From contig CAVUJS010000009.1 in the NCBI GenBank assembly GCA_963741885.1, forward strand, positions 54,636 through 118,635: 64,000 nucleotides of DNA, written 5' to 3'. The translations under genes and the position numbers were made by a program. The notes beneath the pieces were generated by a model. The model was not told the origin of the DNA and ran no database searches. It was given only the letters and a program-made list of their open reading frames with translations. Origin of the DNA: an uncultured Chloroflexia bacterium (lineage in GTDB: Bacteria; Chloroflexota; Anaerolineae; Anaerolineales; Anaerolineaceae). Positions within the stretch are counted from its first letter, which is position 1; the number at the start of each line of letters is the position of its first letter. Of the stretch, positions 1-64,000 are shown piece after piece.

Positions 1-612
1 GCCGCCCATCATGCCCGTATCCGCGCTAACCGCCACTGACGGCAGCGCGCAGCGGTTGAAGATGTTGAAGTAAGCCTGATAGTGCTTGCGGTACTGCTGG
101 TCCAGGCCCGCCCAATCCTTATCCAGCGAGTAGGAGTCCTTCATGGTGAACTCGCGCACGCGGATCAGCCCGGCGCGCGGGCGGGGATCGTCACGCCATT
201 TGGTCTGGATCTGGTAGAGCAGCGCGGGCAGCTGGCGGTAAGAGTGGATCTCTTTTCGCACCAGGTCGGCTACGACTTCTTCGTGAGTCATGCCCAGCAC
301 CATATCCCGACCCGAGCGGTCCTTAAAACGGCCCATCTCGGCGTCGATGCTGTACCAGCGGCCCGTCTCCTGCCACAGTTCAGCCGGGTGCACTACCGGC
401 ATGCTGATCTCCTGCCCGCCGATGGCGTCCATCTCGGCGCGAATGATGGCTTCGATGCGGTTCAAGGCGCGGCGCGCCAGCGGCAGGTAGCTGAACACGC
501 CCGCTGCCAGCTGGCGGATAAACCCGGCGCGCAGCAGCAGCTGGTGACTGGCAATCTCAGCCTCGCTGGGCGCTTCGCGCAGGGTCTGACTGAACAGGCG
601 CGACATTCTCAT
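1..612 (-). CDS. proS: Proline--tRNA ligase, N-terminal part (gene runs off the window start)
   Basis: Minus frame is open from the window edge to ATG at 612-610, with GGAGG 7 nt upstream. Translation MRMSRLFSQTLREAPSEAEIASHQLLLRAGFIRQLAAGVFSYLPLARRALNRIEAIIR... matches the conserved class II ProRS N-terminus. Track ORF 82..639(+) is its antisense shadow. Confidence 0.9.
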   Translation of the reverse strand, partial: MRMSRLFSQTLREAPSEAEIASHQLLLRAGFIRQLAAGVFSYLPLARRALNRIEAIIRAEMDAIGGQEISMPVVHPAELWQETGRWYSIDAEMGRFKDRSGRDMVLGMTHEEVVADLVRKEIHSYRQLPALLYQIQTKWRDDPRPRAGLIRVREFTMKDSYSLDKDWAGLDQQYRKHYQAYFNIFNRCALPSVAVSADTGMMGG

Positions 613-649
613 AGAACAACCTCCAAAATAGACGTTTGAATACTCGTAT

Positions 650-792
650 AAAAAAACATACCCTCCAGGCTTCAGGCCGGAGGGCAAAAAATACCAGGGA
701 ATTGTTTCCGCAGTCTACCCAAACAAGCCAAAAGCCCAACCCTCAGGTTGGCTGGCTGGCAATGGGCGTGGCAGGCGGAAGCGCAAGTTCAT
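650..792 (-). promoter_or_regulatory. Candidate proS leader: 25-codon Pro-enriched sORF (792..715) followed by a terminator-like hairpin (684..661) and U-run (656..650)
   Basis: Minus strand reads ATG AAC TTG CGC TTC CGC CTG CCA CGC CCA TTG CCA GCC AGC CAA CCT ... TAG (MNLRFRLPRPLPASQPEGWAFGLFG). The hairpin CCCTCCGGCCTGAAGCCTGGAGGG plus TATGTTTTTTT lies ~38 nt before the proS ATG. Confidence 0.3.
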
Positions 793-796
793 GGGC

Positions 797-909
797 CTAG
801 TACCCGGCGGCGTAAATAGCTCTATGGTTATCGTCACGCGCCGGGTCCTTTAAACAGTCGGGCGGACAAGTTAAGCAACTACAGAGGTATTTACGCCCGA
901 CTGTACTAG
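797..909. repeat. Double-hairpin intergenic repeat (family A), copy 1
   Basis: CTAGTACCCGGCGGCGTAAATA...CGCGCCGGGTCC...AAACAGTCGGGCGG...TATTTACGCCCGACTGTACTAG. It is near-identical in layout to 13917..14028, and 11405..11472 is a truncated inverted copy. Two ~10-bp GC stems enclose AT-rich loops. Confidence 0.8.
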
Positions 910-1111
910 TATAACAAAAAATGGGTGAAATTCAAGGGGAAGCTGGGGTGGGGTGTTCTTTCTCCCAAAGTACGCCCTAAAACGCAAAAACGAGCACATT
1001 GCTTGAGGCTGCAAGCTAACTGTAAAATCGTTTACTGCATTCTTTCATTACAATTAAATTACCGCGTTAATTATCCTGTCATTACTGCTGCATGGAAAAG
1101 GGGTCGGGGAA

Positions 1112-2623
1112 ATGAAAATTTTTGGGCGAATCGCTTCTGGGGTCCTGGCGCTGCTGCTTTCGGCATGTGCTTTTCCAACACTACCACTCGGGCGGGTGGC
1201 CGAAGCGCCAACCGCCGCGCCGCAGGCCGCGGCCGTGGCGGGGGCAGCCACGGGAGCGGGCCCGCTGTTCCTGGACAGCACGCCCACTGCCGGTACGACC
1301 GGTACGCCAGCGGCTGGGACGTTCAACCCGGGGGCGGAGGGGCTGCATCAGGTGGTCCTCTTTACCAGCACGGCCACGCAGCCCCTGGCACAGCCAGAAA
1401 GCGAAGCTTTGCAGCTGCCCTACGCCGAGCGGCATGTGTGGGCTATTGCGTTAGACGGCCAGCAGGGCGGGCGGCTGAGCCCTGCCGGGTTTGGCGCGGC
1501 AATTGGGCTGCCGGGGCGGGCCGGGGCCAAGCCGCGCCTGCTGGACTATGGCCTGACGGCCAAGCCGAACTCGCTGGAAATCGTCGCGCCGCCAGAGGAA
1601 TGCGCCGCAGCCGAAAACTTGCCCTTCGACCCGGCTAACCCGCCCTGCGGCGGCTTCCAATTCTCCGCGGACGGGCGCTTCCTGGCCTACTACACCGGGC
1701 CTGAAGCCTGCGGGCGCACCCTGACCGTGTTCGACCTGGACAGCCGCCAGCCGCTGCGCAGCTTCCCGAACACGCACTGGGCTTACTTCCAGCAGGACAG
1801 CTCTCTCATGCTGGCGGCGGGCGCCTGCGACGCCGCCAAAGCCGGGCTGTATATTCCCCACAAGGATACCTACGCCGGAACGGGCCTGGATGGCGTGCCG
1901 TCCTGGAACCTGACCGGCACCGCCGTGCTGTTCCAGGTGCAGGCCATCCCGGCGGTGCGCGCGGCGCTGTGGGGCTTCAACCTGCAGACCAGTAAGATCT
2001 TTATGTGGATGGATGATGCCAGCTTCATGGAAAACCAGCCCAACTGGACCCCAGACGGCGAGACTTTTCTGTTCCAACACCGCAAAGTGCGCTTTGACCA
2101 GAGCGCCAACCTGTTCACCCTGGACGGCCCGCAGCAGATCCTGCGCATGAGCGCCAAAACGCGCTCGCAGTCGCTGCTGGCCTATTCCGGCGGGTATGAC
2201 TATCACCTGTGCAGCCGGGATGGGCAGCCCTGTGACCAGTGGTACGGCGATTGGATCCAGGTGACGCGCACGCGCTTCCATCCGCAGACCTTCGCGGTTG
2301 ACCCGACCACGGGCCTGCCCAAGGATACGCCTGAAGCGCGCTGCGCCTTCCAGGGCCAGGACTGCCCCGAACCCGCCGCGGAATTCGCGCTCAACTGGCG
2401 CACCGGCGAGCTGCGTCCCTGGGCTGAGGCGGGCATCGGGGATGCCCCCACCTCAGCAGTCCCCGCCGGGCCTGACCGCGCCGCCGTCCCGGTCTACAGC
2501 GACCCGGCTGGCCTGTTCGCCCTCTACCCCGGCCTGGACGGTCACAGCCTGTGGTCCATCACGCTCGATCAGGAGCCGGTGCAGCTGGTGAAGGACGGGG
2601 AGAATTTTGTGTATGTGCCGTGA
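1112..2623 (+). CDS. Lipoprotein, Pro/Ala/Thr-rich linker plus TolB/PD40-like beta-propeller region (function unknown)
   Basis: Lipobox LLLSAC after a basic N-terminus. WTPDGETFLF-type PD40-like motif. Long clean ORF with high-GC third positions. Confidence 0.75.
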   Translation: MKIFGRIASGVLALLLSACAFPTLPLGRVAEAPTAAPQAAAVAGAATGAGPLFLDSTPTAGTTGTPAAGTFNPGAEGLHQVVLFTSTATQPLAQPESEALQLPYAERHVWAIALDGQQGGRLSPAGFGAAIGLPGRAGAKPRLLDYGLTAKPNSLEIVAPPEECAAAENLPFDPANPPCGGFQFSADGRFLAYYTGPEACGRTLTVFDLDSRQPLRSFPNTHWAYFQQDSSLMLAAGACDAAKAGLYIPHKDTYAGTGLDGVPSWNLTGTAVLFQVQAIPAVRAALWGFNLQTSKIFMWMDDASFMENQPNWTPDGETFLFQHRKVRFDQSANLFTLDGPQQILRMSAKTRSQSLLAYSGGYDYHLCSRDGQPCDQWYGDWIQVTRTRFHPQTFAVDPTTGLPKDTPEARCAFQGQDCPEPAAEFALNWRTGELRPWAEAGIGDAPTSAVPAGPDRAAVPVYSDPAGLFALYPGLDGHSLWSITLDQEPVQLVKDGENFVYVP

Positions 2624-2754
2624 ACGCTAGCCACAAACGGAGGCTTGGATTGCTGCTCCGCTGTATCCCTGGCGGGTAAGAGCTGCCTTTCCCCCTGGGT
2701 TTAGCCGTAAATTAAGCTCGGGCTGGGATAATCCAATACGGGATATCTTACCTG

Positions 2755-2865
2755 CCGCCCGGCGCTCAAGCGACCGGGCTAAGGGGGGGCGCCGGAACCA
2801 TCCGGCTTTAAAAGCCGCTTTCAAGCGGCGCTACCAGCTAGCCCGTCAGCTTGAGCTGCGGGCGG
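2755..2865. repeat. Cloverleaf-like structured repeat (family B), copy 1 (inverted relative to the other two)
   Basis: Closing stem CCGCCCGGCGCTCAAGCG.../...AGCTTGAGCTGCGGGCGG encloses hairpins GCCGGAACCATCCGGC and GCCGCTTTCAAGCGGC. Same modules occur at 11545..11645 and 19804..19896. Confidence 0.75.
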
Positions 2866-2924
2866 GCGTAATCCCGGATGCACGTTAAATTAAGCTCAGT
2901 ACGGGCGGGAAGAAAGAACACCTC

Positions 2925-3195
2925 ATCCCACGGTTCGCCGCCCTTGCTCCTTGCGCTGGGCAACCTATCTTTGCGGCAAACGCGGTTCGCCGCCCTTGCT
3001 CCTTGCGCTGGGCAACCTATCTTTGCGGCGAACCGTACCTTCTCCAAAATTTGCAAAGCCAAATTTTAGAGAAGGATGTCTTATTCTGCCAATCAAGTCC
3101 CATAGCCAGCACATTTTTACATACAAAAAGACACCCTTCTCCATCAAACGCCGCTTTTGCGTTTGATGGAGAAGGGCCGGGGATGAGGAGTTCTT
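2925..3195. repeat. Cluster of mosaic hairpin repeat modules (BOX/BIME-like)
   Basis: Two tandem copies of CGGTTCGCCGCCCTTGCTCCTTGCGCTGGGCAACCTATCTTTGCGGC (2931-2977, 2983-3029, closed by GAACCG). Then hairpins CCTTCTCCAAAATTTG...CAAATTTTAGAGAAGG and CCCTTCTCCATCAAACGC...GCGTTTGATGGAGAAGGG plus CCGGGGATGAGG. The same modules recur at 9.7, 11.2, 31.2, 51.9 and 56.8 kb. Confidence 0.85.
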
Positions 3196-3342
3196 CCCCC
3201 CCTATTTCCATATGAATTAAGCCCGAATTAAGCTCAAGGCAAAGGGGAGATAAGCTGGCGATCTTACAATGGGACTGTACCCGCTCAAACGGGGGACGGA
3301 TCACAAACAGACACATTGTGGACAAGGAAAGGATTGACCAAC

Positions 3343-3741
3343 ATGAAAGAGAATCAGCGCAATAAATCAAACGTGGGGCTGGGCATGGCCCTGGGATTGA
3401 TGTTTGGGGCAGCAGTCGGTGCGGCCTGGGGTAACTTCGGGGCGAGTATTTCAATCGGGCTGGCTCTGGGGGTGGCTTACGACCTGTCACGGAGCGGCCT
3501 GAAACGCGGGCGGATTTATTCCCTGGCGGGGCTTGCCGGAGGTTGGCTGCTGGGAGCGCTGTTTGGGCTGCTGCTGGGCCTGCTGCACGGCAGTTACGCG
3601 GCTGCTTTCCAACTGCCATTCAGCGCAACCCTGTTGGGGCTGCCTTATAAAAACGGTTACCTCTTCCTGACCGCCGCGATTCTGGCCGCGTTAGGGATGG
3701 TGTTCGGGACAATGCTCGCCGAGCGGAAGCGGAATGAATAG
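3343..3741 (+). CDS. Small Gly/Ala-rich integral membrane protein (glycine-zipper type), unknown function
   Basis: ATG at 3343 with AAGGAAAGGA ~9 nt upstream. Product has 4 predicted hydrophobic helices (GLGMALGLMFGAAVGAAWG...). Confidence 0.6.
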   Translation: MKENQRNKSNVGLGMALGLMFGAAVGAAWGNFGASISIGLALGVAYDLSRSGLKRGRIYSLAGLAGGWLLGALFGLLLGLLHGSYAAAFQLPFSATLLGLPYKNGYLFLTAAILAALGMVFGTMLAERKRNE

Positions 3742-3911
3742 CAGGCGCTCGAGCGAGGTGCGCCCGGGTGGTCATCGGAAAAATGAGGGGTGATCGCGTA
3801 TAATATTTCTGATACCATTTATCTTTAACGGAAAGTTTCGCGGGTGAACAGGGCCTGGAAGGTAGGGCCTGTTCACCCGCGCCGGACCGCATCCCTGAAG
3901 GAGCTTGCTGC

Positions 3912-4664
3912 ATGATTCAGTTAACCGGATTGGCAGAAAAGAAAATTCTGCTGATCGATGATGAACAGGAAATCCTCGACCTGCTGGAGGCTGTGCTGCG
4001 CAAGGAAGGCTTTCAGCACATCACGCAGGCGCAGACCGGGCAAGGTGGCATCGAGAAATGCCGCGCGTGGCAGCCAGATGCGCTGGTGCTGGATATCATG
4101 CTGCCCGATATCGACGGGTTTGAGGTGTGCCGGCAGGTGCGCGCCTTTAGTTATGCTTCGATCCTGTTCCTCTCCGCTCGTACGGATGACCTGGACAAGC
4201 TGTTAGGCCTGGGTATCGGCGGCGATGACTATGTGACCAAGCCTTTCAGCCCAAAGGAAGTGGCCTTTCGGCTCAAGGCCCAGTTCCGCCGCGGGCAGTA
4301 CCCGTCTGGCGCTGCTGAAGCTTCTCAAACCCACCAAGGCGCGGGCGAAATGCCCGAGGAAGTGTACCGCTTTGGCGAGGTGTGCATTGATGCCGCTCGC
4401 GCGGAAGTCACCCGCGGCGGGGAGCTGGTGACGCTGACCGCAAAAGAGTACCAGCTGCTGCTTTACCTGGCGCGCAACCCCAACCGCATCCTCTCCAGGC
4501 AGAAAATCTGCGAAGCGGTGTGGGGCGAAGCCTACATTGGGTTCGATAACACCATCATGGTCCATATCCGCCATTTGCGGGAGAAGATTGAGGCGGATCC
4601 GAGCAGCCCCAGCTACATCCAAACGGTGATTGGGTTGGGTTACAAACTGTCTACGCGAGGGTAA
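3912..4664 (+). CDS. OmpR-family response regulator
   Basis: Receiver motifs ILLIDDE and LVLDIMLPDIDG. C-terminal winged helix LTAKEYQLLLYLARNPNRILSR...YIQTVIGLGYKL. Confidence 0.92.
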   Translation: MIQLTGLAEKKILLIDDEQEILDLLEAVLRKEGFQHITQAQTGQGGIEKCRAWQPDALVLDIMLPDIDGFEVCRQVRAFSYASILFLSARTDDLDKLLGLGIGGDDYVTKPFSPKEVAFRLKAQFRRGQYPSGAAEASQTHQGAGEMPEEVYRFGEVCIDAARAEVTRGGELVTLTAKEYQLLLYLARNPNRILSRQKICEAVWGEAYIGFDNTIMVHIRHLREKIEADPSSPSYIQTVIGLGYKLSTRG

Positions 4665-4667
4665 GCC

Positions 4668-6086
4668 ATGCGCTGGAAGATTACCGGGCAAATCCTGGGA
4701 CTGCTGCTGATCATCCTGCCCGTGATGTACGCCAGTCTGCTGATTTTTTCGATCCTTTTCTTCAGCCGGGTGCGTTATCTGGGCGGCGACGCCGGCGAAC
4801 TGCACCTGCGCGCCGGACAGATGACGCTTGACTTCGAACAGGCGCTGCACTATCAGGCCGGCCAGTTTAGTGTGGATGCGGAGCGGTTGGCTGAGCTGCG
4901 CGACCTGGGGGTGTGGCTGCAGGTGCTGGATGAAAACGGCGCTGAAGTCTACCAGCAGTTTAAACCGGCCTCCGCGCCAGCCCACTATACCCCGGCTGAG
5001 TTGATCCTGGATTATAAATTTAGCGGCGCGATCAAGGATGAAAGCCAGGGTTATACCCTGTTCGTGGCGATGGCCAACCGCGGCGAGCGCCATTTCAGCT
5101 ATATCCTGGGCTTTCCGGACCGGGAAGTGGTAAAGGCGATTTTGTATGTCAACCCGCTCACCTTTTACTGGGACGTGCTGGCTGTTCTGGGTGGGGCGCT
5201 GCTGGTGGCGACCCTGGTGATCATCCTGCTGGCATATCTGTATGGGCGGCGTCTGGCCCGGCCCCTGGCGGAGATCATCGACGGTATCCAGCGCCTGGCC
5301 GCGGCCGATTATCCTCAGCGTTACCCGGAGGTTGGGCTGTATGCCACTGTTTACCGCAGCTTGAACGCCCTGGCCGGGGCGCTGCAAGGTCATGAACAGG
5401 AGCGCCGCAGCCTCGAGGCAGCCCGTGAGGAGTGGATCGCGAATATCTCGCACGATGTGAAGACGCCGCTGTCCTCGCTCAAGGGTTACGCCGAACTGCT
5501 CGCCGACCCCGATTACCAGTTCAGTGAGGCCGAGGTGCGCCAGTATGCGCGCATCATGCAGGATAAGTCGACCTACATGGACAGTTTGATTGAAGACCTG
5601 CGCCTGACTTACCAGTTGAAAAACGCGGCGCTGCCGCTGAAACAGCAGCCAGAAAACCTGGTGGCGCTGCTGCGCGAAGCGATTATTGATATCCTGAACG
5701 ACCCGCGCTACAGTGACGCCCCCTTGAGCTTTGAGCCAACCGCTGAGCAGGTGTCGTTCCGCGGCGACCGGCGCTTGCTTCAGCGTGCCTTCACCAACCT
5801 GATGCTTAATGCCCTGGTGCATAACCCGCCGGGCACGCCGATCCGTGTCACGATCGTTGGCGGCGAGACGATCTGCATCACCTTTGCAGACCAGGGCGCC
5901 GGCATCCCACCCGCGGAAGTGGAGCGCCTGTTCGAACGCTACTTCCGCGGCACCAACACCGGCGAAGCGCACCAGGGCTCTGGCCTGGGTATGGCCATTA
6001 CCCAACAGATCATCCAGGCTCACGGTGGGCGCTTGAAAGTCACCAGCCGCCTGGGCGCCGGCACGCGGATTGAGATCTATTTGTAG
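4668..6086 (+). CDS. Membrane sensor histidine kinase (HAMP-HisKA-HATPase)
   Basis: Begins 4 nt after the regulator stop. H-box ISHDVKTPLSSL, N-box NALVHNPPG, G-boxes DQGAGIP and GSGLGMAI. Two TM segments flank a periplasmic region. Confidence 0.92.
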   Translation: MRWKITGQILGLLLIILPVMYASLLIFSILFFSRVRYLGGDAGELHLRAGQMTLDFEQALHYQAGQFSVDAERLAELRDLGVWLQVLDENGAEVYQQFKPASAPAHYTPAELILDYKFSGAIKDESQGYTLFVAMANRGERHFSYILGFPDREVVKAILYVNPLTFYWDVLAVLGGALLVATLVIILLAYLYGRRLARPLAEIIDGIQRLAAADYPQRYPEVGLYATVYRSLNALAGALQGHEQERRSLEAAREEWIANISHDVKTPLSSLKGYAELLADPDYQFSEAEVRQYARIMQDKSTYMDSLIEDLRLTYQLKNAALPLKQQPENLVALLREAIIDILNDPRYSDAPLSFEPTAEQVSFRGDRRLLQRAFTNLMLNALVHNPPGTPIRVTIVGGETICITFADQGAGIPPAEVERLFERYFRGTNTGEAHQGSGLGMAITQQIIQAHGGRLKVTSRLGAGTRIEIYL

Positions 6087-6132
6087 GGTAACACATATCT
6101 TACGCCGCCCTTTGTGGCTGGCTGGCAGCGGC

Positions 6133-8493
6133 TTACTTCAACAGCCCCGCGTCCTTCAGGTTCTGCATGAACGTCTCGCCGTCGGGGATGCCTTCTTTGA
6201 CGAACAGGCCGGGCTGGCCCATGGGGGCGGGGACGGTCACCCACTGGCCCTGGTAGGGCGAGCGGTAGGCTTTGCCGCTCCACACGTGCAGCCAGTTTCC
6301 GGCGGGCAGGTAGACGCGCACCGTATTTTTGCCGGGGTCGAGCACCGGGGCGACTAAGATATCCGGGCCGACCAGGAACTCGCTGGTCAGGTTGTAGGTC
6401 TTGGGGTCATCCGGGTAGTTGAGGAACAGCGGGCGGTCGAGGGGCAGGCCGGTTTCGGCGGCGTTTTGCACCAGGCGCTTGCGCAGGAAGCCCCAGGCGG
6501 CGTAGACGCGCGCGAAGCGGTCGAACTGCGCCAGGGTCTGCTCATCCGAGTAGAACTGGGCGTTCTGGGCGGGGGTGTTGCCCTCGTGGGTGCGGTAGAG
6601 GGTGGTGAAGGCGGAAAGCTCCATCCAGCGCATGAGCAGTTCTTTGCTGCGCGAGATATGCAGCAGCGGGTTGTTGATGCCGGTGTAGCCGCCGATATCC
6701 GAGTGGTTGAGGCTGAAGCCCGACAGCCCGCCCGAAAGCAGCCCGGTCAGCGCCGAGCGCAGGCCGTCGTTGGCGTCCCAGGTGGTGAGCTGGTCGCCTT
6801 CCCACATCAAGGTGGTATAGGCGGGGGAGCGAGTGAAGGCTGCGCGGGTGAAAAAGACGTACTGATCGCCATCTGGCAGGGCATCGATCAGTTCGCGGTT
6901 GAGCTGGGCCCAGGCCACCGGGTATGCATTATGGAAATCCGCGCCAGTTTGGCCGTTGGCCAGCTGCGCGTCGTAGGGCAGGGCCTCGCCGAAGTCTGCC
7001 ATCCAGCCAGACGCGCCGATGCCGACGATTTCATCCTTCAGCACGCCTTCATACCAGGCGCGCGCGGCGGGGTTGGTCAGGTCGACCAGCCCCGCGGAGA
7101 AGTCCGTGTTCTGGATCAGGTAGGGCGAGCCGTCCGGGCGTTTGACCAGGTACCCGGCCGTGTTGGCCTCGGCGTACAGGTTGCGCTTGAGGTTGGGCTT
7201 CAGGCCAGCGAGGTCCGCCAGGAAGGGGCTGGCATACACCAGCAGGCGCACGTTGTCTTGCGCCAGGTCCGCGCGCAGCTGGTCCCAGCCAGGGTAGCGC
7301 GAATCGTCCAGCTGCCAGTTCCACCATAACTGCTTGCCAAAACTGGTGCTGCGCTGGCCGACCCAATCCTGCAGCCAGAAGGCGCTGAGCGGCGTGCCCA
7401 GCGCCTTGAGCTTCGCATAGACATCCCGCACGGACTGCGTGCCGCCCTGCATGCCCACCACTGCCCCAGAGAGGATCCAATCCGGCAGGGGCCGCATGCG
7501 CCCGGCATACCGGGTATACTCGCTGACCAGCGCTTCAGGGTCGCGCCCATAGAGGATGCGCCCGGCGAAGGTGGGCGCAAGCGCCGAGACCTGCACGCGG
7601 TCGGGCTGGCGCAGGTCGAAGACGCTGTAGGTGGTGCTGGTCAGGAACAGCGAGCGCAGGCGCGAGGTGAGGTAGTGCGGCACGCTGGCGTAGCTGGTAA
7701 AGGCGCTGCCGCCCGAATGCGCTGCCAGATCCACCAGCGCGGTCACCGGCTGCTGCCCGCGCCCGATGCCCTGCTCGGAGATCCAGACCGGCACGCGCTT
7801 GCCCTTCAGGTCAAAGTAGCTGAACTGCTCACCAAAGCCAAAAAAGTGTTCGTCAGCGTCGGAGGCGTAGGAGAGGTAGGCAGAAACGGTAGCTTTGCCC
7901 TGGTCGAGCACCTGATCCGGGGTGACGGTCAGGTCGAACCCGAGCTGGTTGTCGCTCACCGCCTGGAATTTCAGGGAATAGTCCATGCTGCGCCCGCCGC
8001 CGCAGTCGAGCGTGCCGCGCAGGGTGATCGCGCCGCCGGATACAGCCGCGCTGTCGAGGGTCTGGTTGGCGCAGGTTTGCTCGCGCCGGACGGCGAAATC
8101 GTACGAGCCGCGCGCTTCCTGCACCTGCACCTGGCTCTGGGTCGCGCCGACAAAGGCCTGCCCGTGCAGGGTGTACCACAGCCACTGCCCCGGCGCGGCG
8201 CGGTGGGTGATATACAGGCGCGGGCCGGGGTAGCCGCCCGGGGTGTCCTCGCCGATGGTCGAGAGGCTGAGGGTGAAGTTGCCGGTGGTGTAATTGCGCA
8301 GGTCATGCCCTGGGAAAGCGCTCTCAGAAACGCTCAGCTTCCCGTCCACCGGGCGCTGGTTAATCTGGCGCGCGATCGGCCCGCCCAACAGCGCCACCAA
8401 CCCGCCGATGAGCAGGATGAGGGGAAAGATTAGCAAGTAGCGTTTGCGGAAATGCATCATGAAAATGAGCCAGCCCGGAAGTGTTGCAGGCAT
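6133..8493 (-). CDS. Glycoside hydrolase family 31 (YihQ-like alpha-glycosidase), N-terminal membrane anchor
   Basis: WLQDWVGQRSTSFGKQLWWNW and GWMADFGEALPYD motifs are typical of the YihQ-like GH31 clade. Start is uncertain (8493 or ATG at 8460). Confidence 0.85.
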   Translation of the reverse strand: MPATLPGWLIFMMHFRKRYLLIFPLILLIGGLVALLGGPIARQINQRPVDGKLSVSESAFPGHDLRNYTTGNFTLSLSTIGEDTPGGYPGPRLYITHRAAPGQWLWYTLHGQAFVGATQSQVQVQEARGSYDFAVRREQTCANQTLDSAAVSGGAITLRGTLDCGGGRSMDYSLKFQAVSDNQLGFDLTVTPDQVLDQGKATVSAYLSYASDADEHFFGFGEQFSYFDLKGKRVPVWISEQGIGRGQQPVTALVDLAAHSGGSAFTSYASVPHYLTSRLRSLFLTSTTYSVFDLRQPDRVQVSALAPTFAGRILYGRDPEALVSEYTRYAGRMRPLPDWILSGAVVGMQGGTQSVRDVYAKLKALGTPLSAFWLQDWVGQRSTSFGKQLWWNWQLDDSRYPGWDQLRADLAQDNVRLLVYASPFLADLAGLKPNLKRNLYAEANTAGYLVKRPDGSPYLIQNTDFSAGLVDLTNPAARAWYEGVLKDEIVGIGASGWMADFGEALPYDAQLANGQTGADFHNAYPVAWAQLNRELIDALPDGDQYVFFTRAAFTRSPAYTTLMWEGDQLTTWDANDGLRSALTGLLSGGLSGFSLNHSDIGGYTGINNPLLHISRSKELLMRWMELSAFTTLYRTHEGNTPAQNAQFYSDEQTLAQFDRFARVYAAWGFLRKRLVQNAAETGLPLDRPLFLNYPDDPKTYNLTSEFLVGPDILVAPVLDPGKNTVRVYLPAGNWLHVWSGKAYRSPYQGQWVTVPAPMGQPGLFVKEGIPDGETFMQNLKDAGLLK

Positions 8494-8611
8494 TATAACA
8501 AGAAAATCAGGGCCTGGAAGGTAGGATCTGCAATCCTCCCAGCATTCACCGGCAGGCGCGCCTGCCGGTGAATGCTGGGAGGATTGATTTTATTCCGGAG
8601 CCAGCCGGTTT

Positions 8612-9481
8612 TCAGCTGGCGGAGGTCGGGGACTGCGAAAGCAGCGCGCCCAGGGTGGCTTCAATGGGCGTCAGGCGGATGTTGAAGGTTTCGGCCAGTT
8701 CATCCATGGGCACGATCCAGTCCGCGGTGGACATGCCAATCATCATGGGCAGGACCTGGTCGGGGACGCCGGGGATGGGTTCGCCGAGGTTCGCCGCGAC
8801 CACGGGGACGTCCCGCCCGATCAGGCGTGCCATGTGATTGGCAGCATCCGCGAAGGAGAACGGTTCCGGCCCGCCAATGACCAGGCGCTGGTTGAGGGCT
8901 GCCGGGTGATCGATAGCCGCCACGGTGAAATTCATCACGTCGACCATCGAGACGAAGGACTGTTTGCTGGGACCGTAGATGGTCACCGGCAAGCCGCGCT
9001 GGATTGGACCGGCAACGACCATGCCCATCCAGATTTCGGTGAATGGCCCAGGGGCAATGATGGTGTAAGTCAGCCCGCTGTTCTTGAGGTACTGTTCGGT
9101 GACCCCTTTCCCGGCCAGGAAGGGCGAAACTGCTCGGGGATCTGCGCCGGAGGCGGAGACAAAAATGAACTGTTTGACGCCCGCGGCCCTGGCGGCGGCG
9201 ATCAGGTTGCGGTTGCCGCTGACTTCGACGGTCTCCGGGTTATCCAGCCCGCCGCGCATGGCTGAGTTGGCCGTGGTGATGACGGTGTCGACCCCCTGGC
9301 AGGCCGCGTCCAGCGAGACCCGCTCCTTCAAGTCGCCTTGCACGGCTTGCGCGCCTGCCGCTGCCAGGGGTTGGTAGTTGGACTGCGGTCTGACCAGGAT
9401 GCGGACCGGGCTTCCAGTGGCAAGCAGGTGGCGGGTGATCATCCCGCCCAACAATCCGGTTGCGCCAACAACGAGAATCAT
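8612..9481 (-). CDS. NmrA-like / atypical SDR NAD(P)-binding protein
   Basis: Rossmann motif MILVVGATGLLGG directly after ATG 9481, with GGAGG upstream. The longer track ORF up to 9832 adds a non-protein-like extension that covers a repeat. Confidence 0.85.
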   Translation of the reverse strand: MILVVGATGLLGGMITRHLLATGSPVRILVRPQSNYQPLAAAGAQAVQGDLKERVSLDAACQGVDTVITTANSAMRGGLDNPETVEVSGNRNLIAAARAAGVKQFIFVSASGADPRAVSPFLAGKGVTEQYLKNSGLTYTIIAPGPFTEIWMGMVVAGPIQRGLPVTIYGPSKQSFVSMVDVMNFTVAAIDHPAALNQRLVIGGPEPFSFADAANHMARLIGRDVPVVAANLGEPIPGVPDQVLPMMIGMSTADWIVPMDELAETFNIRLTPIEATLGALLSQSPTSAS

Positions 9482-9817
9482 AACTGCCTCCTTCCGGTTA
9501 ATCCGTTCTTGGGGGGTGAAATGGGACCTTGAAACCGCGCTCGACCTTCCGTCGAGCGCGGGGTTTTTACTTGAATTGTTAACCCCGTTAGTAACCATTA
9601 TAGTGATTGTCCTTCTAATTGCAATGGGAACTGCCTGGTACAAGGTGAGGCTAGAATCACGCTGATCCAGCAGCACGGTCAGCCACCCGTAGTCACCCCG
9701 CTCTAAAATTGGGGTAGGGCCCCCAATTTCGGAGCGGGGCCGGGGGTGAGGATTTTTTGTAAAACCGTAAACTACTTTTCTAGCCCCATCTCCCTGGAAA
9801 AAAATTGTACATACGTC

Positions 9818-9845
9818 TTGAATATTTTTCATACCTGCCTATAAT
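9818..9845 (+). promoter_or_regulatory. Sigma70-like promoter candidate for the 9902 gene
   Basis: TTGAAT (9818-9823), 16-nt spacer, TATAAT (9840-9845). The ~50-nt leader contains hairpin GTGGATCATTGGGATCCAC. Confidence 0.45.
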
Positions 9846-9901
9846 AAATAAAGTGGATCATTGGGATCCACGTTTATCAACTTATTTTAGGAGGGTTATT
9901 G

Positions 9902-10093
9902 ATGAATGAATTAGTAAAGCTTGTGCAGGATAAAACCGGAATTTCTGAAGATCAGGCGCGGACCGCGGTCACCACGGTGGTGAATTATCTGAAAGGGAAG
10001 CTGCCTGCCCCTATCGCCTCACAGGTGGATGGAGCGTTGAACAGTTCGGGTGCGATGGGTGCTTTGGGGGGCATGTTGGGCGGCAAGAAGTAA
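9902..10093 (+). CDS. Small hypothetical protein (63 aa, helical N-terminus, Gly-rich tail)
   Basis: AGGAGG 7 nt before ATG 9902. A promoter candidate lies upstream and GC-rich hairpins lie downstream (10124-10195). Confidence 0.6.
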   Translation: MNELVKLVQDKTGISEDQARTAVTTVVNYLKGKLPAPIASQVDGALNSSGAMGALGGMLGGKK

Positions 10094-10199
10094 AGCTTGC
10101 CGGAAAGAAAATGCAATTTAGAGCGGGGCGCGGGGTAAGAAGAGAGAACGCGCCCCTGTGCAGCCTCCCCCTTTGGCTGGAAGGGGGGGGCGCATTTTT

Positions 10200-11114
10200 T
10201 TAATCTTCTTCCGCAGGGATCCAGTTCAATAATTCCTGGGTGACCTGCTCAGGCTCGTCATGCTGCAAGAAGTGCGAGGCGCGCGGGAAGTAAACCAGGC
10301 GGCCCCGCGGACAGTACTCCAGGCTCCACTGCGCCAGTTCGGGGATCAGCGCCACATCCCGCTTGCCCCACAGGATTAAAGTAGGCGCTTGCACCTGCTG
10401 CGCGTTTTGCGCCTGGCCGGGCTGGAATAGATTGCGCAAAGACGCCGGGCGCAGGGCGGCGCGGTACCAGTTGAGCATGCCGCTCAGGGCGGGGATGTGC
10501 GCGCCGGGTTGGGCCCAGGCGGCTGTATAGCGGCGCAGGTCGGCTTTGGAAAAGGTGCCGGGGTTGGCAGCCGCGCGCAGGGCGGCGCGCATGGGGGCAT
10601 AGTGACCCAGGCGCAGCAGGAATTCGGGCAGCGCGGGGATCTGGAAAAAGTAGATGTACCAGGATTTGACCACCTGCCGCCAGACCAGGTGGCTGAAGGC
10701 GCGGCGCAGCGCGCCGGGGTGCGGGACATTAAGGATCCCCAGGCGTTCCACGCGCTGCGGGTAGCTGATGCCCAGCTGCCAGGCCACCTCCGCGCCCCAA
10801 TCATGCCCGATGAGGATGGCTTTTTCACGCCCAAAGAAATCCAGCAGCCCCAGGATGTCGTGTGCCAGCGTATCCAGCCGGTAGGCAGCCACGCCGGCGG
10901 GCTTGTCGCTCAGGTTGTAACCGCGCTGGTCTGGCGCGACCACGCGCAGCCCCGCTTGCGCCAGCGGGCCGATCTGCGCCTGGAACCCCGCCCAATATTC
11001 GGGGAAGCCATGCAGCAGGATCACCAGCGGGCCGCCGGCAGGTCCGGCGGCTTCGACGTGCAGGCGGATGCCGTTGGTTGGCACGGAAAGGGTTTCCGTT
11101 TTAAATGGTTTCAT
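10200..11114 (-). CDS. Alpha/beta hydrolase (epoxide hydrolase / haloalkane dehalogenase-like)
   Basis: HGFPEYWAGF oxyanion region, nucleophile elbow IGHDWGAEVAW, C-terminal His in ASHFLQHDEP. Confidence 0.88.
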   Translation of the reverse strand: MKPFKTETLSVPTNGIRLHVEAAGPAGGPLVILLHGFPEYWAGFQAQIGPLAQAGLRVVAPDQRGYNLSDKPAGVAAYRLDTLAHDILGLLDFFGREKAILIGHDWGAEVAWQLGISYPQRVERLGILNVPHPGALRRAFSHLVWRQVVKSWYIYFFQIPALPEFLLRLGHYAPMRAALRAAANPGTFSKADLRRYTAAWAQPGAHIPALSGMLNWYRAALRPASLRNLFQPGQAQNAQQVQAPTLILWGKRDVALIPELAQWSLEYCPRGRLVYFPRASHFLQHDEPEQVTQELLNWIPAEED

Positions 11115-11164
11115 ACCAGCTCCTGGGAAAAGTTTATCACCAGTTACCCGACAGTTTATACTTT

Positions 11165-11400
11165 GCTGTAAAAATCCTCAACCCCTCCCGTCCCCTTCTC
11201 CAAAAAATGCAAAACCCGTGCATTTTTCGGAGAAGGGGAGGCCAGAATGACCTTCCGGAAGGCTGCCCCAAAAGGCACTCCCTCTCTGAATTCGACCAAT
11301 CTTGTCGAATTTGGAGAGGGAGCACGGTTCGCCGCAAGGATAAGAAGCTAGACGAATTTGTGTTGCGCGGCGAACCGCAGGGTGAGGATTTTCTCTAAGG
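11165..11400. repeat. Cluster of mosaic hairpin repeat modules
   Basis: CCCCTTCTCCAAAAAATGC...GCATTTTTCGGAGAAGGGG, CCCTCTCTGAATTCGAC...GTCGAATTTGGAGAGGG, CGGTTCGCCGC...GCGGCGAACCG and GGGTGAGGATTTT are modules shared with the other clusters. Confidence 0.8.
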
Positions 11401-11404
11401 ATAA

Positions 11405-11472
11405 ACTGTCCGGTAACGAGTACCCGGCGCTACCCGACAAACATAGGGTTACTTATGCCGCCGGGTACTAGG
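11405..11472. repeat. Family A repeat, truncated inverted copy
   Basis: The reverse complement reads CTAGTACCCGGCGGCATAAGTAACCCTATG...GCGCCGGGTAC, matching the first hairpin of 797..909 and 13917..14028. Confidence 0.65.
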
Positions 11473-11544
11473 TTTATCATTTTGATGGGAACAAAATCAA
11501 CATTTTCCGCGTTTTAACTACAATAACGCGCATTCGGAATTACA

Positions 11545-11645
11545 CCCGCCCGCAGACGGGCTAGCCGGAAGCGCCGCTTGAAAGCGGTTTTTCAAGCCGG
11601 ATTCATCCGGCGCAACCCCTGAGCCCGGTCGCTTGAGCCGGGCGG
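11545..11645. repeat. Cloverleaf-like structured repeat (family B), copy 2
   Basis: CCCGCCCGCAG...GCCGCTTGAAAGCGG...GCCGGATTCATCCGGC...GCTTGAGCCGGGCGG. Conserved tail GGCGGCAGGTGAG..TACCGAA as at 19.9 kb. Confidence 0.7.
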
Positions 11646-11702
11646 CAGGTGAGAGGTACCGAATTGAGCTTACCACATCCCTAATTTTCAGGAGAATGAA
11701 CC

Positions 11703-12521
11703 ATGCTGCGCATGAAACTTTTTATCACTGCGATACTGATCTTAATGCTGCTTTCGGCCTGCGCCCCGGCGCTGGCTACAGCTGTTCCCCAGGCAACCAT
11801 CCCTGCCACAGCGGTCCCGGCGGTCCCGGCGACAGCCGTCCCAACTGCGGCGGTAGAACCCCCGGCGCAGTCCGCCAGTGCGGGCGGCGTGAGCCTGGAC
11901 CTGAATGGTCTGGCGCAGGGGCTGACCAGTGAAACCGTCGCCGCCGTGCCGCCAACCGCCAACTCGCCTTATTGGGAGATGCTGCCCCAGCACACGCGTT
12001 TGACCTTGCAGGGCTACCCGATCAGCCAGCATTTGCTGAAACCGCAGATCTTTGTTTATCCGGTCAATGAACTGGGAAACTACAACGAAAACGCGGGAAA
12101 GATCGCTAGCAATTTGCAGGTGACGCTGCAAAACCAGGCACCGGTAGGCCCGGACATGCCCTTCCTGCCGCTGTTCAATGCAGCCCAGGTGCTGGTTGCC
12201 CAGCCGGATTACTTCGCCTTCCAGAACGGCGCGGGCGTGCGCTACCTGACCTTTTTCAGCCAGGGCATCGTGCCGGTGAACAATGCTGAGCTCATGTACA
12301 CCTACCAGGGCCTGACCCAGGACGGCAAGTATTATGTCTCGGCGGTCCTGCCCATCAACCACCCCGGGCTGCCCGCCGGGTCGAAGGCCCCAGAGCAAAT
12401 CGACGGCTTCAAGGCGTACCTGCAAAACATCACGGACTTGCTCAACCAGCAGCCCGCCGACAGCTTCACCCCTAGCCTGGACCAGCTGGACGCGATGCTG
12501 AAGTCGCTCAAAGTTGAATAG
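11703..12521 (+). CDS. Lipoprotein, unknown function
   Basis: Lipobox MLLSAC, Pro/Ala/Thr/Val linker, AGGAG-like RBS, followed by a perfect bidirectional terminator. Confidence 0.75.
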   Translation: MLRMKLFITAILILMLLSACAPALATAVPQATIPATAVPAVPATAVPTAAVEPPAQSASAGGVSLDLNGLAQGLTSETVAAVPPTANSPYWEMLPQHTRLTLQGYPISQHLLKPQIFVYPVNELGNYNENAGKIASNLQVTLQNQAPVGPDMPFLPLFNAAQVLVAQPDYFAFQNGAGVRYLTFFSQGIVPVNNAELMYTYQGLTQDGKYYVSAVLPINHPGLPAGSKAPEQIDGFKAYLQNITDLLNQQPADSFTPSLDQLDAMLKSLKVE

Positions 12522-12526
12522 CTTTT

Positions 12527-12568
12527 AAACACAAAACAGCCTGGCGCGCGCCAGGCTGTTTTGTGTTT
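12527..12568. terminator. Bidirectional intrinsic terminator between convergent genes
   Basis: Perfect 42-nt palindrome AAACACAAAACAGCCTGGCGC/GCGCCAGGCTGTTTTGTGTTT with A/T runs on both sides. Confidence 0.85.
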
Positions 12569-12572
12569 AAAA

Positions 12573-13823
12573 TTATTCTTCGAAGGAAGCCTGCCGGATG
12601 ATGCGGCGGATGGCTTCGGGGTTGGGCAGCAGCACGCGCGCGCCAAAGGGGTCGATCCAGTCGGCGGCTTCGGCGGGGGAGATGGCGTAGCGCTGCAAGC
12701 GGCTGGTATCTTTGGCGACCTGTACGGCGATGGGCATCATCGAGAGCACCTGGGTGGCTTTCATGTTGGTCTCCACATCCTGGCGGTACTGGGTGTAGAG
12801 TTCCGGCACGCGCTGGATGGCTTTCATCTCCATAAAGCGGGCGAAAATGCCCTCCATCACCTCCTGGGTGCGGCGCAGGCGGTCAAAGTCGCTGCTGGTG
12901 TGGCGCGAGCGAACGTACCACAGGGCCGTCGCGCCATCCATGCTGACCTTGCCCTGCAAGATGCTGCATGCCCCCTTTTTTTGCTGGGGCAGGTCGCAGG
13001 CATCTTCCAGCGGCTGTGCGGCGTCGATCTCGATGCCGCCGACGCTGTTGATCAGCCCGACAAAGCCCTGGAAATTGATCATAAAGTAGTAGTCGGGCGT
13101 CACGCCGTAGTTCTCGGTGAAGGCTTGCTGGAACAACTTGAAGCCGCCGTATTCCATGGTGGTATTGATGCGCGAATCGCCGTAGCCAGGCAGATTAAGC
13201 ACCAGGTCGCGCGGGAAGGAGACCACGCTGGCGCGGCCATTGCTGCCGTCGATGGTAAATAACATGATCACATCCGTGCGGAAGGTTTCATCCTGAGGGC
13301 GGTGATCGGTGCCCAGCACCAGGATGCGCGTCAGGCCATCCGGCGGTTTGACATTCGCCAGGGCATCTGGGGTGAGGGTGGGGGTGGGCAGTGCATCCGC
13401 GGCTTCCACCGGCTGGCGGTGCGGCAAGAATACCAGCACGCACACAGCCAGCACTACCAATCCCAACAGCAAAGGCGCCGCCCGGGCGAAGAATTGGGCT
13501 CTTTGTGCTTCGCGCACCTGGGCCAGCACGCCAGCGATGCCGGAATGCGCGCGCCGGCGGCGCACCGGGCGCGAGATGGACTGGATCAGGTGCGGGTCCA
13601 GGCTGGTTTGGGAGGGGTAGCGCCGGGCGACGGTGGGATAGCTGACTTTCGGCTCCGGGCGGCGCGGGCGGTTGAGCGGATCGCTCCACAGCAGCGCCCC
13701 CAGGTTCGCCAGGATTTGTCGAAAGGTCTGCCAGGCGTTTACACCGTTGACCGTTTTTTGCTTGCGGCTGCGGCGCGCCTCCACGCGCGCGCGCAGCGTG
13801 TCCGCCTGCCGCGGGGATTGCAT
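12573..13823 (-). CDS. LytR-CpsA-Psr (LCP) family cell-envelope phosphotransferase
   Basis: TM anchor then LVLGTDHRPQDETFRTDVIMLFTIDG...VSFPRDL...FMINFQGFVGLINSVGGIEID, the LCP core. Confidence 0.88.
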   Translation of the reverse strand: MQSPRQADTLRARVEARRSRKQKTVNGVNAWQTFRQILANLGALLWSDPLNRPRRPEPKVSYPTVARRYPSQTSLDPHLIQSISRPVRRRRAHSGIAGVLAQVREAQRAQFFARAAPLLLGLVVLAVCVLVFLPHRQPVEAADALPTPTLTPDALANVKPPDGLTRILVLGTDHRPQDETFRTDVIMLFTIDGSNGRASVVSFPRDLVLNLPGYGDSRINTTMEYGGFKLFQQAFTENYGVTPDYYFMINFQGFVGLINSVGGIEIDAAQPLEDACDLPQQKKGACSILQGKVSMDGATALWYVRSRHTSSDFDRLRRTQEVMEGIFARFMEMKAIQRVPELYTQYRQDVETNMKATQVLSMMPIAVQVAKDTSRLQRYAISPAEAADWIDPFGARVLLPNPEAIRRIIRQASFEE

Positions 13824-13916
13824 TGAATAGTTGAACTCGGGCCATACACGCTCCTTCCGGTCTGCCAGGCAGCCGGGGATGCCGCGGCTCGCCTGCCAGG
13901 GTTGATGTTCATCCAG

Positions 13917-14028
13917 CTAGTACCCGGCGGCATAAATCCCTCCATAGTTATCATGTCGCGCCGGGTACGTTAAACAGTCGGGCAGTACATTGAATAACTG
14001 TTGAGGTATTTATGCCCGACTGTACTAG
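13917..14028. repeat. Double-hairpin intergenic repeat (family A), copy 2
   Basis: CTAGTACCCGGCGGCATAAAT...CGCGCCGGGTAC...AACAGTCGGGCAG...TATTTATGCCCGACTGTACTAG. Same orientation relative to the downstream minus-strand gene as copy 1. Confidence 0.8.
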
Positions 14029-14277
14029 GTAGCAGGATTTATGCCAGCTGCCGCTTCGCTGAAAACCTGGTTTGAGATTTCTTTGCGGAACTGACAACTG
14101 CTGCGGCAGATCGCTGGTTGAAGAATCGGGCTGGGGAGGTTATAATATTGTTGTATAACAATTATGAATATATTATTATTTTGTTATGGCCCAGGTAATC
14201 GCTTCGGGGAATTGGGGCGCTTTTCCGGGCATCTTTGAACGAAAATGCTTCCCATTTCATAATCACAGGTTGAACGC

Positions 14278-16101
14278 ATGGGGAAACTGCCAGAACAGGT
14301 GAAGGCTGCCACTGAAACGGCGAAAGACAATCTACCCGCATTGGCTGACGCGGCAGACGTGGCTGCGCTTCAGGCGCAGCTGTTCTCGAAGATGCAGCTC
14401 CAGGCGCAAAGACTGCAGTTAATCAACGAGATCACCCAGCTGGCGCTGACCAGCAGCAACCTGAACCAGATGGTGACGCATATCTGCCAGCGCATCGTGG
14501 CTTTTTTAGCGGTGGCGGGCTGTTATGTGATGCGCTGGGATGTGGAGCAGGATATGCTCATCCCCCTGGCAGCGGCGGGTGAGGCGGCAGCCGATTTTAT
14601 GCGCCTGCCGCCCGCGCCCGGCGCGCCGACTTTAAGCCAGATGGTGCTGCACAGCGGGCGGGCGCTGTTCGCGGAGGACCTGTCTGGTATGCAGGCCTTG
14701 AACCCGCAGCTGCTGCATCCGTTGAGCAGCCCTTCGATCCTGGCGCTGCCCCTCAAAGTGGGGGAGCATCACCTGGGCGTGCTGCTGCTCGAGTTCGGCG
14801 AAGCGCACCCCGAAATGACGCAGACGGATATCTCGCGTTGGGAAGAGATTGCCGCGCAGATTTCGCTGGCCATTGCGCATGTGGCTTCCCTCGACCAGGA
14901 AAAGCAGCGCCGCAGCGAAGCCGAGATCCTGCGCCAGGCGATCGCGGTGATCAATTCCAGCCTGAACCTGGAGCGCGTGTTAAACAGCATCCTGGAACAC
15001 CTGGAAGAGGTGGTGCCCTTTGACAGCGCTTCGATCTTCCTCTCTGAAGGCGGCCAGCTGCGCGTGGCCGCTTTGAGCGGGCAGACGCGGCATTTGAAGT
15101 CCTTGGGCGAAAACATCAACAAGAAAGCGGGCCTGTTCGCGCTGCTGGAAGGCGCGTTTGCCCCGGTCATCCTGGCGGATGCCCAGGCGCACCCCTTATA
15201 CCAGCACTGGTCCTCGGATGGCCCCGATATGATTCACGGCTGGATGGGCGTGCCGCTGGTGGCCTATGAGCACGAGGTAGGCTGCCTGATGCTCAACAGC
15301 TGGGACCCAGACGTTTACACTGGCGACCACGCCCGCATGGCGCAGTCATTTGCCAGCCAGGCGGCGGTGGCGATTGAAAACGCGCGTTTATTCGAACAGG
15401 TGCGCGCCGGGCGCGAGCGGCTGCAAGGGTTGTCAAAGAAGCTGGTCGAAGTGCAGGAAGGCGAGCGGCGCTTTCTGGCGCACGAACTGCACGACGAAAT
15501 TGGCCAGATGCTGACGGGATTGCAGTTCACCCTGGAAATGGGCAAGCGCGTAGGTGAAGCCGAGCGCGTGCAGACCCTGAACGACGCGCAGGAACTGGTG
15601 CGCCAGCTGATGGCGCAGGTGCGCGAGCTTTCGCTCAACCTGCGCCCGGCCATGCTGGACGACCTGGGCCTGCTGCCCGCGCTCAAAGGGCACTTCCAGC
15701 GCTACCAGGAACTGACCGGCATCCAGGTTCAATTTGAGTATGAAAACCTGGAAATGCGCTTCCCAGGGGATATCGAAGTGACTGCTTTCCGGGTGGCGCA
15801 GGAGGCGCTGACCAACGTGGCGCGCTACGCCGGGACCCAAACGGCGCAGGTCAGGGTGCTCAACAACGGCGAGGAGTTATTGATCGAAGTCATCGACCAG
15901 GGCCGGGGCTTTGACACGTATATCACGCATAACAGCAGCCAGGCCTTTGGCATCACTGGTATGCGCGAGCGCGCCTACCTGGTGGGCGGCCGCTTTGAAA
16001 TTGAATCACAGCCCGGCGCGGGCACGCGCGTCTTTGCCGCTTTGCCGGTGGGTAACCGGTTGGAGAGGAGGAAATGTGAGCGTAAGAGTAATCCTGGTTG
16101 A
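14278..16101 (+). CDS. GAF-domain sensor histidine kinase (HisKA_3 / NarX-type)
   Basis: Two GAF-like regions. H-box HELHDEIGQMLTGL. HATPase boxes EALTNVARYA, DQGRGF and GITGMRERAYLVGG. Confidence 0.9.
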   Translation: MGKLPEQVKAATETAKDNLPALADAADVAALQAQLFSKMQLQAQRLQLINEITQLALTSSNLNQMVTHICQRIVAFLAVAGCYVMRWDVEQDMLIPLAAAGEAAADFMRLPPAPGAPTLSQMVLHSGRALFAEDLSGMQALNPQLLHPLSSPSILALPLKVGEHHLGVLLLEFGEAHPEMTQTDISRWEEIAAQISLAIAHVASLDQEKQRRSEAEILRQAIAVINSSLNLERVLNSILEHLEEVVPFDSASIFLSEGGQLRVAALSGQTRHLKSLGENINKKAGLFALLEGAFAPVILADAQAHPLYQHWSSDGPDMIHGWMGVPLVAYEHEVGCLMLNSWDPDVYTGDHARMAQSFASQAAVAIENARLFEQVRAGRERLQGLSKKLVEVQEGERRFLAHELHDEIGQMLTGLQFTLEMGKRVGEAERVQTLNDAQELVRQLMAQVRELSLNLRPAMLDDLGLLPALKGHFQRYQELTGIQVQFEYENLEMRFPGDIEVTAFRVAQEALTNVARYAGTQTAQVRVLNNGEELLIEVIDQGRGFDTYITHNSSQAFGITGMRERAYLVGGRFEIESQPGAGTRVFAALPVGNRLERRKCERKSNPG

Positions 16102-16729
16102 TGATCACCCGATTGTGCGGCAGGGGCTGCGCCGGCTGCTGGAATCCGAGCCGGAGCTGCAGGTAATCGCCGAATCTGGGGATGGATTAGAAGCCGTCCA
16201 GCTGGTGGAACGCTATAAACCGGACGTGCTGATTGTGGATTTAATGATGCCGGGCTTAAACGGGTTAGAAGTCACCCGCCAGGTGTGCCAGCGCCTGCCC
16301 TATATCCGCGTGGTGGTGCTTTCGATGCACAAGGACGATGATTATATCGTCCAGGCGCTGCGCAACGGCGCGATGGGCTATGTGATCAAGGATACCGGGC
16401 CGTCAGAGCTGGCCCAGGCCGTGCGCGAAGTGACCAGCGGACGGCGCTACCTCAGCCCGCAGATCGCGGAACGCCTGGTGGACCGCCTGCTGCTCCAGCC
16501 CAGCCAGTTGATGCAGGACCCTTACGAGCTGCTGACTTCCCGCGAGCGCGAGGTGCTGCAGCTGGTGGCCGAAGGCTTTACCAGCCCCGAGATCGCCCAG
16601 CGCCTGACGATCAGCCGGCGCACAGCCGAGCAGCACCGCGCCAACCTGATGCACAAACTGGGTTTGCAGAACCAGCGCGAGGTGCTGCGCTACGCCTTGC
16701 GCAAGGGTATTTTGCAGATGGATTTATAA
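16076..16729 (+). CDS. NarL/LuxR-family response regulator
   Basis: GTG 16076 with GGAGAGGAGGA upstream, overlapping the kinase stop. ILVDDHPIVRQGL, DLMMPGLNG, and HTH LTSREREVLQLVAEGFTSPEIAQRLTISRRTAEQHR. Confidence 0.9.
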   Translation: MSVRVILVDDHPIVRQGLRRLLESEPELQVIAESGDGLEAVQLVERYKPDVLIVDLMMPGLNGLEVTRQVCQRLPYIRVVVLSMHKDDDYIVQALRNGAMGYVIKDTGPSELAQAVREVTSGRRYLSPQIAERLVDRLLLQPSQLMQDPYELLTSREREVLQLVAEGFTSPEIAQRLTISRRTAEQHRANLMHKLGLQNQREVLRYALRKGILQMDL

Positions 16730-16742
16730 GCCGGGCAGTTAT

Positions 16743-16782
16743 AAACGCGCCACTCTGGCAGGCCAGGTGGCGCGTTTTTGTT
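16743..16782 (+). terminator. Intrinsic terminator after the two-component operon
   Basis: AAACGCGCCAC-loop-GTGGCGCGTTTTTGTTT. Confidence 0.75.
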
Positions 16783-17047
16783 TCTCCTCAGAGATACGTA
16801 AGGTTACGTATTTTCTTTCTTCTAAAAAATGCGATGATAGATGCAATCCTGGTAAACAACTAAATAAACTTCGAAACAACCTGTATTTGTGCTTACATGC
16901 TTAGGGGGTACGATGCTATCTATAATGTCCTTTTTCTCTTGGTTTTCAATCATTGTCCTTTTGGCGGCAGCGGCGAGGTTCCAACAAATCCACCTGGATT
17001 GCGTGGTCGTGCGAAGCATAACCTGGAACTGGTGAGTGAGGTGCAGG

Positions 17048-19765
17048 ATGAATAAAATTACCCTTTCGGCCCGCTTCTACATCCTCAGCACCATCCTTGC
17101 CGGATCCTTCTTCCTGGGCGAACGTATTTGGAATGCGAATGAAATCGATCACTGGCTGTTCACCCTGGTTCTGACCCTGCTTGGCGCGCTTTCGCTGCGC
17201 TTCGAGGTGGATGGTGCGACCAACCATACCCATTACAACATCAGCTTCCTGGTTTACGGGTTTACTCTGGTGCTGCTGGGCGCGCCGCAGGCCATCCTGG
17301 TGGTGCTGTTCTCGCACCTGGTTGAGCTGACCTGGCGCAAGGTCGCCTGGTTTATTCAGGCTTTCAATCTGATGTCGTTCATCATTATCATCACGGCCGT
17401 GGACCAGATGTACGGCCTGTTCAACCCGACCCGCCAGGTGAGCACCTGGCAGAACGCATTCAGCATGTTCCTCGCCATGGCCCTGTTCACCGGGCTCAAT
17501 CACCTGATGGTGGGTGTGTATGTCTGGCTGGCCCACGGCGAGACCTTTTCCAAGTCTGGCATTTTTTCCTTCTACCCCTTATTGATGGACTGCGTGCTGT
17601 TGAGCATGGGCGCGGGCGCGGCGGTGCTGTGGGTTTTCAATCCCGCCGCGACCTTCCTGGTGCTGCTGCCCCTGTTCCTGGTTTATAAAACCCTGCGCGT
17701 GCCCGCCCTGGAACGCCAGACGGAAACCGACCAGAAAACCGGGGTGTATAACCATCAGTTCTTTGAAACCAGCTTGCAAAATGAACTGCGCCGCGCGGAG
17801 CGCTTCAACCGACCTTTGACGATCGTCATGGCTGATTTGGACCTGCTGCGCAACATCAATAATACTTACGGTCACCTGGCGGGGGATGAGGTGCTGATCG
17901 GCGTGGCGCGCATCCTGCGTGAGAACGTGCGCGAGTATGATATTGTCTCTCGCTTTGGCGGTGAAGAATTCGCCATCTTGCTGCCCGAGACCACGCCCGA
18001 ACAGGCTTACCCGGTGGTCGAGCGCATCCGCGGCGCGATTGCAAAAGCCCAGTTCAACGTGCCCACCAGTCTCACCTCGATTGGCGCGACGATGAGCTTT
18101 GGCATCGCCGGGCGCGAGCCGGGCCTGAGCGGCAAGGAGATCATTCATAACGCGGACATGGCCTTATATCAAGCGAAATTGAAAGGCCGCAACCGGGCCT
18201 TCATCTTCAGCCGGGAGGGTTCAGACTGCCTTTTTTTGACCGCTCCGGAAACAGCGGAGCCCCTCCTCACCCCTGAACAAATTGGATCGTATACCTCATC
18301 CGTGGAACTGCCCGGGTTCACCGCAAATCCTGCTCAAAGCGCGCCGCCAACCGGCCAACCGCACCCTCACCTGCATGACACGGCCTGGACCCAAATTTAT
18401 ATCAGCTGTCTGGCTGGCTGTGCCTTAGGGCTCTTCTGGCTTACGCTGCCGCTGAACCAGCCCGTGGATTGGCTGGGGGTGGCGCTGTTTGCCTTGCTGG
18501 TGCTGGCGGTGGAATGGTCCGCGGTGGATATTTATGCCCGGAACAGTTCGGTATCTTCCTCGGCTGTGCCGCTGATTGCCGGAGTGCTGCTGTTTGGCCC
18601 GGCGGGCGTGATGGGCTTGAGCCTGGCGGTCGCGACCGCGGCCTTGATCAAACACAAAGGCCCCTTCAGCCGCTTTATCTTCAACACCAGTTCCCACCTG
18701 GCCGCCGGGGCGGTTTGCCTGCTGCTGCTGGAACCGGCTGGGCTGCTGTATGCCGCGCAGCCGCCCGCGCTGCAAGCCCTGGTCAGCGTGGTCAGCGCGC
18801 TGCTCATCTTCCTGGTGACCAGCCTGAATGTGGCGGTGGGCATGCACCTGAACCTGGCTACGCCGCTGCAAACGTTGTGGAAAGAACAGTTTTCCTGGCT
18901 GGCCCCCTATTACCTGGGCATGGGCCTGATCGCCTTTGTTCTGGGCTACAGCTATCAAGTTTCGGGGTGGTTGGGTGCGGCGGTGATCCTGGTGCCGCTG
19001 GTACTGCTGCGCATGGGCCAGAAGCAGTTTATCGACCGTACCAGCGCTGTGGTGAGCGAGCTGCGCCTGAAGAGCCGGCTGCTCGAGACGCATAACGGCG
19101 AGATCAAGCACATCAATGACAATCTGCTGGATATGCTGGCGGAAGTGATCGACCTGCGCGATCCCTATGTGATGGGGCATTCGCGCCAGGTCACTTACTA
19201 CGCGCTGCTGATCGCCCGCCAGATGGGGCTTGCTGGCCCGCAGCTGGAACTGCTGCGCAAAGCCAGCCTGATGCACGACGTGGGCAAGCTCGGCATCCAC
19301 GAGACGGTCTTGAGCAAGCCGACCAGCCTGACACCCCAGGAATTTGAGCAAGTGAAACGGCATGTCACGGTGGGCGCGAACCTGCTGCAAAAGTGTGAAG
19401 CGCTGCAGCCGTTGGTCCCCATCGTGCTGCATCATCACGAAGCTTACGATGGCACGGGCTACCCGGAAGGCTTGATGGGCGACGCGATCCCCTTAGAGGC
19501 GCGCATCATAGGCCTGGCAAATGCCATCGATGCGCTGGCCTGCGACCGGCCTTACCGCCGGGGCTGGGCCTTCGAAGCCATCCTGGAAGAAGTGCAGCGC
19601 TGTTCTGGCGCGCAGTTTGACCCGCAGGTGGTGAATGCCTTCCTGCAGGTGGCGGAAATAAAGGGCAGCGCCATACTGATTGGCAGCATCCCCGGCGAGT
19701 ACGTCAGCATCGACGAAAGCAACCTGCGCACCTTCCAGCCGGTGGTAATGCTGCACTATCAATAA
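17048..19765 (+). CDS. Bifunctional c-di-GMP protein: TM module - GGDEF - second TM module - HD-GYP
   Basis: RFGGEEFAILL (intact GGEEF). The C-terminus has HDVGK and HHHEAYDGTGYP (HD-GYP). About 6 TM helices precede GGDEF and about 7-8 sit between the two catalytic domains. An alternative GTG start is at 17036. Confidence 0.88.
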   Translation: MNKITLSARFYILSTILAGSFFLGERIWNANEIDHWLFTLVLTLLGALSLRFEVDGATNHTHYNISFLVYGFTLVLLGAPQAILVVLFSHLVELTWRKVAWFIQAFNLMSFIIIITAVDQMYGLFNPTRQVSTWQNAFSMFLAMALFTGLNHLMVGVYVWLAHGETFSKSGIFSFYPLLMDCVLLSMGAGAAVLWVFNPAATFLVLLPLFLVYKTLRVPALERQTETDQKTGVYNHQFFETSLQNELRRAERFNRPLTIVMADLDLLRNINNTYGHLAGDEVLIGVARILRENVREYDIVSRFGGEEFAILLPETTPEQAYPVVERIRGAIAKAQFNVPTSLTSIGATMSFGIAGREPGLSGKEIIHNADMALYQAKLKGRNRAFIFSREGSDCLFLTAPETAEPLLTPEQIGSYTSSVELPGFTANPAQSAPPTGQPHPHLHDTAWTQIYISCLAGCALGLFWLTLPLNQPVDWLGVALFALLVLAVEWSAVDIYARNSSVSSSAVPLIAGVLLFGPAGVMGLSLAVATAALIKHKGPFSRFIFNTSSHLAAGAVCLLLLEPAGLLYAAQPPALQALVSVVSALLIFLVTSLNVAVGMHLNLATPLQTLWKEQFSWLAPYYLGMGLIAFVLGYSYQVSGWLGAAVILVPLVLLRMGQKQFIDRTSAVVSELRLKSRLLETHNGEIKHINDNLLDMLAEVIDLRDPYVMGHSRQVTYYALLIARQMGLAGPQLELLRKASLMHDVGKLGIHETVLSKPTSLTPQEFEQVKRHVTVGANLLQKCEALQPLVPIVLHHHEAYDGTGYPEGLMGDAIPLEARIIGLANAIDALACDRPYRRGWAFEAILEEVQRCSGAQFDPQVVNAFLQVAEIKGSAILIGSIPGEYVSIDESNLRTFQPVVMLHYQ

Positions 19766-19803
19766 GCGCGTGAAAATGAATGAACGTAAATCTGGACTAA
19801 CCC

Positions 19804-19896
19804 CCGCCCGGCGCTCAAGCGACCGGGCTAGCTGGAAAACGCCGCTTGAAAGCGGCTTTTAAAGCCGGGTTCACCCGGCGCTTGAGCGCCGGGCGG
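19804..19896. repeat. Cloverleaf-like structured repeat (family B), copy 3
   Basis: The 18-bp closing stem CCGCCCGGCGCTCAAGCG / GCTTGAGCGCCGGGCGG encloses GCCGCTTGAAAGCGGC and GCCGGGTTCACCCGGC hairpins. Confidence 0.8.
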
Positions 19897-19935
19897 CAGG
19901 TGGGTTACACCGAACTGATTTATCCCGAACAGCTA

Positions 19936-21441
19936 TTAAATTGAATAGACTTCCCCGTACTTCTTACGCAGATAGCGCATCAGGGGTTGTACATCCAGGC
20001 CGCCGCCGGTGACGCGCTGAATCAGCTCGCTGGGCGTGTACTTGGACCCGGACTGGTAGATGTTCTGCTTCAGCCAGCGGTGCAGGATGTCGAAGCGGCC
20101 CTGGCTGATCTCCATGGGGATTTCCGGGTGCGCCTGGAGCGCCTTTTCATAGAACATGGCGGAAAGGATGTTACCCAGGGTGTAGCCCTGGAATACCCCC
20201 CCGATGGGTCCGCCGAACCAGTGCACATCTTGCAGCACGCCGTTGCGCGGCTCATCTGGGGTGACGCCCAGGTCTTGCGCGTAGCGAGCATTCCAGGCTT
20301 CGGGCAGGTCTTTCACCGCCAGGCGGCCTTCCAGCAGGGCCAGTTCCAGGTCAAAGCGGATCATGGGATGCAGGTTGTAGGTGACCTCGTCGGCATCCGT
20401 GCGGATGAGCGAGGGCTGCACTTTGTTGACCGCGCGGTAGAAGGTCTCCAGGTCGACTTTGTGGAGCTGGTCTGGGAAGAGCTCTTTCAACTGCGGGAAG
20501 TAGAACTGCCAGAATTCGCGGCTGCGCCCGACGATGTTCTCCCAGGTGCGCGACTGGCTCTCATGTACGCCCGCGCTAACGCCGCCTTGCAGCGGCGTGC
20601 CTTCGTAGGCCGGGTTGCAGCCCAACTCATACAGGGCGTGCCCGGCTTCGTGGAAGACGCTGAACAGGCAGTCGCCCAGGTCGTGTTCCTGAACCCGGGT
20701 GGTGATGCGCACATCATCGATGGCAAAGGTGGTGGTGAAGGGGTGGTGCGTCAGGTCGAGCCGCCCGCGCTCGAAATCATAGCCAAAATCGGCGGCCACT
20801 TTTTCACTGAACGACAGCTGATCTTCTTTCGGGTAGAAGGCGTGCAGGCTGGCGTCAGCCACCTGCGGCTGCTCTTTGATCTTCTGGATCAGCGGCACCA
20901 GCTCCGCGCGCAGCGCGCTAAAGACGCGCTGCACGTCGGCAGCCTTCATGCCGTAATCGGCAAAGTCGATTAATGGATCGGCGATGTGATCGTAGCCGGG
21001 AAAGAAGTTCGCCAGGCGGCGCGAGTAATCGAGCGTGCGCTCGAGCAGCGGCTGGACGCGCTTATAATCATTCTCCGGGCGCGCTGCGATCCACGCCTGA
21101 TAGATATTGGCAGTATGCTCGGCGAACTCGGCGGCGAAGGCTGGCGGCACGCGCACCTGGCGTTCGTACTCCCGCCGCGCCGCGCGGATCAAGGCGGCCT
21201 CGTCGCTGTCATATGGCAGGCCCTCGGCAGCGGGTTCTAATTCGTCCAGCAGCCGCCCAATCGCCGGGTCGGTGGCTTTTTCCTGCGCCAGGCCCGCCAG
21301 CAGCGCCATCTGCCGCCCGCGGGCAGCCGCGCCGAGTGGGGGCATGTAGGTGGACTGATCCCAGGAGAGAACGGCCTGCGCTGCGCCCAGGTCATGGGCT
21401 TCGCGGGTCAAACGCTTGAGTTCATCGAGTTTGCTTTGCAT
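19936..21441 (-). CDS. Carboxypeptidase Taq-type metallopeptidase (family M32)
   Basis: HEAGHALYE zinc site, HESQSRTWEN, GGPIGGVFQGYTLGN, and the conserved N-terminus LSWDQSTYMPP. Confidence 0.92.
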   Translation of the reverse strand: MQSKLDELKRLTREAHDLGAAQAVLSWDQSTYMPPLGAAARGRQMALLAGLAQEKATDPAIGRLLDELEPAAEGLPYDSDEAALIRAARREYERQVRVPPAFAAEFAEHTANIYQAWIAARPENDYKRVQPLLERTLDYSRRLANFFPGYDHIADPLIDFADYGMKAADVQRVFSALRAELVPLIQKIKEQPQVADASLHAFYPKEDQLSFSEKVAADFGYDFERGRLDLTHHPFTTTFAIDDVRITTRVQEHDLGDCLFSVFHEAGHALYELGCNPAYEGTPLQGGVSAGVHESQSRTWENIVGRSREFWQFYFPQLKELFPDQLHKVDLETFYRAVNKVQPSLIRTDADEVTYNLHPMIRFDLELALLEGRLAVKDLPEAWNARYAQDLGVTPDEPRNGVLQDVHWFGGPIGGVFQGYTLGNILSAMFYEKALQAHPEIPMEISQGRFDILHRWLKQNIYQSGSKYTPSELIQRVTGGGLDVQPLMRYLRKKYGEVYSI

Positions 21442-21464
21442 GGTTGACCTCGTTGGTAGGCGCG

Positions 21465-22955
21465 TTACTCGCGCGCCATTTCGACTTTAACGGCACTGCT
21501 CTTCTTTGGCCGGTTGGCTTCGACCAGACCGGAAAAACCCACGAACCCGTAACTGAGCATCCCCAGCACGGTCAGCGGGATCAGCTCTGCGGCCTGGCGG
21601 ATGGCCAGGCTGAGGCCGATGGCGCAGTAAATGGATAAGCCAATCTCGGCCCACACGCTGATGGGGACGACCGGCGCGGCGTTGGATGTTTTGTCCGCCC
21701 CGGCCCGGTCGCTCTTGGGGGTGACGTTCCAGACCATCTTCTTCCCGGCAAACACGCGCGCGATGGCGACGCTGTTCGAAACCGTCAGGCCAATCGCCAA
21801 CAGCACCAGGATCGGCAGGTGCAGCAGGCGGCCGAGCATGCGCCGGAAACCGTCGCGGTAGCCGAAGATTTGCGACACGGCGAATAACAGCGTCGGCCCG
21901 GCGGAAGCCAGCGAGATGATGCTCAGCGAGTGCGGCTGGGCGGGATGCAGAACTGCCAGCGGCACGGAGATCAGGAACATCAACAGCGCCACCGGCTGGG
22001 CCAGGTTGGTCGCCAGGTGGAATGTGCCTGCCAGGCGCTGCACCAGGCTGACCTGCGGCGAGGTCCACAGCCGGGGGAGGATCTTGCGTAAGACCTGGAT
22101 GTGTCCAAACACCCAGCGGTTCTGCTGTTTCTTAAAGACCAACAGCGACGGCGGCAGCTGCCCAGGCACAATCAGGTCTGGCAGGAAGGCCATTTTCCAG
22201 CCCTTCATTTGCACGCGGTACGACAGGTCCACGTCTTCGGCCAGGTTATCCCACTGCCAGCCCCCGCCATCGCGGATGCAGCCGGCGCGCCAGACGCCGC
22301 CGGTGCCGTTGAAGTTGAGGAACAGGTTCGAGCGGCTGCGCGCCACCTGTTCCACCACCTGATGCCCGTCCAGCAGCAGGGCCTGGGTGCGGGTGAGCAG
22401 GTTGGCATCCCGATTCAGGTGGCCCCAGCGCGCCTGTACCATGCCTACTTCGGGATGATCGTAAAAATAGGGCACCGTGCGGCGCAGAAAATCGGCCGGG
22501 GGCAGGAAATCGGCGTCAAACACGGCGATAAACTCGGCGTTGGTCCGTTCGAGGCCTTCCTTGAGCGCGCTGGCTTTGTAACCATCGCGTTTGGTGCGGT
22601 GCAATAGTTCCATGCGGTAGCCGAGCGAGCAGTAATACTCCACGCGCTGGCGGGCCATTTCGGTAGTCTGGTCGGTCGAATCATCCAAGATCTGGATGAT
22701 CAGCCGCTCTTTGGGGTAATCCAGGGTGAGCACTTTGTCGATCATGCGCTCGGCGACCGCCTGTTCGTTATACAGCGGCAGCTGCACGGTCACCAGCGGC
22801 CATTCCTCGGGCACATGCGGGGAAAGGTTTGGCTTGCGAAAGTGCAGCAGATACAACACGGTAATCACAATCCCGTGCAATCCATAAATGGAGATGATGA
22901 TTACTAAGCCAATATATAAATCATTCAGCAACTTTGCCCAATTCATAGGGGCCAA
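21465..22955 (-). CDS. Processive family-2 glycosyltransferase (cellulose-synthase-like / glucosyl-diacylglycerol synthase-like)
   Basis: ILDDSTD, VFDADF (DxD), QQNRWVFG (QxxRW), with N- and C-terminal TM helices. Start is TTG 22955 or ATG 22946. Confidence 0.88.
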   Translation of the reverse strand: MAPMNWAKLLNDLYIGLVIIISIYGLHGIVITVLYLLHFRKPNLSPHVPEEWPLVTVQLPLYNEQAVAERMIDKVLTLDYPKERLIIQILDDSTDQTTEMARQRVEYYCSLGYRMELLHRTKRDGYKASALKEGLERTNAEFIAVFDADFLPPADFLRRTVPYFYDHPEVGMVQARWGHLNRDANLLTRTQALLLDGHQVVEQVARSRSNLFLNFNGTGGVWRAGCIRDGGGWQWDNLAEDVDLSYRVQMKGWKMAFLPDLIVPGQLPPSLLVFKKQQNRWVFGHIQVLRKILPRLWTSPQVSLVQRLAGTFHLATNLAQPVALLMFLISVPLAVLHPAQPHSLSIISLASAGPTLLFAVSQIFGYRDGFRRMLGRLLHLPILVLLAIGLTVSNSVAIARVFAGKKMVWNVTPKSDRAGADKTSNAAPVVPISVWAEIGLSIYCAIGLSLAIRQAAELIPLTVLGMLSYGFVGFSGLVEANRPKKSSAVKVEMARE

Positions 22956-23073
22956 TCATCCTCTTGGTCAGCAAGATAACTGCAACGAAAAACATTCCAA
23001 TCATTCGCCACAACTTTTCTCCCACACTTCCTGCCAGTTCTTATTTTAAACCCTCTTGACCTTTCTTGCACGT

Positions 23074-24198
23074 TCAAGATTTGGGGGGAATGCCGGGCTG
23101 GAGGGCTGACCTACCGTCCGAACCGGCGTGATTTTCCTGAATCAGCTGGCGCAGCGCGTTGATTTCGCCCCGCAGGGCCTGGACTTCGCCCGTCAGGGCC
23201 AGGATGGTGCGCGCGGTTGCCATTTCGCGGGTCTGGATCATGCCGGCTGGGTTAGCTGGCAATTGGCGAGCGCTGGCTGGGGCTTTCACCGGGGCAGGCG
23301 GTGCGCCTTGCTGCGTCAGCTGCCCGGGTGCCGCGGCAGGTGGAGCTTCTGCGGCTGGTTCACCTGCCGCGGCTGTTTCACTTGCCGGGGCAGCTTCACT
23401 TGCAGCCGCGATTTCACCTGCTGCGGCAGTTTCGCTTGCCGCCGCTTGCGCTGAAGCCTCCTCGACCACTGCTTCACTCTCGCGCCCGATAAAAAAGGTG
23501 GCCAGGGTGGCGGTGACATAGCCAAATACGCCAAAGGAGTACAGCGCCAGCAGCAGGGTGAGCAAGCGCCCGGCCCCGGTCTGCGGCCAGTAATCCGAGC
23601 CCATGGTGGTCATAATCATCGCCGTCCACCACAGGGCTTCGCCATACGAGTTGATACCGCTTTGCGTGGTGGGGGTGACGCCGGGCCGGTTGGGGGTGCC
23701 TTCGAAGGCATAGATCCCGGCGGAACCGACCAGCAGCACGATCAGGGTGAGCAGCAGCACGTAGCGAAAACCACGCCGGTGCAGCGTGCCGCGTAGGGCG
23801 CGCATGCCCCGGTTGGCCGTGCCCACAATGCTGACCAGGCTGGTGCCTGGCGCGGCGGCCAGCACCTGCGCGATGCGCACAATCCGAAAAACGCGCAGCG
23901 CCGGGACGGCCAGCGAGAGCGCGGTCAGCCAGTTGGATTTGAGATATTCGATTTTCTTGGGCGCGAGAATGAAACGCAGGCCGAAATCTACTACGAAGAT
24001 GCCCCAGATTAAGTACACCAGGGTGTTGAGGAATGGGGACAGGCCGTGCACCAGGTCGATGACCAGGAGGATGAGCCAGATAAACCCGAGAATAATGACG
24101 GGTGTTTCCAGCCATTCCTCAACTTCCGCGAGCATATCATAGCGTTCTTGTTCAATATCTGCATCCGCCACCAATGGGCGGTTGGGCTGATTTGCCAT
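23074..24198 (-). CDS. 6-TM voltage-gated-like ion channel with degenerate K-channel filter and repetitive acidic tail
   Basis: S4-like LRVFRIVRIAQVL. Pore WWTAMIMTTMGSDYWP instead of TVGYGD. Five 18-nt tandem repeats (~23350-23445) encode xAAA(S/G)E hexapeptides. C-terminal coiled coil LTGEVQALRGEINALRQLI. Confidence 0.8.
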   Translation of the reverse strand: MANQPNRPLVADADIEQERYDMLAEVEEWLETPVIILGFIWLILLVIDLVHGLSPFLNTLVYLIWGIFVVDFGLRFILAPKKIEYLKSNWLTALSLAVPALRVFRIVRIAQVLAAAPGTSLVSIVGTANRGMRALRGTLHRRGFRYVLLLTLIVLLVGSAGIYAFEGTPNRPGVTPTTQSGINSYGEALWWTAMIMTTMGSDYWPQTGAGRLLTLLLALYSFGVFGYVTATLATFFIGRESEAVVEEASAQAAASETAAAGEIAAASEAAPASETAAAGEPAAEAPPAAAPGQLTQQGAPPAPVKAPASARQLPANPAGMIQTREMATARTILALTGEVQALRGEINALRQLIQENHAGSDGRSALQPGIPPKS

Positions 24199-24363
24199 GC
24201 CAATCCTTACCTTGCCTTACGATCCGAAACGAATAAATGCCAATCCGCGCAGGTAAGGGCTGCGCGGTGGGTTGGGACGTCTCAGTATACCTGAAATGGA
24301 AGCCAAGAAAAATGGGAGTTTCCCCCTCAACTGCATGGGATATAATGGGGGTACGCATAGGTA

Positions 24364-24605
24364 TGAACCCACCAACAGGGACCTTATTCCTGGTGTTCGG
24401 TGCGCTGTTGGGCGCGTTTGGCACCGCCTGGGGCCTTTATTTTTGGGATAAATCCATCCGCACCGGCATCCCGGCCTCGACCGGCACGGTGATGGTGGCA
24501 GTGCTGCCGGTGATCCTGGGCTTTCAACTGCTGCTGCAAGCGCTGGCCTATGACATCCAGAAAGTGCCTAAAACCGGGCTGCTGCGGCGCAAACGGATCG
24601 AATAA
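24364..24605 (+). CDS. Small 2-TM membrane protein, unknown function (start uncertain)
   Basis: Only the C-terminal 80 aa of track ORF 24237..24605 look protein-like (two hydrophobic helices, basic tail). TATAAT at 24340-24345. Followed by a strong terminator. Confidence 0.4.
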
Positions 24606-24610
24606 AAAAA

Positions 24611-24660
24611 GAGGTCCCGCACAGGCAGAGGTCCTCCGCTCATGCGGAGGACCTCTTTTT
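24611..24660. terminator. Bidirectional intrinsic terminator
   Basis: AGAGGTCCTCCGC-TCAT-GCGGAGGACCTCT with a T-run downstream and an A-run upstream, between convergent small genes. Confidence 0.8.
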
Positions 24661-24664
24661 CAGC

Positions 24665-24946
24665 CTAATGATCGTCGTCGCCGTAAATTTGGGCGCCGCC
24701 CGAGGGTGCTTCCGAGGGGGGCAGGTCATTCTCGCGGGGCGCGCCGGTGGTCGGTACGCCGCCAAAGCCGCCCGGGTTCTCGTTGCTCAGGTAATCGCTG
24801 CGCGGGCCTTCCGCGTTATGATTTATTGGGGTCGCCTTGGGGCGGGTAAAAGCCCGGAATAAAATAGCGACCACCGCCACCAGGATGATCGCGCCGATGC
24901 AGGCCAGCAGGCCAATGCCGCCGACTAAACTGTTTATATTTGTCAT
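24665..24946 (-). CDS. Small single-pass membrane protein with Pro/Gly-rich acidic tail
   Basis: ATG 24946 is preceded by AAGGAAGGAAAGGGA. One TM helix (LVGGIGLLACIGAIILVAVVAILF). Confidence 0.55.
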   Translation of the reverse strand: MTNINSLVGGIGLLACIGAIILVAVVAILFRAFTRPKATPINHNAEGPRSDYLSNENPGGFGGVPTTGAPRENDLPPSEAPSGGAQIYGDDDH

Positions 24947-25161
24947 TCCCTTTCCTTCCTTTTCCATCGTCCCGCGAACAGGACGGAGCTGTTTTATCCC
25001 CCTGGAAAAGCCGGCCCGGTTATTTTTTAACCAAACCGACCAACTTTATTAACAATATTATCCAACCGCAGCCGGTGAGTCAATCGATTCGCCGAAATCT
25101 TGATGAATTGTAAACGTGGGTAGGGGGAGGTTGTGCCAGGCTGCGCAGCCTGGCTCAGCCG

Positions 25162-25923
25162 CTATTGGACTGGTTTGAGCCCGACGAACAAATCGGCGGG
25201 TTCGCTGAACTCGGAATGTTGGTAGGGCAGCGCGCGGGGTTGGAAACCCGCCTGGGCGATCAGGTGCAGCCAGGTGGCGCGGGGGAAAAGGCCGTTGACG
25301 TGGCGGTCGTAGACACAGCGCACCGCCTGAGCGCCTTCGCGCAGCAGGAAGGTGTAATCAACCAGGTAAGTGCTGTCCTGGGGATCGGGGTCATAGGTCC
25401 ATTCCAGGTAGCGCAGGGCGCGCTTTGGCTGGGGCGGGGTGACGTCCGCGCCATCATGCCCGCCCCAGCTGGATTCAGCGTGGAAGGTCTCGCGCACGCA
25501 GTCCGGCACGAACAGGGCCATGCCGCCCGGGCGCGTATGCGCGAAGGCAGTCTCAAAGGCTTGCAGCAGGTCGGCCTCGCTGGTCAGGTACATGATGGCA
25601 TCGTGGATGAAGACGGCGTCGAAGGTCTGCCCCAGGCGCACATCGCGCATGTCGCCGGGCAGGTGCGGCAGTTCCGGGTTGAGCCGCTGGGAGACCGCCA
25701 GCATGTGCGGCGAGCGGTCGACCAGGGTCACCTGGAAATGCTGTTTGAGAAAAGAGGCGTTATTGCCGCCGCCTGAACCCAACTCCAGCAAGGTGTGCGC
25801 CTCCGGCAGCATTTGCTGGATCGTGCGGGTAAAGATCCCCGCCTCTTCTTCATAATCCGCTGGGCGTGACAGCACCGGCCACCAATCGGCCAGTTCGGTA
25901 TACATCAGGGGTTGCGCTTCCAT
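25162..25923 (-). CDS. Class I SAM-dependent methyltransferase
   Basis: Motif I LLELGSGGGNNASFL and motif post-I VTLVDRS. AGGAG 8 nt before ATG 25923. The track start 25959 is an alternative. Confidence 0.85.
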   Translation of the reverse strand: MEAQPLMYTELADWWPVLSRPADYEEEAGIFTRTIQQMLPEAHTLLELGSGGGNNASFLKQHFQVTLVDRSPHMLAVSQRLNPELPHLPGDMRDVRLGQTFDAVFIHDAIMYLTSEADLLQAFETAFAHTRPGGMALFVPDCVRETFHAESSWGGHDGADVTPPQPKRALRYLEWTYDPDPQDSTYLVDYTFLLREGAQAVRCVYDRHVNGLFPRATWLHLIAQAGFQPRALPYQHSEFSEPADLFVGLKPVQ

Positions 25924-26047
25924 CGGAAAATCTCCTGTTTTTTTCGGTGTTTGCTTCAAGAATACGCTGCTTCTATGGTGAGAGAACGGATAACCATTTG
26001 GATTATGTCATCCATGATAGCGCAAGTCAGCTGTATTTAATAGATGA

Positions 26048-26076
26048 TTGACAAATTCTAAAATTTCGCCATAATT
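26048..26076 (+). promoter_or_regulatory. Sigma70-like promoter candidate for the 26110-31106 operon
   Basis: TTGACA (26048-26053), 17-nt spacer, ATAATT (26071-26076), within a ~150-bp strongly AT-rich divergent intergenic region. Confidence 0.4.
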
Positions 26077-26109
26077 TATAGTATAAATATCTAATTAATG
26101 TCCTGAACG

Positions 26110-28368
26110 TTGACGATAGGAGTATCGGTACCCGTGGACGCGGCGATTTTTTGCCCTAACTGCCAGCGCTATCTTGGGCTCCAAATGGAGTGCGAGACGT
26201 GTCATTGGGTGCGCCCAGCCCGGCCGGCTGCACCGGTGAGCCACGTGCATTGGAAAGTCCATCTCAGCGAGGCCGGCAGTTTTACCGATTCTACCATTTA
26301 CCTGACGCAGATCACTTCCAACGGCAAGCTATTATTTGTTCCCACCGCTGGCGGGGAGCTTGCGGCTTTAAACCCGGCGGATGGCCTGGAAAAATGGCGG
26401 CGCGCGCTGCACCCTGAGCATCTGCTGCGCGTGCAGTCCGCGGCGCTGTGGGGGGATGTGCTGCTGCTGGGCGCAGAGAACCTGGCCAGCCTGCCAGCGA
26501 ACGAGCGCTGCCTGCTGGCCTGGGATGCTGAAACAGGCGCGGAACTGTGGTCCTGGTCCGCACCGGGGGATAATCTATCGGTGCCGGTTGTGGCAGGCGA
26601 TGTGGCCTATTTCACCTCTTCGGAACCGATCTTGTTCGCGCTGGATTTGCCCTCCCGCAGCCTGCGCTGGCAGGTCCCAGCGGTGACCTGGTCGCCGGAT
26701 GCCCCGGTAGTGGGCAGCGGGGTGGTGGTCGTACCGGCGCGCGGGTCCAGCGTGGCGGCTTTTGCCGAGGGCGATGGTCACCGGCTGTGGTCGTTTACCG
26801 CGGACGAACCCGAAAGCGAGGTGCTGCACCTGCACCCGGCGCTTTCCGCGGACACGGCTTTTCTGGCCGGGTGGGATAAGCGCCTCTATGCGGTAGATTT
26901 AACCAGCGGGAAACTGCGCTGGCGCTTCACCGCGCCGCGCGGGATTACCGCGCCGCCGGTGCTGGCCGGTGAGCGGCTGCTGGTGGCGGTCAAAGACTTG
27001 CGCGAAAAGAAGAATGCCAACAAACCTGGTTACAGCCTGTGCGCGCTGGACCAGGCGACGGGTGACCTGCTGTGGAAGTTCTCGACCGAGCGCCATATTT
27101 ATACCCGGCCGCAGGTGGTTGGCGATACGGTGCTGTTCGGCGCGGATGACCGCCGGCTGCATATCCTGGACCTGGCCAGCGGGGAGGAGTTGTGGCAGTT
27201 TCCGGCGGCGGGCAAGGTGCAGGTCAGCCCGTGCGTGTTGGATGGCAAGATTTTCTTTGGCCAGCAGGACTACACGATCTACGCTTTGCAGTGGCAGGAG
27301 GAAGCCCAGCAGCCGCTGGAACGCAAGGACCTGCTGGCGCTGGAAGAAGGCGCGCAGCTGGCATTAGATGGGCAGTTCGCCGCGGCCGGGCAGTGGTACC
27401 GCGCGCAGGGTGATTACCAGCACGCGGCGGCGTTGTTTATGCAAGCTAACCAGCCCCAGGAGGCCGCCGAGGACTATCTGCACCTGGGCGACCTGGAGCG
27501 CCTGCTGGAGGTGCGCCGCCAGGTGGGCGACCGGACCGGCGAAGCGGAGGCCCTGGCGCTGCTGGGCAAACACGCCGAGGCGGCCCGCTTATTTGAGGCC
27601 AGCGGGCAGCTGGACCGGGCGGTGCGCGAATACAGCCAGGCCGGGCGCACGGGCTACGCCGCCATGCTGCTGTGGCAGAACGGCCGCCGGAAAGAGGCGG
27701 CAGATTTGTATCATTCGATCAACCAGGATGATAAGGCTGCTGAGGTATTGGTCGAGGACGGGCGTTTTGCCGAAGCGGCAGAAATCTACCTGCGCATTCA
27801 AAAGCCCGAGGTGGCAGCCGGGGTGCTGGCCCAGGGCGGGCTGCTCGAGCGCGCCGCGGACCTGTACGCGCAAACCGAACACACCCGGCTGGCGGCGGAG
27901 CTTTACACAAAGGCTGGTCTGAGCGACCCCGCGCTGCGCCTGTATGAGTCACTGGCAGACTGGAGCAAAGTGGCGGAAGTGGCTGAACAAAGCGGTGATC
28001 TGCTGCGCCTGGCCAAGGCCCTGACCCAGCTGGGCCAGTTGGAGCGCGCCGCGCAGGTGTATCAGCGCGCCGGGCAGCTGGATACCAGCATCGAGCTGTA
28101 CCTGCAGTTGGGCAAGTGGGAACGGGTGGCGGCGCTGGCGGGTGAGTTGGGGGATGGCGAGCGGCAGGGTTTCGCTTTCAGCCAATTGGGTTTGATGACC
28201 CAGGCCGGGGAGGCTTACGAACAGGCCGCGCGCCAGGCGCAGCAGGAGCACCCCGAAGACACGGAGCGCATCGCCAGTCTGTATGAGGCGGCGGCGAAGT
28301 ATTACGGCGAAGACGATGACTGGCTGCGCCAGAGCGCCTGTTACAACAAAGTTTGTCAGATTCTGTAA
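26110..28368 (+). CDS. Zn-ribbon + PQQ/BamB-type beta-propeller + alpha-helical repeat (TPR-like solenoid) protein
   Basis: CPNCQ...CETCHW ribbon. Repeated LxAxDxxTGxxxWxF propeller blades (LLAWDAETGAELWSW, LYAVDLTSGKLRWRF, LCALDQATGDLLWKF, LHILDLASGEELWQF). The C-terminal ~330 aa are paired-helix repeats (G..EAA.LY...). Start is uncertain (TTG 26110 or GTG 26134 after AGGAG). Confidence 0.8.
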   Translation: MTIGVSVPVDAAIFCPNCQRYLGLQMECETCHWVRPARPAAPVSHVHWKVHLSEAGSFTDSTIYLTQITSNGKLLFVPTAGGELAALNPADGLEKWRRALHPEHLLRVQSAALWGDVLLLGAENLASLPANERCLLAWDAETGAELWSWSAPGDNLSVPVVAGDVAYFTSSEPILFALDLPSRSLRWQVPAVTWSPDAPVVGSGVVVVPARGSSVAAFAEGDGHRLWSFTADEPESEVLHLHPALSADTAFLAGWDKRLYAVDLTSGKLRWRFTAPRGITAPPVLAGERLLVAVKDLREKKNANKPGYSLCALDQATGDLLWKFSTERHIYTRPQVVGDTVLFGADDRRLHILDLASGEELWQFPAAGKVQVSPCVLDGKIFFGQQDYTIYALQWQEEAQQPLERKDLLALEEGAQLALDGQFAAAGQWYRAQGDYQHAAALFMQANQPQEAAEDYLHLGDLERLLEVRRQVGDRTGEAEALALLGKHAEAARLFEASGQLDRAVREYSQAGRTGYAAMLLWQNGRRKEAADLYHSINQDDKAAEVLVEDGRFAEAAEIYLRIQKPEVAAGVLAQGGLLERAADLYAQTEHTRLAAELYTKAGLSDPALRLYESLADWSKVAEVAEQSGDLLRLAKALTQLGQLERAAQVYQRAGQLDTSIELYLQLGKWERVAALAGELGDGERQGFAFSQLGLMTQAGEAYEQAARQAQQEHPEDTERIASLYEAAAKYYGEDDDWLRQSACYNKVCQIL

Positions 28369-28984
28369 ATGGCCTAACCTAAAACTGCGCTTTGAACTGG
28401 AAACGCAGTTCTTCGAGGGCGAGTACAACTTGATGAACCTGGTGGTGCTAAATACCGGTTTCAGCCCGGCGCAAAACATCCGCGTGAACAGCATCAGCCC
28501 GAAATTCCGCCTGGATGAAGGCGAATCGCAGATCTCGCAGCGCTTGCTGGGCGTGCAGCAGGATAAATCGCTGCGCTTGCTGCTGCTGCCGCGGCCAGAT
28601 GTATTGGGCATGGTGCTGCTGCAGGTCAACGTGCTGTACGAAGATCCGCAGGGCGGCGAACACCAGTCCATCTTTGAGCAAACTGTGAAAGTGTTTGGCC
28701 GGGATGAAAAACTGCGCGCGGCGGAAGGGCTGCCAGATGAAGCGACCCCGCTCACCGGCGCGGAGGCCATGAATATCTCGCGGCTGCGGCGCGGGTTGAT
28801 CGAATATTTTAATGAAGATGAGCTGGAATCGCTGTGCTTTGACCTGCAGGTGGACCATGAATCGCTGCCGGGCGAGACGAAAGCGGGAAAAGCACGCGAG
28901 TTAATTCGTTACCTGGGGCGGCGCGGGCGGCTGCGCGAGCTGGAAGATATGGTTCACCAGCTGCGCCCCAATGTGAACTGGTAG
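28283..28984 (+). CDS. Beta-sandwich-like region + C-terminal effector-associated-domain (EAD)-like helical module
   Basis: C-terminal LIEYFNEDELESLCFDLQVDHESLPGETKAGKARELIRYLGRRGRLRELEDMVHQLRPNVNW is homologous to the CHAT protein C-terminus. Start unresolved: ATG 28283 overlaps the upstream gene by 86 nt, ATG 28433 truncates the fold, and the frame is open and protein-like from 28370. Confidence 0.7.
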   Translation: MRRRRSITAKTMTGCARAPVTTKFVRFCKWPNLKLRFELETQFFEGEYNLMNLVVLNTGFSPAQNIRVNSISPKFRLDEGESQISQRLLGVQQDKSLRLLLLPRPDVLGMVLLQVNVLYEDPQGGEHQSIFEQTVKVFGRDEKLRAAEGLPDEATPLTGAEAMNISRLRRGLIEYFNEDELESLCFDLQVDHESLPGETKAGKARELIRYLGRRGRLRELEDMVHQLRPNVNW

Positions 28985-29027
28985 TGGGGAGTTTCCCTGA
29001 ACCGGTTCAGGAGGAAGGAAGGTAATT

Positions 29028-31106
29028 ATGGCTGAACAAGAAATCAAGACCCTGGGGCGCTATGTGATCCAGGCGGAGCTGGGCAAAGGTGGCTTCGCAG
29101 TGGTCTACCAGGCCCTGGATCCGAACCTGGAGCGGGTGGTCGCCCTCAAAGTGATGCACCCCATGCTGCTCAGCGATCCTTCCTTCGCGCAGCGTTTTCG
29201 GCGCGAGGCCCGGGCGCTGGCGGCGCTGCGGCACCCCAATATCATCACTGTCTATGAGGTGAGCGAGGCGGATGGCCGCCTGTTTATCGCCATGGAAATG
29301 GCCAGCGGGCCAAGCCTGGCGGGGTATATCACCGAACACGGGCGCGTATCCTGGAATGAGACGCTGCGCCTGATGCAGCCGGTATGTTCGGCGCTGGCCT
29401 ACGCGCACGAGCAGGGCATCGTGCACCGCGACCTGAAACCGGCTAACATCATGCTGGACCAGGAGCGCGGCCCGCTGCTGACCGACTTTGGCCTGGCGCG
29501 TTTAATCAGCGCGAGCAGCGCCAGCACCAGTCTGACCTCCACCGGCGGAATTCTGGGCACCCCGGCCTACATCGCCCCCGAGGTGTGGGAGTTTGACACA
29601 GCCGGACCGGCGGCGGATATTTACGCGCTGGGCTGCATCCTGTACGAAATGCTCACCGGGCAGCTGCTCTTCGCCGGGCAGACGCCCATGCAGATTCTGC
29701 GCGCGCATGATCGCGGCCCGCAGTTCCCCGCAGCCTGGCCGGAAGATGTGCCGCAGGGTATTGGGGCAGTGCTGGGGCGCGCCCTGGCTCGCAAACCGGA
29801 AGAACGCTATGCCAATCCCGGCGAGCTGTGGCGCGCGCTGGATGACCTGGACGCGGAGGACCGCCTGGAGCGCGAACGGGCCGAAAAGGCTGCCGTGGTG
29901 CAGCCCTGGCGGGAGGAGTTTGAGGCGGCGCTAAAGGGCGGCGAATGGCGGCTGGCGCGCATGGCCTTAGGCCGCTGGCAGGCGGTTTACGCCGAGGACC
30001 CCGACCTGCTGGCAGCGCGCAACCGCCTGGATAAGCTACAGCATGAAACGGAGGAACAGCAGCAGCGCCAACAGGCGGAACTGGAGCACCAGGAACAGGC
30101 GCAGCTGGAACAAGAACGCCAGGCGGCCCTGCGGATGCAGGAGACAGAGCGCCAGGCGCGGGAGGCTGCCGCGCAGCACGATCGAGAGGTTGAACGCCTC
30201 CGGCAACCGGCGAAAAGCGATAAGCCTGCTCAACCCCAGCCCCGGCCTGCCCGGTCGGGCGCTGCGCCGGTCACTGGGCCAACCGTTGTCCCGATCCAAC
30301 CGGAAGGGTTCCAGCCACCAGCCCCATTCGGCATCGTGCAGGCGGGGATCATTCTGCTGTCGTTGATTTCGGCAGCATTTACACTTTCGGCAAGCAGCGG
30401 CAGCGGGCTGGAGACGGCGATTGTGCTCTCCTACCCGGTGCTGGCGCTGCTGCTGTTCCTCCCGCGCGGGGTGCGCCGGGTGGTACGGGTCATTTATCTG
30501 TTGTATGCTTTACTGGGAAGCGGGGTCTTAATTATTACACTGCTGCAAGATCCTTCGAGCAGTTATGCCGGGCAGTACCTGGTGTTGGCATTTCTATTGG
30601 CAGGCCTGGTGGTACTTTTATGGCTCGATCGGGCACGTGAGCGCGGGCCAGCCCTGCTGAAAGAGGCCGTGGAAAAACCGGTCCAAAGCGCAGCTCAACC
30701 TGCCGGAGTGAACTGGGCCGCTACGGGCGAACCAATGAACCGCATCAGCTCAGCGAATGTTTTGAACATCGCGCAAATATTAATGATCCTGACCAGCCTG
30801 GCGATGTTTTATAATCCTGTTTCCAAAGTATTCGAAAGCTACTACAACTACTGGAGTTGGCCAATTCTCGGTCATCTAATTTTATTTTTCCTGGTGCTTT
30901 CGCTGACCTACAAAATTCCCAACCGCCAGCTGGTTCGCAGCCTGACAATCGCTTACCTGATATTCCTTGAATTCACTTTATACATCAATTACGATTACTT
31001 ATTCAACTTTTGGTTACCGGTTATCTTGCTCGCCTTGCTGTGGGTCGACCGCCGACGCGACCAGGTGTTGGCCCGCACGGACGTCTACCCTCCAAAGGCC
31101 GGGTAG
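29028..31106 (+). CDS. Hanks-type Ser/Thr protein kinase with Gln/Glu coiled coil and C-terminal 8-TM (2 x 4 TM) module
   Basis: GGAGGAAGGAAGG RBS. LGKGGFAVVY, VALK, HRDLKPANIM, DFGLAR, GTPAYIAPE. Then QQQRQQAELEHQEQAQLEQERQ. Two 4-TM units end in LLWLDRARER and LLWVDRRRDQ. Confidence 0.9.
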   Translation: MAEQEIKTLGRYVIQAELGKGGFAVVYQALDPNLERVVALKVMHPMLLSDPSFAQRFRREARALAALRHPNIITVYEVSEADGRLFIAMEMASGPSLAGYITEHGRVSWNETLRLMQPVCSALAYAHEQGIVHRDLKPANIMLDQERGPLLTDFGLARLISASSASTSLTSTGGILGTPAYIAPEVWEFDTAGPAADIYALGCILYEMLTGQLLFAGQTPMQILRAHDRGPQFPAAWPEDVPQGIGAVLGRALARKPEERYANPGELWRALDDLDAEDRLERERAEKAAVVQPWREEFEAALKGGEWRLARMALGRWQAVYAEDPDLLAARNRLDKLQHETEEQQQRQQAELEHQEQAQLEQERQAALRMQETERQAREAAAQHDREVERLRQPAKSDKPAQPQPRPARSGAAPVTGPTVVPIQPEGFQPPAPFGIVQAGIILLSLISAAFTLSASSGSGLETAIVLSYPVLALLLFLPRGVRRVVRVIYLLYALLGSGVLIITLLQDPSSSYAGQYLVLAFLLAGLVVLLWLDRARERGPALLKEAVEKPVQSAAQPAGVNWAATGEPMNRISSANVLNIAQILMILTSLAMFYNPVSKVFESYYNYWSWPILGHLILFFLVLSLTYKIPNRQLVRSLTIAYLIFLEFTLYINYDYLFNFWLPVILLALLWVDRRRDQVLARTDVYPPKAG

Positions 31107-31178
31107 AGCCGGCGGCATAAGAAAGCCGGCGGCATAAGAAAGCCGGCGGCATAAGAAAGCCGGCGGCATAAGAAAGCC
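31107..31178. repeat. Perfect 17-bp tandem repeat x4.2 (AGCCGGCGGCATAAGAA)
   Basis: Starts immediately after the kinase stop codon. The unit shares CCGGCGGCATAA with the 5' arm of the family A repeat. Confidence 0.95.
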
Positions 31179-31445
31179 TCATCCCGCGGTTCGCCGCTCT
31201 TGCTCCTTGCGTTGGGCAACCTATCCTTGCGGTGAACCGTCCCTTCTCCATCAAACGCAAGAGCGGCGTTTGATAGAGAAGGGTGTCTTTTTGCAAATCA
31301 GCATAGGCTGGCCAGGGAACTTTTTTTGCAATAAGTCACCCTTCTCTAAAATTTGGCTTTGCAAATTTTGGAGAAGGGCCGGGGATGAGGTATTCTTGTT
31401 TTGCGTTTGATGGAGCAAGAGCGGCGAACCGCGGGATGAGGTGGT
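31177..31445. repeat. Cluster of mosaic hairpin repeat modules between the convergent operons
   Basis: CGGTTCGCCGCTCTTGCTCCTTGCGTTGGGCAACCTATCCTTGCGG, CCCTTCTCCATCAAACGC.../...GTTTGATAGAGAAGGG, CCCTTCTCTAAAATTTGG...CAAATTTTGGAGAAGGGCCGGGGATGAGG, and an inverted GCGGCGAACCGCGGGATGAGG. Confidence 0.85.
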
Positions 31446-31523
31446 GTTCTTTCCCCGCCATTTCCACAGAAAATCCCTTTGTTGCCTTTGCTATAGAAGT
31501 CCGGCAGCTGGGGTGGGAGCGGA

Positions 31524-32864
31524 TTAAAATTCCAGGTTGGGACGCTCGGCGCGCACTGCGGCGGCCAGTTCCGCCAGGCGGCCGCGGCTGGTGAAGTACT
31601 GGAGCATGGCGCGGGCTTTGGCCGGTTTGACCTGCCCGCGCAGCAGTTCCCAATCCACACCCAGGGTAAAGCACAGGGCTTCCAGGTCCTCCAGGGTGAA
31701 GGCTTCGCCGCTGAGCACATGATACAGGCGCACGGGGTCGATGGGCGCGGCTGAATTGGGGGGCCGGTTACTGGCTGCGGAGGGGCCGGGTTGCGCCTGC
31801 GGGCTGGCGGGAGCCCATAACTGCCCGCTTTTCAAGCTCATGAACAGCACCGGCGCGGCTTCATCGGGCTGGCCCTGGATGGCGCGCCGGGCGATGGAGA
31901 CGGCCCGATCGATACAGCCGTCCTGGCGCAGGGCCTGGAACAGCGGCGGCAGGAACAATTCAGCGGAGGGGAAGCTCAATGCGCCGTGCATGGCCAGCAC
32001 CGCCGGGATGCCTGCCGCGACCAGGCGCGGGCCTAATGCGCCCAACATCTCCGGGCTGCCCTGCCCGGCGCTCTCGCACACCACCAGGATCGCCAGGCGG
32101 GGCAGGTTGAGCGTGCCGGTCAGGCGGTGGGCCAGGTCGGCGGCGGAAACGCGCGCGGCGCTGCCCTGCTCGTCCTCCAGCAGCAGCCAGGCGCTGCCGG
32201 CGATCAGCTTGCCGTGACATACCAGGTAGAGCACCTCCTTTCCGGGGATGCTGGCGGCCAGCCGGTTGAGCGTGCAGTGCTCTGATGCGCTGCCGGGCAG
32301 GAAATCCAGGCTTATGCCAGCCAGGCCCGCCCGGGCGCGCGCCTGTTCGGCGGTTGGATCAATGGCAGCCAGGCCGTACTCGCGAGCATTGCGCGGCGCG
32401 GCGACCGCCGCGAGGGCGGTCAGGGCTGTTTTGGGCGCGGGCAGGGCGGCGCTGGCCGCGCCGGGCAGGAAGCGCGAGAATAGGATGTCCTCGCGCGTGG
32501 TCAATCGCTCTGCCTGGCCGGGAAGGCAGAGCAGTTCCCAACGCAGGCTGTGCAGGGGTTCCGCACCTGGGCCGAGCAGCAGGCGCAGCCGCACAGGACC
32601 CGGCTGCGGGCGGCCCTGGGCTATGCCGCGCGCAGCTGCCAGGGTCTCGCGCAGGGCTGGGTCCGCAAACAGCATCTTACTGAGCGCATCCCCGTATGCA
32701 GCGGGGCTGCCCGCCTCGCCATTCAACAACAGCGGGTCAATATTCACCGGGAACGGCCCGCGGTAGAGGATACTGTCCGCGCCGTAATCCAGGCGCACTT
32801 CCGCCTGGTAGGCATCCCCTGCACCGCGCAGAGCCAGTTCAAAATCCACATCTGCCAGCGCCAT
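31524..32864 (-). CDS. CHAT-domain (caspase-fold) protease with C-terminal EAD-like module
   Basis: His in VLYLVCHGKL (His217, 32216..32214) and Cys in LAILVVCESAG (Cys263, 32078..32076) form the caspase/CHAT dyad context. The last ~70 aa (31739..31527) match the C-terminus of the 28984 gene product. AGGAG RBS before ATG 32864. Confidence 0.85.
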   Translation of the reverse strand: MALADVDFELALRGAGDAYQAEVRLDYGADSILYRGPFPVNIDPLLLNGEAGSPAAYGDALSKMLFADPALRETLAAARGIAQGRPQPGPVRLRLLLGPGAEPLHSLRWELLCLPGQAERLTTREDILFSRFLPGAASAALPAPKTALTALAAVAAPRNAREYGLAAIDPTAEQARARAGLAGISLDFLPGSASEHCTLNRLAASIPGKEVLYLVCHGKLIAGSAWLLLEDEQGSAARVSAADLAHRLTGTLNLPRLAILVVCESAGQGSPEMLGALGPRLVAAGIPAVLAMHGALSFPSAELFLPPLFQALRQDGCIDRAVSIARRAIQGQPDEAAPVLFMSLKSGQLWAPASPQAQPGPSAASNRPPNSAAPIDPVRLYHVLSGEAFTLEDLEALCFTLGVDWELLRGQVKPAKARAMLQYFTSRGRLAELAAAVRAERPNLEF

Positions 32865-32881
32865 CGCACCGCTCCTGATTC

Positions 32882-32920
32882 AAAAAGGAGCTGGTCAAAA
32901 CGCGCGTTTTGGCCAGCTCC
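32882..32920 (-). terminator. Intercistronic terminator/attenuator-like hairpin between the trypco2-like gene and the CHAT gene
   Basis: Minus strand GGAGCTGGCCAAAACGCG/CGCGTTTTGACCAGCTCC (17-bp stem, one mismatch) starts right after the stop codon and is followed by TTTTT, then the AGGAG RBS of the CHAT gene. Confidence 0.6.
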
Positions 32921-33331
32921 TTAGATTATTCTTTGCCGGTCTGCTTTTTTCCAGCCGGGCTGGTTTTTTTCTTTTTCTTCCTCTTCCTCTTTGTCTTTGT
33001 CTTCATGCCAGCGCAGCATCACGTTGAAGTTGGCTTCGACCCCGCCGCGCGAGATCACCAACCCGCCCACTTCCGCGGAAGCTTTCAGGCCAAAGTTAAC
33101 TTGCAGTTCCTGAGGCGCGGGCTCGCCGCTTTCGCGCATGTGATTGACCAGGCTGGTCGCCAGCTTGCGAATCGTCCCGACCGATTCGGCAAAGTTAATC
33201 CCGGGCTGTTCCGCCGGATGCCCGCCGGGCTTGCCAGGCGGAATCAGGCCGCTTGCGCCGCGCGGAACCTCGGTGGTCTCCAGGTAGACGGCTGTGCCGT
33301 CCTCGAGTTCAAATTTGACATAGGTTGCCAT
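32921..33331 (-). CDS. Trypco2-like (CU044_2847-family-like) small protein with acidic/Lys-rich tail
   Basis: GGGAGG 7 nt before ATG 33331. MATYVKFELEDGTAVYLETTE ... LQVNFGLKASAEVGGLVISRGGVEANFNVMLRW fits my recollection of the trypsin-co-occurring domain 2 pattern. Tail is DKDKEEEEEKEK. Confidence 0.65.
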   Translation of the reverse strand: MATYVKFELEDGTAVYLETTEVPRGASGLIPPGKPGGHPAEQPGINFAESVGTIRKLATSLVNHMRESGEPAPQELQVNFGLKASAEVGGLVISRGGVEANFNVMLRWHEDKDKEEEEEKEKNQPGWKKADRQRII

Positions 33332-33439
33332 GTTGTAACCTCCCTTGTTGGTTATGCGGGCAGCGCCAGCGCCCCCCGCGAAATTCACACAGATATTCCT
33401 GTGGATTTGTTGACTGAATTCTAAGTGAGAAGGGGGGTG

Positions 33440-34435
33440 TTAGTCAACCTCTTCCAGACCCTCGAACCCACTGATTGCGTTTAAGGCATTGCCAGTCTCG
33501 AATTTGCTCCACAGGTCATTGGCCAGGGCCTGCGCGTTTTGCCTGATTTTGTACCGCATGAAATACTGGCATAAGCGCTCGACATCCCGCATAAAGAGCG
33601 CGGGCGCGTCTGGGTTGCGCCGCGGATCGACCGCTTGCGGGAAATCAATGATTTTAAAGGTATTTTCCCAATACAGGATGTTATAGGCCGAAAAGTCGGC
33701 ATGGACACAGTGACAGGCCAGCATAATGGCCAGGTTATCGACCAGTTTCTCAAAGATGAGCCGCGCTTCACCTGCCTCCAGGGTGACCTGGTTGAGGGTG
33801 GGCGCGGGGACGGTGGCCTCTCCGAGGTATTCCATCAAAATCACATTGCTGCCATGCGCCAGGGGTTTGGGCACATCGGCCCCGGCCTGATGCAGCTTTT
33901 GCAGCGTCTGATACTCTGCCTCGAGCCAGGTGTTATGGCGCAGTTCCTGCCCATAGCGCGTGTTTTTCTGCATGGCCAGCGCCTCGCGCCGGCTGCGGAC
34001 GGCCTTGCCATGTTCATCGATCATATCGCGGCCCTGGCGGTAGCGTGCGTCATTGCGCAGGTTGCGGAACATGCGCGGGCGGTACACTTTCGCGGCGATC
34101 AAATCCAGCCCGGTGGAGGGGTGCGCCGCGCAGCAGTAGACGTTGGCCTCTTTGCCGCCTTTTGCTTTCCATAGGATATCCGTAATGAGCTGGTTGTTGT
34201 AGAACTCTTCCAGGTTGCTGATCAGCCAGAAATGTTCATGCTCGGCGGGTTGAAAAGAGGGGCTAAAGTTTTGCTGAACATCAACCGGGGCTTTATCCGC
34301 ATGTTCCACCAGATCGGCCAGGAAGCGGGCTTGTTTTTCGCGCTGACCCAGGCGGCGGTTTTTGCGCTGAATGCGCTTGGCAGGGGTCGGGTCAAAATCA
34401 GCGTTCAGATAGTTATCAAGATCGTTCTTTCGCAT
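33440..34435 (-). CDS. RIO-type atypical serine protein kinase/ATPase
   Basis: GGKEANVYCC (flexible-loop region), LIAAKVYR (Lys), HCVHADFSAYNILY (catalytic loop) and KIIDFPQAV (metal-binding Asp) follow the RIO1/RIO2 order. Confidence 0.8.
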   Translation of the reverse strand: MRKNDLDNYLNADFDPTPAKRIQRKNRRLGQREKQARFLADLVEHADKAPVDVQQNFSPSFQPAEHEHFWLISNLEEFYNNQLITDILWKAKGGKEANVYCCAAHPSTGLDLIAAKVYRPRMFRNLRNDARYRQGRDMIDEHGKAVRSRREALAMQKNTRYGQELRHNTWLEAEYQTLQKLHQAGADVPKPLAHGSNVILMEYLGEATVPAPTLNQVTLEAGEARLIFEKLVDNLAIMLACHCVHADFSAYNILYWENTFKIIDFPQAVDPRRNPDAPALFMRDVERLCQYFMRYKIRQNAQALANDLWSKFETGNALNAISGFEGLEEVD

Positions 34436-34574
34436 CGTCTCTCTTGGTAAATTAACAGGTCATCAAAATTTATGCATCAATTGAGGAAGGACAGGCACAC
34501 CTCCTCATCGAATCAGGCGTGCGCGGAGCAGAATACAGGATTGCCTCTGGCTTGTGGTTTTGAAAAGGGGAATC

Positions 34575-34609
34575 AAAAAGCCACGGGAAGATTGAGCACG
34601 CCCGTGGCC
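34575..34609 (-). terminator. Intrinsic terminator downstream of the prenyltransferase-like gene/sORF and upstream of the RIO kinase gene
   Basis: Minus strand GCCACGGG-CGTGCTCAATCTT-CCCGTGGC followed by TTTTT. Confidence 0.65.
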
Positions 34610-34637
34610 ATTTACAGGTCAAAAAACGGGGGCACAC

Positions 34638-34703
34638 TCAATCAAGGCAAAGCTGCGCGAACCGCTGGGAACCGGTTTGGGCAATACTGTATACCTTGTG
34701 CAT
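34638..34703 (-). CDS. Candidate 21-aa sORF (MHKVYSIAQTGSQRFAQLCLD)
   Basis: Near-consensus AGGAGG 5 nt before the ATG. A terminator lies 30 nt after the stop. No homology support. Confidence 0.25.
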   Translation of the reverse strand: MHKVYSIAQTGSQRFAQLCLD

Positions 34704-34778
34704 TGGTGCCTCCTTTCAAGTTCGATTTTTAATCCAGGCCAATCGTAGCACGGAGAAAAACAAATGTCAACTACGAAA

Positions 34779-35615
34779 TTAATCCAACTCTCCTACCAAC
34801 CCGTAGTGCTTCAGCACCTTAATCGCCCCAACTGTGGCAGAGGCAGCGAAGGCGGGGCCATCTTCGGAGGCCCACGAGCCATCCGGGGCCTGGCGGCGCT
34901 GCAGCTCGGCCAGGGCGCTGGCGATAAAAGGCTGCTGCGCGTTCAGGCCCAGGCGGGAGAGGCAGTCGATGGCCCAGGCCACCTGCGAATCCGCCCATTC
35001 GCTGAAGGGGTGCGCCTGCAAGAAGGCCAGTCCCTGGGCGTAGGGATGCGCATAGCCTGATAGACCGGCCAGCTCTGCCAGGCCAAAGGCGGCGGCTGCC
35101 AGCCAGTTGGTGTGCAGGTAGCCGGGCATCTGCCCGTTTTCGGCCTGGTGCGCGGCCAGGAAATCCAGCGCGCCAGGGAAGCCGGGATGCTGCGCGCGCC
35201 CGGTGAGCGCCAGCCAGTAGGCGGCGTAGGCGGTCAGGTACAGGCGCGTGTTCAGGCTGCCGGGGACGATCCAGGGCGGCAGGTCGTGCTGGGGCAGGTC
35301 GGGGTTCTCGTCCAGCCCGCCGTCGGGGCGCTGCATGGCTTCCAGGAAGTCGAGCGCGCGCCGGGCGGATGCACCTTCCAGCAGGCCCAGTTCGTCAAAC
35401 TGCCACAGGGCGGTCAGGGTGCTGTCGACGGCGCTCTGACTGCCCGGGCGCGGGCGCGAAGGGAAGCCGCCGTCCGGGTTCTGGCTGTTGATCAGCTTCT
35501 GGTAGGCCTCGGGTGAAGGCGGCATGTCCATCAACAGGTACAGCAGGCGCGCCTTTTCGAGGATCGTGCCGTGGTCGGTGACGAACAGGATGGATCGGGT
35601 CGGGTCGAGCGTCAT
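34779..35615 (-). CDS. Prenyltransferase/squalene-oxidase-repeat (alpha/alpha-toroid) protein
   Basis: Repeated QxxDGGF/W motifs: QNPDGGF, QRPDGGL, QAENGQM, QAPDGSW. Confidence 0.75.
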   Translation of the reverse strand: MTLDPTRSILFVTDHGTILEKARLLYLLMDMPPSPEAYQKLINSQNPDGGFPSRPRPGSQSAVDSTLTALWQFDELGLLEGASARRALDFLEAMQRPDGGLDENPDLPQHDLPPWIVPGSLNTRLYLTAYAAYWLALTGRAQHPGFPGALDFLAAHQAENGQMPGYLHTNWLAAAAFGLAELAGLSGYAHPYAQGLAFLQAHPFSEWADSQVAWAIDCLSRLGLNAQQPFIASALAELQRRQAPDGSWASEDGPAFAASATVGAIKVLKHYGLVGELD

Positions 35616-35628
35616 ACCGCGGGCTGCC

Positions 35629-38169
35629 TCAAGCGGCCTGGTCGAGATTGTTCTCGGCTTCCACGTTATGCGCTTCGCCCATGTCGAGCACTTCGCGCAC
35701 CTGAGAAGTGGCCTGGGCCGGGCCGATGATCCCGGCGGCTTCCAGCGCGTCCACCATGCGGGCAGAGCGGGTGTAGCCGATGCGCAGGCGGCGCTGCAGC
35801 ATGGAAATGCTAGCTTTACCTTCTTCGCGCACCACCTTAATCGCGTCCGCGATCATGGGGTCGTCGGAGATGCTGCCGTTTGGGTCACCGAACAGTGGGG
35901 TTTGCTTGAGCGGCGTGCTGAGCGGGATATCCATATTGACCGGCGTGGCGGTGGGCGTTTGCAGGTTGACGTTGCGCAGATCATAGGCCTGCTGCCGCCA
36001 GTACTCCACCAGGTTCTGGATCTCGCCATCTGAGACGTAAACGCCTTGCAGGCGGACCGGCGCGGCGGCGTCTGGGGCTTGAAAGAGCATATCTCCGCGC
36101 CCCAGCAGGCGTTCCGCGCCGGGCTGGTCGAGGATCACGCGGCTGTCGATGCCCGAGGCGACGGCAAAGGCCACCCGGGCGGGGAAGTTGGCCTTGATCA
36201 AGCCGGTGACCACGTCCACCGAGGGGCGCTGGGTCGCCAGCACCAGGTGGATGCCCGTGGCGCGCGCCAGCTGAGCCAGGCGGGTCAGGCTGCGTTCGGT
36301 TTCATCGGGGGCCAGCATCATCAGGTCGGCCAGTTCGTCGATCAGCACCAGCATGTAAGGCAGGGGCGGGTTGTTGCGCGCGTTGTAATCCACGATGTTG
36401 CGCGCTCCGGTTTGCGAGAAGCGATGATAGCGTGCGTCCATTTCGCGCTGCACCCACTGCAAAGCGCCTACCACCTGCTCGGCTTCTACGATCACCGGCG
36501 AGAGCAGGTGCGGGATGCCGTTATAGCCGGTCAGTTCCACGCGCTTGGGGTCCACCAGGATCATGCGCAGCTCGTTGGGGGTATTGTTGAGCAGCAGGCA
36601 GCTGAGGATCGCGTTCACCAGCACCGATTTGCCCGAACCGGTCGTCCCGGCGATCAGCAGGTGGGGCATGGCGTCCAGCGCGTAGCACTTGGGGTGCCCG
36701 CCGACATCCTTGCCCAGTGCAAAGCGCAGGGGCGATTTGATTTTGCGGAAAGCTTCTGATTCCATCACATCGCGCAGCAGCACGCGGCTGACTTCCAGGT
36801 TGGGCACTTCGATGCCCACGTAATTGCGCCCGGGCACCGGGGCTTGAATGCGGATGCGCGCGGCTGCCAGCGCCAGGGCCAGATCATCCGCCAGGTTGAC
36901 GATCTTGGAAACGCGCACGCGCGTGCGCCCGCTGCGGTTCTCGACATACAACGGTTCTACGCCAAACTGCGTGACGGTGGGGCCAGTGTTCATCTTGACC
37001 ACTTTCACCGGGCTGCCAAAGGAGGCCAGCGTGTCTTCGATCAACTTGGCGCGGTGTTCCAGTTCTTCTTTGTTGTTTTGCCCGTTCTCGGGCGGGTTGG
37101 CTTCGAGGATGGCAGCGATATCGGGCTGCTTCCAGGGCGGCAGGGGCGCGCTGGGCGTGCTGACGCTGGGCGCGCGGGCCGCGCCGTTCGCGGCAGAGCC
37201 GTCTGCGCCGGGGCTGCCGGGCGCGGCGGCTGGCAGCCCGGCAGCGCTGCCTCTGCCAGAGCGGCTGCGCGGGTTGGTGGGCGTGGGCGCCGCGGCGGAC
37301 GGCCCATTTCCAGCAGCGGCGGCGGGACCGGCGGCGGAACCGGCGTGCATAGGCTGGAAGTCGCCGGGCAGTTCCGCTGAGGCTGGCTCCTGGCGCGGCT
37401 GGCCGTTCGCATCCAGTTCAGGGATGGAGCGCTGCGCGGACAGGGCCTGCCGTTGGGCGCGCGACTGCTGTTCGAGCGCCAGCTGGGTTTTGATGCGCCG
37501 CACCAGGCTGGCTAAAGCCTGCTGGAAGAAGGAAAATAATTCCGATACAGGGGTATCCAGGGTCAGCGCCACGGCGATCACCAGCCAGGCGGTGAAAGCC
37601 ACGTAAGCCGGGGCCTCGCCCAGGGCGGCCAGGGTCAGCTGTTGGAAGAATGCGCCTAACAAACCCCCGCCTTGCCCGGCGGCGGCGGTCTGCCAGTTGC
37701 CGCCGGAAAGCAGGTGCATCCAGGCCAGGATGTTGAGGTACAGCAGGATCAAGCCGCTCAAGCGCTCGGCGGAGAGCATGGGCAGGCGTTCCACGTTGCG
37801 CAGCACCAGCCAGATGCCGATCAGCACCAGCGCCGCCGGTAGGATGAAGGAACCCCACCCGCCTACCCGCCGCACGATCACCACCAGCAGGCCCGTCACC
37901 GCGCCGTTACTGGAGGAAAACAAGGCCAGCAGGGTCAGCATCCCGACCAGCGCCAGCAGCACACCGACGATATCGAGCTTGCGGTCGATGGACAGCTTGT
38001 TCCAACTCCACTCTCGCCGCGGGATTTTTGACAGCACGCCTCCGGTCGGTTTTTTGCTGCGGCTGCTGCCGGATTTGCCGCCAGCCGGCGCGCCTTTCCG
38101 GCTGCGCGCCATGCTGGGCGGTTTTTTCCCTGTTGTGGATTTGGTAGATCGGCTTTTCGAGCTGGGCAC
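35629..38169 (-). CDS. ftsK: DNA translocase FtsK
   Basis: N-terminal TM helices and a Pro/Ala-rich linker. Walker A IAGTTGSGKSV, Walker B LVLIDELADLM, gamma domain ISMLQRRLRIGYTRSARMVDALE. GTG start. Confidence 0.95.
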   Translation of the reverse strand: MPSSKSRSTKSTTGKKPPSMARSRKGAPAGGKSGSSRSKKPTGGVLSKIPRREWSWNKLSIDRKLDIVGVLLALVGMLTLLALFSSSNGAVTGLLVVIVRRVGGWGSFILPAALVLIGIWLVLRNVERLPMLSAERLSGLILLYLNILAWMHLLSGGNWQTAAAGQGGGLLGAFFQQLTLAALGEAPAYVAFTAWLVIAVALTLDTPVSELFSFFQQALASLVRRIKTQLALEQQSRAQRQALSAQRSIPELDANGQPRQEPASAELPGDFQPMHAGSAAGPAAAAGNGPSAAAPTPTNPRSRSGRGSAAGLPAAAPGSPGADGSAANGAARAPSVSTPSAPLPPWKQPDIAAILEANPPENGQNNKEELEHRAKLIEDTLASFGSPVKVVKMNTGPTVTQFGVEPLYVENRSGRTRVRVSKIVNLADDLALALAAARIRIQAPVPGRNYVGIEVPNLEVSRVLLRDVMESEAFRKIKSPLRFALGKDVGGHPKCYALDAMPHLLIAGTTGSGKSVLVNAILSCLLLNNTPNELRMILVDPKRVELTGYNGIPHLLSPVIVEAEQVVGALQWVQREMDARYHRFSQTGARNIVDYNARNNPPLPYMLVLIDELADLMMLAPDETERSLTRLAQLARATGIHLVLATQRPSVDVVTGLIKANFPARVAFAVASGIDSRVILDQPGAERLLGRGDMLFQAPDAAAPVRLQGVYVSDGEIQNLVEYWRQQAYDLRNVNLQTPTATPVNMDIPLSTPLKQTPLFGDPNGSISDDPMIADAIKVVREEGKASISMLQRRLRIGYTRSARMVDALEAAGIIGPAQATSQVREVLDMGEAHNVEAENNLDQAA

Positions 38170-38225
38170 GGGCAGACCTTTCTAGGAATAATTTTCTACA
38201 TTATAGCATGAGGATTGAATTTATT

Positions 38226-38270
38226 AAATAATGAACTCGTTTGCCAGTTCGGCAAACGAGTTCATTATTT
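38226..38270. terminator. Perfect 20-bp-stem palindrome (terminator of the 38284 gene)
   Basis: AAATAATGAACTCGTTTGCC-AGTTC-GGCAAACGAGTTCATTATTT. Confidence 0.75.
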
Positions 38271-38283
38271 AATCCGTTTTTCG

Positions 38284-39246
38284 TTACCACCAGATGCGGA
38301 ACCAGGTATAGGCGTTGGCCTTGGGTAGGCCGGGCACATCCGCGCTGACGGTGATGCGGACGATCTGGTTGGGCGGCAGGTTCTTGACTGGAAAGCTGGT
38401 CGTGGTGAGGCCGTCGCTGCTGCTCTGGTCGGTGCGGAAGTTCTCCACGCTGCCATCCGGGTAGGCGGCGGTGACCATTACGCTGATCCCGGGCAGGGGG
38501 GTATGATTCTGGTCACTGACCACCACGAACACCTGCTGGTTCTGCCCGGCGGCTTCCACCGGGTGGTTGACAAAGGCCGCCAGGTTTAACTGTACGGTGC
38601 GGGTGGCGTTGTTTTCGATCACCTGCTCGCCGATGCGCAGGTCCATATCAATGCGGCCCAGCTCCGTCAGCACCACGCGCTGCCCGGATGGGCGGTCGGT
38701 GCGCCATTCCAGGCGGGCGCGCTCAAAGTACTGCACCAGGCGGCCATCCAGCATCTCGGTGTCTGAGATGGGCTGGCCAAAGTAAACCGGCCCATTGTAG
38801 CGTTCGTAGAACTGCAAGAAGGCATAACATACCAGCTTGCGGTTCGCGAAGGTGCGGCACATGTTGCTGTTGGTGGAAAAATCAATCGCCTCTCCTGGAC
38901 GCGTTTCATCATGCAGCAGCTGCCCCAATTTTGCCAGCGTAATGCGGCTGCCGGGCGGGGCGGAAGGGTCCCGGTCCAGGCGCGCGCGCTCGAAGTATTG
39001 GATCTCGAGCCCCGGGCGGATGGGGTCGGGCAGCACATCACTGATGGGGTTGCCGAACAGGCGAGCCGGGTCTGGCGCGTTGTTATAGAAGGTGAGAAAA
39101 TCACCCCGCACCCAGAAACCGGTGTCGTTAAAAAACTGACCTTCGCTGCCTTGGGCGGGAAGACTGCCCAGAGCCGGGCGGGCCGAAACGCCGACGAGCA
39201 GGAAGGTCATTGCCAGGAAAGTGATGAATATGCGGTATCGGAGCAT
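38284..39246 (-). CDS. Secreted protein with repeated (Y/Q)FERARLE motifs and C-terminal Ig-like region
   Basis: Signal peptide. Two repeats FGNPISD...IQYFERARLDRD and YFGQPISD...VQYFERARLEWR. Beta-rich C-terminus. Confidence 0.7.
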   Translation of the reverse strand: MLRYRIFITFLAMTFLLVGVSARPALGSLPAQGSEGQFFNDTGFWVRGDFLTFYNNAPDPARLFGNPISDVLPDPIRPGLEIQYFERARLDRDPSAPPGSRITLAKLGQLLHDETRPGEAIDFSTNSNMCRTFANRKLVCYAFLQFYERYNGPVYFGQPISDTEMLDGRLVQYFERARLEWRTDRPSGQRVVLTELGRIDMDLRIGEQVIENNATRTVQLNLAAFVNHPVEAAGQNQQVFVVVSDQNHTPLPGISVMVTAAYPDGSVENFRTDQSSSDGLTTTSFPVKNLPPNQIVRITVSADVPGLPKANAYTWFRIWW

Positions 39247-39325
39247 ATTTCAATTATATATTGAACGCTGCACACATACAAGTATGATAACCGATCAATT
39301 TACCAGGAAATTACCATCCTCTTTG

Positions 39326-40114
39326 CTATTCGGTATAGCGGGATTCGTCCAATAATTTCTTGCGGCGTTCTGCTTCGGTTTCTTCCTTGGGGTTGATGCC
39401 TGGCAGGGAGCTTTCGCCGGTGCGCAGAGCGGCGCGCTCAGCTTTTTCGGCAGCCGCCAGTTCCGCCGGGGAATGGCGGTGAACGATCGCCCACTTGCCG
39501 CAGAAATCGCAGCGGTCTAACGCGCCGCCGATCAGGTTGATGGACCAGAAGTGGATCGGGTAAGCGCGCCCGCAGCGGGGGCAGATGGTGCCGCCTTTCA
39601 GGCCGTAGTGCCGCGCTGCGCCGGGCTGCATTTTCCCGCGACGCATCATCAGAAACTGGATGCCCACCCCGATCAGCGTGATCAGCAGGATGCCGCCGCC
39701 CAGCGGGATGAATATTTTGCCCATGTCGCTCGATTCCTGGCTGGCGCTGAGGAAGTTGTAGCCAATGGGCGGCGTGACGACGGTGCGCCCATCTTTGGTG
39801 GTGACTTCGGCGGTGAGCTGGTGCTGCCCGGAGGGATAGCTGCTGGTTTTGAACTGCAGTCCAAATGGCGGCTGGCTGACAGTACCCATCTCCTGCCCAT
39901 CGATCAGGTACTTGACCGACTGGATGTTGGTTTCAGTACCGTAGATGCTGAGCGAGAAGTTCCCGCGGATGTTGCTGCCCGCGCCATAGCCAAAATCACG
40001 CCGGACGTGCAGGCGATATTCCGGGTTTTGCGCCTGGGCCGCTGCTGGGCCAGCCAGTGGGAAAATTATTCCCAGGACAAAAACGAAAATAAAAATGCGC
40101 GAAAGGTGCTTCAT
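39326..40114 (-). CDS. Single-pass membrane protein: signal peptide, Ig-like ectodomain, cytoplasmic Zn-ribbon
   Basis: AAAQA signal cleavage context. TM IFIPLGGGILLITLIGVGIQFLMM. CPRCG...CDFCGKW. Confidence 0.7.
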   Translation of the reverse strand: MKHLSRIFIFVFVLGIIFPLAGPAAAQAQNPEYRLHVRRDFGYGAGSNIRGNFSLSIYGTETNIQSVKYLIDGQEMGTVSQPPFGLQFKTSSYPSGQHQLTAEVTTKDGRTVVTPPIGYNFLSASQESSDMGKIFIPLGGGILLITLIGVGIQFLMMRRGKMQPGAARHYGLKGGTICPRCGRAYPIHFWSINLIGGALDRCDFCGKWAIVHRHSPAELAAAEKAERAALRTGESSLPGINPKEETEAERRKKLLDESRYTE

Positions 40115-40177
40115 GAGATTACCTGTTGAGGATAAGCCTGACCGCGCAGTCAGCGCGGTCAGGCGCTGTAAAAATCT

Positions 40178-40987
40178 TTACTTCCAACGGGTGAGGATCG
40201 CCTCACGCTGGAACAAATTGACGCCAAAGTAGATCAGGGCGGCATCGACCACCAGCATGAAGATGATGCTCAGGCCCATCACCGTAGGGCTGAGGATAAT
40301 AATTCCAGCCAGCTGGGCAAACAGCAGCCCCAGCACCGGCACGATCATCACACCCGAAACTTGCTCGGCTACGCGCGGATCATTGACGCGCGAGGAGACG
40401 ATCACGGCGACGTTCACCGCGGCAATGGCCATCAGCGGGCCGATGATCAGCACAGCCATCAGCCAGGTGGCGCTGATCACGTTTTGCAGCAGCCCGGGGG
40501 TAGCCCCGACCAGCGGCAGCAGCAGCACGAAGATGCCAAACGACAGCCAGGTGAGGAACACCGCCGGCAGGGCCGCCGCCAGGGCTTTGCCGGTGAGCAG
40601 TTCTGCGGTGGTGATGGGCGTAGCCAGCAGGGGTTCCAGGCTGCGCGTGGTCTTTTCGCCGACGATGCTGTATGCGGCGATAGCGGTGGGGATGATCAGC
40701 GGCATCATCATGAACATCAACATAAATTCCTGCATGATGTAAACTTGCAGGCAGTCTTTGGCCGGCAGGTTGCCGCAGGTGTTCAAGAACTGCGGCGGGA
40801 CGTCTGCCAGGTCGCCGTTGTTCATTCCGCCGCCGCTGGTCCCCATCACGTACATGATGACCAGCGGGAGCAAGGTAAAAATGATGGGCAGGAAGCCAAT
40901 GGTAAAGAGCACCATGCGGTTCTTGAAGACTTCTTCCCATTCTTTATCGATAATTGTGCGAATGCGGTTCAGGTTCATTGGTTCCAT
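40178..40987 (-). CDS. ABC-2 type transporter permease
   Basis: Six hydrophobic helices and an N-terminal IIDKEWEEVFKNR motif typical of ABC-2 permeases. Lies downstream of the ATPase gene. Confidence 0.85.
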   Translation of the reverse strand: MEPMNLNRIRTIIDKEWEEVFKNRMVLFTIGFLPIIFTLLPLVIMYVMGTSGGGMNNGDLADVPPQFLNTCGNLPAKDCLQVYIMQEFMLMFMMMPLIIPTAIAAYSIVGEKTTRSLEPLLATPITTAELLTGKALAAALPAVFLTWLSFGIFVLLLPLVGATPGLLQNVISATWLMAVLIIGPLMAIAAVNVAVIVSSRVNDPRVAEQVSGVMIVPVLGLLFAQLAGIIILSPTVMGLSIIFMLVVDAALIYFGVNLFQREAILTRWK

Positions 40988-41009
40988 TCCATTCAGCGAG
41001 CCAGGCGGC

Positions 41010-41936
41010 TCAGCTTGTGTGGATCATTTGCATGTAGATATCTTCCAGTGAGTGGCGCAGCTCGCCCACGAACTGCACCTGCGCGCCGGCTTCGACCAGC
41101 TGGCGAATGATGATCGGGTTCTGCTCTTCGGGCTGGTCGAGCGAGATCACCAGCCGCCCGTCGACGGCCTGAGCATCTTTGACAAAGGGCAGTTCGCGCA
41201 CCATCTCGGCCCAGGCGGGCTGCAAGTTTTGCAGGTGGAACACCACCTTGCGCCCAAAGAGCGTCTTGCGCAGGTTTTCAGGGGTGTCTACGGCCACCAG
41301 GTGCGTTTTGAAGATGCCGATGCGCGTGCACAGCCGGTCGGCTTCGTCGAGGTTGTGCGTGCACAGGAAGATGGTGACGCCAGAATCTTTCAGCTGTTCA
41401 ATGAAGTCGCGTACCAGGTGCGAGGCTTCTGGGTCGAGGCCCGAGGTAGGCTCGTCGAGGAACAGCACGCGCGGCTCGTGGATCAGTGCGCGGGCGATGG
41501 CCAGCTTCTGGCGCATGCCTTTTGAGAAACTGCCCACCGGGTCGAAGCGCCGTTCCCATAAGCCTAACATGCGCAGGTACTTTTCCACCTGCCCGGCGGG
41601 GTTGCTCACCCCGTACAGGCGGGCGAAGATTTCCAGGTTTTTCCAGGCCGAAAGGCGCTCGTACATGCCTGGCGTTTCGGTAAGAATCCCCACCGTGCGA
41701 CGGATCTCCTGGTCATCTTGCCCGGTTTGATACGACCCAATCCAGGCGCAGCCGGCGGAGGGGCCGATCAGGCTGCATAACATGCGCACCGTAGTCGTCT
41801 TTCCCGCGCCGTTTGGACCCAGAAAACCAAAGACCTCGCCTTCCGCCACATCCAGCGACAGGCTATCTACGGCGGTAATAGGCGGCTGTTTTTTACCCTG
41901 TTGAAATACCTTCGTCAGGTTCTCGGTACGAATCAT
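41010..41936 (-). CDS. ABC transporter ATP-binding protein
   Basis: Walker A GPNGAGKTT, signature FSKGMRQKLAIA, Walker B LFLDEPTSGLD, H-loop CTHNLDE. ATG 41936 after AAGGA. Confidence 0.92.
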   Translation of the reverse strand: MIRTENLTKVFQQGKKQPPITAVDSLSLDVAEGEVFGFLGPNGAGKTTTVRMLCSLIGPSAGCAWIGSYQTGQDDQEIRRTVGILTETPGMYERLSAWKNLEIFARLYGVSNPAGQVEKYLRMLGLWERRFDPVGSFSKGMRQKLAIARALIHEPRVLFLDEPTSGLDPEASHLVRDFIEQLKDSGVTIFLCTHNLDEADRLCTRIGIFKTHLVAVDTPENLRKTLFGRKVVFHLQNLQPAWAEMVRELPFVKDAQAVDGRLVISLDQPEEQNPIIIRQLVEAGAQVQFVGELRHSLEDIYMQMIHTS

Positions 41937-42347
41937 GCGATTATCCTTTTTCTGACACAAATCCTTGCGGAAGTTTCAATAAAGATTTTAGCACGAATCT
42001 TAAAAAACATGATTAGACCTGAGATGAGATTCCTCGCTGGTCTTAAGCATAATTCGGGTCTAGGTGTTTTTTCCCCCGCTCTTTACCGAAGCGATGGGGA
42101 ATATCCTATGAAACCATTAGGGGATCCCATAGTTTACCCGCTTCGCAAAATAAACTTTAATATATACATCGCGTATGGTTTCCGCGATCCACAGGGGGCA
42201 GCGTTCGTAAAATTGACCGCCAAGGGGGTATGCCCAAGGCAAATTGAATAGAAATCACAATGACCAAACATCGAACAAGCATCACGGGCATTGGATTTAT
42301 TTCCTGCGGCAAAGAAAGGAGCTAAAGACTGACGAAGGGAGAAAAAG

Positions 42348-43064
42348 GTGTTTCAAGTACCTGAGAATGCAAAGAAAGTGAACGGCAGGGAAGGGCTTTT
42401 AGGGTGGATGGATACCCGCAGCCACCTGGCGAATGATAACGAGGTCGTAATTCAGACCATCAACGGAAACCGCCTGATTGTTCCGCGCGATTTGCTCCGC
42501 GAACAAGGTGATGGTAGTTTTTTTCTGCCATTAACCGCGGATCAGTTGCAAAAAATTGATGCGAAGGGTGCGCAGAAAGAAGCTCTGAAAGGCGACTTGA
42601 AAGCGCGCGCCGCGCAGAAACTCGCGGACCAACAGAAAGCGGCTGAAACCGCACCTGCCCCAGGCGATATTGACCAGGAAGAACTGCTGGTTATCCCTGT
42701 AGTGGTAGAGAAGTTGGACGTGAACAAGGACCTGGTGACCACCGGGCGGATTCGGGTCACGAAAACCGTGCAAGAGCACGAGGAGACCATCGACCAGCCG
42801 GCTTACCGGGAAACCGTTGACGTTAAACGCGTGCCCGTTGATCAGTTTGTCACGGAAGCGCCAGATGTACGCCAGGAAGGGGACACCTTAATTATTCCAG
42901 TCTTGGAAGAGGTCCTGGTGGTAGAAAAGCGACTGAGAGTCAAAGAAGAAATTCGAGTGACTCGCCAGCGCGAACAAATACAAAACCCGCAGAAGGTCAC
43001 CCTGCGTTCTGAAGAGGTCAAGGTAGACCGGATCAAAGCCGATCACGAGCACGATAACAGCTGA
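42348..43064 (+). CDS. DUF2382 (YsnF/AvaK-type) stress-response domain protein
   Basis: GTG start after GGGAGAAAAAG. Duplicated LVIPVVVEKLDVNK...RIRVTK and LIIPVLEEVLVVEKR...IRVTR units. Confidence 0.75.
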   Translation: MFQVPENAKKVNGREGLLGWMDTRSHLANDNEVVIQTINGNRLIVPRDLLREQGDGSFFLPLTADQLQKIDAKGAQKEALKGDLKARAAQKLADQQKAAETAPAPGDIDQEELLVIPVVVEKLDVNKDLVTTGRIRVTKTVQEHEETIDQPAYRETVDVKRVPVDQFVTEAPDVRQEGDTLIIPVLEEVLVVEKRLRVKEEIRVTRQREQIQNPQKVTLRSEEVKVDRIKADHEHDNS

Positions 43065-43231
43065 TCCGCTTTGGTTCTCAGACTGACCTGGATTGAAAAC
43101 GAGCCGCCCGCATTCATTGGCGGGCACCGCGCGCCGGGCTGCGAATACAGCCCGCCCAGTCGAACGTTCAAGTCTCGGCCGATTGGCTGGCTGCGCGGAC
43201 AAGACGAGACCCAAAAGGAGAATTTCTTTAT

Positions 43232-44566
43232 ATGAAGACCGTTGTAGGATTATTCAACAACTTTGATGACGCACAACAGACCGTACGAGCCTTGCGAGAT
43301 GCCGGGTTCCCCAAAGAAAACATCAGCATGATCGCTCGCGATACCAATGGCGACTATACGCGCTATATGGAAGGTACGCGCGCTGGCGATACCCGCAATA
43401 TTGCTCCTGGTACGGCCGATACCCGCGCCAATTATGACACCAACACCAACACCGATACCGGCACCAACGTCGGCGAAGGGACTGCCTGGGGCGCCGGGAT
43501 TGGCGCCGTATTAGGCGGCCTGGGCGGCTTGCTGCTCGGTTTGGGCACCCTGGCGATCCCGGGAATTGGCCCGGTGTTAGCGGCTGGCCCGCTGGCCGGG
43601 ACCCTGGTAGGTGCTGGCGCTGGCGCGGTAACCGGTGGCATCATCGGCGCGCTGGTCGGCCTCGGCATTCCTGAGGAACAGGCCCATGCTTACGCCGAAG
43701 GCATTCGCCGCGGCGGTACCCTGGTTGTCGTGCGCACTGCGGATGAAAACGCTGACAAAGCGTCTGATATCATGAACCGCTTCAACCCGGTAGATATCGA
43801 CCGCACGATGCAGGCCTGGAAGCAGGCGAATTGGAAGGGCTTCAATGAGAACGAGAAACCCTACACTGCGGACCAGATGGAATTCAACCGCGAAGCAGGC
43901 GTGCCGGTTACCGGCCGCGACCGTGACATGGACGTCGAAAAAGACGTTACCATTCCGGTAGTTGAAGAGCGCATGAACGTTGGAAAACGCGAAGTGCCCA
44001 CCGGCGGCGTGAAGGTACATACCTACGTCGAGCAGAAGCCGATTGAAAAAGAAGTCAACCTGCGCAAGGAAGAAGTTGATGTAGAGCGCCGCCCGGTGAA
44101 TCGCCCGGCGACCGAAGCTGACATCAACGCTTTCAAAGAAGGCACCATGGAATTCACCGAGAAGGAAGAGAAAGTTGTTTCTGAGAAGAAACCTTTCGTG
44201 GTGGAAGAAGTACACGTTGAAAAAGACGTGGAAAATGAACCCACAACCGTCCGGGATACGCTCCGTGAAGAGCACGTAGAAGTTGAACACTTCGACGAGG
44301 CTGCTTTCAACCGCGCAGAACCCATGTTCCGCCGCAACTTCCAGGACCGCTTTGCGAATTGGGGCGGGCGCTATGAGGACTTCCGTCCTGCGTACCGCTA
44401 CGGCTATGGCCTGGGCGCGAACCAGCAGTATAACAACTATGACTGGAACCGCCTGGAACCTGTTGCCCAGAAAGATTGGCAGCGCCGGGGAATGACCGGT
44501 AACTGGAACGACTATCGCGACGCTGTTCGCTACGGTTGGGAAACCTATCGCGGCAACCGCGGATAA
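43232..44566 (+). CDS. General-stress-protein-17M-like N-domain + glycine-zipper membrane segment + DUF2382 domain
   Basis: MKTVVGLFNNFDDAQQTVRALRDAGFPKENISMIARD. GAGIGAVLGGLGGLLLGLG...GIPEEQAHAYAEGIRRGGTLVVV. IPVVEERMNVGKREV. Tail is YRYGYGLG... Confidence 0.8.
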   Translation: MKTVVGLFNNFDDAQQTVRALRDAGFPKENISMIARDTNGDYTRYMEGTRAGDTRNIAPGTADTRANYDTNTNTDTGTNVGEGTAWGAGIGAVLGGLGGLLLGLGTLAIPGIGPVLAAGPLAGTLVGAGAGAVTGGIIGALVGLGIPEEQAHAYAEGIRRGGTLVVVRTADENADKASDIMNRFNPVDIDRTMQAWKQANWKGFNENEKPYTADQMEFNREAGVPVTGRDRDMDVEKDVTIPVVEERMNVGKREVPTGGVKVHTYVEQKPIEKEVNLRKEEVDVERRPVNRPATEADINAFKEGTMEFTEKEEKVVSEKKPFVVEEVHVEKDVENEPTTVRDTLREEHVEVEHFDEAAFNRAEPMFRRNFQDRFANWGGRYEDFRPAYRYGYGLGANQQYNNYDWNRLEPVAQKDWQRRGMTGNWNDYRDAVRYGWETYRGNRG

Positions 44567-44779
44567 AATAGTCAGCGAGGGTTGTCCAAACCTCGGGTTT
44601 GGGCGACCCTTTTCGTAAACTTTCACGATATCAAAATGCGGAACGGCACTGCCTGCCGTTCCGCATTTTGATCTAAAAGGCTGCATTTGTGGGAATGTCC
44701 TACTGCGATAAAGGGTGACTCCGCATTGAACCGGGCAGTGCTTAACGGTTTAATAGATGATATATACAGGAGGTAAGAA

Positions 44780-45790
44780 ATGCGAACTGTAGTAGCTCTG
44801 TTTGATCGATTTGAAGATGCACAAATGGCAGTTCAAGCCCTGCGCGATGCAGGCTTTAACCGCACAAACATTAACTTAATTGCCCGCGATGCGACGGGCG
44901 AGTATGGCCGTTTCTTGAAAACCACCCCAGGCGCGACGGACCAGGGCACGGCTGTCGATGAAGGCACAGCCGTCGGTGAAGGAACCGCGGCGGGCGCTGG
45001 CATCGGCGCGGTGTTGGGCGGGCTGGGCGGTTTCTTGCTCGGCCTGGGCGCGCTGGCGATCCCGGGGATTGGCCCGGTGATTGCGGCTGGACCGATTGTG
45101 GCCGGGCTGGCTGGCGCTGGCGTAGGCGCAGTGACCGGCGGGCTGATCGGCGCGCTGGTTGGTCTGGGCATTCCCGAAGAACACGCCAATTACTATGCCG
45201 AGGGCATTCGCCGCGGCGGTACGCTGGTGACCATCAGCGCGCCGGATGAGCGGGCCGATGAGGCGCGCGACATCCTCAATAACTTCAACCCGGTGGATAT
45301 TGAAACGCGGGCCAAGGCCTGGCAAAATAACAACTGGGGCGGCTTTAATGAAACCGCCGGACCCCTCCCGGCAGACCAGATGGAATTCAACCGGGTCAAG
45401 ACCTTTGACGCGGGCAGGGGCGCCCCGGAACATGCCCGGACCCCGATGCATGAAGATATCCCGGTGACTGGTCCGGTTACCGGCGCGCCGACGGTGGGCA
45501 ATGCGCGGGTGAATGCGCCCGGCTCCGCCATGGATTGGAACTACTATGACCAGGATTTCCGCACGCACTACCAGAACAGCTTTGCCACCAGCGGCCGGGA
45601 CTACACCTATTACCAGCCGGCTTACCGCTATGGCTACGACCTGGCCAACAACCCGCAGTACCGCGGATATGACTGGAACCGCATCGAACCGATTGCGCGC
45701 CAGAACTATCAGCAGCAGGGCATTCAGGGCGCCTGGGACGACGTAAAAGACGCCGTCCGCCACGCCTGGAACTCAGTCACCAATTCGTAA
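44780..45790 (+). CDS. Paralogous GSP17M-like + glycine-zipper stress protein (no DUF2382)
   Basis: MRTVVALFDRFEDAQMAVQALRDAGFNRTNINLIARD, the same glycine-zipper block and the same C-terminal YRYGYDLANNPQYRGYDWNRIEP motif as the upstream gene. Confidence 0.8.
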   Translation: MRTVVALFDRFEDAQMAVQALRDAGFNRTNINLIARDATGEYGRFLKTTPGATDQGTAVDEGTAVGEGTAAGAGIGAVLGGLGGFLLGLGALAIPGIGPVIAAGPIVAGLAGAGVGAVTGGLIGALVGLGIPEEHANYYAEGIRRGGTLVTISAPDERADEARDILNNFNPVDIETRAKAWQNNNWGGFNETAGPLPADQMEFNRVKTFDAGRGAPEHARTPMHEDIPVTGPVTGAPTVGNARVNAPGSAMDWNYYDQDFRTHYQNSFATSGRDYTYYQPAYRYGYDLANNPQYRGYDWNRIEPIARQNYQQQGIQGAWDDVKDAVRHAWNSVTNS

Positions 45791-45808
45791 CCGTTTTAGA
45801 TTAAAAAT

Positions 45809-45836
45809 AAAGGCCGGCTAATCAGCCGGCCTTTTA
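45809..45836 (+). terminator. Intrinsic terminator
   Basis: AAAGGCCGGC-TAATCA-GCCGGCCTTTT. Confidence 0.8.
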
Positions 45837-46024
45837 ATTTGTAAACAAATATTGGGTAATTCACCCCTGAATGTGGCAAAAGCGCGTAGACGCGCTGGTA
45901 CATTCCATGCAACTGGGTTAATCCTGCGGTTGATAGGAATCTGAAAGGTATTTCTGGAATTCTTTGGCGTTATTTCCGTTATAAAATGTAGATTACTCTG
46001 CGGGGTTAGAGAATAGAGAAACCA

Positions 46025-48469
46025 ATGCTGCTGCGACGAAGTTCATTTTGGTGGGGCTGGGCACTGGCGGCTGGCTCGTTACTGCTGGCGTACCTGGGTT
46101 TCGTGCTGCTGATTACCCAACCCTTCCAGCGCATGGTTTTGGCCGATATCGCTGCACCTTTGATTGATTTACTGGCTGTGGGCGGGCTGCTGCGCGCGGC
46201 ATGGGTGCTGCACAACCGGGATAATCCCTTCGAGCGGCGCATGGCGATGGTCTGGATGGTGCTGGGGTTGGCCCAGTTGTACACCGCGCTGGGTGACCTG
46301 GTCTGGATGTTGTACGAGAGCATCTTCCATATTCCTGCCAGCCCCTCCATCGCCGATGTCCTTTATCTCCTCTTTTACCCGACCTTCCTGCTCGGCCTGA
46401 TTCTGATCCCCACCCGGCAGCGCTCTAAGCACGAGTGGATCAAGGTCGGCATTGATATGGGGATTGTGGTGCTGGTGGCGCTGCTGGTAGGCGGGAACTA
46501 CATCCTCGGCGCTCAAGCGCAAGGCCAGCAGGTTTCTCCATTATTAATGATGATCAACCTCTCCTACCCGGTCGGCGACCTGGCCCTGCTGGTGGCGCTG
46601 CTGTTTGCGCTGTCCTACCTGAGCGGCATCCGCTGGCGCGCGCCAATGCTGATCCTGGCGGTTGGGCTGCTGTTCATCGTGATTTTCGACCTGCTCTACG
46701 GCATGGATTGGACCCGCAATCCTTACCAGACTGGCAACCTGGTTGACCTGCCCTATGTCTTCGGTAATTTCCTGATCGGTTTAGGCGGCATTGTGCAGGC
46801 GGAGTGGAAATTAAAGGATAAAGCTGAACCAGCAGAGGATGCGGAGAGCAAGGAGCCCATCTGGCTGAGTTACCTGCCGTACTTTTGGGTACTGGCAGCC
46901 TATATCCTGCTGGTTTCCGGCGATATGCGCTTTTTGCCGATGCAGCCGATCATGGTGGAGATGATCGTGGGGCTGGTCATGTGCCTGGTGGTGCTGCGCC
47001 AGGTGCTGGAGATGTATGAGAATCGCGAACTTTCCAGTCATTTGCAGCGTGCCCTGACGCAGCTGGGCGACCAGGCGGTGACCCTGGAGCAAACCAACCA
47101 GGAAATGCAGGCGGAAATCCTGGAGCGGCGGCGGGTGGAAGAACGCCTGATGCACGATGCCCTGCATGACGCCCTGACAGGCCTGCCGAACCGCACCTTG
47201 TTTCTCGACCGCCTGGGCCAGGCAGCGCGCAAGAAAAAACGCAGCCCCGCCTTTACCTATGTGGTGCTGTTCCTCGACCTGGACAGCTTTAAAGTAGTCA
47301 ATGACAGCCTGGGGCATATCACCGGTGACCGTCTGCTGATGCGCATCGCCAACATCTTGAGCGCCTGCGTGCGGGGCAGCGACACCGTGGCCCGCCTGGG
47401 CGGGGATGAGTTTGTCATCCTGCTGGAAGATTTGAGCAGCCCCGAAGTGGCGACCAATACCGCCGACCGCATGCAGCGCGAATTAAACAAACCCATGCAG
47501 TTGGAAGGGGTGCGCGTGTTTGTTTCCGTCAGTATTGGCATCGTCGAAAACGTGGACTCCTACGAGCACCCCGAAGATGTGCTGCGCGACGCCGACCTGG
47601 CGATGTATCAGGCCAAGTCGCGCGGCAAGGCGCGTTATGAAATCTTCAACTCGAGCATGCGCGCCAGCGCGATTTCACGCATGCTGTTGGAAAACGATAT
47701 GCGCCGCGCGTTAGAGAGTCATGAGTTTGTGCTGCATTACCAGCCTATCCTGACCCTGCCCGAAAAGCGCCTGGATGGGTTTGAGGCGTTGGTGCGCTGG
47801 CAGCACCCCGACCGCGGCCTGATCCAGCCGCTGGAGTTTATCCCGCTGGCGGAGGAGACCGGGTTGATCCTGCCCCTGGGGAAGTGGATTCTTTCGGCGG
47901 CCTGTCACCAGGCCTATGAATGGCAGATGCGCTTCCCGGAAGCGCCGGGCATGAAGGTGAACGTTAATATCTCTGGGCGGCAGATCAAGCAGCCGGACTT
48001 CGTCCTGATGGTGGCGCAGGTGCTGCAAGATTCGCACCTCGACCCGCGCCGCCTGGTGCTGGAGGTGACCGAAACCGTCTGCCTGGACAACCTGGCGACG
48101 GTGGTGGCGACGCTGGAAGCGCTGCAAAGGCTGGGCGTGGAAACGCAGATCGATGACTTTGGTACGGGGTATTCTTCCTTAAGCTACTTGCAGCGCCTGC
48201 CGATCCATTCGATCAAAATCGACCGCTCTTTCATTCACACCATCGACAGTAAAACTGGCAGCGCACCCGATATGGTGCGGGCGATCTTTTCGATGGTCAA
48301 TAACCTGGGCATTAAAGCCGTGGCAGAAGGCATCGAAACCCTGCCGCAGCTGGAAGAACTCACCCGCCTGCACTGTGATTATGTACAGGGCTATTTACTG
48401 GCGCACCCCATGGACTCTTTGAACCTTGAGAAATGGCTGCTCGACAACCCGGCTTCCCCTTGCAGCTGA
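46025..48469 (+). CDS. Membrane sensor GGDEF-EAL protein
   Basis: About 9 TM helices and a coiled coil. RLGGDEFVILL (GGDEF). EAL domain with EALVRW, DDFGTGYSSL and EGIE. Confidence 0.9.
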   Translation: MLLRRSSFWWGWALAAGSLLLAYLGFVLLITQPFQRMVLADIAAPLIDLLAVGGLLRAAWVLHNRDNPFERRMAMVWMVLGLAQLYTALGDLVWMLYESIFHIPASPSIADVLYLLFYPTFLLGLILIPTRQRSKHEWIKVGIDMGIVVLVALLVGGNYILGAQAQGQQVSPLLMMINLSYPVGDLALLVALLFALSYLSGIRWRAPMLILAVGLLFIVIFDLLYGMDWTRNPYQTGNLVDLPYVFGNFLIGLGGIVQAEWKLKDKAEPAEDAESKEPIWLSYLPYFWVLAAYILLVSGDMRFLPMQPIMVEMIVGLVMCLVVLRQVLEMYENRELSSHLQRALTQLGDQAVTLEQTNQEMQAEILERRRVEERLMHDALHDALTGLPNRTLFLDRLGQAARKKKRSPAFTYVVLFLDLDSFKVVNDSLGHITGDRLLMRIANILSACVRGSDTVARLGGDEFVILLEDLSSPEVATNTADRMQRELNKPMQLEGVRVFVSVSIGIVENVDSYEHPEDVLRDADLAMYQAKSRGKARYEIFNSSMRASAISRMLLENDMRRALESHEFVLHYQPILTLPEKRLDGFEALVRWQHPDRGLIQPLEFIPLAEETGLILPLGKWILSAACHQAYEWQMRFPEAPGMKVNVNISGRQIKQPDFVLMVAQVLQDSHLDPRRLVLEVTETVCLDNLATVVATLEALQRLGVETQIDDFGTGYSSLSYLQRLPIHSIKIDRSFIHTIDSKTGSAPDMVRAIFSMVNNLGIKAVAEGIETLPQLEELTRLHCDYVQGYLLAHPMDSLNLEKWLLDNPASPCS

Positions 48470-48705
48470 ATTGGATAAATGGTGATTAATTTCACAAGGA
48501 TCAAGGATAAAAATAGTTGCTTCCCCAGATTAGAAAAGGTACAATAATTTCTTAGGAGCTATGATCCTGGCTGGAGGCATGGCTGCCTGATTGATTTACC
48601 TTAGCGTTGATCAAAACCTTCGAAACCCCCGCCTGATCCAAACAGCGCGACCAGCAAATCGGTACGCGCTGAATGTGGCAGCAAAATTTGAAATGAGAAA
48701 ATCCA

Positions 48706-50112
48706 ATGAACGAGCGTAAAAAACCCGTTTTTTCGCACGACGCAGGCAGCAGTCCGAACCGTACCGAGGCCCGCGAACCTTATCGAGTAGGTGTCTTTTT
48801 CTCCCGTTTACTATCGGCGCATGTGCTCACCCCTTATTTGCAGAAGATGACGGATCGCTACCTGCGGCTTGAACCGGCCAAATTAAAGTCCCTGCCTGGG
48901 CCGCAGCCAGGGAAGGGCTATACCTTATACATCCATATCCCCTTTTGCGAGAGCCTGTGCCCTTACTGCTCCTTCAACCGCTTCCTTTTTGACAGGGAAC
49001 AGGCGCTGGACTATTTCAAGCATCTGCGGGAAGAACTGCGCATGGCGCAGCGCCTGGGTTACCACTTCACCTCGCTGTACATTGGCGGCGGCACGCCCAC
49101 CATTTTGATTGATGAGCTGTGCGAGACGATCGACCTGGCCCGCGCGCTCTTTCCCATCGGCGAAGTCTCCTGTGAGACCAACCCCAACCACCTGATTCCA
49201 GCCTATATTGAGAAACTGTCCGGGCGCGTGCAGCGCCTGTCGGTGGGCGTGCAGTCTTTTGAGGATGATCTGCTGAAAGAGATGGGCCGCTTCCAGAAGT
49301 TTGGCTCGGGCAGCGAGATTGTCGAGAAGATCCGCGCGGCAGCGCCCTACTTCCCTTCGCTGAACGTGGATATGATCTATAACTTCCCCAACCAGAGCGA
49401 GGAAATCTTGCGCCGCGATGTGCAAATGGTGATCGATTCGGGCGCGCAGCAGGTGACCTTCTACCCGTTGATGACTTCCCCGTCTGTAGCGAAACTGTTG
49501 GACCGTTCGGTGGGGCGCGTGGATTACCGGCGCGAGGCGCGTTATTATGAGATCGTGCTGGAGGCGCTGGGCGGGGAGTTCAAGCCTATGTCGGCCTGGA
49601 CCTTCCTGCGCAAGGGCACCGGTATGCTGGACGAATATATCGTGGAGAGCGAGGAGTACGTGGGGCTGGGCTCGGGCGCGTTTAGCTTCCTGGACGGCAC
49701 GCTGTACGTCAATACCTTCTCCCTGCGGGAATACCGCCGCGCAATCGAAGCCGGGTCCATGTCCGTCTCGGCCTGCCAGGTCTACGGCAAGCGCGAGCAG
49801 ATGCGCTACCGCTTTATGATGGAATTGTTCAGCCTGCGCTTTGACCGGGCGCGCTTCCAGCGCAGTTTTAAGACCCCGGCGGAGTGGGGCCTGTTCTTCG
49901 AGATGCTCTTTATGGGCCTGGCGGGTTCGTTCGCGCGCATCACGCGCGATGCGCTGTTTCTGACCCCGCGCGGCAAGTACCTGGCAGTGGTGATGATGCG
50001 CGAATTCTTCTCTGGCGTGAATAATGTGCGCGACGAAGCGCGCAAAGCCCTCTCTGAGGACGAGCGTATGTGCGCCTTCCCGCTCAAAGGCAAGCAGGTG
50101 ACGGTGCATTAA
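48706..50112 (+). CDS. Radical SAM enzyme, HemN/HemZ-like coproporphyrinogen-III-oxidase family
   Basis: CESLCPYCSF (CxxxCxxC), GGGTPT, and a HemN_C-like tail. Confidence 0.88.
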   Translation: MNERKKPVFSHDAGSSPNRTEAREPYRVGVFFSRLLSAHVLTPYLQKMTDRYLRLEPAKLKSLPGPQPGKGYTLYIHIPFCESLCPYCSFNRFLFDREQALDYFKHLREELRMAQRLGYHFTSLYIGGGTPTILIDELCETIDLARALFPIGEVSCETNPNHLIPAYIEKLSGRVQRLSVGVQSFEDDLLKEMGRFQKFGSGSEIVEKIRAAAPYFPSLNVDMIYNFPNQSEEILRRDVQMVIDSGAQQVTFYPLMTSPSVAKLLDRSVGRVDYRREARYYEIVLEALGGEFKPMSAWTFLRKGTGMLDEYIVESEEYVGLGSGAFSFLDGTLYVNTFSLREYRRAIEAGSMSVSACQVYGKREQMRYRFMMELFSLRFDRARFQRSFKTPAEWGLFFEMLFMGLAGSFARITRDALFLTPRGKYLAVVMMREFFSGVNNVRDEARKALSEDERMCAFPLKGKQVTVH

Positions 50113-50327
50113 GCAAAAGCCCGGTTCCATTCTGGAACGACTCACGCCCCTGCTGAACTCCGGGGCGGGAAAGGCCGTCCCCGAATGCGGTTGTGCCGCA
50201 AAACGAATAAGCGCATCAAACAGGGCGAGGGGAGGTTCCTTTCGAAAGCCAATGATCATTCGCGGATGAACCCAAGCCATCCTCGGCCTATTTTATTCGT
50301 TTATTCGCTTCTGCCATTCGTGGACGG
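50074..50327. repeat. Direct repeat, copy 1 (last 39 bp of the radical SAM gene + spacer + MITE-like element 50175..50327)
   Basis: About 94% identical by hand alignment to 54593..54845. The two copies bracket the AT-rich island. Confidence 0.9.
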
Positions 50328-50403
50328 TTTTGCCACACCCCGCAGGGCGCTTGCGTTATAAAAATAGCTTCCGGTTTTACAAAAAATCCTCACCCCCGGC
50401 CCC

Positions 50404-51884
50404 CATAGGCGCTAACTTATGGTTGTCCATTAAGCTGCACAAAGCATTGCCAATTGAGAGCGAGCCACCGCAAGCTGCTGACGGCGTTTTCTGGGAGAGC
50501 CACACAGGTACCTTTCGAGCAGGGCGAGCTTCCCCAAAACCTGTTGCCAACTGGGCAGTTCGCCAATGACCCAAGACAGGAGGGTGTGGATCAAGTAGGT
50601 GTCCAGGCGCCAAATGCTGATCGGGCGATCCAGGTCGTCAAACAAATCCGGTACCTGTTGGGCGATTTCCGAGCGCAAACCATCGACCAAAATGGCGGCC
50701 AGGAGTTTGGTCAGCAAGTAGGTTTGCGCCAGGTCATTATTCTGAGCGCGCAGGTGATCCAGGTCCAACAAGCTTTTCATGCGTTTGAAATACAGCTCAA
50801 TTTGCCAGCGCCAGCGATACAGCGCCAAGACTTGTTCGCTAGACCAGCCTTGGGCCGGTAAGTTAGTGAGGAGGATGACAAACCCGACGGCGTACAGGTT
50901 CTTCTCCATCGGTTGATGTTTTTTCTTGCGGCTGTTCTTGCGCGCGCGTTCACGGGCTTTTTCCGCTTTTTCGGGTGGCAAGGGACAGGCCACCAGGCGC
51001 ACCGGCTGCAGCCCTTGCGCGCCAGGCAGCCACACCTGCGTTTCCGCCGGGTCAGTCGCTCCTTGCGGAAAGGTAGCTTTGAGCCAGGCGATGATGTCGA
51101 ACTTCTCTCCCGCTTGGCTATAGACCGGCATGGTATTCCACTGCTCGCGCGTGACAAACTTGGCCCCGGCCTGCAAGGCCTTTTCCAGGCCACGGGTGCG
51201 GGTATAACCGCTATCCGCCAGATAGATGTCCTGGTCGCTCAGCGAAAAGTTGCCAAAGCCTTCGCCGCCATGTTCATCGGTGAGGATCACTTGATCAATG
51301 CGCATCTGGTCGAGATCCATCGACACATGCAGCCGCCAATCGGTGCCCTGGCTCTTGGGTTTGGAGATCACGCTGGCATCCAGGATTTTGAGATGCAGCG
51401 CCGCTTGGGACGGGAATTGGATGCCGTTCTGCTGTAGCAGTTGCACCGCCAGTGCGCCCAGCCAGGCTGGCATGCCTTGTAGGCGTCGCATCAGATCCAC
51501 ATCCGAGATATTGCAGATCTCTAACAGGGTCGCCATCAGCGCGGTTTGCCGTAATGACCAATCCGGCAAGCTATACAGAAACGCCAATTGTAAGAGCGCT
51601 TCCGCGCTGCGGATCTCACGGCAGCGCAGCAAGGCCGCATGTTGCTTGGCGCTTTGATCTAGATCGTCTGGCAGTCTTTGTTTCACCCTTTCCCATTTCT
51701 CATTCAGCAACGGATGACTGCTCGTGGCTGTTGCCGCTACGGGTTGATCGAAGATTTGAACTGTGCTACACTCCACCTTGACCTCCTGGGTTTGATTTTG
51801 GTTTTGAGCAGCTTAATCTTACCCTAGAGGTCATTTTTGTCGTATCTGTTTGTTTCCGTTCAGAACCATAAGTTAGCGCCTATG
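50404..51884 (-). mobile_element. IS4-family insertion sequence (1481 bp) with 21-bp perfect TIRs and an 11-bp target-site duplication
   Basis: TIR CATAGGCGCTAACTTATGGTT at 50404-50424, with its reverse complement at 51864-51884. Flanking CCCCCGGCCCC at 50393-50403 and 51885-51895. Confidence 0.9.
50430..51776 (-). CDS. IS4-family DDE transposase
   Basis: 448 aa. YRWRWQIELYFKRMK (Y-2-R-3-E-6-K signature of the IS4 family). Fills the IS between the TIRs. Confidence 0.9.
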   Translation of the reverse strand: MECSTVQIFDQPVAATATSSHPLLNEKWERVKQRLPDDLDQSAKQHAALLRCREIRSAEALLQLAFLYSLPDWSLRQTALMATLLEICNISDVDLMRRLQGMPAWLGALAVQLLQQNGIQFPSQAALHLKILDASVISKPKSQGTDWRLHVSMDLDQMRIDQVILTDEHGGEGFGNFSLSDQDIYLADSGYTRTRGLEKALQAGAKFVTREQWNTMPVYSQAGEKFDIIAWLKATFPQGATDPAETQVWLPGAQGLQPVRLVACPLPPEKAEKARERARKNSRKKKHQPMEKNLYAVGFVILLTNLPAQGWSSEQVLALYRWRWQIELYFKRMKSLLDLDHLRAQNNDLAQTYLLTKLLAAILVDGLRSEIAQQVPDLFDDLDRPISIWRLDTYLIHTLLSWVIGELPSWQQVLGKLALLERYLCGSPRKRRQQLAVARSQLAMLCAA

Positions 51885-52140
51885 CCCCCGGCCCCTCTCC
51901 ATTTTCGCCAAAGCTCGAAAACGGAGGGGTGCCTTTTAATGGTGCGAAAATTCGCCCGATTTCTGCCTCCCCTCTCCGAAACCTGCCGGTTTTGCAGGTT
52001 TTGGAGAGGGGATCGAGAGGTGAGGATTTTGTTTGTTACGCTGAGCATAACCTCCATACGGCGAACGCGGTTCGCCGCAAGGAACGGTTGCCCAACGCAA
52101 GGAGAAAGGGCGGCGAACCGTGGGGTGAGGATTTTATGCG
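51885..52140. repeat. Mosaic hairpin repeat cluster (right half of the element interrupted by the IS)
   Basis: CTCTCCATTTTCGCCAAAGCTCGAAAACGGAGGGG, CCCCTCTCCGAAACCTGCCGGTTTTGCAGGTTTTGGAGAGGGG, CGGTTCGCCGCAAGGAACGGTTGCCCAACGCAAGGAGAAAGGGCGGCGAACCG, GGGTGAGGATTTT. Collinear with the uninterrupted copy at 56715..56955. Confidence 0.85.
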
Positions 52141-52292
52141 CATTCGCCCTGGTTACCCCGGCTGCGGGATTGATTTTTGAGTGTGGTATATAATCATATG
52201 ATCAATTGGTTTGGAAAATGCTTTTATATTCCAGCCCGGCTGGTAATCGATTATTGAATATCGGAGATATTGAGTCCAGGACTTGAGGTTCT

Positions 52293-53393
52293 ATGGCGAA
52301 TAATGAGAGTTTGAATAAGGCAAATATAGCAAAGAAAGACGAGTTTTATACGCAGCTGTCGGATATTGAGGCAGAAATGCGCCATTACAAAGAACAGTTT
52401 CGCGGCAAGGTCATTTTCTGCAACTGCGACGACCCATATGAGAGCAACTTTTTCAAATATTTTGCGATGAACTTTAATTTTTTGGGTCTAAAAAAACTGA
52501 TCGCTACCAGTTATTCCGGGTCTCCGGTCGCGACCCAACAACTGTCCTTGTTTGATGTTAAGGATTTGGCGGTGGAAAGCACCGATGACAGGCACCCGTA
52601 TAAAGTCGAGATTACTGAAGTAAATGACGAAAACGCGGACGGCGCGGTTGGCCTGGCGGACGTGGCGTATTTGCTCAAAAACAAAAAAAATGCTTTAGCG
52701 TTACTGGAAGATGGCGGCGATTTCCGCTCGGCTGAATGTATCGCACTTGCTGAAAGAAGCGGATATCGTAGTCGACTAATCCACCATTTTCACTGTTCCG
52801 GGAATATGTGGCGCAGTTAGATGGAATACGAAAAAGCAGTTTATCATTATTGGTAATACAAATGCTTTAACATATAAAGAAATATTTAAACTAATAAAGA
52901 GGACAATAAGATTTGGCTATGGCAAATTTCCATAGTGGGAATGTATTTTTATGTTCCAGATTATTACCCGATAAATAGCGATAAGATTGAAGAGTGGACG
53001 AAAGATGGTTAGGGTTTCGTACATCTTGTTGGTTTACTAACCTATGAGTTTGAAGAACGACACGAAAATTATTACATCTATATAAGCATTACACATCCGA
53101 AGAATACCCTCGCTATATTAATTACGACGCAATTGAAGTGCTCAAAAACCGCCGAAATACCCTGCGACTATGATGGTGAAATGGGCGTTCCCATTACATT
53201 CCTTGATAAATACAATCCGGAACAATTTGAAATTATAGGTTCAAGTATCTTTCTCGGAAAACCGATGTCTGAAATTGCCCCGAAAGGAACCTATATGGCG
53301 GGGGGCGTAAGGTTCTATCTTCCAAATGGGGATGGCACTTACAAACGTCTTTATGATCGGATTGTGATTAAGCGGAAAGGCGCTCGACAATGA
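52293..53393 (+). pseudogene. Decayed N6-adenine DNA methyltransferase (EcoRI-methylase-like family), multiple frameshifts and stops
   Basis: The N-terminal 150 aa are intact (KKDEFYTQ, VIFCNCDDPYESNFFKYF). NPPFSLFREYVAQL, IIIGNTNALTYKEIFKLIK, YFYVPDYYPINSDKIEEW, WFTNL, YPRYINYDAIEVLKN and GVPITFLDKYNPEQFEIIG are all present but spread over all three frames, with at least 6 frame changes. Confidence 0.8.
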
Positions 53394-54478
53394 AAATCGA
53401 ATTGCAAGAAATCACCGTCCGCGAAGTCGCGGAAAAGTACGTAGATAACGCCGAAGAGGGCGTGGTGGGCTACCACAGCAAACTGAATATCCGCCCGAAA
53501 TACCAGCGCGAGTTCGTCTATGACGAGAAAAAGCGTAACGCGGTGATGGATACCATCCGCAACGGTTTTCCCCTCAATGTCATCTACTGGGCGAAAAATG
53601 AAGATGGCACGTTTGAAGTGTTAGACGGTCAGCAAAGGACGATCAGTTTTTGCCAGTACGTTTGCGGCGATTTCTCCATCGACAACCGCGCTTTCCACAA
53701 CCTGACGAACACCGAAAAAGAACAGATCCTCAACTATCCGCTGATGGTCTATTTCTGCGAGGGCAACGACAAGGAAAAGTTAGACTGGTTCAAGATCATC
53801 AATATTGCTGGCGAAAAACTCACCGACCAGGAACTGCGCAACGCGGTATATACCGGACCCTGGCTGACACACGCAAAATCGATCTTCAGTAAAAGCAACT
53901 GCGCGGCTTATCTTTTATCCAAAGACTATGTGAGTGGCTCTCCGATCCGGCAAGAAATTCTCGAAACAGCATTAAGTTGGATCTCAAATGGCGAAATAGA
54001 GAAGTACATGTCTATGCACCAGCACGACCCGAACGCGAATGAGTTGTGGATGTATTACCGGAGCGTCATAGATTGGGTGCAATTAACCTTCCCTGAGTAC
54101 CGTAAAGAAATGAAAGGCATCGAATGGGGCGGTTTGTACGATCAATTCAAAGATGAATTGTTTGACACCCACAAGTTGGAGCAGGAAATACAGTCCCTGA
54201 TGCTGGATGATGACGTCACAAAAAAACGGGGAATTTATCCTTATGTATTAAACCGCGACGAGAAATATCTCAATCTTCGCGCCTTTACCCCGAATCAAAA
54301 GCGGGAAGCGTATGAAAGGCAAAAAGGCATCTGTCCAAGATGCGGACCTGAGAAACACTACGCACTGGAAGAAATGGAAGCTGACCACATTACTCCGTGG
54401 CATGAAGGCGGGAAAACCATCGCGGAGAACTGCCAGTTTCTTTGCAAGAGACACAATCGGGAAAAATCTGGAAAATAA
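53390..54478 (+). CDS. DUF262 (ParB/Srx-fold, GmrSD N-domain-like) + C-terminal HNH nuclease
   Basis: RPKYQREFVY and LDGQQRT (DUF262 motifs). C-terminal CPRCG...ADHITPWHEGGKTIAENCQFLCKRHNREK (HNH). ATGA overlap with the end of the methylase pseudogene. AT-rich codon usage. Confidence 0.85.
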   Translation: MKIELQEITVREVAEKYVDNAEEGVVGYHSKLNIRPKYQREFVYDEKKRNAVMDTIRNGFPLNVIYWAKNEDGTFEVLDGQQRTISFCQYVCGDFSIDNRAFHNLTNTEKEQILNYPLMVYFCEGNDKEKLDWFKIINIAGEKLTDQELRNAVYTGPWLTHAKSIFSKSNCAAYLLSKDYVSGSPIRQEILETALSWISNGEIEKYMSMHQHDPNANELWMYYRSVIDWVQLTFPEYRKEMKGIEWGGLYDQFKDELFDTHKLEQEIQSLMLDDDVTKKRGIYPYVLNRDEKYLNLRAFTPNQKREAYERQKGICPRCGPEKHYALEEMEADHITPWHEGGKTIAENCQFLCKRHNREKSGK

Positions 54479-54592
54479 AAATTGGTAAGAACAATAAACG
54501 CTCCTTCTTTTGCGAATTGAAGGAGCGTTTAGATTGTTGGAGGGGTTTTGTGTTTATTTTTTGAGCACTTCATTTAAGCTGCCACTGCTGAA

Positions 54593-54845
54593 GCCTTCCC
54601 GCTCAAGGGCAAGCAGGTGACGGCGCATTAAGCAAAAGCCCGGTTCCATCCTGGAACAACTCACGCCCCTGGTGAATTACGGGGCGGGTAAGGCCGTCCC
54701 CGAATGCGGCTGCGCCGCAAAACGAATAAACGCATCAAACAGGGTGAGCGGAGGTTCCTTTCGAAAGCCAATGATCATTCGCGGATGAACCCAAGCCATC
54801 CTCGGCCTATTTATTCGTTTATTCGCTTCTGCCATTCGTGGACGG
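54593..54845. repeat. Direct repeat, copy 2 (pseudo 3' end of the radical SAM gene + spacer + MITE-like element 54694..54845)
   Basis: GCCTTCCCGCTCAAGGGCAAGCAGGTGACGGCGCATTAAGC... is collinear with 50074..50327. Preceded by a ~45-bp segment homologous to the larE 3' end. Confidence 0.9.
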
Positions 54846-54973
54846 CATTCCCATCCATGACTACGGAAAAGGCGTCCGAATGGCAAGCCGGCGCCAGATG
54901 GGCAGAGCAATCCCGGTTAGGAGCGCGATCCCGTGGCTCTCAGGTAGGGGATAGTTGCTCCAATTCAACCTGC

Positions 54974-55756
54974 TCAGACGCTTAAGACCCATACGTCAGT
55001 CTGCTTGTTCTGGCCTTTAATCTCGAGCTGCCTGGATTCCAGGCTGCCCAAATCGAGCCCAGAGGCTGTATAGGCCGCGTCGCTGATGAGAATCTCACCC
55101 GTCCCAGCCTGCGTGGCCAGGTGCGCGGTGATATTGACATTCGTGCCTAAAGCAGTGAAATCGGTTGGTTGGCCGTGCGAACCCCCAACCACGCCAACAA
55201 ATGCTGTGCCTGTATGAATCCCAATGCCCACCGGAACCCAGGGACCTTCCGTTTCTCCATGCCCGGTCAGCTTCAACAGGTTTTGAGCTGCTTTAATCGC
55301 CTTACCTGGATGATCCTGCCCGGCGAGCCCGGGGATAAACAAACCGACCACCTCATCGCCGATTAACCGGTCTACCATCGCATCCGTCTTGATCAGAACA
55401 TCGGTAGCGGTGACATAGAAACGGTTGATCAGCTTGCTAAATTCCAGAGCGCTCATTTTTTCGGCCAGAACAGATGAACCCCGCACGTCAGCAAAGAGCA
55501 TGGTCAGCACGACTTCTGCCCCGCCAGGATGTTCATAGCGCTCGCATTGCTCACAGTAGCGAGGGTTGAACCGTGACTGGTCCTTACCGATCAAATGCAT
55601 CAGAAATCCCCCCAAGCCTTTGAAGGGCGCGTTACACAACTTGCAACGAGGGCTGGAAGGTAACAGGCCCATTAAGTGACGGAGATGGACCGGCACGTTT
55701 TCCCCTGTGGTAAGCGACCGATACCATTCCTCTTCAAGGGTCTGTTTGTCTGGCAT
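54974..55756 (-). CDS. Class III adenylate/guanylate cyclase with N-terminal Zn-ribbon
   Basis: CKLCN...CEQCE ribbon. LFADVRGSSVLAEK, GDEVVGLF, GIHTGTAFVGVVG and GTNVNITAHL cyclase core. Confidence 0.85.
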   Translation of the reverse strand: MPDKQTLEEEWYRSLTTGENVPVHLRHLMGLLPSSPRCKLCNAPFKGLGGFLMHLIGKDQSRFNPRYCEQCERYEHPGGAEVVLTMLFADVRGSSVLAEKMSALEFSKLINRFYVTATDVLIKTDAMVDRLIGDEVVGLFIPGLAGQDHPGKAIKAAQNLLKLTGHGETEGPWVPVGIGIHTGTAFVGVVGGSHGQPTDFTALGTNVNITAHLATQAGTGEILISDAAYTASGLDLGSLESRQLEIKGQNKQTDVWVLSV

Positions 55757-55764
55757 ACTTCCCT

Positions 55765-56607
55765 CTAATCTTTATTCAGCACTTCATTTAAACTGCCACT
55801 GCGGAAGCCTTCCAGGTCTACGGTGACGTACTGGAAGCCAATTTGCTTGAAATAGGCGCTGACTTCTTCGCGCAGCCCGACCAGGCGGGCGATTTCGCTG
55901 GCCTGGACTTCGATGCGCGCTAAAGGGCCAGTATTGCGCACGCGCACCACGTCGAAGTTGAGCGCGCGCAGGTAGGCTTCGCCAGAGGCCACCTGCTGTA
56001 ACTTCTCGCGGGTGACTTTATTGCCGTAGGGGATGCGGGAGGCCAGGCAGGGCGAAGAGGGGTGGTTCCAGTTACCTAACCCCAAGGCTTTGGCCATAGC
56101 GCGCACTTCCTGCTTGGTGATGCCCAGTTCGGCCAGCGGAGAGGTGACCTGACGTTCCTTTGCCGCGCGCAAGCCGGGGCGGTAATCGCCCAGGTCGTCG
56201 GCGTTGGCGCCCATCAGCACGTGCCGGATGCCCGCTTTCTGGGCAATCTCACTGATGATGCCCAGGTCGACCGATTTGCACACATAGCAGCGGTTCGGAG
56301 AGTTTTCCACGTATTCTTCATCTTGCAGCTTGTCATAATCAATGACCTGGTGGGGAAAACCAAACTGGGCTGCCAGGGCAGCGGCTGTTTCCATGATGCC
56401 CGCGGTCTCTACCTGCGAGCGGATGGTGACCGCCAGCATGTGCGGCTCGAGCGCCTGGTGGGCGACCACCGCCAGCAGCGAACTATCCACGCCGCCTGAA
56501 AATGCCACGACTGCCGCATCCATCTCCGTCAGGCGCTGCACCAGCGCCTGGTATTTTTGATCTATTTGGGGGTTATGGGTAAGGGTTGGGAGGGTTTTTG
56601 TCGTCAT
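55765..56607 (-). CDS. larE: ATP-dependent sacrificial sulfur transferase LarE (PP-loop ATPase)
   Basis: PP-loop VAFSGGVDSS, CYVCK, and the sacrificial-Cys motif SSPCLASRIPYG. No larA/B/C adjacent. Confidence 0.85.
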   Translation of the reverse strand: MTTKTLPTLTHNPQIDQKYQALVQRLTEMDAAVVAFSGGVDSSLLAVVAHQALEPHMLAVTIRSQVETAGIMETAAALAAQFGFPHQVIDYDKLQDEEYVENSPNRCYVCKSVDLGIISEIAQKAGIRHVLMGANADDLGDYRPGLRAAKERQVTSPLAELGITKQEVRAMAKALGLGNWNHPSSPCLASRIPYGNKVTREKLQQVASGEAYLRALNFDVVRVRNTGPLARIEVQASEIARLVGLREEVSAYFKQIGFQYVTVDLEGFRSGSLNEVLNKD

Positions 56608-56714
56608 AGGATACCTTATAAACTGATTATCGAAGCGCAGCGCAGGTTATATATTAGCCGAAAACGGGGGATTTTGTCAAATAATCGAGCAGTGGCAGTG
56701 CCGGGGCGATGGCA

Positions 56715-56955
56715 CTCCGAAAATAGTTTCCGGTTTTACAAAAAATCCTCACCCCGCGGTTCGCCGCAAGGATAGGTTGCCCGACGCAAGAAGAAAGAGC
56801 GGCGAACCGTGTCCTCTCCATTTTCGCCAAAGCCCGAAAACGGAGAGGGGTGTCTTTTTAATGGCGCGAAAATTTGACCGATTTCTGCCTCCCCTCTCCG
56901 AAAACGGGCGATTTTTCCGTTTTTGGAGAGGGGAACGAGGGGTGAGGACTTTATG
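56715..56955. repeat. Mosaic hairpin repeat cluster (uninterrupted reference copy)
   Basis: TCCGGTTTTACAAAAAATCCTCACCCC + CGGTTCGCCGC...GCGGCGAACCG + CTCTCCATTTTCGCC...AAAACGGAGAGGGG + CCCCTCTCCGAAAACGGGCG...CGTTTTTGGAGAGGGG + GGGTGAGGAC. Confidence 0.85.
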
Positions 56956-56984
56956 TGTCGCATCGCGCACTGCCACCAGGGCGA

Positions 56985-58760
56985 TTATTTTTGGTTTAAG
57001 GCACCCAGATCCAGTCGATACGCTGCGGGTTGCGCATCCGATCGTCGATGAGGAAGGGTTTCCAGTCGCGCGAGCGCAGGCCGTAGAGCAGGGTGGCGGG
57101 GCCGCCGTTCGGGTCTGGCGAGAAGAAGAAGTACAGGCCAGTCTGGGTGGAGGAACTCGGTAAAGCTGCTTATGGGCGGTTGGAAGATCACCTGCGGGTC
57201 GCTGCCGGGCTTCACCAGGGTCAGGCCGGCGCTGCGGCTGGTGAACAGCCAGGAACCATCCGGCAGCATGCGCAGCGGGTTGGGCGGCTGGCCCATCGAG
57301 CCGTCAAAGGGTGAGCCGGTCAGGACGGGCCGGAGATCCCCATTGCGTTGGATGGAGAACATGCCTTCGCCCGGGTTGTAACCATACCAGGCAGCGTAGT
57401 AGTTGCCGGTGTAGAGCTTCTGAAAACCGGTGTTGGAAATGGCGCGGGGTTGGGGATTGTAGAGCGAAACGAGGTAGATGCCGGGTTCGCTGCTTTTCTC
57501 ACTGGCGTTTGCCACCTGGGGCGTCACGCTGACGACCACCTGGTTGTGTGCCTTGTCGAAGATAAAGTCCGCGTAACAGCCGGGCCATAACTGGGTGACC
57601 TCAGCCGTGTGCAGGTTCACCACGCGCAGGTCCTGGCTGCCGCAGTTGGGCCGGGAAGAGGACAGCATCACATTGACACCCGTCAGCCACTGCACCAGCC
57701 GTTCGCCCCCCGACTGGTTGCCCGGCGCAACCTGGATAGAGTTGCCGCCGTAGACTTCGTACACCCAGGCGCCCGCTAACCAGACGCCCGCGCCGGTGCC
57801 GAAGCTGTACGCGGCGGTATAAAACAGGCGCTGCCCAGAAAGGGACCAGTCCAGGTTGAAGGCGTGGGCCGGGCCTTCGCTCAACTGCAGCTGAGTCACC
57901 CGGCGCATATCACCAGTGGAGGGGGTGTAGATGTAGATATCCCCGGAATTCCCCTCATGCCCCGAGACAAACGCCAGCATATGCCCGCCCGGCGACCAGA
58001 CCATGCCGCCCTGATCATAGGCGCTCAGGGTTTGGAAAGCCGCGTCCAGGTCCGCCTGCGAGCTGGAGGCGTTGAGGCTGGGGTTGGTGATGGAGGTGAT
58101 GGTGTAGCTTTTATCATTATACAGCGTCATGATTTTGAGGCTGTAGCCGTAGGGGTGGTCGTAAGGGGTGGTGTTCGGGACGGCATGGGTGACGTAAGCG
58201 GCCATCGTGCCGCCGGGGGAAACCAGCAGGTGATCAATGGGGTCGCTGGTCAGCAGCGTCAGCTGGGTGCCGTTAGGGCGCAGCGCCCACAGGCCTTGCG
58301 GCGATGGAATCAGGCCCATCACGCCCTGGGTCAGCGTGCCGGTGGGGATGACCTGCGGGGTCGGGGTGGCGAGGAGCGGCGGCTGGTTGGTGGGGGTCGG
58401 CTGTTTCGCTTCAGCCGTGAGAGTGGGCCCGAACATATCCCCGATGGTGGGGACCGGCAAAGGCGTGCCGATCGGCGGGGGGTTGATATCCAGGGGCGGG
58501 GTGATGGGCTGGTCGCCAGCCTGGGCCAGCGGCGGCAGCAGCGTGCTTAACGGACTGCCGGTGATGGGCAGCCCGCTGCTTTGCGTTTGCAGCGTCAGCG
58601 GGAAGGGCGTGACGGTGGGAATGTGGGTGGGGCTGGGGATTAAGGTAATGGTCGGAAAGGTATCCCCGCCGGCAGGCTGGGCTGGCCCGCAGGCGGTTAA
58701 GATAAGCAGGAGCAGGGCCAGTGCGCTCAGGCCCCGGTAGAGGAAAGCTTTCGATTGCAT
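56985..58760 (-). CDS. Lipoprotein with Pro/Thr-rich linker and TolB-like beta-propeller; 3' end apparently frameshifted
   Basis: Lipobox LILTAC. VWSPGGHMLAF and DWSLSGQRLFY motifs. The last ~45 codons of the annotated frame are Arg/Pro junk. An alternative frame reads GLYFFFSPDPNGGPATLLYGLRSRDWKPFLIDDRMRNPQRIDWIWVP and stops at 56996. Confidence 0.75.
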   Translation of the reverse strand: MQSKAFLYRGLSALALLLLILTACGPAQPAGGDTFPTITLIPSPTHIPTVTPFPLTLQTQSSGLPITGSPLSTLLPPLAQAGDQPITPPLDINPPPIGTPLPVPTIGDMFGPTLTAEAKQPTPTNQPPLLATPTPQVIPTGTLTQGVMGLIPSPQGLWALRPNGTQLTLLTSDPIDHLLVSPGGTMAAYVTHAVPNTTPYDHPYGYSLKIMTLYNDKSYTITSITNPSLNASSSQADLDAAFQTLSAYDQGGMVWSPGGHMLAFVSGHEGNSGDIYIYTPSTGDMRRVTQLQLSEGPAHAFNLDWSLSGQRLFYTAAYSFGTGAGVWLAGAWVYEVYGGNSIQVAPGNQSGGERLVQWLTGVNVMLSSSRPNCGSQDLRVVNLHTAEVTQLWPGCYADFIFDKAHNQVVVSVTPQVANASEKSSEPGIYLVSLYNPQPRAISNTGFQKLYTGNYYAAWYGYNPGEGMFSIQRNGDLRPVLTGSPFDGSMGQPPNPLRMLPDGSWLFTSRSAGLTLVKPGSDPQVIFQPPISSFTEFLHPDWPVLLLLARPERRPRHPALRPALARLETLPHRRSDAQPAAYRLDLGALNQK

Positions 58761-58826
58761 ACTAAAATGGTATACGTTGCGGGCGCTTACGTCAAGTCGT
58801 AGAAGGCTAAAAAGGGCAGAAAATTG

Positions 58827-60593
58827 TCAAGAAATGGGCGTTTCAGATTTCTTCGTCACCTCGACGCAGGTGCCCTGGCCCGGTTTCGATTCCAGCTCAA
58901 AATTCGCGCCGATCAGGTCGGCGCGTTCGCGCATGCCCAGCAGCCCGTAATGGCCCAGGTGAGCATACGCCCCGGGGTCTGCCGGGATGCTAAACCCGCT
59001 CCCGTCATCCTGCACCGAAAGGCACACCCGCTGATCTTCAAAAGCCAGCTCCATGCGCACCTGCCGCGCGCCGGAATGGTGCATGGCGTTATTTAAGGCC
59101 TCTTGCGCAATGCGGTAGAAAGACAGCTCCACTTCTGGGCTCAGGCGGCGTTCAGCGCCGCTGACCTTAAACTTGAGCGCCGGGCGGCTGGCGGAGGGTT
59201 CTTCGGTCGGGTCTGCCTGCGCCAGCATCCCCAGGGCGGCCACCAGGCCGAGGTCTTCCAGGTAGATGGGGCGCAGCCCGCCAATGGCGCGGCGCAGGTT
59301 GGCGATGGTTTCGGTGACGCGTGCTTGCAGGTCGAGCAAGGACTGGCGCTGCTGGGGATCGGCTTGCAGCAGCGCCATCTGGACGTGCTGGTTGAGGGCG
59401 ATCAGGGACTGCAGGGTATCATCGTGCAGCTCGCGGGCCAGCGAGCGGCGTTCCGTCTCCAGCCCGGCGGTCAATGCGCCGATGTAAGCGTGCAGCGCCT
59501 GCTGCGCCGACTGTAATGCCGCGGCCATATTGACCAGTTCATCTTGCAAGTTGCGGATTTCACTGATCCCGCCGGCGGGCTGGCGCAGGGCAGAGAAATC
59601 CCCGGCAGCCAGGCGGCGCGCGCGGGTTTCCAGGGCTTGCAGCGGCTGGACGATCTGCCGCGCGCCAAACCACAGCGCCAGCAAAGCCAGCAGCAGCACC
59701 GGGATCAGCACCAGCGGCGCGGATTGGGTGAGGTTGAACAGCGGCCCGGCACTGGCTTCCCAGGGCTCTTCCAACACTAACCCCCAGCCGAAGGGCGGCA
59801 CCGGGCTGAAGGCAATCACATGTTCCCCGGAATGCCCGGCTGCCATGCCCGTTTGCGCCGGGCTGTAATTGACCCCGCTCTCCCCGCGCAGGACGTCCAC
59901 CACGCCCGAGTTCTGGTTGATGGGGTTGCTCGCGTTGTACGCGCCCAGCTGATAAAGCACCGCGCCCTGCTTGGAAAGCAGTAAAACCGTGGTCTGGGCA
60001 GAGGTCACGCCGTCTAAGGCTTCGCGGGCCAGGCTGGCCGGGCTAAACGCGCCTACCAGCAGGCCGCCCTGGGGAATATCCACCAGCCCAGGCACCCACC
60101 AGTGCCCATCCTCCGTCTGCACGGGGTTCGCCAGGTGGGCGATATATCCTGCGCCTACCGGCTGCGGGTTGGTCTTTTGTAACGCAGTCAGGTTGAGCAG
60201 AAAGGGCACGGCAGAGGTCGATTTGGCTAACAGCTGTCCATTCTCGCCGTACCAGGCCAGGCCCCCATCGAAACCGTTGCTCACCGCGGCCTGGTCCAGC
60301 CAGCCCTGCGGTTTGGCCACGGCCGGGCTGCCAGCGCGGTAGGCCAGCATCTCCAGGGCGGTGGCGCGGCTGGTGATTTCATGCGCCAGGTCGCTGGCGG
60401 TCGCACGCACCGCGCGCAGGTCGCGCTCGCCGATCAGCGTGCGCATTTCCTGATGGTGCAGCCCCTGGCTGGCCAGTACAATCGCCAGCAGCAGGGCGGT
60501 CAGCGGTACGACCAGGAACAGGAACAGCTGCAAGGTCAGGCCGCGCCAGCGGATTAACGGCAGCGGCAGCCCGCGGGGGTCTGGATCGTTCAT
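58827..60593 (-). CDS. Sensor histidine kinase (periplasmic Cache-like domain, HAMP, HisKA_3, HATPase)
   Basis: H-box RELHDDTLQSLIAL. EALNNAMHHS, DDGSGF and GLLGMRERADLIG. Confidence 0.9.
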   Translation of the reverse strand: MNDPDPRGLPLPLIRWRGLTLQLFLFLVVPLTALLLAIVLASQGLHHQEMRTLIGERDLRAVRATASDLAHEITSRATALEMLAYRAGSPAVAKPQGWLDQAAVSNGFDGGLAWYGENGQLLAKSTSAVPFLLNLTALQKTNPQPVGAGYIAHLANPVQTEDGHWWVPGLVDIPQGGLLVGAFSPASLAREALDGVTSAQTTVLLLSKQGAVLYQLGAYNASNPINQNSGVVDVLRGESGVNYSPAQTGMAAGHSGEHVIAFSPVPPFGWGLVLEEPWEASAGPLFNLTQSAPLVLIPVLLLALLALWFGARQIVQPLQALETRARRLAAGDFSALRQPAGGISEIRNLQDELVNMAAALQSAQQALHAYIGALTAGLETERRSLARELHDDTLQSLIALNQHVQMALLQADPQQRQSLLDLQARVTETIANLRRAIGGLRPIYLEDLGLVAALGMLAQADPTEEPSASRPALKFKVSGAERRLSPEVELSFYRIAQEALNNAMHHSGARQVRMELAFEDQRVCLSVQDDGSGFSIPADPGAYAHLGHYGLLGMRERADLIGANFELESKPGQGTCVEVTKKSETPIS

Positions 60594-61276
60594 CGAGTTT
60601 CGACGGGGGGTTCGATCAGCCCCAATGAGACGGCGCGCATGACGGCCTCGGTGCGCGAGGCGGCAGAGAGCTTGCCAAAGATGTGCGCCAGGTGGTTCTG
60701 CACGGTGCGGTCTGAGATGGTCAGCTGCGCGCCAATGGCTTTATTGGTCAGGCCGCGCGCCACCAGGGAGAGGATTTCCAGCTCGCGCTCGGTGAGCGGC
60801 TCCACCTGCACTAGCGGCTCGGGCTCCGGTTGAGACTCCTTACGGATCAGGCGCATGGCCAGGGCGGCATCTAACACCGATTTCCCCGCGTATACATCCC
60901 GCACGGCCTGGGCAATCTCCAGCGGTTCGGCGGTCTTGAGCACGTAGCCGTTGGCGCCCGCGCGCAGGACGGCCTGCACATATGGTTCATCGTCATAGGC
61001 CGTCAGGATGAGGATGCCGCCGTCCGGCCCCTGGGCGCGCATCCAGCGGGTGACCTCGATGCCGGTCATCCCAGGCATTTGCACATCCAGCACGGCCACA
61101 TCTGGGTGATGTTCGGCGATCAGGCGGCAGGCCTCATTGCCATCACTGGCCTCGGCGACTACCTCGATTCCGCCGGCGAATTCAAGGAACTGGCGGATGC
61201 CAGCGCGCACCACGGCATGGTCATCGGCCAGTAAAACACGGATGGGAGCATTGTTTTGTTGAGTGTTCTGGTTCAT
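60590..61276 (-). CDS. NarL/LuxR-family response regulator
   Basis: VLLADDHAVVRAGI, LDVQMPGMTG, and HTH LTERELEILSLVARGLTNKAIGAQLTISDRTVQNH. 4-nt overlap with the kinase gene. Confidence 0.92.
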   Translation of the reverse strand: MNQNTQQNNAPIRVLLADDHAVVRAGIRQFLEFAGGIEVVAEASDGNEACRLIAEHHPDVAVLDVQMPGMTGIEVTRWMRAQGPDGGILILTAYDDEPYVQAVLRAGANGYVLKTAEPLEIAQAVRDVYAGKSVLDAALAMRLIRKESQPEPEPLVQVEPLTERELEILSLVARGLTNKAIGAQLTISDRTVQNHLAHIFGKLSAASRTEAVMRAVSLGLIEPPVETR

Positions 61277-61482
61277 TTAGGCGCAATTATAGCAGAGGAT
61301 GCGTGGATGCTCAAATTATTGATACAACGGTATTGCCCAAGCCGGTCCGGCTTGGGCAATACCGTTTGAACACTTTGGTTTATATTTTTTGCCTGTGCGG
61401 TGGGTTGTCACGCAAACGGAGCTGTCCGCCGAGTATGACCGGCAGATTTGCGAACCCTGCTGGGACCCCTGCGCAGGCTGGA

Positions 61483-61728
61483 TTAAAGCCTGCCGGGCAG
61501 CGGGCGGCACCAGCCGGTGAAACCGTCGATGATCTCCAGGATCAGGTCGGCTTCTTCGCTGCGGTTCTGCCGGGCGAGGTGGGCGTGAAAAGCTTCCAGC
61601 GCGGGGAGCAGATCACTGCGCTCGTAGCCGCGCTCCAGCAATTCGTTCATCAGTTTTTGCAGCCCGGCGCGCGGCGTTGGGGTTTGCAGCGCCGTCTCCA
61701 GGCGCGGTTCAAGCGAAGTGAAATCCAT
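61483..61728 (-). CDS. Small hypothetical protein (81 aa), probably leaderless
   Basis: TTGCCT-18 nt-TAGAAT ends 6 nt before the ATG (61728) and there is no SD. Protein-like helical sequence. No homology recognised. Confidence 0.45.
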   Translation of the reverse strand: MDFTSLEPRLETALQTPTPRAGLQKLMNELLERGYERSDLLPALEAFHAHLARQNRSEEADLILEIIDGFTGWCRPLPGRL

Positions 61729-61813
61729 AAGACTATTCTACACAAAATTTGGATCAGCAGGCAATTTTATGTGCCACGGGATGAGAAAGTAGCCTTTTCT
61801 TGCCGGCAAGCTG

Positions 61814-61978
61814 CCGTCCACGAATGCGCTTCGCGCGAACGAATAATCGAATGGTACGCGGTAGGCTTTTTCCGATCCGTGAAGGGTACACTCATGCTCG
61901 TTTGCTTTATAAAGGAACCCCTCCGAGCCTGGTAATATTCGCTTATTCGTTTTGCGGCGCAGCCGCATTCGTGGACGG
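61814..61978. repeat. MITE-like element with terminal inverted repeats CCGTCCACGAATG / CATTCGTGGACGG (third, inverted copy)
   Basis: Its reverse complement aligns with 50175..50327 and 54694..54845 at the ends (CCGTCCACGAATGCGGCTGCGCCGCAAAACGAATAAGCG ... CATTCGTGGACGG). The centre is divergent. Confidence 0.75.
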
Positions 61979-62003
61979 CTTCTCCCTGCTTCAAAAACTT
62001 AAT

Positions 62004-62204
62004 TTGACTTTTCTCCCCAATCTGATTATCATTCCCTCTATGAACGCATATTCTGCTTCTTCCTTAATGCGCATGGCCATGCGCCGCGCCGGGCTGGCAT
62101 CCTGGATGCCGCGCGGCTGTTTGCGTTTGGGGAGGAAGACCGGGTAATCTGTGCGCCGGTTTTTAGCTGTTTTTACCCTCCCTGCACGGGAGGGTTTATT
62201 TTTT
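62004..62204 (+). promoter_or_regulatory. Candidate metG leader: promoter, leaderless 35-codon Met-rich sORF (62040..62147), intrinsic terminator (62176..62204)
   Basis: TTGACT(62004)-17 nt-TATCAT(62027-62032), with ATG 62040 at the expected +1. sORF MNAYSASSLMRMAMRRAGLASWMPRGCLRLGRKTG. CCCTCCC-TGCAC-GGGAGGG + TTTATTTTTT abuts the metG AAGGAG RBS. Confidence 0.4.
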
Positions 62205-62216
62205 AAGGAGTTTTCG

Positions 62217-63761
62217 ATGTTTTACGTGACGACGCCGATTTATTATGTGAACGATGAGCCGCATTTGGGCCATGCCTACACCACCATCCTGGCGGATGCT
62301 CTGGCGCGTTATCACCGGTTGCGCGGCGAGGAGGTGTTCTTTCTGACCGGCGTGGATGAGCACGGGCAAAAGGTGGCAAATGCGGTCAAGAAAAACAACT
62401 TGAGCGACCCGCAAGGTTATGTTGACGCGATGGCGCTGCGTTTTCAGGATACCTGGGCCAGCCTGGAGATTGCTTACGACGATTTTATCCGCACCACTCA
62501 GCCGCGCCATATCCAGGTGGTTCGGGATATTTTGCAGCAGCTGTGGGACGCCGGTGAGATTTACCGCGGCGCTTACGAGGGCTGGTACTGCGTGCCGGAT
62601 GAGCGTTTCTGGACGGAAAAAGACCTGCGCCTGGGCCCGGACGGCGCGCCGTTATGCCCGGACTGCGGCCGGCCGGTGGAGAAGATCACCGAGACGAATT
62701 ATTTCTTCCGCATGAGCGCCTACCAGGACTGGCTGATCGATTACATTCAAACCCACCCCGCCTTTATCCAGCCCGGGTACCGGCGCAACGAGGTGCTGGG
62801 GTTCCTGCGCCAGCCATTGAGCGACCTGTGCATTTCGCGCCCGGCGGCTCGCCTCAATTGGGGCATTCCCCTGCCGTTTGACGCGGACTACGTGACCTAT
62901 GTGTGGTTCGACGCGCTGCTGAATTACGTCACCGCGGCGGGTTATGGCGCGGACGCGGAGCGCTTTGCCGGGCAGTGGCCGGAGGCGCTGCACCTGATTG
63001 GCAAGGATATCCTCACCACCCATTCGGTTTACTGGCCGACCATGCTCAAAGCCGCCGGGCTGCCCCAACCGAAAACCATCTTTGCGCATGGCTGGTGGGT
63101 GATTGGCGGGACGAAGATGGGCAAGTCACTGGGGAACGCCGTGCGCCCGCTGGATCTGGTGGAGCAATATGGGGTGGACGCTTTCCGCTACTTCCTGCTG
63201 CGCGATATGACCCCCGGGCAGGATGCCGAGTTTTCCGCCGAGCGCCTGGACACGCGCTATGCCAGCGACCTTGCCAATAACCTGGGCAACCTGCTTCAGC
63301 GCGTGCTCAGCATGCTCGGGCGCTACTGTCAGGGGCGCGTTCCTCAGCCGGGCGAGCCAACTGAGGCAGAGGCCGCGCTGCGCGCGCAGCTGGAAGCGCT
63401 GCCAGGGCAGGTCTTTGCCCAGGTAGATGAACTGGCGCTGAACAACGCACTGGGGCTGGTGCTGGAGGCGCTTAGCGCGGTCAACGCTTACCTGGAGCGC
63501 AGCGCGCCGTGGCGGGCTGCCAAAGCCGGCGCACAGGCGCGGGTGGAGACGATCCTGTATACCGCCGGGGAAGCGCTGCGCTTTGCCTCTGTGCTGCTAG
63601 CCCCCGCGCTGCCGCAACAGACAGTGGAAATTTGGCGGCGTTTGGGCTGGCTGGCCCCTGAACCGCTGGCGCAGGGGCTGGCCTGGGGCAGCTGGCAGCC
63701 GGGAACCCCGGTGGTGCAGGGTGAGCCGTTGTTTCCTAAGCAGGAAGGCGGGTTGGGGTAA
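62217..63761 (+). CDS. metG: Methionine--tRNA ligase
   Basis: AAGGAG 6 nt before ATG 62217. TTPIYYVNDEPHLGHAYT (HIGH region), Zn knuckle CPDCGRP, KMGKSLGN (KMSKS). Confidence 0.95.
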   Translation: MFYVTTPIYYVNDEPHLGHAYTTILADALARYHRLRGEEVFFLTGVDEHGQKVANAVKKNNLSDPQGYVDAMALRFQDTWASLEIAYDDFIRTTQPRHIQVVRDILQQLWDAGEIYRGAYEGWYCVPDERFWTEKDLRLGPDGAPLCPDCGRPVEKITETNYFFRMSAYQDWLIDYIQTHPAFIQPGYRRNEVLGFLRQPLSDLCISRPAARLNWGIPLPFDADYVTYVWFDALLNYVTAAGYGADAERFAGQWPEALHLIGKDILTTHSVYWPTMLKAAGLPQPKTIFAHGWWVIGGTKMGKSLGNAVRPLDLVEQYGVDAFRYFLLRDMTPGQDAEFSAERLDTRYASDLANNLGNLLQRVLSMLGRYCQGRVPQPGEPTEAEAALRAQLEALPGQVFAQVDELALNNALGLVLEALSAVNAYLERSAPWRAAKAGAQARVETILYTAGEALRFASVLLAPALPQQTVEIWRRLGWLAPEPLAQGLAWGSWQPGTPVVQGEPLFPKQEGGLG

Positions 63762-63770
63762 CCTGGCAGG

Positions 63771-63820
63771 CTGCGGCCGGGCGGTCAACCCCTGCGGCCG
63801 GGCGGTCAATCCCTGCGGGC
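63771..63820. repeat. 21-bp tandem repeat x2.3 (CTGCGGCCGGGCGGTCAAYCC)
   Basis: Direct reading, between the convergent metG and cytochrome c genes. Confidence 0.85.
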
Positions 63821-63844
63821 TACAGAAGGCTGGCAATTCAGGGT

Positions 63845-64000
63845 CTACTGTGTGGGAAAGGGCTGCCCGAGTGCAAAAGTGTACAGATAACTCACCAGCG
63901 CATCCAGCTGATCCTGGGTGAAGATCGCGCCCCAGGCGGGCATGCCGGTGCCCATGCCTCCGCGCAGCAGTTTGCCTTCCAGCAGGGCCGGGCTGGCCCC
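63845..64000 (-). CDS. c-type cytochrome, C-terminal fragment (gene continues beyond window end)
   Basis: Minus frame reads ...LLEGKLLRGGMGTGMPAWGAIFTQDQLDALVSYLYTFALGQPFPTQ then stop. MPAWG...LDALVSYL is the typical class I cytochrome c C-terminus (Met ligand region). Confidence 0.6.
   Translation of the reverse strand, partial: GASPALLEGKLLRGGMGTGMPAWGAIFTQDQLDALVSYLYTFALGQPFPTQ

Follow-up and report, generated by a model that had tools for sequence, protein, structure and literature searches.

The DNA analysed here derives from an uncultured Chloroflexia bacterium (GTDB lineage Chloroflexota; Anaerolineae; Anaerolineales; Anaerolineaceae) and corresponds to positions 54,636-118,635 of the forward strand of contig CAVUJS010000009.1 (assembly GCA_963741885.1). 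All coordinates refer to this 64,000-nt stretch, which we call the window, and the region under study extends from 26048 to 34435. The six open reading frames that a sequence-only reading had placed in this region, denoted A to F, were all recovered. Domains were assigned by Pfam and NCBIfam profile searches, folds were compared using Foldseek, and a screen for defence systems with PADLOC returned no system matching the locus. Genomic context was examined in three independent lineages that carry the module described below.

The plus-strand genes are preceded by a promoter-like site, TTGACA-16/17-CATAAT/ATAATT (26048-26075, plus strand), which had been proposed from the sequence alone and which, at 11 of 12 consensus positions, is the top match between 25.9 and 34.9 kb, as a consensus match only. 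Downstream lies A (26134-28368, plus strand; the ORF starts at 26110 and the database version begins at ORF residue 9), which encodes an N-terminal Zn ribbon with the pattern CxxC...CxxC, a PQQ-type beta-propeller (PQQ_2, 5.5e-36, Pfam) and an alpha-solenoid of TPR/SNAP-like repeats. The propeller shows a relationship to the AfsK propeller (NCBIfam 2.6e-24, under the cutoff). While this domain content agrees with the earlier description of a Zn-ribbon-propeller-solenoid protein, the end of the ORF is a frameshift truncation and not a natural C-terminus. A is collinear with residues 6-748 of 960-aa orthologues, and a 1-nt insertion at 28355-28369 (10 nt, compared with 9 in the orthologues, VCQ-FRR-WPNLK) gives IL-stop in the A frame. 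The B frame (28370-28984, plus strand; ORF 28283-28984) then encodes a beta-sandwich, a linker and an EAD7 adaptor (3.3e-22, Pfam). A homologue search with B yielded no stand-alone proteins, and the matching region in relatives forms the C-terminus of single proteins of 925-964 aa; what had been read as a separate small EAD protein is thus the C-terminus of A, cut off by the frameshift. Judged from these alignments, A and B are parts of one gene for a propeller-solenoid protein, which we refer to as the sensor scaffold.

The frameshift, which lies outside any homopolymer run, is either a true mutation or an assembly error. Because the sensor is frameshifted in this genome, the module may be inactive here. 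By parting the sensor from EAD7, the lesion would abolish recruitment of the CHAT protease described below and leave a decaying, non-functional remnant, a reading that we consider possible but do not favour. Consistent with decay, the beta-sandwich-EAD7 part is left without a good start codon or ribosome-binding site, the site is not homopolymeric, a predicted terminator stands upstream of the CHAT gene, and the window holds another clearly degraded gene, which encodes an EcoRI-like methylase. However, the lesion is single, the remaining ORFs of the module are intact with their catalytic motifs kept, the indel could stem from the assembly, and translation of B might start at ATG 28283 or at ATG 28433 and give a product that associates with A non-covalently.

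Convergent with these genes is D (31524-32864, minus strand), which encodes a CHAT caspase-fold protease (1.3e-20, Pfam) with a C-terminal EAD7 (2.9e-18, Pfam). The His/Cys dyad had been described as intact, and indeed H217 and C263 show no variation across 12 orthologues. The best Foldseek matches of D were the CHAT domain of DdvA, which ranked first, separase and caspases. As anticipated from the sequence alone, the C-terminal modules of B and D belong to one family, EAD7, and these are the only two copies within the 64-kb window. Identity among EAD7 domains is 51-85% within the sensor type and 56-94% within the CHAT type, compared with 35-48% across types; the two types thus form separate lineages, which indicates an old and stable pairing. 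A motif search found no Walker A motif in any of the six proteins, and Pfam and NCBIfam placed none in an NTPase family, in agreement with the proposed lack of a STAND/AAA NTPase.

The proposal that EAD modules link CHAT to the scaffold gained support from other genomes, in which the convergent pair recurs and the two parts occur fused. An orthologous CHAT-EAD7 gene converges with a single propeller-TPR-EAD7 gene (925-960 aa) in L001 and L006, whereas L004 and L070 hold CHAT-EAD7 with no sensor nearby. Of the 30 scaffold-family representatives that are collinear, nine carry a C-terminal EAD7, three a CHAT domain, one a C14 caspase domain and one EAD1-trypsin, and one member (P0202) joins scaffold, EAD7 and CHAT in a single chain. 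The fusion of CHAT, caspase C14, EAD1-trypsin and EAD7-CHAT to relatives of the scaffold supports sensor-to-protease coupling.

The third gene of the module is C (29028-31106, plus strand), which encodes a membrane Hanks Ser/Thr kinase (Pkinase, 2.3e-52, Pfam) whose earlier description held: the kinase domain looks active, with K41, HRD133, DFG153 and APE183 kept, and is followed by a coiled-coil region rich in Glu and Gln and by 7-8 hydrophobic, putatively membrane-spanning segments (residues 435-680). In L006 and L073, orthologues (54-55% identity) converge with CHAT-EAD7, and a truncated SBP_bac ORF that resembles the C-terminus of the L006 kinase occupies the kinase position in L076. Overall, an orthologous kinase accompanies the module in four of the five informative loci. 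The extracytoplasmic part differs among relatives: the kinase here has 8 TM segments, those of L006 and L076 a solute-binding domain. In L001, no kinase lies within 10 kb of the sensor/CHAT pair, which indicates that the kinase is not obligatory. Neighbours of the module also vary (MFS, PspC or S8 peptidase genes), and in L001, L006 and L076 a gene for an MFS transporter directly adjoins the CHAT gene or overlaps with it. Across three lineages and these varied contexts, synteny identifies a conserved unit in which sensor-EAD7, in most cases accompanied by a Hanks kinase, converges with CHAT-EAD7.

The remaining two genes appear to belong to the chromosome that received this unit. E (32921-33331, minus strand; ORF listing 32921-33388) encodes a 136-aa protein that had been likened to trypco2/CU044_2847 proteins. 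The CU044_2847 match was recovered (2.5e-11, NCBIfam), but the family is Trypco1 (Pepco; 6.7e-19, Pfam) and not Trypco2. In four relatives the gene order is FtsK-(SQHop-like)-Trypco1-methyltransferase, within the same FtsK...GT2 backbone as in the window, with Trypco1 directly abutting the methyltransferase gene. By this comparison, the block from ~25,960 to 32,920 is an insertion of ~6.9 kb between the methyltransferase and Trypco1 genes of an Anaerolineae-type chromosome, with the promoter-like site at 26048 at its left edge, and Trypco1 is a resident backbone gene and not a conserved part of the module. F (33440-34435, minus strand) encodes a kinase whose RIO1 domain was confirmed (3.6e-37, Pfam; HADFSAYN and IDFPQ kept), but its membership in the system was not, since it occurs in none of the related CHAT-EAD7 or Trypco1 loci; by the same comparison, it is likewise a resident neighbour.

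The position of Trypco1 nevertheless raises the question of whether it serves the protease. [quoted passage not shown] E is a genuine member of the Trypco1/CU044_2847 family, directly precedes the protease gene in the same orientation, which is the canonical Pepco arrangement, and ends in a 28-aa, 64% charged and probably disordered tail after the conserved NYNVMLRW strand. In a larger unit of this kind, sensor-docked CHAT would cleave the tail to open a membrane pore, and insertion beside Trypco1 would have been selected and not accidental. We regard such a unit as possible but rather unlikely. The pairing is not conserved, as the four relatives with Trypco1 between FtsK and methyltransferase have no protease within 8 kb, and a profile search found no Trypco1 ORF in the six other CHAT-EAD7 loci or in 62 wider CHAT-clade loci. 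The same backbone stretch accepts other insertions, such as a restriction-modification system (L077) and NpmA (L079). Moreover, a strong predicted intrinsic terminator (32882-32920, minus strand; 34-nt hairpin plus TTTTT, -24.1 kcal/mol, z = -4.85) directly follows the Trypco1 stop codon, upstream of the CHAT ribosome-binding site and ATG. The locus further differs from SsAvs4-SsPepco in that CHAT is not trypsin-like and there is no STAND sensor. In this genome, Trypco1 may still be an opportunistic CHAT substrate.

These results also bear on the original proposal of six coevolving genes (RIO kinase, Trypco-like protein, CHAT-EAD, scaffold, EAD protein and Hanks kinase) in which kinases replace the NTP switch. 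The genes are physically adjacent, every enzyme looks catalytically competent, and an NTPase is absent. Synteny largely refutes the grouping, however, since RIO is missing from all related loci, Trypco1 is a backbone gene and what was taken for an EAD protein comes from a fragment of a gene. A minus-strand RIO-Trypco-CHAT operon is not demonstrable either, given the promoter-like sites upstream of both F and E and the terminator between E and D. The idea that kinases stand in for the NTP switch is not supported and is undercut by the kinase-less L001 pair. We therefore consider a six-gene unit very improbable. Linkage across genomes is conserved for the sensor-EAD7/CHAT-EAD7 pair, usually with the kinase, but not for RIO and Trypco1.

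We favour, with some confidence, an inserted three-gene module of sensor scaffold-EAD7, membrane Hanks kinase and convergent CHAT-EAD7, in which EAD7 docking would activate the protease without an NTPase. The propeller/TPR scaffold would bind a trigger, for instance a protein of an invader or a ligand that arises from damage, and homotypic EAD7-EAD7 docking would recruit CHAT protomers to it. Proximity or allostery could then render CHAT active, and cleavage of cellular targets would lead to growth arrest or death, with a switch step that would proceed without an NTPase. The kinase, a frequent accessory input, probably responds to envelope signals by phosphorylating, and so gating, the scaffold or the protease. 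The module probably serves cell suicide or defence, with the customary NTPase switch missing.

CHAT proteases also serve development and regulation, as with HetF and DdvA, so immunity is not the sole possible role. Regulatory proteolysis in envelope stress, the cell cycle or filament development, comparable to that by HetF in cyanobacteria or to the CHAT-containing anti-sigma factor DdvA, would have the membrane Hanks kinase and the PQQ-propeller/TPR scaffold control a CHAT protease whose target is a regulator. It would fit the top structural match of D, the resemblance of the propeller to that of AfsK-type kinases, the envelope/solute-sensing domains of the kinase and the adjoining MFS genes. 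We find this role doubtful: the distribution is patchy and island-like, contexts differ, and the insertion lies in a variable region, while conflict systems have as hallmarks both EAD adaptors and the exchange of C-terminal proteases (CHAT, C14, trypsin) (PMC7159879, PMC8195603). The sister CHAT clade is also fused to SIR2-like domains.

CHAT denotes Caspase HetF Associated with TPRs, and Csx29 of the type III-E Craspase exemplifies TPR-CHAT proteases. There, as proposed for our preferred module, a TPR scaffold that senses a binding event controls a caspase-fold CHAT; here, TPR and CHAT lie on separate EAD7-bridged chains, a propeller, Zn ribbon and kinase are added, and there is no CRISPR effector. 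The proposed module would follow the same logic as animal death-fold recruitment of caspases (CARD-CARD in the apoptosome, DD/DED in the DISC), with a small homotypic helical adaptor on sensor and protease and proximity activation; this likeness is an analogy, as the locus has no APAF-1-type NTPase and EAD7 is not claimed as a death fold. AfsK-type Hanks kinases also associate a PQQ-type propeller with a kinase, whereas here the two are separate genes and the propeller protein has TPR, beta-sandwich, EAD7 and protease coupling. The closest relatives are EAD-coupled NTP-dependent conflict systems (Kaur, Burroughs, Iyer, Aravind 2020, PMC7159879; 2021, PMC8195603), for which the EAD coupling principle was described in 2020. 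Shared features are one and the same EAD (EAD7) carried both by a core or sensor protein and by the effector next to it, a caspase-superfamily peptidase effector that is fused to the core in other members, and an occurrence in filamentous lineages with Hanks kinases and superstructure-forming repeats as common accessories. The locus differs in that its core lacks a MoxR, STAND or GTPase NTPase and its kinase is membrane-anchored and, by its motifs, catalytically intact. A Zn-ribbon/PQQ-propeller/TPR/beta-sandwich core was not found in either paper, nor was a description of an EAD7-bridged NTPase-less module found in the literature. We conclude that the locus, rather than a six-gene system, is a variant of the known EAD/caspase-like conflict systems in which EAD7 forms the bridge and an NTPase is lacking.

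The repeat cluster that had been noted at 31107-31520 between the convergent genes is real, and its composition proved to be twofold. Four tandem 17-nt units (AGCCGGCGGCATAAGAA, 31107-31174) adjoin the kinase stop codon, and a MITE-like element with nested inverted repeats (31176-31445) follows in the convergent intergenic region. This element is dispersed and not specific to the locus, with a second copy at 2910-3200.

All six open reading frames that an earlier, sequence-only reading had described in this region are present, and Pfam profiles matched the product of each. On the plus strand, the first frame (26110-28368) encodes a PQQ_2 beta-propeller (5.5e-36) and TPR/SNAP/clathrin-like helical repeats, the second (28283-28984) matches EAD7 alone (PF19960, 3.3e-22) within its last 62 residues, and the third (29028-31106) encodes a Hanks kinase (Pkinase, 2.3e-52). 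The minus strand carries a gene for a CHAT protease (1.3e-20) with its own EAD7 (2.9e-18) at 31524-32864, a Trypco1 gene (PF19493, 6.7e-19) at 32921-33388 and a RIO kinase gene (RIO1, 3.6e-37) at 33440-34435. The TTGACA promoter-like site at 26048 was confirmed as the best consensus match of the region. EAD7 matched both the short plus-strand product and the CHAT protein, which indicates that their C-terminal modules belong to one family; the earlier reading thus withstands the main refutation test that it had set. These two copies, which share 45% identity, are the only ones in the 64-kb window. The small minus-strand protein had been labelled trypco2/CU044_2847, and half of that label stood: the protein belongs to the NCBIfam family CU044_2847 (44.1 bits, cutoff 23), but its Pfam family is Trypco1 (68.7 bits, cutoff 24.6) and not Trypco2.

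The catalytic residues of the protease and of both kinases are retained. The His/Cys dyad of the CHAT protein is intact, as had been proposed, within LVCHG (H217) and VVCESA (C263), and both residues are invariant across 12 orthologues. Its AF2 model, which has a moderate pLDDT of 73, best matched the CHAT domain of DdvA, followed by separase, caspases and MALT1. Dyad and modelled fold are thus those expected of an active CHAT/caspase-fold peptidase (PF12770). The Hanks kinase has the coiled coil and subsequent 7-8 hydrophobic segments previously noted and keeps the VALK (K41), HRD133, DFG153 and APE183 motifs, with which it is predicted to be active; the RIO kinase retains its catalytic HxDxSxxN motif. 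Consistent with the claim that the locus is NTPase-less, none of the six proteins contains a Walker A motif, and no NTPase family of Pfam or NCBIfam was detected in them or in the orthologous sensors described below.

We found that the short EAD7 product, which had been taken for a separate small protein, is part of the preceding gene. Beside orthologues of the CHAT-EAD7 gene (52-62% identity), the loci L001-L003/L007 and L006 encode, in convergent orientation, a single protein of 925-960 amino acids that comprises a PQQ propeller, TPR and a C-terminal EAD7. In tblastn alignments, these orthologous sensors match the window through the first frame to residue ~748 and then continue in the second frame to its end. 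Orthologues have VCQ-FRR-WPNLK at the junction, and the window carries 10 nt there in place of the expected 9, which yields VCQIL and a stop codon in the first frame and ...FCKWPNLK in the second. The beta-sandwich that precedes EAD7 starts upstream of any start codon available after that stop, which indicates that the short product is the detached C-terminus of the scaffold. A search for stand-alone homologues of this product returned only the product itself, and an exact-sequence look-up of it matched no contig. The extra base lies outside any homopolymer run and could be either a real mutation or an assembly error; this genome may therefore lack a working sensor. A programmed +1 frameshift at CUG-UAA-A was considered and rejected, as the site has no slippery P-site codon and the orthologues are simply in frame.

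Gene context was available for a handful of CHAT-EAD7 loci, mostly on short contigs. Convergent with the CHAT-EAD7 gene lie the split sensor and an eight-TM kinase in the window, a sensor and a kinase bearing a solute-binding domain in L006, a sensor in L001, an orthologous kinase next to the contig end in L073 and, likewise at a contig end, an SBP_bac frame that resembles the C-terminus of the L006 kinase in L076. The convergent arrangement occurs in three lineages and in differing genomic contexts, and a kinase accompanies the module in four of the five informative loci, being absent within 10 kb in L001. The remaining two loci have either CHAT-EAD7 alone (L070) or two tandem CHAT-EAD7 genes with a nucleotidyltransferase (L004). 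In L004 (8635-12251), the tandem paralogues are ~40% identical and are followed by the NTP_transf_2 gene; a propeller sensor is absent within 10 kb, and a separate CHAT gene and a TPR gene lie ~6 kb upstream. The genes upstream of CHAT in the related loci encode MFS, PspC or MarR proteins and never Trypco1 or RIO. Within one clade (L001 8740-11311, L006 182-2786, L076 2-2620), the CHAT-EAD7 gene adjoins or overlaps the stop codon of the MFS transporter gene that precedes it, and the two are probably co-transcribed. Outside the EAD7 orthologues, the nearest CHAT relatives (P0016-P0068; loci L008-L069) are CHAT-SIR2_2 (PF13289) fusions of ~690 amino acids; they form most of the wider clade and occur widely in Anaerolineae, Chloroflexales, Acidobacteriota, Actinomycetota and Myxococcota. 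A scan of viral contigs with CHAT-EAD7 gave no match, tblastn against plasmids gave two distant cyanobacterial CHAT matches for the protease and none for the EAD7 part of the sensor, and a metagenome scan with the sensor alignment, for which Zn-ribbon peptides served as search patterns, returned nothing.

Evidence that couples the sensor to the protease comes from the EAD7 modules themselves and from the wider scaffold family. Sensor-type EAD7 modules are 51-85% identical among themselves and CHAT-type modules 56-94%, compared with 35-48% across types, which indicates that the pairing is old and stable and did not arise by recent local duplication. An exhaustive HMMER search with the scaffold returned many propeller matches, and ~30 representative clusters were collinear with it from the Zn ribbon onwards; the family comprises at least ~30 clusters at 50% identity. 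Its members share a Zn ribbon, PQQ propeller, TPR and beta-sandwich and differ at the C-terminus, which is EAD7 in 9 of the 30 representatives. CHAT itself occurs in three, either fused directly (P0124, P0196) or placed after EAD7 in one chain (P0202); one ends in a C14 caspase domain (P0198) and one in EAD1 followed by trypsin (P0102), and in some of the remainder the C-terminus is a coiled coil or another Zn ribbon. Kaur et al. (PMC7159879) argued that EADs are coupling adaptors from cases in which some members carry the effector fused to the core and others have it bridged by EADs, and the domain architectures found here follow exactly that pattern. Taken together, the recurrent linkage, the two old EAD7 lineages and the fusions are evidence that sensor and protease would act together.

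Neither of the other two minus-strand genes shares this linkage. The six-gene system of the sequence-only reading is not supported, and neither is its inclusion of a RIO kinase or of a trypco2 regulator: RIO and Trypco1 are never linked to CHAT-EAD7 in the related loci. A profile of Trypco1 orthologues detected no frame in those loci or in 62 loci of the wider CHAT clade from reference genomes, and no RIO homologue was found among 83 fetched loci or in a metagenome scan. Orthologues of the Trypco1 protein (50-62% identity) lie instead in a conserved backbone, which in four independent relatives reads orf39326, orf38284, FtsK, (SQHop-like), Trypco1, methyltransferase, ..., ion channel, GT2, with every gene orthologous to the flanks in the window (41-79% identity, mostly 50-70%). 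In the relatives, Trypco1 lies ~5-80 nt from the SAM methyltransferase gene, and three of these genomes have intergenic gaps of 5-21 nt. Within 8 kb of Trypco1, the four syntenic relatives encode no protease of the trypsin, caspase or CHAT type; Trypco1 adjoins CHAT in the window only, and its protease adjacency is not conserved. In Anaerolineae-type relatives, L077, L079, L080 and L082 each carry such a protease-less Trypco1/Pepco gene with a charged tail (near 8001; 428-886 in L080), an unexplained observation in its own right.

The block of sensor, kinase and CHAT-EAD7 (~25,960-32,920) sits exactly between the methyltransferase gene (25162-25959) and Trypco1, and this gene order is most parsimoniously explained by insertion of a three-gene module beside a resident Trypco1 gene. 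Direct or inverted repeats of at least 9 nt are absent from the junctions, which indicates that there is no recognisable target-site duplication or att site, and GC content does not set the block apart. A second variable slot separates the SQHop-like gene from Trypco1; it contains RIO in the window and an NpmA-like gene in L079, and L077 and L082 lack it along with the SQHop-like gene. From comparative gene order, the FtsK...GT2 backbone is a variable hotspot. On the same backbone, L077 carries an Eco57I/BsuBI-PstI restriction-modification system inserted after the methyltransferase (9192-11647), and the NpmA-like methyltransferase of L079 is inserted before Trypco1 (6966-7565). Transcription signals agree with the insertion reading. 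Promoter-like consensus matches precede both RIO and Trypco1, and directly behind the Trypco1 stop codon, ahead of the AGGAG ribosome-binding site and ATG of CHAT, come a perfect hairpin of 34 nt (-24.1 kcal/mol, z = -4.85) and then TTTTT. The separate promoter-like sites and the terminator between Trypco1 and CHAT leave the proposed RIO-Trypco1-CHAT minus operon unsupported. The sole Rfam match, to a miRNA, is spurious and corresponds to the terminator palindrome.

We also considered whether the CHAT protease acts on the Trypco1 protein in this genome by trimming its tail, as Pepco proteins are activated when a neighbouring protease removes their charged C-terminal tail (10.1101/2025.11.14.688446). 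The Trypco1 protein is a small member of the Trypco1/Trypco2 families, occupies the canonical position upstream of the protease and, like all 19 orthologues, has a charged tail after a conserved NYNVMLRW strand. Where the tail of protease-Pepco modules is charged or proline-rich and unstructured, that of this protein is 64% charged and, in an AF2 model with pLDDT 60 overall, has pLDDT <50 for residues 111-136; a PDB profile search found no solved relative of Trypco1. The synteny and the terminator argue that the adjacency arose by insertion, and the module differs from protease-Pepco modules in that this adjacency is not conserved. We regard a functional link in this genome as possible but rather unlikely. 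More generally, the locus cautions that a textbook-looking protease-Pepco adjacency can come from island insertion beside a conserved, protease-less Pepco gene.

From the observed architecture, linkage, intact catalytic residues and absence of an NTPase, we propose that the propeller/TPR scaffold would bind a trigger, that EAD7-EAD7 docking would concentrate or allosterically activate the CHAT protease, and that the activated protease would cleave targets, leading to arrest or death. The kinase would provide an accessory input; the variation of its extracytoplasmic part among relatives points to gating by signals from the envelope. The kinase may take the place of the NTP switch, but the data do not require this. 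Regulatory proteolysis outside immunity is a live alternative. A more elaborate version, which we consider improbable, is an NTPase-independent, apoptosome-like platform in which the Zn-ribbon/propeller/TPR scaffold would serve as the pattern-recognition part and recruit CHAT through EAD7-EAD7 contacts, the membrane Hanks kinase would give the licensing step supplied elsewhere by STAND or MoxR NTPases, and the tail of a resident Pepco pore would be trimmed to cause death. If true, filamentous Chloroflexota would have a family of immune modules, not described before, in which a kinase gates sensor and protease.

EADs were defined as add-ons to conflict systems centred on an NTPase, with a MoxR AAA+, STAND or GTPase core (Kaur et al. 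2020, PMC7159879). Like those systems, the module has the same EAD family on at least two proteins of one neighbourhood, with EAD7 on the effector (CHAT) and, in relatives, on the core (the propeller-TPR protein of 925-964 amino acids), the core copy in the window being detached by the frameshift; elsewhere in the scaffold family, its effector types also occur as direct fusions to the core. Unlike them, it has no core regulatory NTPase, which suggests that EAD adaptor logic works here on an NTPase-less sensor whose C-terminus is interchangeable across the family between an EAD and a caspase- or trypsin-type protease. The module also looks like the classical TPR-CHAT architecture split in two and is analogous to the death-fold recruitment of caspases. 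If it is functional, proximity-driven activation of bacterial caspase-like proteases would need no nucleotide switch, and the module would offer a compact two- or three-gene system for the direct study of EAD-EAD docking. PADLOC-DB 2.0 has no model of the module: its matches were to kinase models of a general kind (PD-T4-6, mad6) and, weakly, to SAVED_CHAT (3.3e-08), with none for either part of the sensor or for Trypco1. In full-text literature searches, no account was found of a Zn-ribbon/PQQ-propeller/TPR/EAD7 sensor together with a Hanks kinase and CHAT-EAD7.

The repeat cluster on which the plus- and minus-strand genes converge is present as reported and consists of tandem units and a dispersed MITE- or REP-like element, which is not a feature of the system. 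The kinase stop codon is followed at once by four exact tandem 17-nt units (AGCCGGCGGCATAAGAA; 31107-31174), and a fifth, degenerate copy overlaps the kinase gene at its end. Adjacent is a nested inverted-repeat element of ~280 nt (31176-31445) with terminal arms CCTCATCCC...GGGATGAGG, and both the arms and the internal hairpins recur at 2910-3200, so that the window holds at least two copies; because the element recurs elsewhere in the window, we rejected a role for the cluster as a regulatory element of the module. Elsewhere, a low-GC islet (44% vs ~60%) spans 50430-54478 beside a DDE_Tnp_1 transposase gene (50430-51776) and contains an EcoRI-like adenine methylase broken in two (52293-52820 and 53133-53393) and a GmrSD_N/HNH endonuclease (53390-54478); it has the look of a restriction or defence islet in decay.

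Follow-up and report, generated by a model that had tools for sequence, protein, structure and literature searches.

Gene content of the locus

The locus lies within a 64-kb stretch of DNA (the window) and comprises a sensor/scaffold gene, a Ser/Thr protein kinase gene, a convergent CHAT protease gene and a small Trypco1/Pepco gene. The 5' part of the sensor/scaffold gene (26110..28368, + strand) encodes a Zn-ribbon (CPNC...CETCHW), a PQQ-type β-propeller (Pfam PQQ_2, E=5.5e-36) and a TPR/α-solenoid (matches to SNAP, TPR_IFT122 and Clathrin-like TPR families) and ends at a premature TAA. Its product is collinear with residues 1 to ~750 of orthologues that are single polypeptides (P0004-P0009 and P0011). 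The stop falls in a junction (CTG TAA A, 28363..28369, +) that holds one base more than the orthologues. There, a tblastn search with P0002 switches from frame +1 to frame +2, and when the codons are aligned the orthologues have VCQ[FYL]R[RNQ]WPNLK where the window has VCQIL* followed, in the +1 frame resuming at 28367 (AAA TGG CCT = KWP), by KWPNLK. The next segment (28367..28771, +) encodes an Ig-like β-sandwich, with AF2 strands at tail residues 5-110 and Foldseek matches to TRAP-beta, MG and appendage-type sandwiches (E ~1e-6), and then a disordered linker.

Judging from this alignment, the 233-aa protein previously read on the + strand is the tail of a gene of ~957 aa, split by a 1-nt frameshift at ~28366, whose domain order is Zn-ribbon, PQQ β-propeller, TPR solenoid, Ig-like β-sandwich, flexible linker and EAD7. 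The annotated start (ATG 28433, M23) lies inside the β-sandwich, the first strand of which (tail residues 5-11 in the AF2 model) is encoded upstream of it. The source annotation likewise has two separate proteins, P0003 and P0001. Eight sensor orthologues of 947-999 aa (P0004-P0009, P0011 and the 960-aa gene of L004/L008) are all collinear single polypeptides ending in EAD7. A further orthologue of 1252 aa, P0010, shares the propeller-TPR-sandwich body, to which a CHAT domain is fused where EAD7 otherwise stands; this domain is 37% identical to that of the window (E = 2e-39).

The kinase gene (29028..31106, +; Pfam Pkinase E=2.3e-52) is located directly downstream of the sensor gene. Its product carries the HRD133, DFG153 and APE183 motifs, a coiled-coil region and about eight C-terminal transmembrane helices, within residues 431-653. 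Convergent with it is a gene (31524..32864, - strand) for a 446-aa protein consisting of a CHAT domain (caspase-like cysteine protease; Pfam E=1.3e-20, residues 56-343), a linker and EAD7. The CHAT residues His217 and Cys263 are invariant across 11 orthologues, and the protease is intact in its catalytic motif. Its orthologues (P0027-P0038) have the same architecture. The closest CHAT domains outside this group belong to CHAT-SIR2 fusions, at 38-46% identity over residues 1-350, and a profile of the orthologues matches no PDB chain at E<=0.01.

The Trypco1/Pepco gene (32921..33331, -) lies 56 nt upstream of the CHAT–EAD7 gene. Its 136-aa product, translated from ATG 33331 behind the ribosome-binding site AAGGGAGG, matches Pfam Trypco1 at E=6.7e-19 (68.7 bits against a cut-off of 24.6) and ends in a highly charged tail of 27 aa (67% D/E/K/R, one proline). 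A consensus scan places promoter-like sites upstream of the sensor gene (TTGACA-16-CATAAT, 11/12; 26048..26075, +) and between a RIO kinase gene and Pepco (TTGACT-18-TAGAAT, 10/12; 33418..33447, -); the same scan gave nine sites in the region against 2.6 expected.

The shared C-terminal module

An earlier note on this DNA had proposed that one helical module terminates two otherwise unrelated proteins on opposite strands. The peptides it quoted are exact translations of 28772-28981 (+) and 31527-31739 (-) and are identical at 28 of 60 positions (47%) without gaps (BLASTP, E = 6e-18). None of 100,000 shuffles of one segment reached this count, the highest ungapped score being 15, and the claim of a common module is borne out. 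Both proteins match PF19960 (Effector-associated domain 7, EAD7; 78.5 and 65.9 bits, cut-off 32), and on sequence grounds the module is identified as EAD7, a small adaptor of four helices without enzymatic activity. Copy A (28772..28984, +, stop codon included; E=3.3e-22 in the ORF and 2.6e-23 alone; four helices in the AF2 model) is of a sensor-type lineage. Copy B (31527..31739, -; E=2.9e-18) is of a protease-type lineage. With both modules as tblastn queries, only these two copies were found in the window. Each occupies the extreme C-terminus behind a linker, as described in the note; the linker is Pro/Ala/Ser-rich in the CHAT protein (residues ~351-376) and disordered in the + strand protein (pLDDT <50 at tail residues 118-130), where its length differs among orthologues. 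The note also held that the DNA had diverged too far for a recent duplication, and the aligned bases agree: 57% nucleotide identity over 180 bases and 42% at third codon positions point to an old divergence. Whole-protein BLASTP confines the similarity to residues 898-957 of the repaired + strand protein and 387-446 of the - strand protein. The two are therefore unrelated elsewhere, as stated, but the limits given for the + strand gene did not stand.

The AF2 model of EAD7 is an all-α four-helix bundle (copy B, pLDDT 96.7), within the range of four to six helices that had been anticipated. Foldseek found no significant PDB match to this model; the best CARD and DD matches have E at least 1.4 and TM at most 0.40, and no sequence match of EAD7 to Death-fold domains was found. 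The model thus offers no demonstrable Death fold. Of the proposal that the module is an EAD/death-like recruitment adaptor, the EAD part is upheld by PF19960 and by the published role of the family, whereas "death-like" would hold as a functional analogy only. The module is small, basic and helical and carries a KxxKAR motif.

The role of EADs has been set out in the "EAD principle", in which one copy on a core or sensor protein and another on an effector, often encoded by adjacent genes, provide homotypic coupling; EAD7 was placed in the class that recruits effectors (Kaur et al. 2020, PMC7159879). The adaptor idea of the earlier note is essentially this published one: EAD7 is already known, and only the surrounding gene combination is unusual. 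The partner domains do not follow the pattern of a stand-alone HTH, the outcome that the note had set against its own proposal. Among the best 150 matches to the EAD7 profile, 62 proteins were scanned, and these carry nSTAND1, AAA_16, SIR2, Roc-COR, CHAT, TIR and bDLD1 domains, STAND NTPases being the commonest (nSTAND1 in 17 and AAA_16 in 11).

Adjacent EAD copies are, in the published expectation, each other's closest relatives. This is not so in the window: EAD7s of the sensor type and of the protease type fall into separate lineages, with mean identities of 53% and 62% within the two and 38% between them. Any contact between the two copies would be heterotypic, between paralogues.

Recurrence of the genes and a possible pathway

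Other Anaerolineae-like loci also combine the sensor-like gene with the Ser/Thr kinase and a convergent CHAT–EAD7 protease. In L008 the order is that of the window, sensor–EAD7 and kinase genes facing CHAT–EAD7. CHAT–EAD7 converges directly on sensor–EAD7 in L004/L010 and on the kinase in L142 and L145, and sensor–EAD7 is followed by the kinase in L001/2 and L003. CHAT–EAD7 is adjoined by the sensor and/or its kinase in five of seven loci or locus groups, with differing flanking contexts; in L006 and L139 it has no sensor nearby. Kinase orthologues (54-60% identity) adjoin sensor or CHAT genes in L001/2, L003, L008 and L142, and their C-terminal sensor region varies by locus between a transmembrane bundle, as in the window, an SBP and TPR repeats.

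EAD7 on both the CHAT protease and the propeller-TPR scaffold, the recurrent pairing and the P0010 fusion make the locus fit the EAD principle. Most likely, EAD7 serves to tether the caspase-like protease to the sensor, a large repeat protein, and the locus is one of bacterial cell suicide or immunity. We lean, by a modest measure, towards a split sensor–adaptor–protease–pore pathway of death or immunity built on EAD7. A cytoplasmic scaffold (Zn-ribbon, PQQ β-propeller, TPR, Ig-like β-sandwich and linker) would bear one EAD7 and the CHAT protease the other; the kinase, probably co-transcribed with the scaffold, would here have a membrane-embedded helix bundle as its sensor region. A signal sensed by the scaffold and/or the kinase would draw CHAT molecules onto the scaffold through EAD7–EAD7 docking, with activation by proximity or oligomerisation. 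CHAT could then cut off the charged C-terminal tail of Trypco1/Pepco, and the pre-assembled Pepco β-barrel would permeabilise the membrane. Pepco (Trypco1/2) has been described as a protease-activated pore toxin whose charged tail is removed to activate the β-barrel pore (Evans et al. 2025, 10.1101/2025.11.14.688446). However, Pepco stands beside CHAT–EAD7 in the window only; none of the other loci or locus groups examined, seven in all, has it, and so it cannot be a general substrate.

The frameshift cuts the propeller-TPR body from the β-sandwich–EAD7 tail and, if it is not an error of assembly, may have inactivated the system in this genome. It is possible, if less probable than a working pathway, that the locus is a decaying remnant in which the pairing no longer operates. 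The TAA arises, outside any long homopolymer, from a 1-nt insertion relative to all orthologues; the next in-frame ATG falls past the first strand of the sandwich, and the source annotation calls two proteins. Nevertheless, the remaining genes are all intact with conserved catalytic residues, a single-base error is possible in a metagenome-assembled contig, and decay would bear on present activity, not on the identity of the module.

It seems unlikely that the two EAD7 proteins each dock, as satellites, not on one another but on an NTPase hub whose gene lies elsewhere in the genome, such as an EAD7-bearing nSTAND1/NACHT or VMAP protein. The predominance of STAND NTPases among EAD7 partners, the frequent encoding of further EAD copies away from the core (PMC7159879), the CHAT–EAD7 genes without a sensor nearby and the two lineages that are not mutual closest relatives would all suit such a hub. 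Conversely, the neighbourhood persists in varied flanks, the P0010 scaffold–CHAT fusion favours a direct functional pair, and neither the window nor the 10-kb flanks of related loci contain an NTPase, the 64 kb holding no STAND, vWA or MoxR gene.

Somewhat less likely still is a housekeeping or developmental role, with kinase-regulated limited proteolysis on the scaffold and EAD7 as an assembly tag. The flanking genes are of ordinary metabolism and signalling, with no defence island; sensor, kinase and protease orthologues, at 42-62% identity, lack the extreme variability typical of conflict genes. PADLOC returned no system match. Its models do not cover the sensor, Pepco or the system, and its matches were generic CHAT and kinase ones only. 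Against such a role stand the pore-toxin gene directly upstream of the protease, the overwhelmingly conflict-related partners of EAD7 elsewhere (TIR, SIR2, STAND, bDLD1), the nearest CHAT relatives fused to SIR2-like domains and the swapping of the kinase sensor region between loci. Most improbable of all is that the module has no coupling function and is simply a generic DNA-binding helix-turn-helix or an unrelated small helical domain: its small size, basic character and KxxKAR motif, and the want of a solved structure for comparison, would permit it, but EAD7 is a specific curated Pfam family that matches no HTH family even at E<=10, occurs in tandem arrays of up to eight copies and has STAND NTPases and effector or signalling domains as partners. 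Of the 56 families found in the 62 scanned proteins, the 25 commonest include no DNA-binding family.

Relation to described systems

The adaptor family seen in the window is known, but its arrangement, without an NTPase and in association with a kinase, is new. Its modules match the family model of the EAD principle (Kaur, Burroughs, Iyer & Aravind 2020/2021) in being small, all-α and terminal, and in being borne by a scaffold or sensor-like protein and a peptidase effector encoded by neighbouring genes, with an effector–scaffold fusion in another organism. Unlike the published systems, the window has no vWA-MoxR-VMAP, iSTAND, GAP1 or STAND NTPase core nearby. Its "core" is a PQQ-propeller/TPR/β-sandwich protein accompanied by a Ser/Thr kinase. 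The main texts of the two Kaur et al. papers (2020/2021) do not mention such an arrangement. The neighbouring EAD7 copies of the window are of distinct, stable lineages.

Death-fold adaptors (CARD, DD, DED and PYD of apoptosomes and inflammasomes) and bacterial bDLD offer a parallel, in that a small helical terminal adaptor on a sensor or scaffold and on a caspase-type protease is predicted to mediate recruitment and activation; EAD7, however, is modelled with four helices and not six. The Pepco–protease modules of Evans et al. (bioRxiv 2025) also have a small Trypco1-family gene with a charged C-terminal tail immediately upstream of a protease. However, the protease characterised there, a trypsin-like domain, shares one polypeptide with an Avs4 STAND sensor, whereas the CHAT cysteine protease of the window carries no sensor of its own and would be linked to a separately encoded one through EAD7 only. 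The tail described there has ~20% proline, against one residue in the window, and loci orthologous to the window lack Pepco.

The CHAT-SIR2 fusions, found in Chloroflexota, Acidobacteriota and Actinomycetota, have a C-terminal SIR2_2 domain in place of EAD7, and their loci contain no EAD7 gene. Activation of a CHAT protease by a sensor complex is known from TPR-CHAT (Csx29 of the type III-E CRISPR "Craspase"), in which TPR repeats are combined with CHAT, and from SAVED-CHAT. No close relationship to these is detectable in the PDB search or with PADLOC, where the SAVED_CHAT match is weak and partial (3e-8), and the neighbourhood has neither CRISPR nor CBASS genes, but CHAT is likewise joined to TPR repeats in the fusion orthologue P0010.

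Terminal EAD7 modules and their family

Translation reproduces exactly the two C-terminal peptides (EAD7-A, 28772-28981(+), ending a sensor/scaffold gene; EAD7-B, 31527-31739(-), ending a CHAT protease) which the earlier note had read as one shared helical module, suited to EAD/death-like homotypic recruitment. The similarity is genuine: BLASTP of the two segments gives 28 identities over 60 ungapped positions (E = 6e-18), against a maximum of 15 in 100,000 shuffles. Whole-protein BLASTP confines it to the final 60 residues of each protein, so that the partners are indeed otherwise unrelated, and in both proteins the module follows a low-complexity linker, composed of Pro/Ala/Ser in the CHAT protein and disordered in the sensor. 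No third copy was detected by tblastn in the 64-kb window. The two segments are 57% identical at the DNA level and 42% identical at third codon positions; the duplication is therefore old and selection keeps up the protein similarity, as had been proposed.

Both termini match the Pfam family PF19960, Effector-associated domain 7 (EAD7), with 78.5 and 65.9 bits (cut-off 32), and the isolated modules do so at E=2.6e-23 and 1.1e-19. Judged by profile similarity, the module is a bona fide EAD7, and the finding as stated is therefore already known biology: the interpretation drawn from the raw sequence is that of Kaur et al. (2020, PMC7159879).

An AlphaFold2 model of EAD7-B, built on 19 aligned sequences, is compact, with 4 helices in 71 residues (mean pLDDT 96.7), in line with the helix bundle that had been predicted, and EAD7-A shows the same helices in a model of the sensor tail. 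As modelled, the modules correspond to the family description of small, non-enzymatic, all alpha-helical domains. It is common to cite EADs as the prokaryotic equivalent of adaptors with a Death fold. Membership of EAD7 in the Death fold was considered and rejected: the model has four helices against the six of the Greek key; Foldseek gave no significant match in the PDB, the nominal top matches being CARD and Death domains (best E=1.4-8.7, TM 0.25-0.40); PDB sequence-profile searches gave no significant match; and the isolated modules matched no bDLD or Death Pfam family even at E<=10. The EAD part of the 'EAD/death-like adaptor' thus stands, on the PF19960 match and the partner spectrum, whereas the Death-fold part does not, EAD7 being, on its model, no demonstrable Death-fold domain.

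Searched against 1.84 billion proteins, the EAD7 profile retrieves 9,942 cluster representatives (E <= 1e-3), and many family proteins carry tandem arrays of 2-8 copies (P0097-P0243). A partner census of 62 of the 150 best-scoring proteins revealed nSTAND1 (17 proteins), AAA_16 (11), EAD1 (9), SIR2_2 (6), Roc-COR (5), CHAT (4), TIR (3) and bDLD1 (3), together with LRR and FGE-sulfatase domains. Such a spectrum points to a conflict-system adaptor, not to a DNA-binding HTH. The generic HTH that the earlier note had set against its own reading is therefore rejected on the census and Pfam searches, and the adaptor role survives, with STAND, SIR2, TIR, CHAT and bDLD1 among its partners. Three of the proteins in this census also match PhetRS_B1 (best E=2e-8), and a PheRS beta chain in the PDB, 7by6_B, gives a weak match to the EAD7 profile (E=0.17); both results hint that the two folds are distantly related.

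The scaffold gene, its frameshift and its kinase

EAD7-A belongs to a + strand gene that starts at 26110 and is split by a frameshift; the 233-aa + strand ORF is a fragment and no gene of its own. The metagenomic fragment P0002 aligns in frame +1 as far as position 28362 of the window; from 28367 onward its match is in frame +2. Once repaired, the 957-aa sensor matches seven orthologues over their full length (99% coverage, 42-49% identity), each a single polypeptide of 947-999 aa that ends in EAD7, and an eighth, of 960 aa, is encoded at the related loci L004 and L008. At the junction, codon alignment shows VCQ[FYL]R[RNQ]WPNLK in the orthologues and VCQIL-TAA in the window, followed one base on by KWPNLK, which points to a single inserted base, at about 28366. 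In the AlphaFold2 model of the tail an Ig-like beta-sandwich comes first, then a disordered linker and last the four helices of EAD7; the sandwich is similar to domains of the TRAP-beta, MG and appendage types, and its first strand lies upstream of the annotated ATG at 28433. The P0002 frame switch, the orthologues, the codon alignment and the tail model therefore establish one gene, in the order Zn-ribbon, PQQ beta-propeller, TPR/solenoid, beta-sandwich, linker and EAD7. In annotation, the source ORFs of 744 aa and 183 aa should count as one frameshifted gene.

Either the gene is truly mutated or the extra base is an error of assembly. Programmed +1 frameshifting at CUG UAA A is unlikely: a tRNA-Leu paired with CUG could not shift to UGU, and no SD-like stimulator lies upstream, an argument that follows the logic of prfB-type frameshifting. 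It is possible, if doubtful, that the frameshift has inactivated the locus, an explanation compatible with everything else described here.

The beta-propeller, alpha-solenoid and appendage-like beta-sandwich of the sensor (26110-28771(+)) form a 'protocoatomer-like' architecture in a probable Chloroflexota bacterium, placed in Anaerolineae by the taxonomy of the best homologues. Its TPR region matches eukaryote-type coat/IFT models (TPR_IFT122, TPR_IF140-IFT172, Clathrin, SNAP and WDR35) at E 1e-8 to 1e-11. The sensor orthologue P0012 (947 aa) has a terminal Zn-ribbon instead of EAD7.

Directly downstream of the sensor gene lies a gene for a Hanks-type Ser/Thr kinase (29028-31106(+); Pkinase E=2.3e-52) with about eight C-terminal transmembrane helices and all catalytic motifs (VALK40, HRD133, DFG153, APE183). 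Its C-terminal region varies by locus, being formed by a TM bundle, by an SBP domain or by TPR repeats.

The CHAT protease, related loci and the Pepco gene

EAD7-B ends a 446-aa ORF on the opposite strand (31524-32864(-)), in which Pfam identifies CHAT (E = 1.3e-20) ahead of the linker and EAD7. The motifs C216-H217-G218 and C263-E264-S265-A266 do not vary among 11 orthologues, and the alignment indicates that the His217-Cys263 catalytic dyad of CHAT (PF12770) is conserved. A PDB sequence search gave no relatives of this CHAT at E<=0.01. One CHAT orthologue, P0039 (467 aa, 56% identity), ends in a different helical module, not EAD7.

The EAD principle predicts that a scaffold EAD7 docks the EAD7 of a protease and so delivers the effector (Kaur et al. 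2020, PMC7159879). The window carries terminal copies on a scaffold and on a nearby effector, and the same is found in L008, L004/L010, L142 and L145. The related loci all come from uncultured Anaerolineae-like organisms where named. In L008 the arrangement is that of the window, sensor-EAD7 followed by the kinase and convergent with CHAT-EAD7. L004/L010, from an Anaerolineaceae MAG, has CHAT-EAD7 convergent with sensor-EAD7 and lacks the kinase. CHAT-EAD7 is convergent with an orthologous kinase in L142 and with an SBP-type kinase C-terminus in L145. Sensor-EAD7 is followed by an orthologous kinase (~60% identity over ~355 aa) in L001/2 and L003, and CHAT-EAD7 occurs without sensor or kinase in L006 and L139. 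When genome and metagenome contigs were scanned with the CHAT-EAD7 alignment, 129 loci were returned; EAD7 was present at one, L010, identical to L004, the rest being CHAT-SIR2 and similar, and an EAD7 HMM run against all their six-frame ORFs found no further copy. L006 carries two tandem CHAT-EAD7 paralogues (8635-11368), after which come an NTP_transf_2 gene and pairs of toxin-antitoxin genes. In L139 a gene for an MBL-fold hydrolase lies 2 kb from CHAT-EAD7 (5571-6803); these hydrolases are another class of protease-activated effector (Evans et al. 2025, 10.1101/2025.11.14.688446).

The effector is also found fused to the core in another organism. P0010 (1252 aa) is a sensor orthologue in which CHAT (37% identity to that of the window, E = 2e-39) directly follows the propeller, TPR and sandwich regions and replaces EAD7; such a fusion is classically taken as an argument that the two parts, here scaffold and CHAT, are directly linked in function. 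It has to be weighed against a different arrangement, in which sensor and CHAT would both dock on a distant EAD7-bearing STAND or VMAP hub; the family-wide partners of EAD7 make such a hub plausible, but the recurrent adjacency of CHAT-EAD7 with the sensor and/or its kinase and the P0010 fusion weaken the case, and we regard it as unlikely.

Published work leads one to expect neighbouring EAD copies to be each other's closest relatives, and the EAD7 pair departs from this. Mean identities are 53% among sensor-type and 62% among protease-type modules and 38% between types (maximum 46%), with 44% for the aligned window pair; residues at five alignment columns, among them E/A44, L/M45, R/S51 and the terminal W/L, and a one-residue indel set the two types apart. 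By these comparisons sensor-type and protease-type EAD7 are two stable lineages, long diverged, and any binding would therefore be heterotypic, between paralogues. The searchable literature yielded no experimental proof of homotypic binding by EADs.

A Trypco1 gene (32921-33331(-); 68.7 bits, Pfam cut-off 24.6) lies on the same strand 56 nt upstream of the CHAT-EAD7 start, the arrangement of a Pepco module, in which a small Trypco1 protein is encoded directly upstream of a serine or cysteine protease. Trypco1/2 have been renamed Pepco and shown experimentally to be a beta-barrel, assembled in advance, that turns into a lethal membrane pore once the associated protease removes its charged C-terminal tail; Pepco is typically encoded immediately upstream of its protease (10.1101/2025.11.14.688446). 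The window gene has an ATG at 33331 with a good RBS and a promoter-like site just upstream. In known Pepco modules the tail is unstructured, charged and proline-rich, whereas the 27 aa beyond the Pfam match here are 67% charged and contain one proline only. Pepco adjoins CHAT-EAD7 in the window only: tblastn found neither Pepco nor the RIO kinase at the other loci, and Trypco1 was absent from the precomputed Pfam labels of neighbouring genes there. Immediately upstream of Pepco, and on its strand, lies the RIO-type atypical protein kinase gene (33440-34435(-); RIO1 E=3.6e-37); it was found at none of the related loci and so probably has no connection with the system. A hairpin of 17 bp with a 4-nt loop (32885-32922, AAGGAGCTGGTCAAAACGCGCGTTTTGGCCAGCTCCTT) separates the Pepco stop from the CHAT-EAD7 start and could set the Pepco-to-protease ratio by attenuating or stabilising the transcript.

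That the locus is a non-immune module of regulatory proteolysis, as ordinary flanking genes and moderate conservation might suggest, is quite improbable given Pepco, the family-wide effector context of EAD7 and the SIR2-fused closest relatives of the CHAT protein.

Proposed working of the locus and its genomic setting

Most likely, signalling would run from scaffold and kinase through EAD7 docking to CHAT and a Pepco pore. The propeller-solenoid scaffold would sense a trigger, the co-transcribed kinase supplying a second input or a gate; EAD7-EAD7 contacts would concentrate and activate CHAT; CHAT would clip Pepco, and the resulting pore would kill or arrest the cell. Of this, the domain identities, the catalytic motifs, the synteny and the fusion are established, and the EAD7 contact, the part played by the kinase, the substrate and the biological purpose are inferred. 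No MoxR AAA+, STAND, GAP1 GTPase, vWA or equivalent was found in the ~36 largest ORFs of the window, and the called genes of the related loci contain no NTPase core other than one NB-ARC/BTAD regulator-type gene in L008, ~2.5 kb from the sensor gene and ~8 kb from CHAT-EAD7. The lack of an NTPase places the locus outside the vWA-MoxR, iSTAND, GAP1 and STAND systems, although its working logic is like theirs. The logic also resembles CARD-caspase recruitment, although the Death fold is not demonstrable.

What is known here is the EAD7 adaptor; what is unusual is the core around it. The main text of two Aravind-group papers describes neither propeller-TPR-sandwich-EAD7 combined with a Ser/Thr kinase and CHAT-EAD7 nor a Pepco-protease pair tied to its sensor by an EAD instead of by fusion, and the Pepco preprint (10.1101/2025.11.14.688446) does not mention EADs. 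EAD7 coupling would thereby extend to an NTPase-free core made up of a propeller-solenoid protein together with a Ser/Thr kinase whose sensor ends are exchangeable, which, if confirmed, would widen the definition of 'NTP-dependent' conflict systems. We tentatively propose that Anaerolineae have a distinct immune or suicide system which is gated by a kinase and independent of NTPases. Its two EAD7 paralogue lineages, evolving together, would make up a specific heterotypic pair that recruits the caspase-like protease to the propeller-solenoid sensor and so triggers a pore-forming toxin. If true, bacteria would have here a compact counterpart of sensor-CARD-caspase-gasdermin signalling, and an EAD interaction could be tested in a first tractable case. 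The locus offers a minimal test case: two short (~65 aa), confidently modelled EAD7s on a scaffold and an intact caspase-like protease, a natural direct fusion in a relative (P0010) as a possible positive control, and the neighbouring Pepco as a candidate substrate, with pore formation and toxicity as readout.

PADLOC returned no system-level match at the locus; the kinase matches many generic PD-T4-6/kinase models and CHAT matches SAVED_CHAT weakly. The other large ORFs of the window encode two-component and c-di-GMP signalling proteins, glycosidases, FtsK and an ABC transporter, among others. Just two further genes of mobile or defence type were seen in the window, for a DDE transposase (50430-51776(-)) and a type IV restriction-like GmrSD-N + HNH endonuclease (53390-54478(+)), at a distance of ~20 kb from the EAD7 locus. 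An Rfam scan found no RNA families in the window.

Between the kinase gene and the CHAT-EAD7 gene convergent with it lies a 417-nt spacer. It contains a 17-nt perfect tandem repeat (AGCCGGCGGCATAAGAA, x4.2, 31107-31178) that starts at the first base after the kinase stop, and nested inverted repeats (for example 31274-31297 with 31325-31348, 92% complementarity). It also holds one copy (31188-31232) of a dispersed ~45-nt repeat, GGTTCGCCGCYCTTGCTCCTTGCGYTGGGCAACCTATCYTTGCGG; the window has five or six copies in all, where chance predicts none. The other copies lie at 2932-2976, 2984-3028, 52075-52119(-) and 56764-56808(-), with a partial inverted one at 31412-31428(-), and the repeat looks like a REP- or MITE-like genomic element.

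What the first reader, a model, noticed from the sequence alone, without database searches (positions are those of the whole stretch)
50074..54845. AT-rich ~4.3 kb island bracketed by ~254-bp direct repeats that include the 3' end of the radical SAM gene
SEEN: 50074-50327 and 54593-54845 are collinear with about 14 differences, roughly 94% identity by hand. Each contains the last 39 bp and stop codon of the HemN-like gene, a spacer and a MITE-like element. The interval between them holds an IS4 element, mosaic repeats, a dead methyltransferase and a DUF262-HNH gene. From ~52.2 to 54.56 kb the interval is visibly AT-rich (mid-40s % GC by eye, against over 60% outside). No integrase, tRNA or recombinase is present.

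INFERENCE: this is horizontally acquired defence cargo. It was either inserted with duplication of the target or captured by homologous recombination from a related genome. The 6% divergence of the repeats argues against a very recent duplication.
Basis: partly seen in the sequence, partly recalled or inferred. Interest (0 to 1): 0.6.

Follow-up and report, generated by a model that had tools for sequence, protein, structure and literature searches.

The report
Restriction cassette island flanked by duplicated gene end
A decayed restriction-modification cassette sits between two 94%-identical copies of a neighbouring gene's end. A scar at the right-hand copy suggests it arrived from a sister strain by recombination at a 7-base match, a recombinase-free route already known for such genes.

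Summary
50074-50335 and 54593-54853 are collinear direct repeats with 16 substitutions and one 1-bp indel (93.5% identity). Each holds the last 39 bp of the radical-SAM gene, a spacer and a roughly 168-bp hairpin element.

Only 52141-54556 is foreign. It has 43.8% GC against a genome mean of 54.9%, not "over 60%". It carries a promiscuous two-gene Type II-like cassette: a broken EcoRI-family methylase and an intact DUF262-HNH nuclease. The rest of the interval is lineage-typical mosaic repeats plus a recent IS4.

At least four relatives have the radical-SAM gene and larE tail-to-tail, 6-76 bp apart. Where I read the DNA, each tail contains GCCTTCC. In the window, a 46-nt larE' tail with its stop codon is fused at that heptamer to the second radical-SAM tail.

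The locus is therefore two different [radical-SAM tail ... larE tail] units in tandem. My best reading (0.55) is that a sister strain's allelic unit was added through one homologous exchange and one 7-bp illegitimate joint. In-situ tandem duplication is the main rival.

This is a new member of the known "insertion with long target duplication", which this scan has already found on other DNA. No same-species genome or reads were available to test it.

The parts
48706..50112 (+). HemN-like radical-SAM gene (468 aa). Its last 39 bp lie inside repeat copy T1.
   Evidence: Pfam Radical_SAM. NCBIfam PRK08629, coproporphyrinogen III oxidase family, 529 bits. Some sources name homologues menaquinone C8-methyltransferase.
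50074..50335 (+). Direct repeat copy T1. It contains GCCTTCC (50074-50080), the radical-SAM tail and stop (to 50112), a spacer with two small hairpins, and a roughly 168-bp hairpin element (about 50168-50335).
   Evidence: 93.5% identical to T2. (fold).
50336..50403 (.). Mosaic repeat module of a genome-wide family, left of the IS. 50393-50403 is one copy of the IS target-site duplication.
   Evidence: 19 genome matches. Target-site duplication read.
50404..51884 (-). IS4-family element, with the transposase at 50430-51776 on the minus strand. It is a late, independent insertion.
   Evidence: 21-bp perfect terminal inverted repeats (I2). 11-bp target-site duplication CCCCCGGCCCC. Pfam DDE_Tnp_1 and NCBIfam IS4. 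Six copies in the genome, each 100% identical over its aligned length, 1476-1481 bp.
51885..52140 (.). Mosaic repeat modules, right of the IS.
   Evidence: 98 genome matches. The best match is elsewhere in the genome (C21, 92%), so they are not a local copy.
52141..52292 (+). AT-rich upstream flank of the cassette, unique to this locus.
   Evidence: No match in other cassette loci or elsewhere in the genome.
52293..53393 (+). EcoRI-family N6-adenine methyltransferase pseudogene. It has at least 8 single-base insertions in 52747-53141 and several in-frame stops.
   Evidence: Pfam PF13651 matches the N-terminal and C-terminal fragments. PADLOC MTase_II. Alignment to the intact L105 gene.
53390..54478 (+). 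Intact DUF262(GmrSD_N)-HNH nuclease, 362 aa, the predicted restriction partner. Its start overlaps the methylase stop (ATGA).
   Evidence: Pfam. PADLOC REase_II PDLC03418, full length, E = 2e-137. All columns invariant across 29 homologues are kept, including DGQQR and the HNH motif. No indels against homologues.
54496..54530 (.). Strong hairpin (12-bp stem) between the nuclease stop and the larE' stop. It could act as a two-way terminator.
   Evidence: -40.9 kcal/mol for 54470-54600, z = -3.9.
54554..54599 (-). larE' fragment: a stop codon plus the last 14 codons of a diverged larE allele (...EGFSSGSLNEVLKK*). It ends in GCCTTCC.
   Evidence: 39 of 43 bases match the resident larE tail at 55771-55813. 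It is the only such match in the genome, E = 3e-10. Reading frame taken.
54593..54599 (+). The 7-bp joint, GCCTTCC. It is shared by the larE' fragment on its left and the radical-SAM tail copy on its right.
   Evidence: The same heptamer occurs in both gene tails of relatives L019, L140 and L141, 89-90 bp apart.
54593..54853 (+). Direct repeat copy T2. Here the radical-SAM tail is non-functional, with an in-frame stop just upstream.
54974..55756 (-). Class III nucleotidyl cyclase gene (260 aa), 8 nt downstream of larE. It is the cargo of the second unit.
   Evidence: Pfam Guanylate_cyc. It was not found at this site in the seven relatives' contigs searched for it by tblastn (L007, L018, L019, L085, L139, L140, L142).
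55765..56607 (-). Resident larE (ATP-dependent sacrificial sulfur transferase). Its tail heptamer GCCTTCC is at 55807-55813.
   Evidence: NCBIfam TIGR00268, 316 bits. Sequence.

Best explanation
The locus is a heterologous tandem doubling of the stretch between two convergent genes. A sister strain's version of that stretch was added to the resident one instead of replacing it.

Ancestral state (shown): the radical-SAM gene and larE lie tail to tail, 6-76 bp apart. Each tail contains GCCTTCC in the same orientation.

Intermediate states (inferred): in this lineage the gap first acquired a spacer and a hairpin element, which together with the radical-SAM tail make up T. Different strains then gained different cargo behind T. 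One gained a cyclase gene. The other gained mosaic repeats and a horizontally acquired, AT-rich methylase/DUF262-HNH restriction-modification cassette.

The event (inferred): DNA of the cassette-bearing allele recombined homologously on its left, within T or the radical-SAM gene. On its right it joined illegitimately, with GCCTTCC in the donor larE tail meeting GCCTTCC in the recipient radical-SAM tail. Two routes fit:
- circularisation at the heptamers followed by a single Campbell-type crossover in T;
- homology-facilitated illegitimate recombination of a linear fragment.

The result is radical-SAM gene, T1, island, larE', then T2, cyclase, larE. Both genes stay intact and the island is bracketed by 262-bp repeats that were already about 6% diverged.

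Later events: the methylase decayed, an IS4 inserted into the mosaic repeats, and the nuclease gene stayed intact. The repeats still share a 60-bp identical run, so RecA-mediated loss of the island should remain possible.
For: 1. Ancestral arrangement. GGDEF-EAL gene, then radical-SAM gene convergent with larE, with gaps of 17, 6 and 76 bp in L019, L140/L141 and the P0131 contig. In L019 and the P0131 contig a homologue of the 591-aa gene follows, as in the window.
2. The heptamer GCCTTCC is native to both tails, 89-90 bp apart, in L019, L140 and L141, and in the window at 50074 and 55807.
3. The joint at 54554-54631 reads larE' tail (stop plus 14 in-frame codons, 39/43 identical to the resident tail), then GCCTTCC, then the radical-SAM tail. 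This order is permuted relative to the ancestral one, as expected for a duplication or circle joint.
4. The larE' fragment directly adjoins the cassette's 3' flank. So the cassette once lay between a radical-SAM gene and larE.
5. T1/T2 are 6.5% diverged and larE'/larE 9%. The genus-level relative L019 aligns with that tail at only 80% over 45 bp. Mosaic repeats typical of this genome lie inside the island, and one of their modules also occurs in same-genus genomes. The donor was therefore a close relative.
6. The cassette is a promiscuous two-gene unit whose homology to other loci ends at the two ORFs (52292-54482). It has 37-47% GC everywhere.
7. No tRNA or integrase is present. The IS4 has its own target-site duplication and six identical copies, so it came later.
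8. Experiments in E. coli found 3-10-bp microhomology at such illegitimate joints. They also found 109-950-bp duplications of the homologous arm when a circular molecule integrates by a single crossover (PMC3240628).
9. Restriction-modification genes flanked by 30-420-bp, sometimes about 93%-identical, target repeats that overlap gene 3' ends are documented (PMC2853133).
Against: - No genome or contig of the same species exists in any collection searched. The best radical-SAM protein identity is 80% among 5.8 billion clusters. Neither postulated parental haplotype has been seen.
- The event count is the same as for an in-situ duplication followed by two cargo insertions.
- Classical homology-facilitated illegitimate recombination usually deletes recipient DNA rather than duplicating it. 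The circular-intermediate variant is therefore needed, or a left crossover upstream of the joint.
- Differences between T1 and T2 are uneven: 13 substitutions in the first 157 bp and none in the next 97 bp. This needs an extra assumption, such as a heteroduplex tract or later gene conversion.
- Seven other loci carrying the cassette show no flanking long repeats.
Confidence: 0.55

Rival explanations
1. In-situ tandem duplication. Unequal exchange or slippage between the two GCCTTCC heptamers of sister chromosomes doubled a [radical-SAM tail, spacer, hairpin element, larE tail] unit within one lineage. The cyclase and the restriction-modification cassette with its mosaic repeats were then inserted separately into the two units, and the copies diverged by 6% in place.
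For: The same permuted joint at a 7-bp microhomology is expected. The heptamers are native direct repeats about 90 bp apart in relatives. The total number of events is the same, three. The gap is a proven insertion site, since other relatives carry a GNAT gene there.
Against: An initially perfect tandem repeat of roughly 300 bp with no cargo should be lost quickly by homologous recombination, long before 6-9% divergence builds up (inference from general knowledge of RecA-dependent loss of duplications). Both cargoes would have to land at the same relative position, directly behind the hairpin element and directly before the larE stop, in two adjacent copies. The non-functional copies (the larE' fragment and the radical-SAM tail in T2) still keep their frame and stop codon, although the sequences are too short for this to weigh much.
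Confidence: 0.25
2. Assembly chimera. Two co-existing strain haplotypes (radical-SAM gene, T, cassette, larE; and radical-SAM gene, T, cyclase, larE) were merged into one contig of this metagenome-style assembly (21 contigs, 8% contamination estimate).
For: The genome looks like a MAG. Both units end in the same genes. A frameshift elsewhere in the window was noted by another reader (note 6).
Against: An assembler joins sequences at long shared stretches, not at a 7-bp match. A merge of the two haplotypes would collapse T or larE, not create a larE'/radical-SAM joint in permuted order. No second copy of the radical-SAM gene, the cyclase or the cassette exists on other contigs.
Confidence: 0.07
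3. Insertion by a dedicated mobile element (IS4 composite transposon, integrase island or MITE-mediated transposition), or a chance insertion between pre-existing dispersed repeats.
For: An active IS4 family and many hairpin and mosaic repeats are present. The right part of T belongs to a dispersed family.
Against: There is a single IS copy with its own 11-bp target-site duplication inside the island. There is no tRNA or integrase. T contains the unique radical-SAM tail and spacer and occurs only twice. The repeats are direct and 262 bp long, unlike transposon ends.
Confidence: 0.04

Closest known systems
Insertion of restriction-modification genes with long target duplication (Nobusato et al. 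2000, cited from memory; Furuta, Abe & Kobayashi 2010, PMC2853133)
   Same: Restriction and methylase homologues in a short insert (under 20 kb). No integrase or transposase is responsible. Direct repeats longer than 30 bp overlap the 3' end of a resident gene. The insert has lower GC than the genome. Repeat identity of about 93% is also seen in their tables.
   Different: The matching empty site (one repeat copy, no insert) could not be shown in a same-species genome. The insert also carries a fragment of the other flanking gene (larE') and lineage-native repeats, and its right joint is a 7-bp microhomology. This points to an allelic donor locus rather than a free cassette. The methylase is dead.
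Homology-facilitated illegitimate recombination, and single-crossover integration of circular DNA (summarised in PMC3240628)
   Same: One homologous side and one illegitimate joint at a 3-10-bp microhomology. Single-crossover integration of a circle gave 109-950-bp duplications of the homologous arm.
   Different: Those are laboratory events in E. coli, Acinetobacter, Pseudomonas and Streptococcus. Here the process is inferred from a single natural sequence. Classical events of this type delete recipient DNA.
Tandem duplication by unequal exchange at short direct repeats
   Same: The novel joint has the permuted order (end of the unit followed by its start), with a short shared sequence.
   Different: The two units carry different cargo and are 6-9% diverged.
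Integrase/tRNA genomic islands
   Same: Foreign, compositionally deviant DNA bracketed by direct repeats that include a gene's 3' end.
   Different: No integrase and no tRNA. The repeats are 262 bp and diverged. The joint lies at a coding-sequence microhomology.

Membership tests
Insertion with long target duplication (criteria of Furuta et al. 2010) | Both a restriction gene and a methylase gene homologue lie in the inserted sequence | tested here: met
   PADLOC MTase_II and REase_II, Pfam EcoRI_methylase and GmrSD_N+HNH. The methylase is a pseudogene.
Insertion with long target duplication (criteria of Furuta et al. 2010) | Insert shorter than 20 kb and target duplication longer than 30 bp | tested here: met
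   4257 bp lie between the repeats. The repeats are 262 and 261 bp.
Insertion with long target duplication (criteria of Furuta et al. 2010) | A related genome shows a single copy of the repeat and no insert (empty site) | tested here: inconclusive
   No same-species sequence exists in the collections. Genus-level relatives show the radical-SAM gene abutting larE, but they lack the non-coding part of T.
Insertion with long target duplication (criteria of Furuta et al. 2010) | No other mobile element accounts for the insertion | tested here: met
   No tRNA. The only recombinase is an IS4 with its own target-site duplication inside the island.
Homology-facilitated illegitimate recombination / single-crossover circle integration | Illegitimate joint at a 3-10-bp microhomology on one side only | tested here: met
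   GCCTTCC is shared by the larE' fragment and the radical-SAM tail at 54593-54599.
Homology-facilitated illegitimate recombination / single-crossover circle integration | Donor and recipient sequences identifiable on the two sides of a homologous crossover | not testable with these tools
   This needs genomes of both parental strains, and none are available.
Homology-facilitated illegitimate recombination (strict sense) | Recipient DNA deleted at the joint | tested here: not met
   262 bp are duplicated, not deleted. Duplication is the outcome reported for single-crossover integration of circles.
Type II restriction-modification system (functional) | Intact cognate methyltransferase together with the nuclease | tested here: not met
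   The methylase has at least 8 frameshifts and several stops. There is no second EcoRI-family methylase in the genome. The nuclease is intact.
Integrase-mediated genomic island | Tyrosine or serine recombinase and an attachment site in a tRNA or tmRNA gene | tested here: not met

The most novel reading that the evidence does not exclude
The permuted larE'/radical-SAM joint could be a preserved footprint of how 'long target duplications' arise in general. The cargo-bearing gap between two convergent genes would be excised or circularised at a microhomology shared by the two gene tails. It would then integrate into another strain by a single homologous crossover. That adds cargo without harming either gene and without any recombinase. 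If general, this would give a mechanism for the recombinase-free mobility of restriction-modification, toxin-antitoxin and other defence cassettes. It would also explain why such repeats so often include gene 3' ends.
Probability: 0.3. Interest if true: 0.55.

Novelty: new member of a known kind. Interest (0 to 1): 0.38.

Why it matters
Small defence cassettes spread between genomes without any mobility gene, and the mechanism behind their long flanking repeats has never been settled. This locus keeps the joint. A 7-bp match between the tails of two convergent genes links a sister-strain allele to the resident one. This turns a vague 'insertion with target duplication' into a specific model that can be tested at the bench: homologous exchange plus one microhomology joint, adding cargo instead of replacing it. 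As an instance it is still one more example of a documented phenomenon. The cargo is a common restriction-modification cassette and is half dead.

Tried and rejected
- Same-species empty site. Exact-protein look-ups of the radical-SAM gene and the cyclase found nothing. A metagenome scan gave at best 79-81% identity. The genus holds only 7 other species, none with T or the cyclase. The best hit in 5.8 billion protein clusters is 80%.
- Species representatives of the genus (G001, G003-G006) have unrelated genes downstream of the radical-SAM gene, so they are uninformative.
- A genome-contig scan with larE gave one 72% relative, without the radical-SAM neighbour.
- I looked for long flanking repeats around the same cassette in seven other loci. 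None were found, so this cassette has no habitual duplication signature.
- L018, which has other cargo at the same site, has no long repeats either.
- I tested whether the island's mosaic repeats were copied from the nearby larE/591-aa-gene spacer. They were not. Their best matches lie elsewhere in the genome.
- The PDB search with the nuclease gave only marginal HNH hits.
- A consensus terminator and promoter scan was uninformative.
- Codon-position analysis of the two tail copies gave too few sites to separate pre-existing from post-duplication divergence. The counts were 1 synonymous and 1 non-synonymous change in the radical-SAM tail, and 2 and 2 in the larE tail.
Full report
**1. The observation**

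A self-comparison of 48-57 kb returns one long direct repeat. It is 50074-50293 against 54593-54812 (94%), continued after a 1-bp shift by 50292-50335 against 54810-54853. A global alignment gives 262 against 261 bp, with 16 substitutions and one 1-bp indel, 93.5% identity. These are the only full copies in the 5.69-Mb assembly. Other matches cover only 35-93-bp sub-parts, which belong to dispersed repeat families.

Each copy, which I call T, has three parts:
- the last 36 coding bases and the stop codon of the radical-SAM gene (48706-50112);
- a 55-bp spacer with two small hairpins;
- a roughly 168-bp imperfect long hairpin whose right end coincides with the end of the repeat.

**2. What lies between the repeats**

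| Coordinates | Content | Evidence |
|---|---|---|
| 50336-50403 and 51885-52140 | Modules of a genome-wide mosaic repeat family (19 and 98 matches). The best matches are on other contigs. | |
| 50404-51884 | IS4-family element that split the mosaic repeats. 21-bp perfect inverted ends, 11-bp target duplication CCCCCGGCCCC. | |
| 52141-54556 | The only compositionally foreign part. | |

The IS4 has six copies in the genome, each 100% identical over its aligned length. Its insertion is therefore recent and independent of the island's origin.

The foreign part has 43.8% GC against a genome mean of 54.9 +/- 4.4% for windows of that size. That is z = -2.5, in the lowest 1.5% of windows. Its tetranucleotide distance is in the top 2.5%. 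The flanks are 55-60% GC, not over 60%.

The foreign part encodes two genes:
- An EcoRI-family adenine methylase. Pfam PF13651 matches both its N-terminal and C-terminal fragments, and PADLOC calls it MTase_II.
- A 362-aa DUF262(GmrSD_N)-HNH protein, whose start overlaps the methylase stop in ATGA. It matches PADLOC's REase_II model PDLC03418 end to end, E = 2e-137.

There is no tRNA and no integrase.

**3. The cargo is a promiscuous two-gene cassette**

Thousands of homologues of the nuclease exist. The closest are 80-89% identical and come from Chloroflexota, Parcubacteria and Bacillota. Relatives at 55-63% identity sit on plasmids of Firmicutes, Proteobacteria, Actinobacteria and Bacteroidota.

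Wherever I read its context, an EcoRI-family methylase gene sits directly upstream in unrelated neighbourhoods, full-length except where the contig ends. DNA homology between the window and the L105 locus runs from 52292 to 54482, which is just the two ORFs. The cassette has 37-47% GC even where its flanks are 64%. So the core of the island is horizontally acquired.

In the window the methylase is dead. It has at least eight single-base insertions between 52747 and 53141 and several stops. No second methylase of this family exists in the genome.

The nuclease has no indel in 1089 bp. It keeps every column that is invariant across 29 homologues, including DGQQR and the HNH motif. At the methylase's indel density, the chance of seeing none in the nuclease is about 4e-4.

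**4. The key to the repeats: the ancestral arrangement and a scar**

Among relatives with 75-80% radical-SAM protein identity, the common arrangement is a GGDEF-EAL gene, then the radical-SAM gene convergent with larE. Two of these contigs also have the homologue of the window's 591-aa gene beyond larE. The gap between the two stop codons is short:

| Relative | Gap between stops | Evidence |
|---|---|---|
| L019 | 17 bp | |
| L140 / L141 | 6 bp | |
| P0131 contig | 76 bp | |

L018 and L139 instead carry a GNAT acetyltransferase gene immediately downstream of the radical-SAM gene. In L018 it sits with a second, unknown gene between the radical-SAM gene and larE. The gap is therefore a recurrent landing site.

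In L019, L140 and L141 both tails contain GCCTTCC in the same orientation, 89-90 bp apart. In the radical-SAM tail it encodes Ala-Phe-Pro. In larE it is the antisense of Glu-Gly-Phe.

The window has 5.65 kb between the two stops. Immediately left of T2, 54554-54599 is the antisense of a larE tail: a stop codon plus 14 in-frame codons...EGFSSGSLNEVLKK*. It is 39/43 identical to the resident tail at 55771-55813 and is the only such match in the genome. It ends in GCCTTCC, and from that heptamer onwards the sequence is the radical-SAM tail of T2.

The three sequences read:
- Radical-SAM gene: ...gtatgtgc GCCTTCC cgctcaaagg...
- Joint: ...ccactgctgaa GCCTTCC cgctcaaggg...
- larE: ...ccactgcggaa GCCTTCC aggtctacgg...

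The order at the joint (larE tail, then radical-SAM tail) is the reverse of the ancestral order. That is what a duplication joint or a circle joint looks like.

**5. Reading**

The locus consists of two units in tandem, each running from the radical-SAM heptamer to the larE heptamer:
- Unit 1: T1, mosaic repeats (with the IS4), the cassette, and the larE' fragment.
- Unit 2: T2, the cyclase gene, and the larE tail, which continues into intact larE.

One illegitimate exchange at the 7-bp match created the structure, and both genes stay whole.

I favour an origin from two diverged alleles, for four reasons:
- The larE' fragment sits directly behind the cassette's 3' flank, so the cassette once lay between a radical-SAM gene and larE.
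- The copies differ by 6.5% in T and 9% in the larE tail. That is far closer than the genus-level relative L019, which aligns with this tail at only 80% over 45 bp. It is also too diverged for a fresh duplicate.
- Mosaic repeats typical of this genome lie inside unit 1, and one of their modules also occurs in same-genus genomes.
- A cargo-free, perfect tandem repeat of about 300 bp would be unstable for the time needed to diverge in place. This last point is an inference.

Mechanistically the event has one homologous exchange on the left and one microhomology joint on the right. That is either homology-facilitated illegitimate recombination, or circularisation at the heptamers followed by a single crossover in T. 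In E. coli such illegitimate joints show 3-10-bp microhomology, and single-crossover integration of circles gave 109-950-bp duplications of the homologous arm (PMC3240628).

The differences between T1 and T2 are uneven. There are 13 substitutions in the first 157 bp, none in the next 97 bp, and three in the last 8 bp. A Fisher test gives p = 0.002, on a partition chosen after seeing the data. A heteroduplex tract at a crossover inside T, or later gene conversion, could explain this. I cannot tell which.

**6. Rivals**

- An in-situ duplication at the heptamers followed by two separate cargo insertions needs the same number of events and gives the same joint. I rate it at 0.25.
- An assembly chimera is unlikely, because assemblers do not join sequences at 7-bp matches or in permuted order.
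- Element-mediated insertion is rejected. There is a single IS with its own target duplication, no tRNA and no integrase, and T occurs only twice.

**7. Comparison with what is known**

This meets three of the four criteria of 'insertion with long target duplication' of restriction-modification genes (PMC2853133). Both gene homologues are in the insert. The insert is under 20 kb with repeats over 30 bp. No other mobile element accounts for it. That paper also lists repeats that overlap gene 3' ends, low-GC inserts, and repeat identities near 93%.

The fourth criterion, a same-species empty site, could not be tested. No sequence closer than 80% protein identity exists in any collection searched.

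This scan has already reported several such cases on other genomes. What this case adds is a preserved microhomology joint and a fragment of the second flanking gene. Together these indicate an allelic donor and a concrete route.

**8. Verdict**

This is a new member of a known kind, with moderate interest because of the mechanistic footprint. It rests on a single sequence with no population data.

Noticed in passing
window 52293-54478: The methylase has at least 8 frameshifting insertions, all within 52747-53141. The adjacent DUF262-HNH nuclease has no indel and keeps all family-invariant residues. The chance of that at equal decay rates is about 4e-4. No other EcoRI-family methylase is in the genome. 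The nuclease therefore seems to be maintained without its partner, which is odd for a classical Type II enzyme.
   Followed up: partly
window 50393-51895, and G000 contigs C4, C10, C21: All six identical IS4 copies abut mosaic-repeat modules in the BLAST coordinates. This suggests the IS targets that repeat family. The target duplication here is CCCCCGGCCCC.
   Followed up: partly
window 54974-55756 (minus strand): A class III nucleotidyl cyclase gene lies 8 nt behind larE. It has weak PADLOC PycC (Pycsar cyclase) matches, E about 3e-12, but no effector gene beside it. It was not found at this site in the relatives searched for it, so it is itself an insertion into the radical-SAM/larE gap.
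   Followed up: partly
L018 1617-2965, and L139 8429-9339: Relatives at 78-79% radical-SAM identity carry a GNAT acetyltransferase gene immediately downstream of the radical-SAM gene, in opposite orientations in the two contigs. In L018 it lies with an unknown 170-aa ORF between the radical-SAM gene and larE; the L139 contig ends about 300 bp beyond the GNAT gene, so larE was not seen there. The gap is a recurrent cargo site.
   Followed up: partly
window 50074-50335 against 54593-54853: Substitutions between the two repeat copies are clustered. There are 13 in the first 157 bp and none in the next 97 bp, which includes a 60-bp identical run. This may be a gene-conversion or crossover tract.
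   Followed up: partly
window 41975-48700: In two genus representatives (G005, G006) the gene upstream of the radical-SAM gene is the homologue of 41013-41975. Relative to those genomes, the stress-type genes and the GGDEF-EAL gene of the window are extra. Other relatives (L019, L139, L140) do have the GGDEF-EAL gene there.
   Followed up: no
window 48706-50112: Some sources name close homologues of this HemN-like radical-SAM gene 'menaquinone C8-methyltransferase'. NCBIfam places it in the coproporphyrinogen III oxidase family, PRK08629.
   Followed up: no
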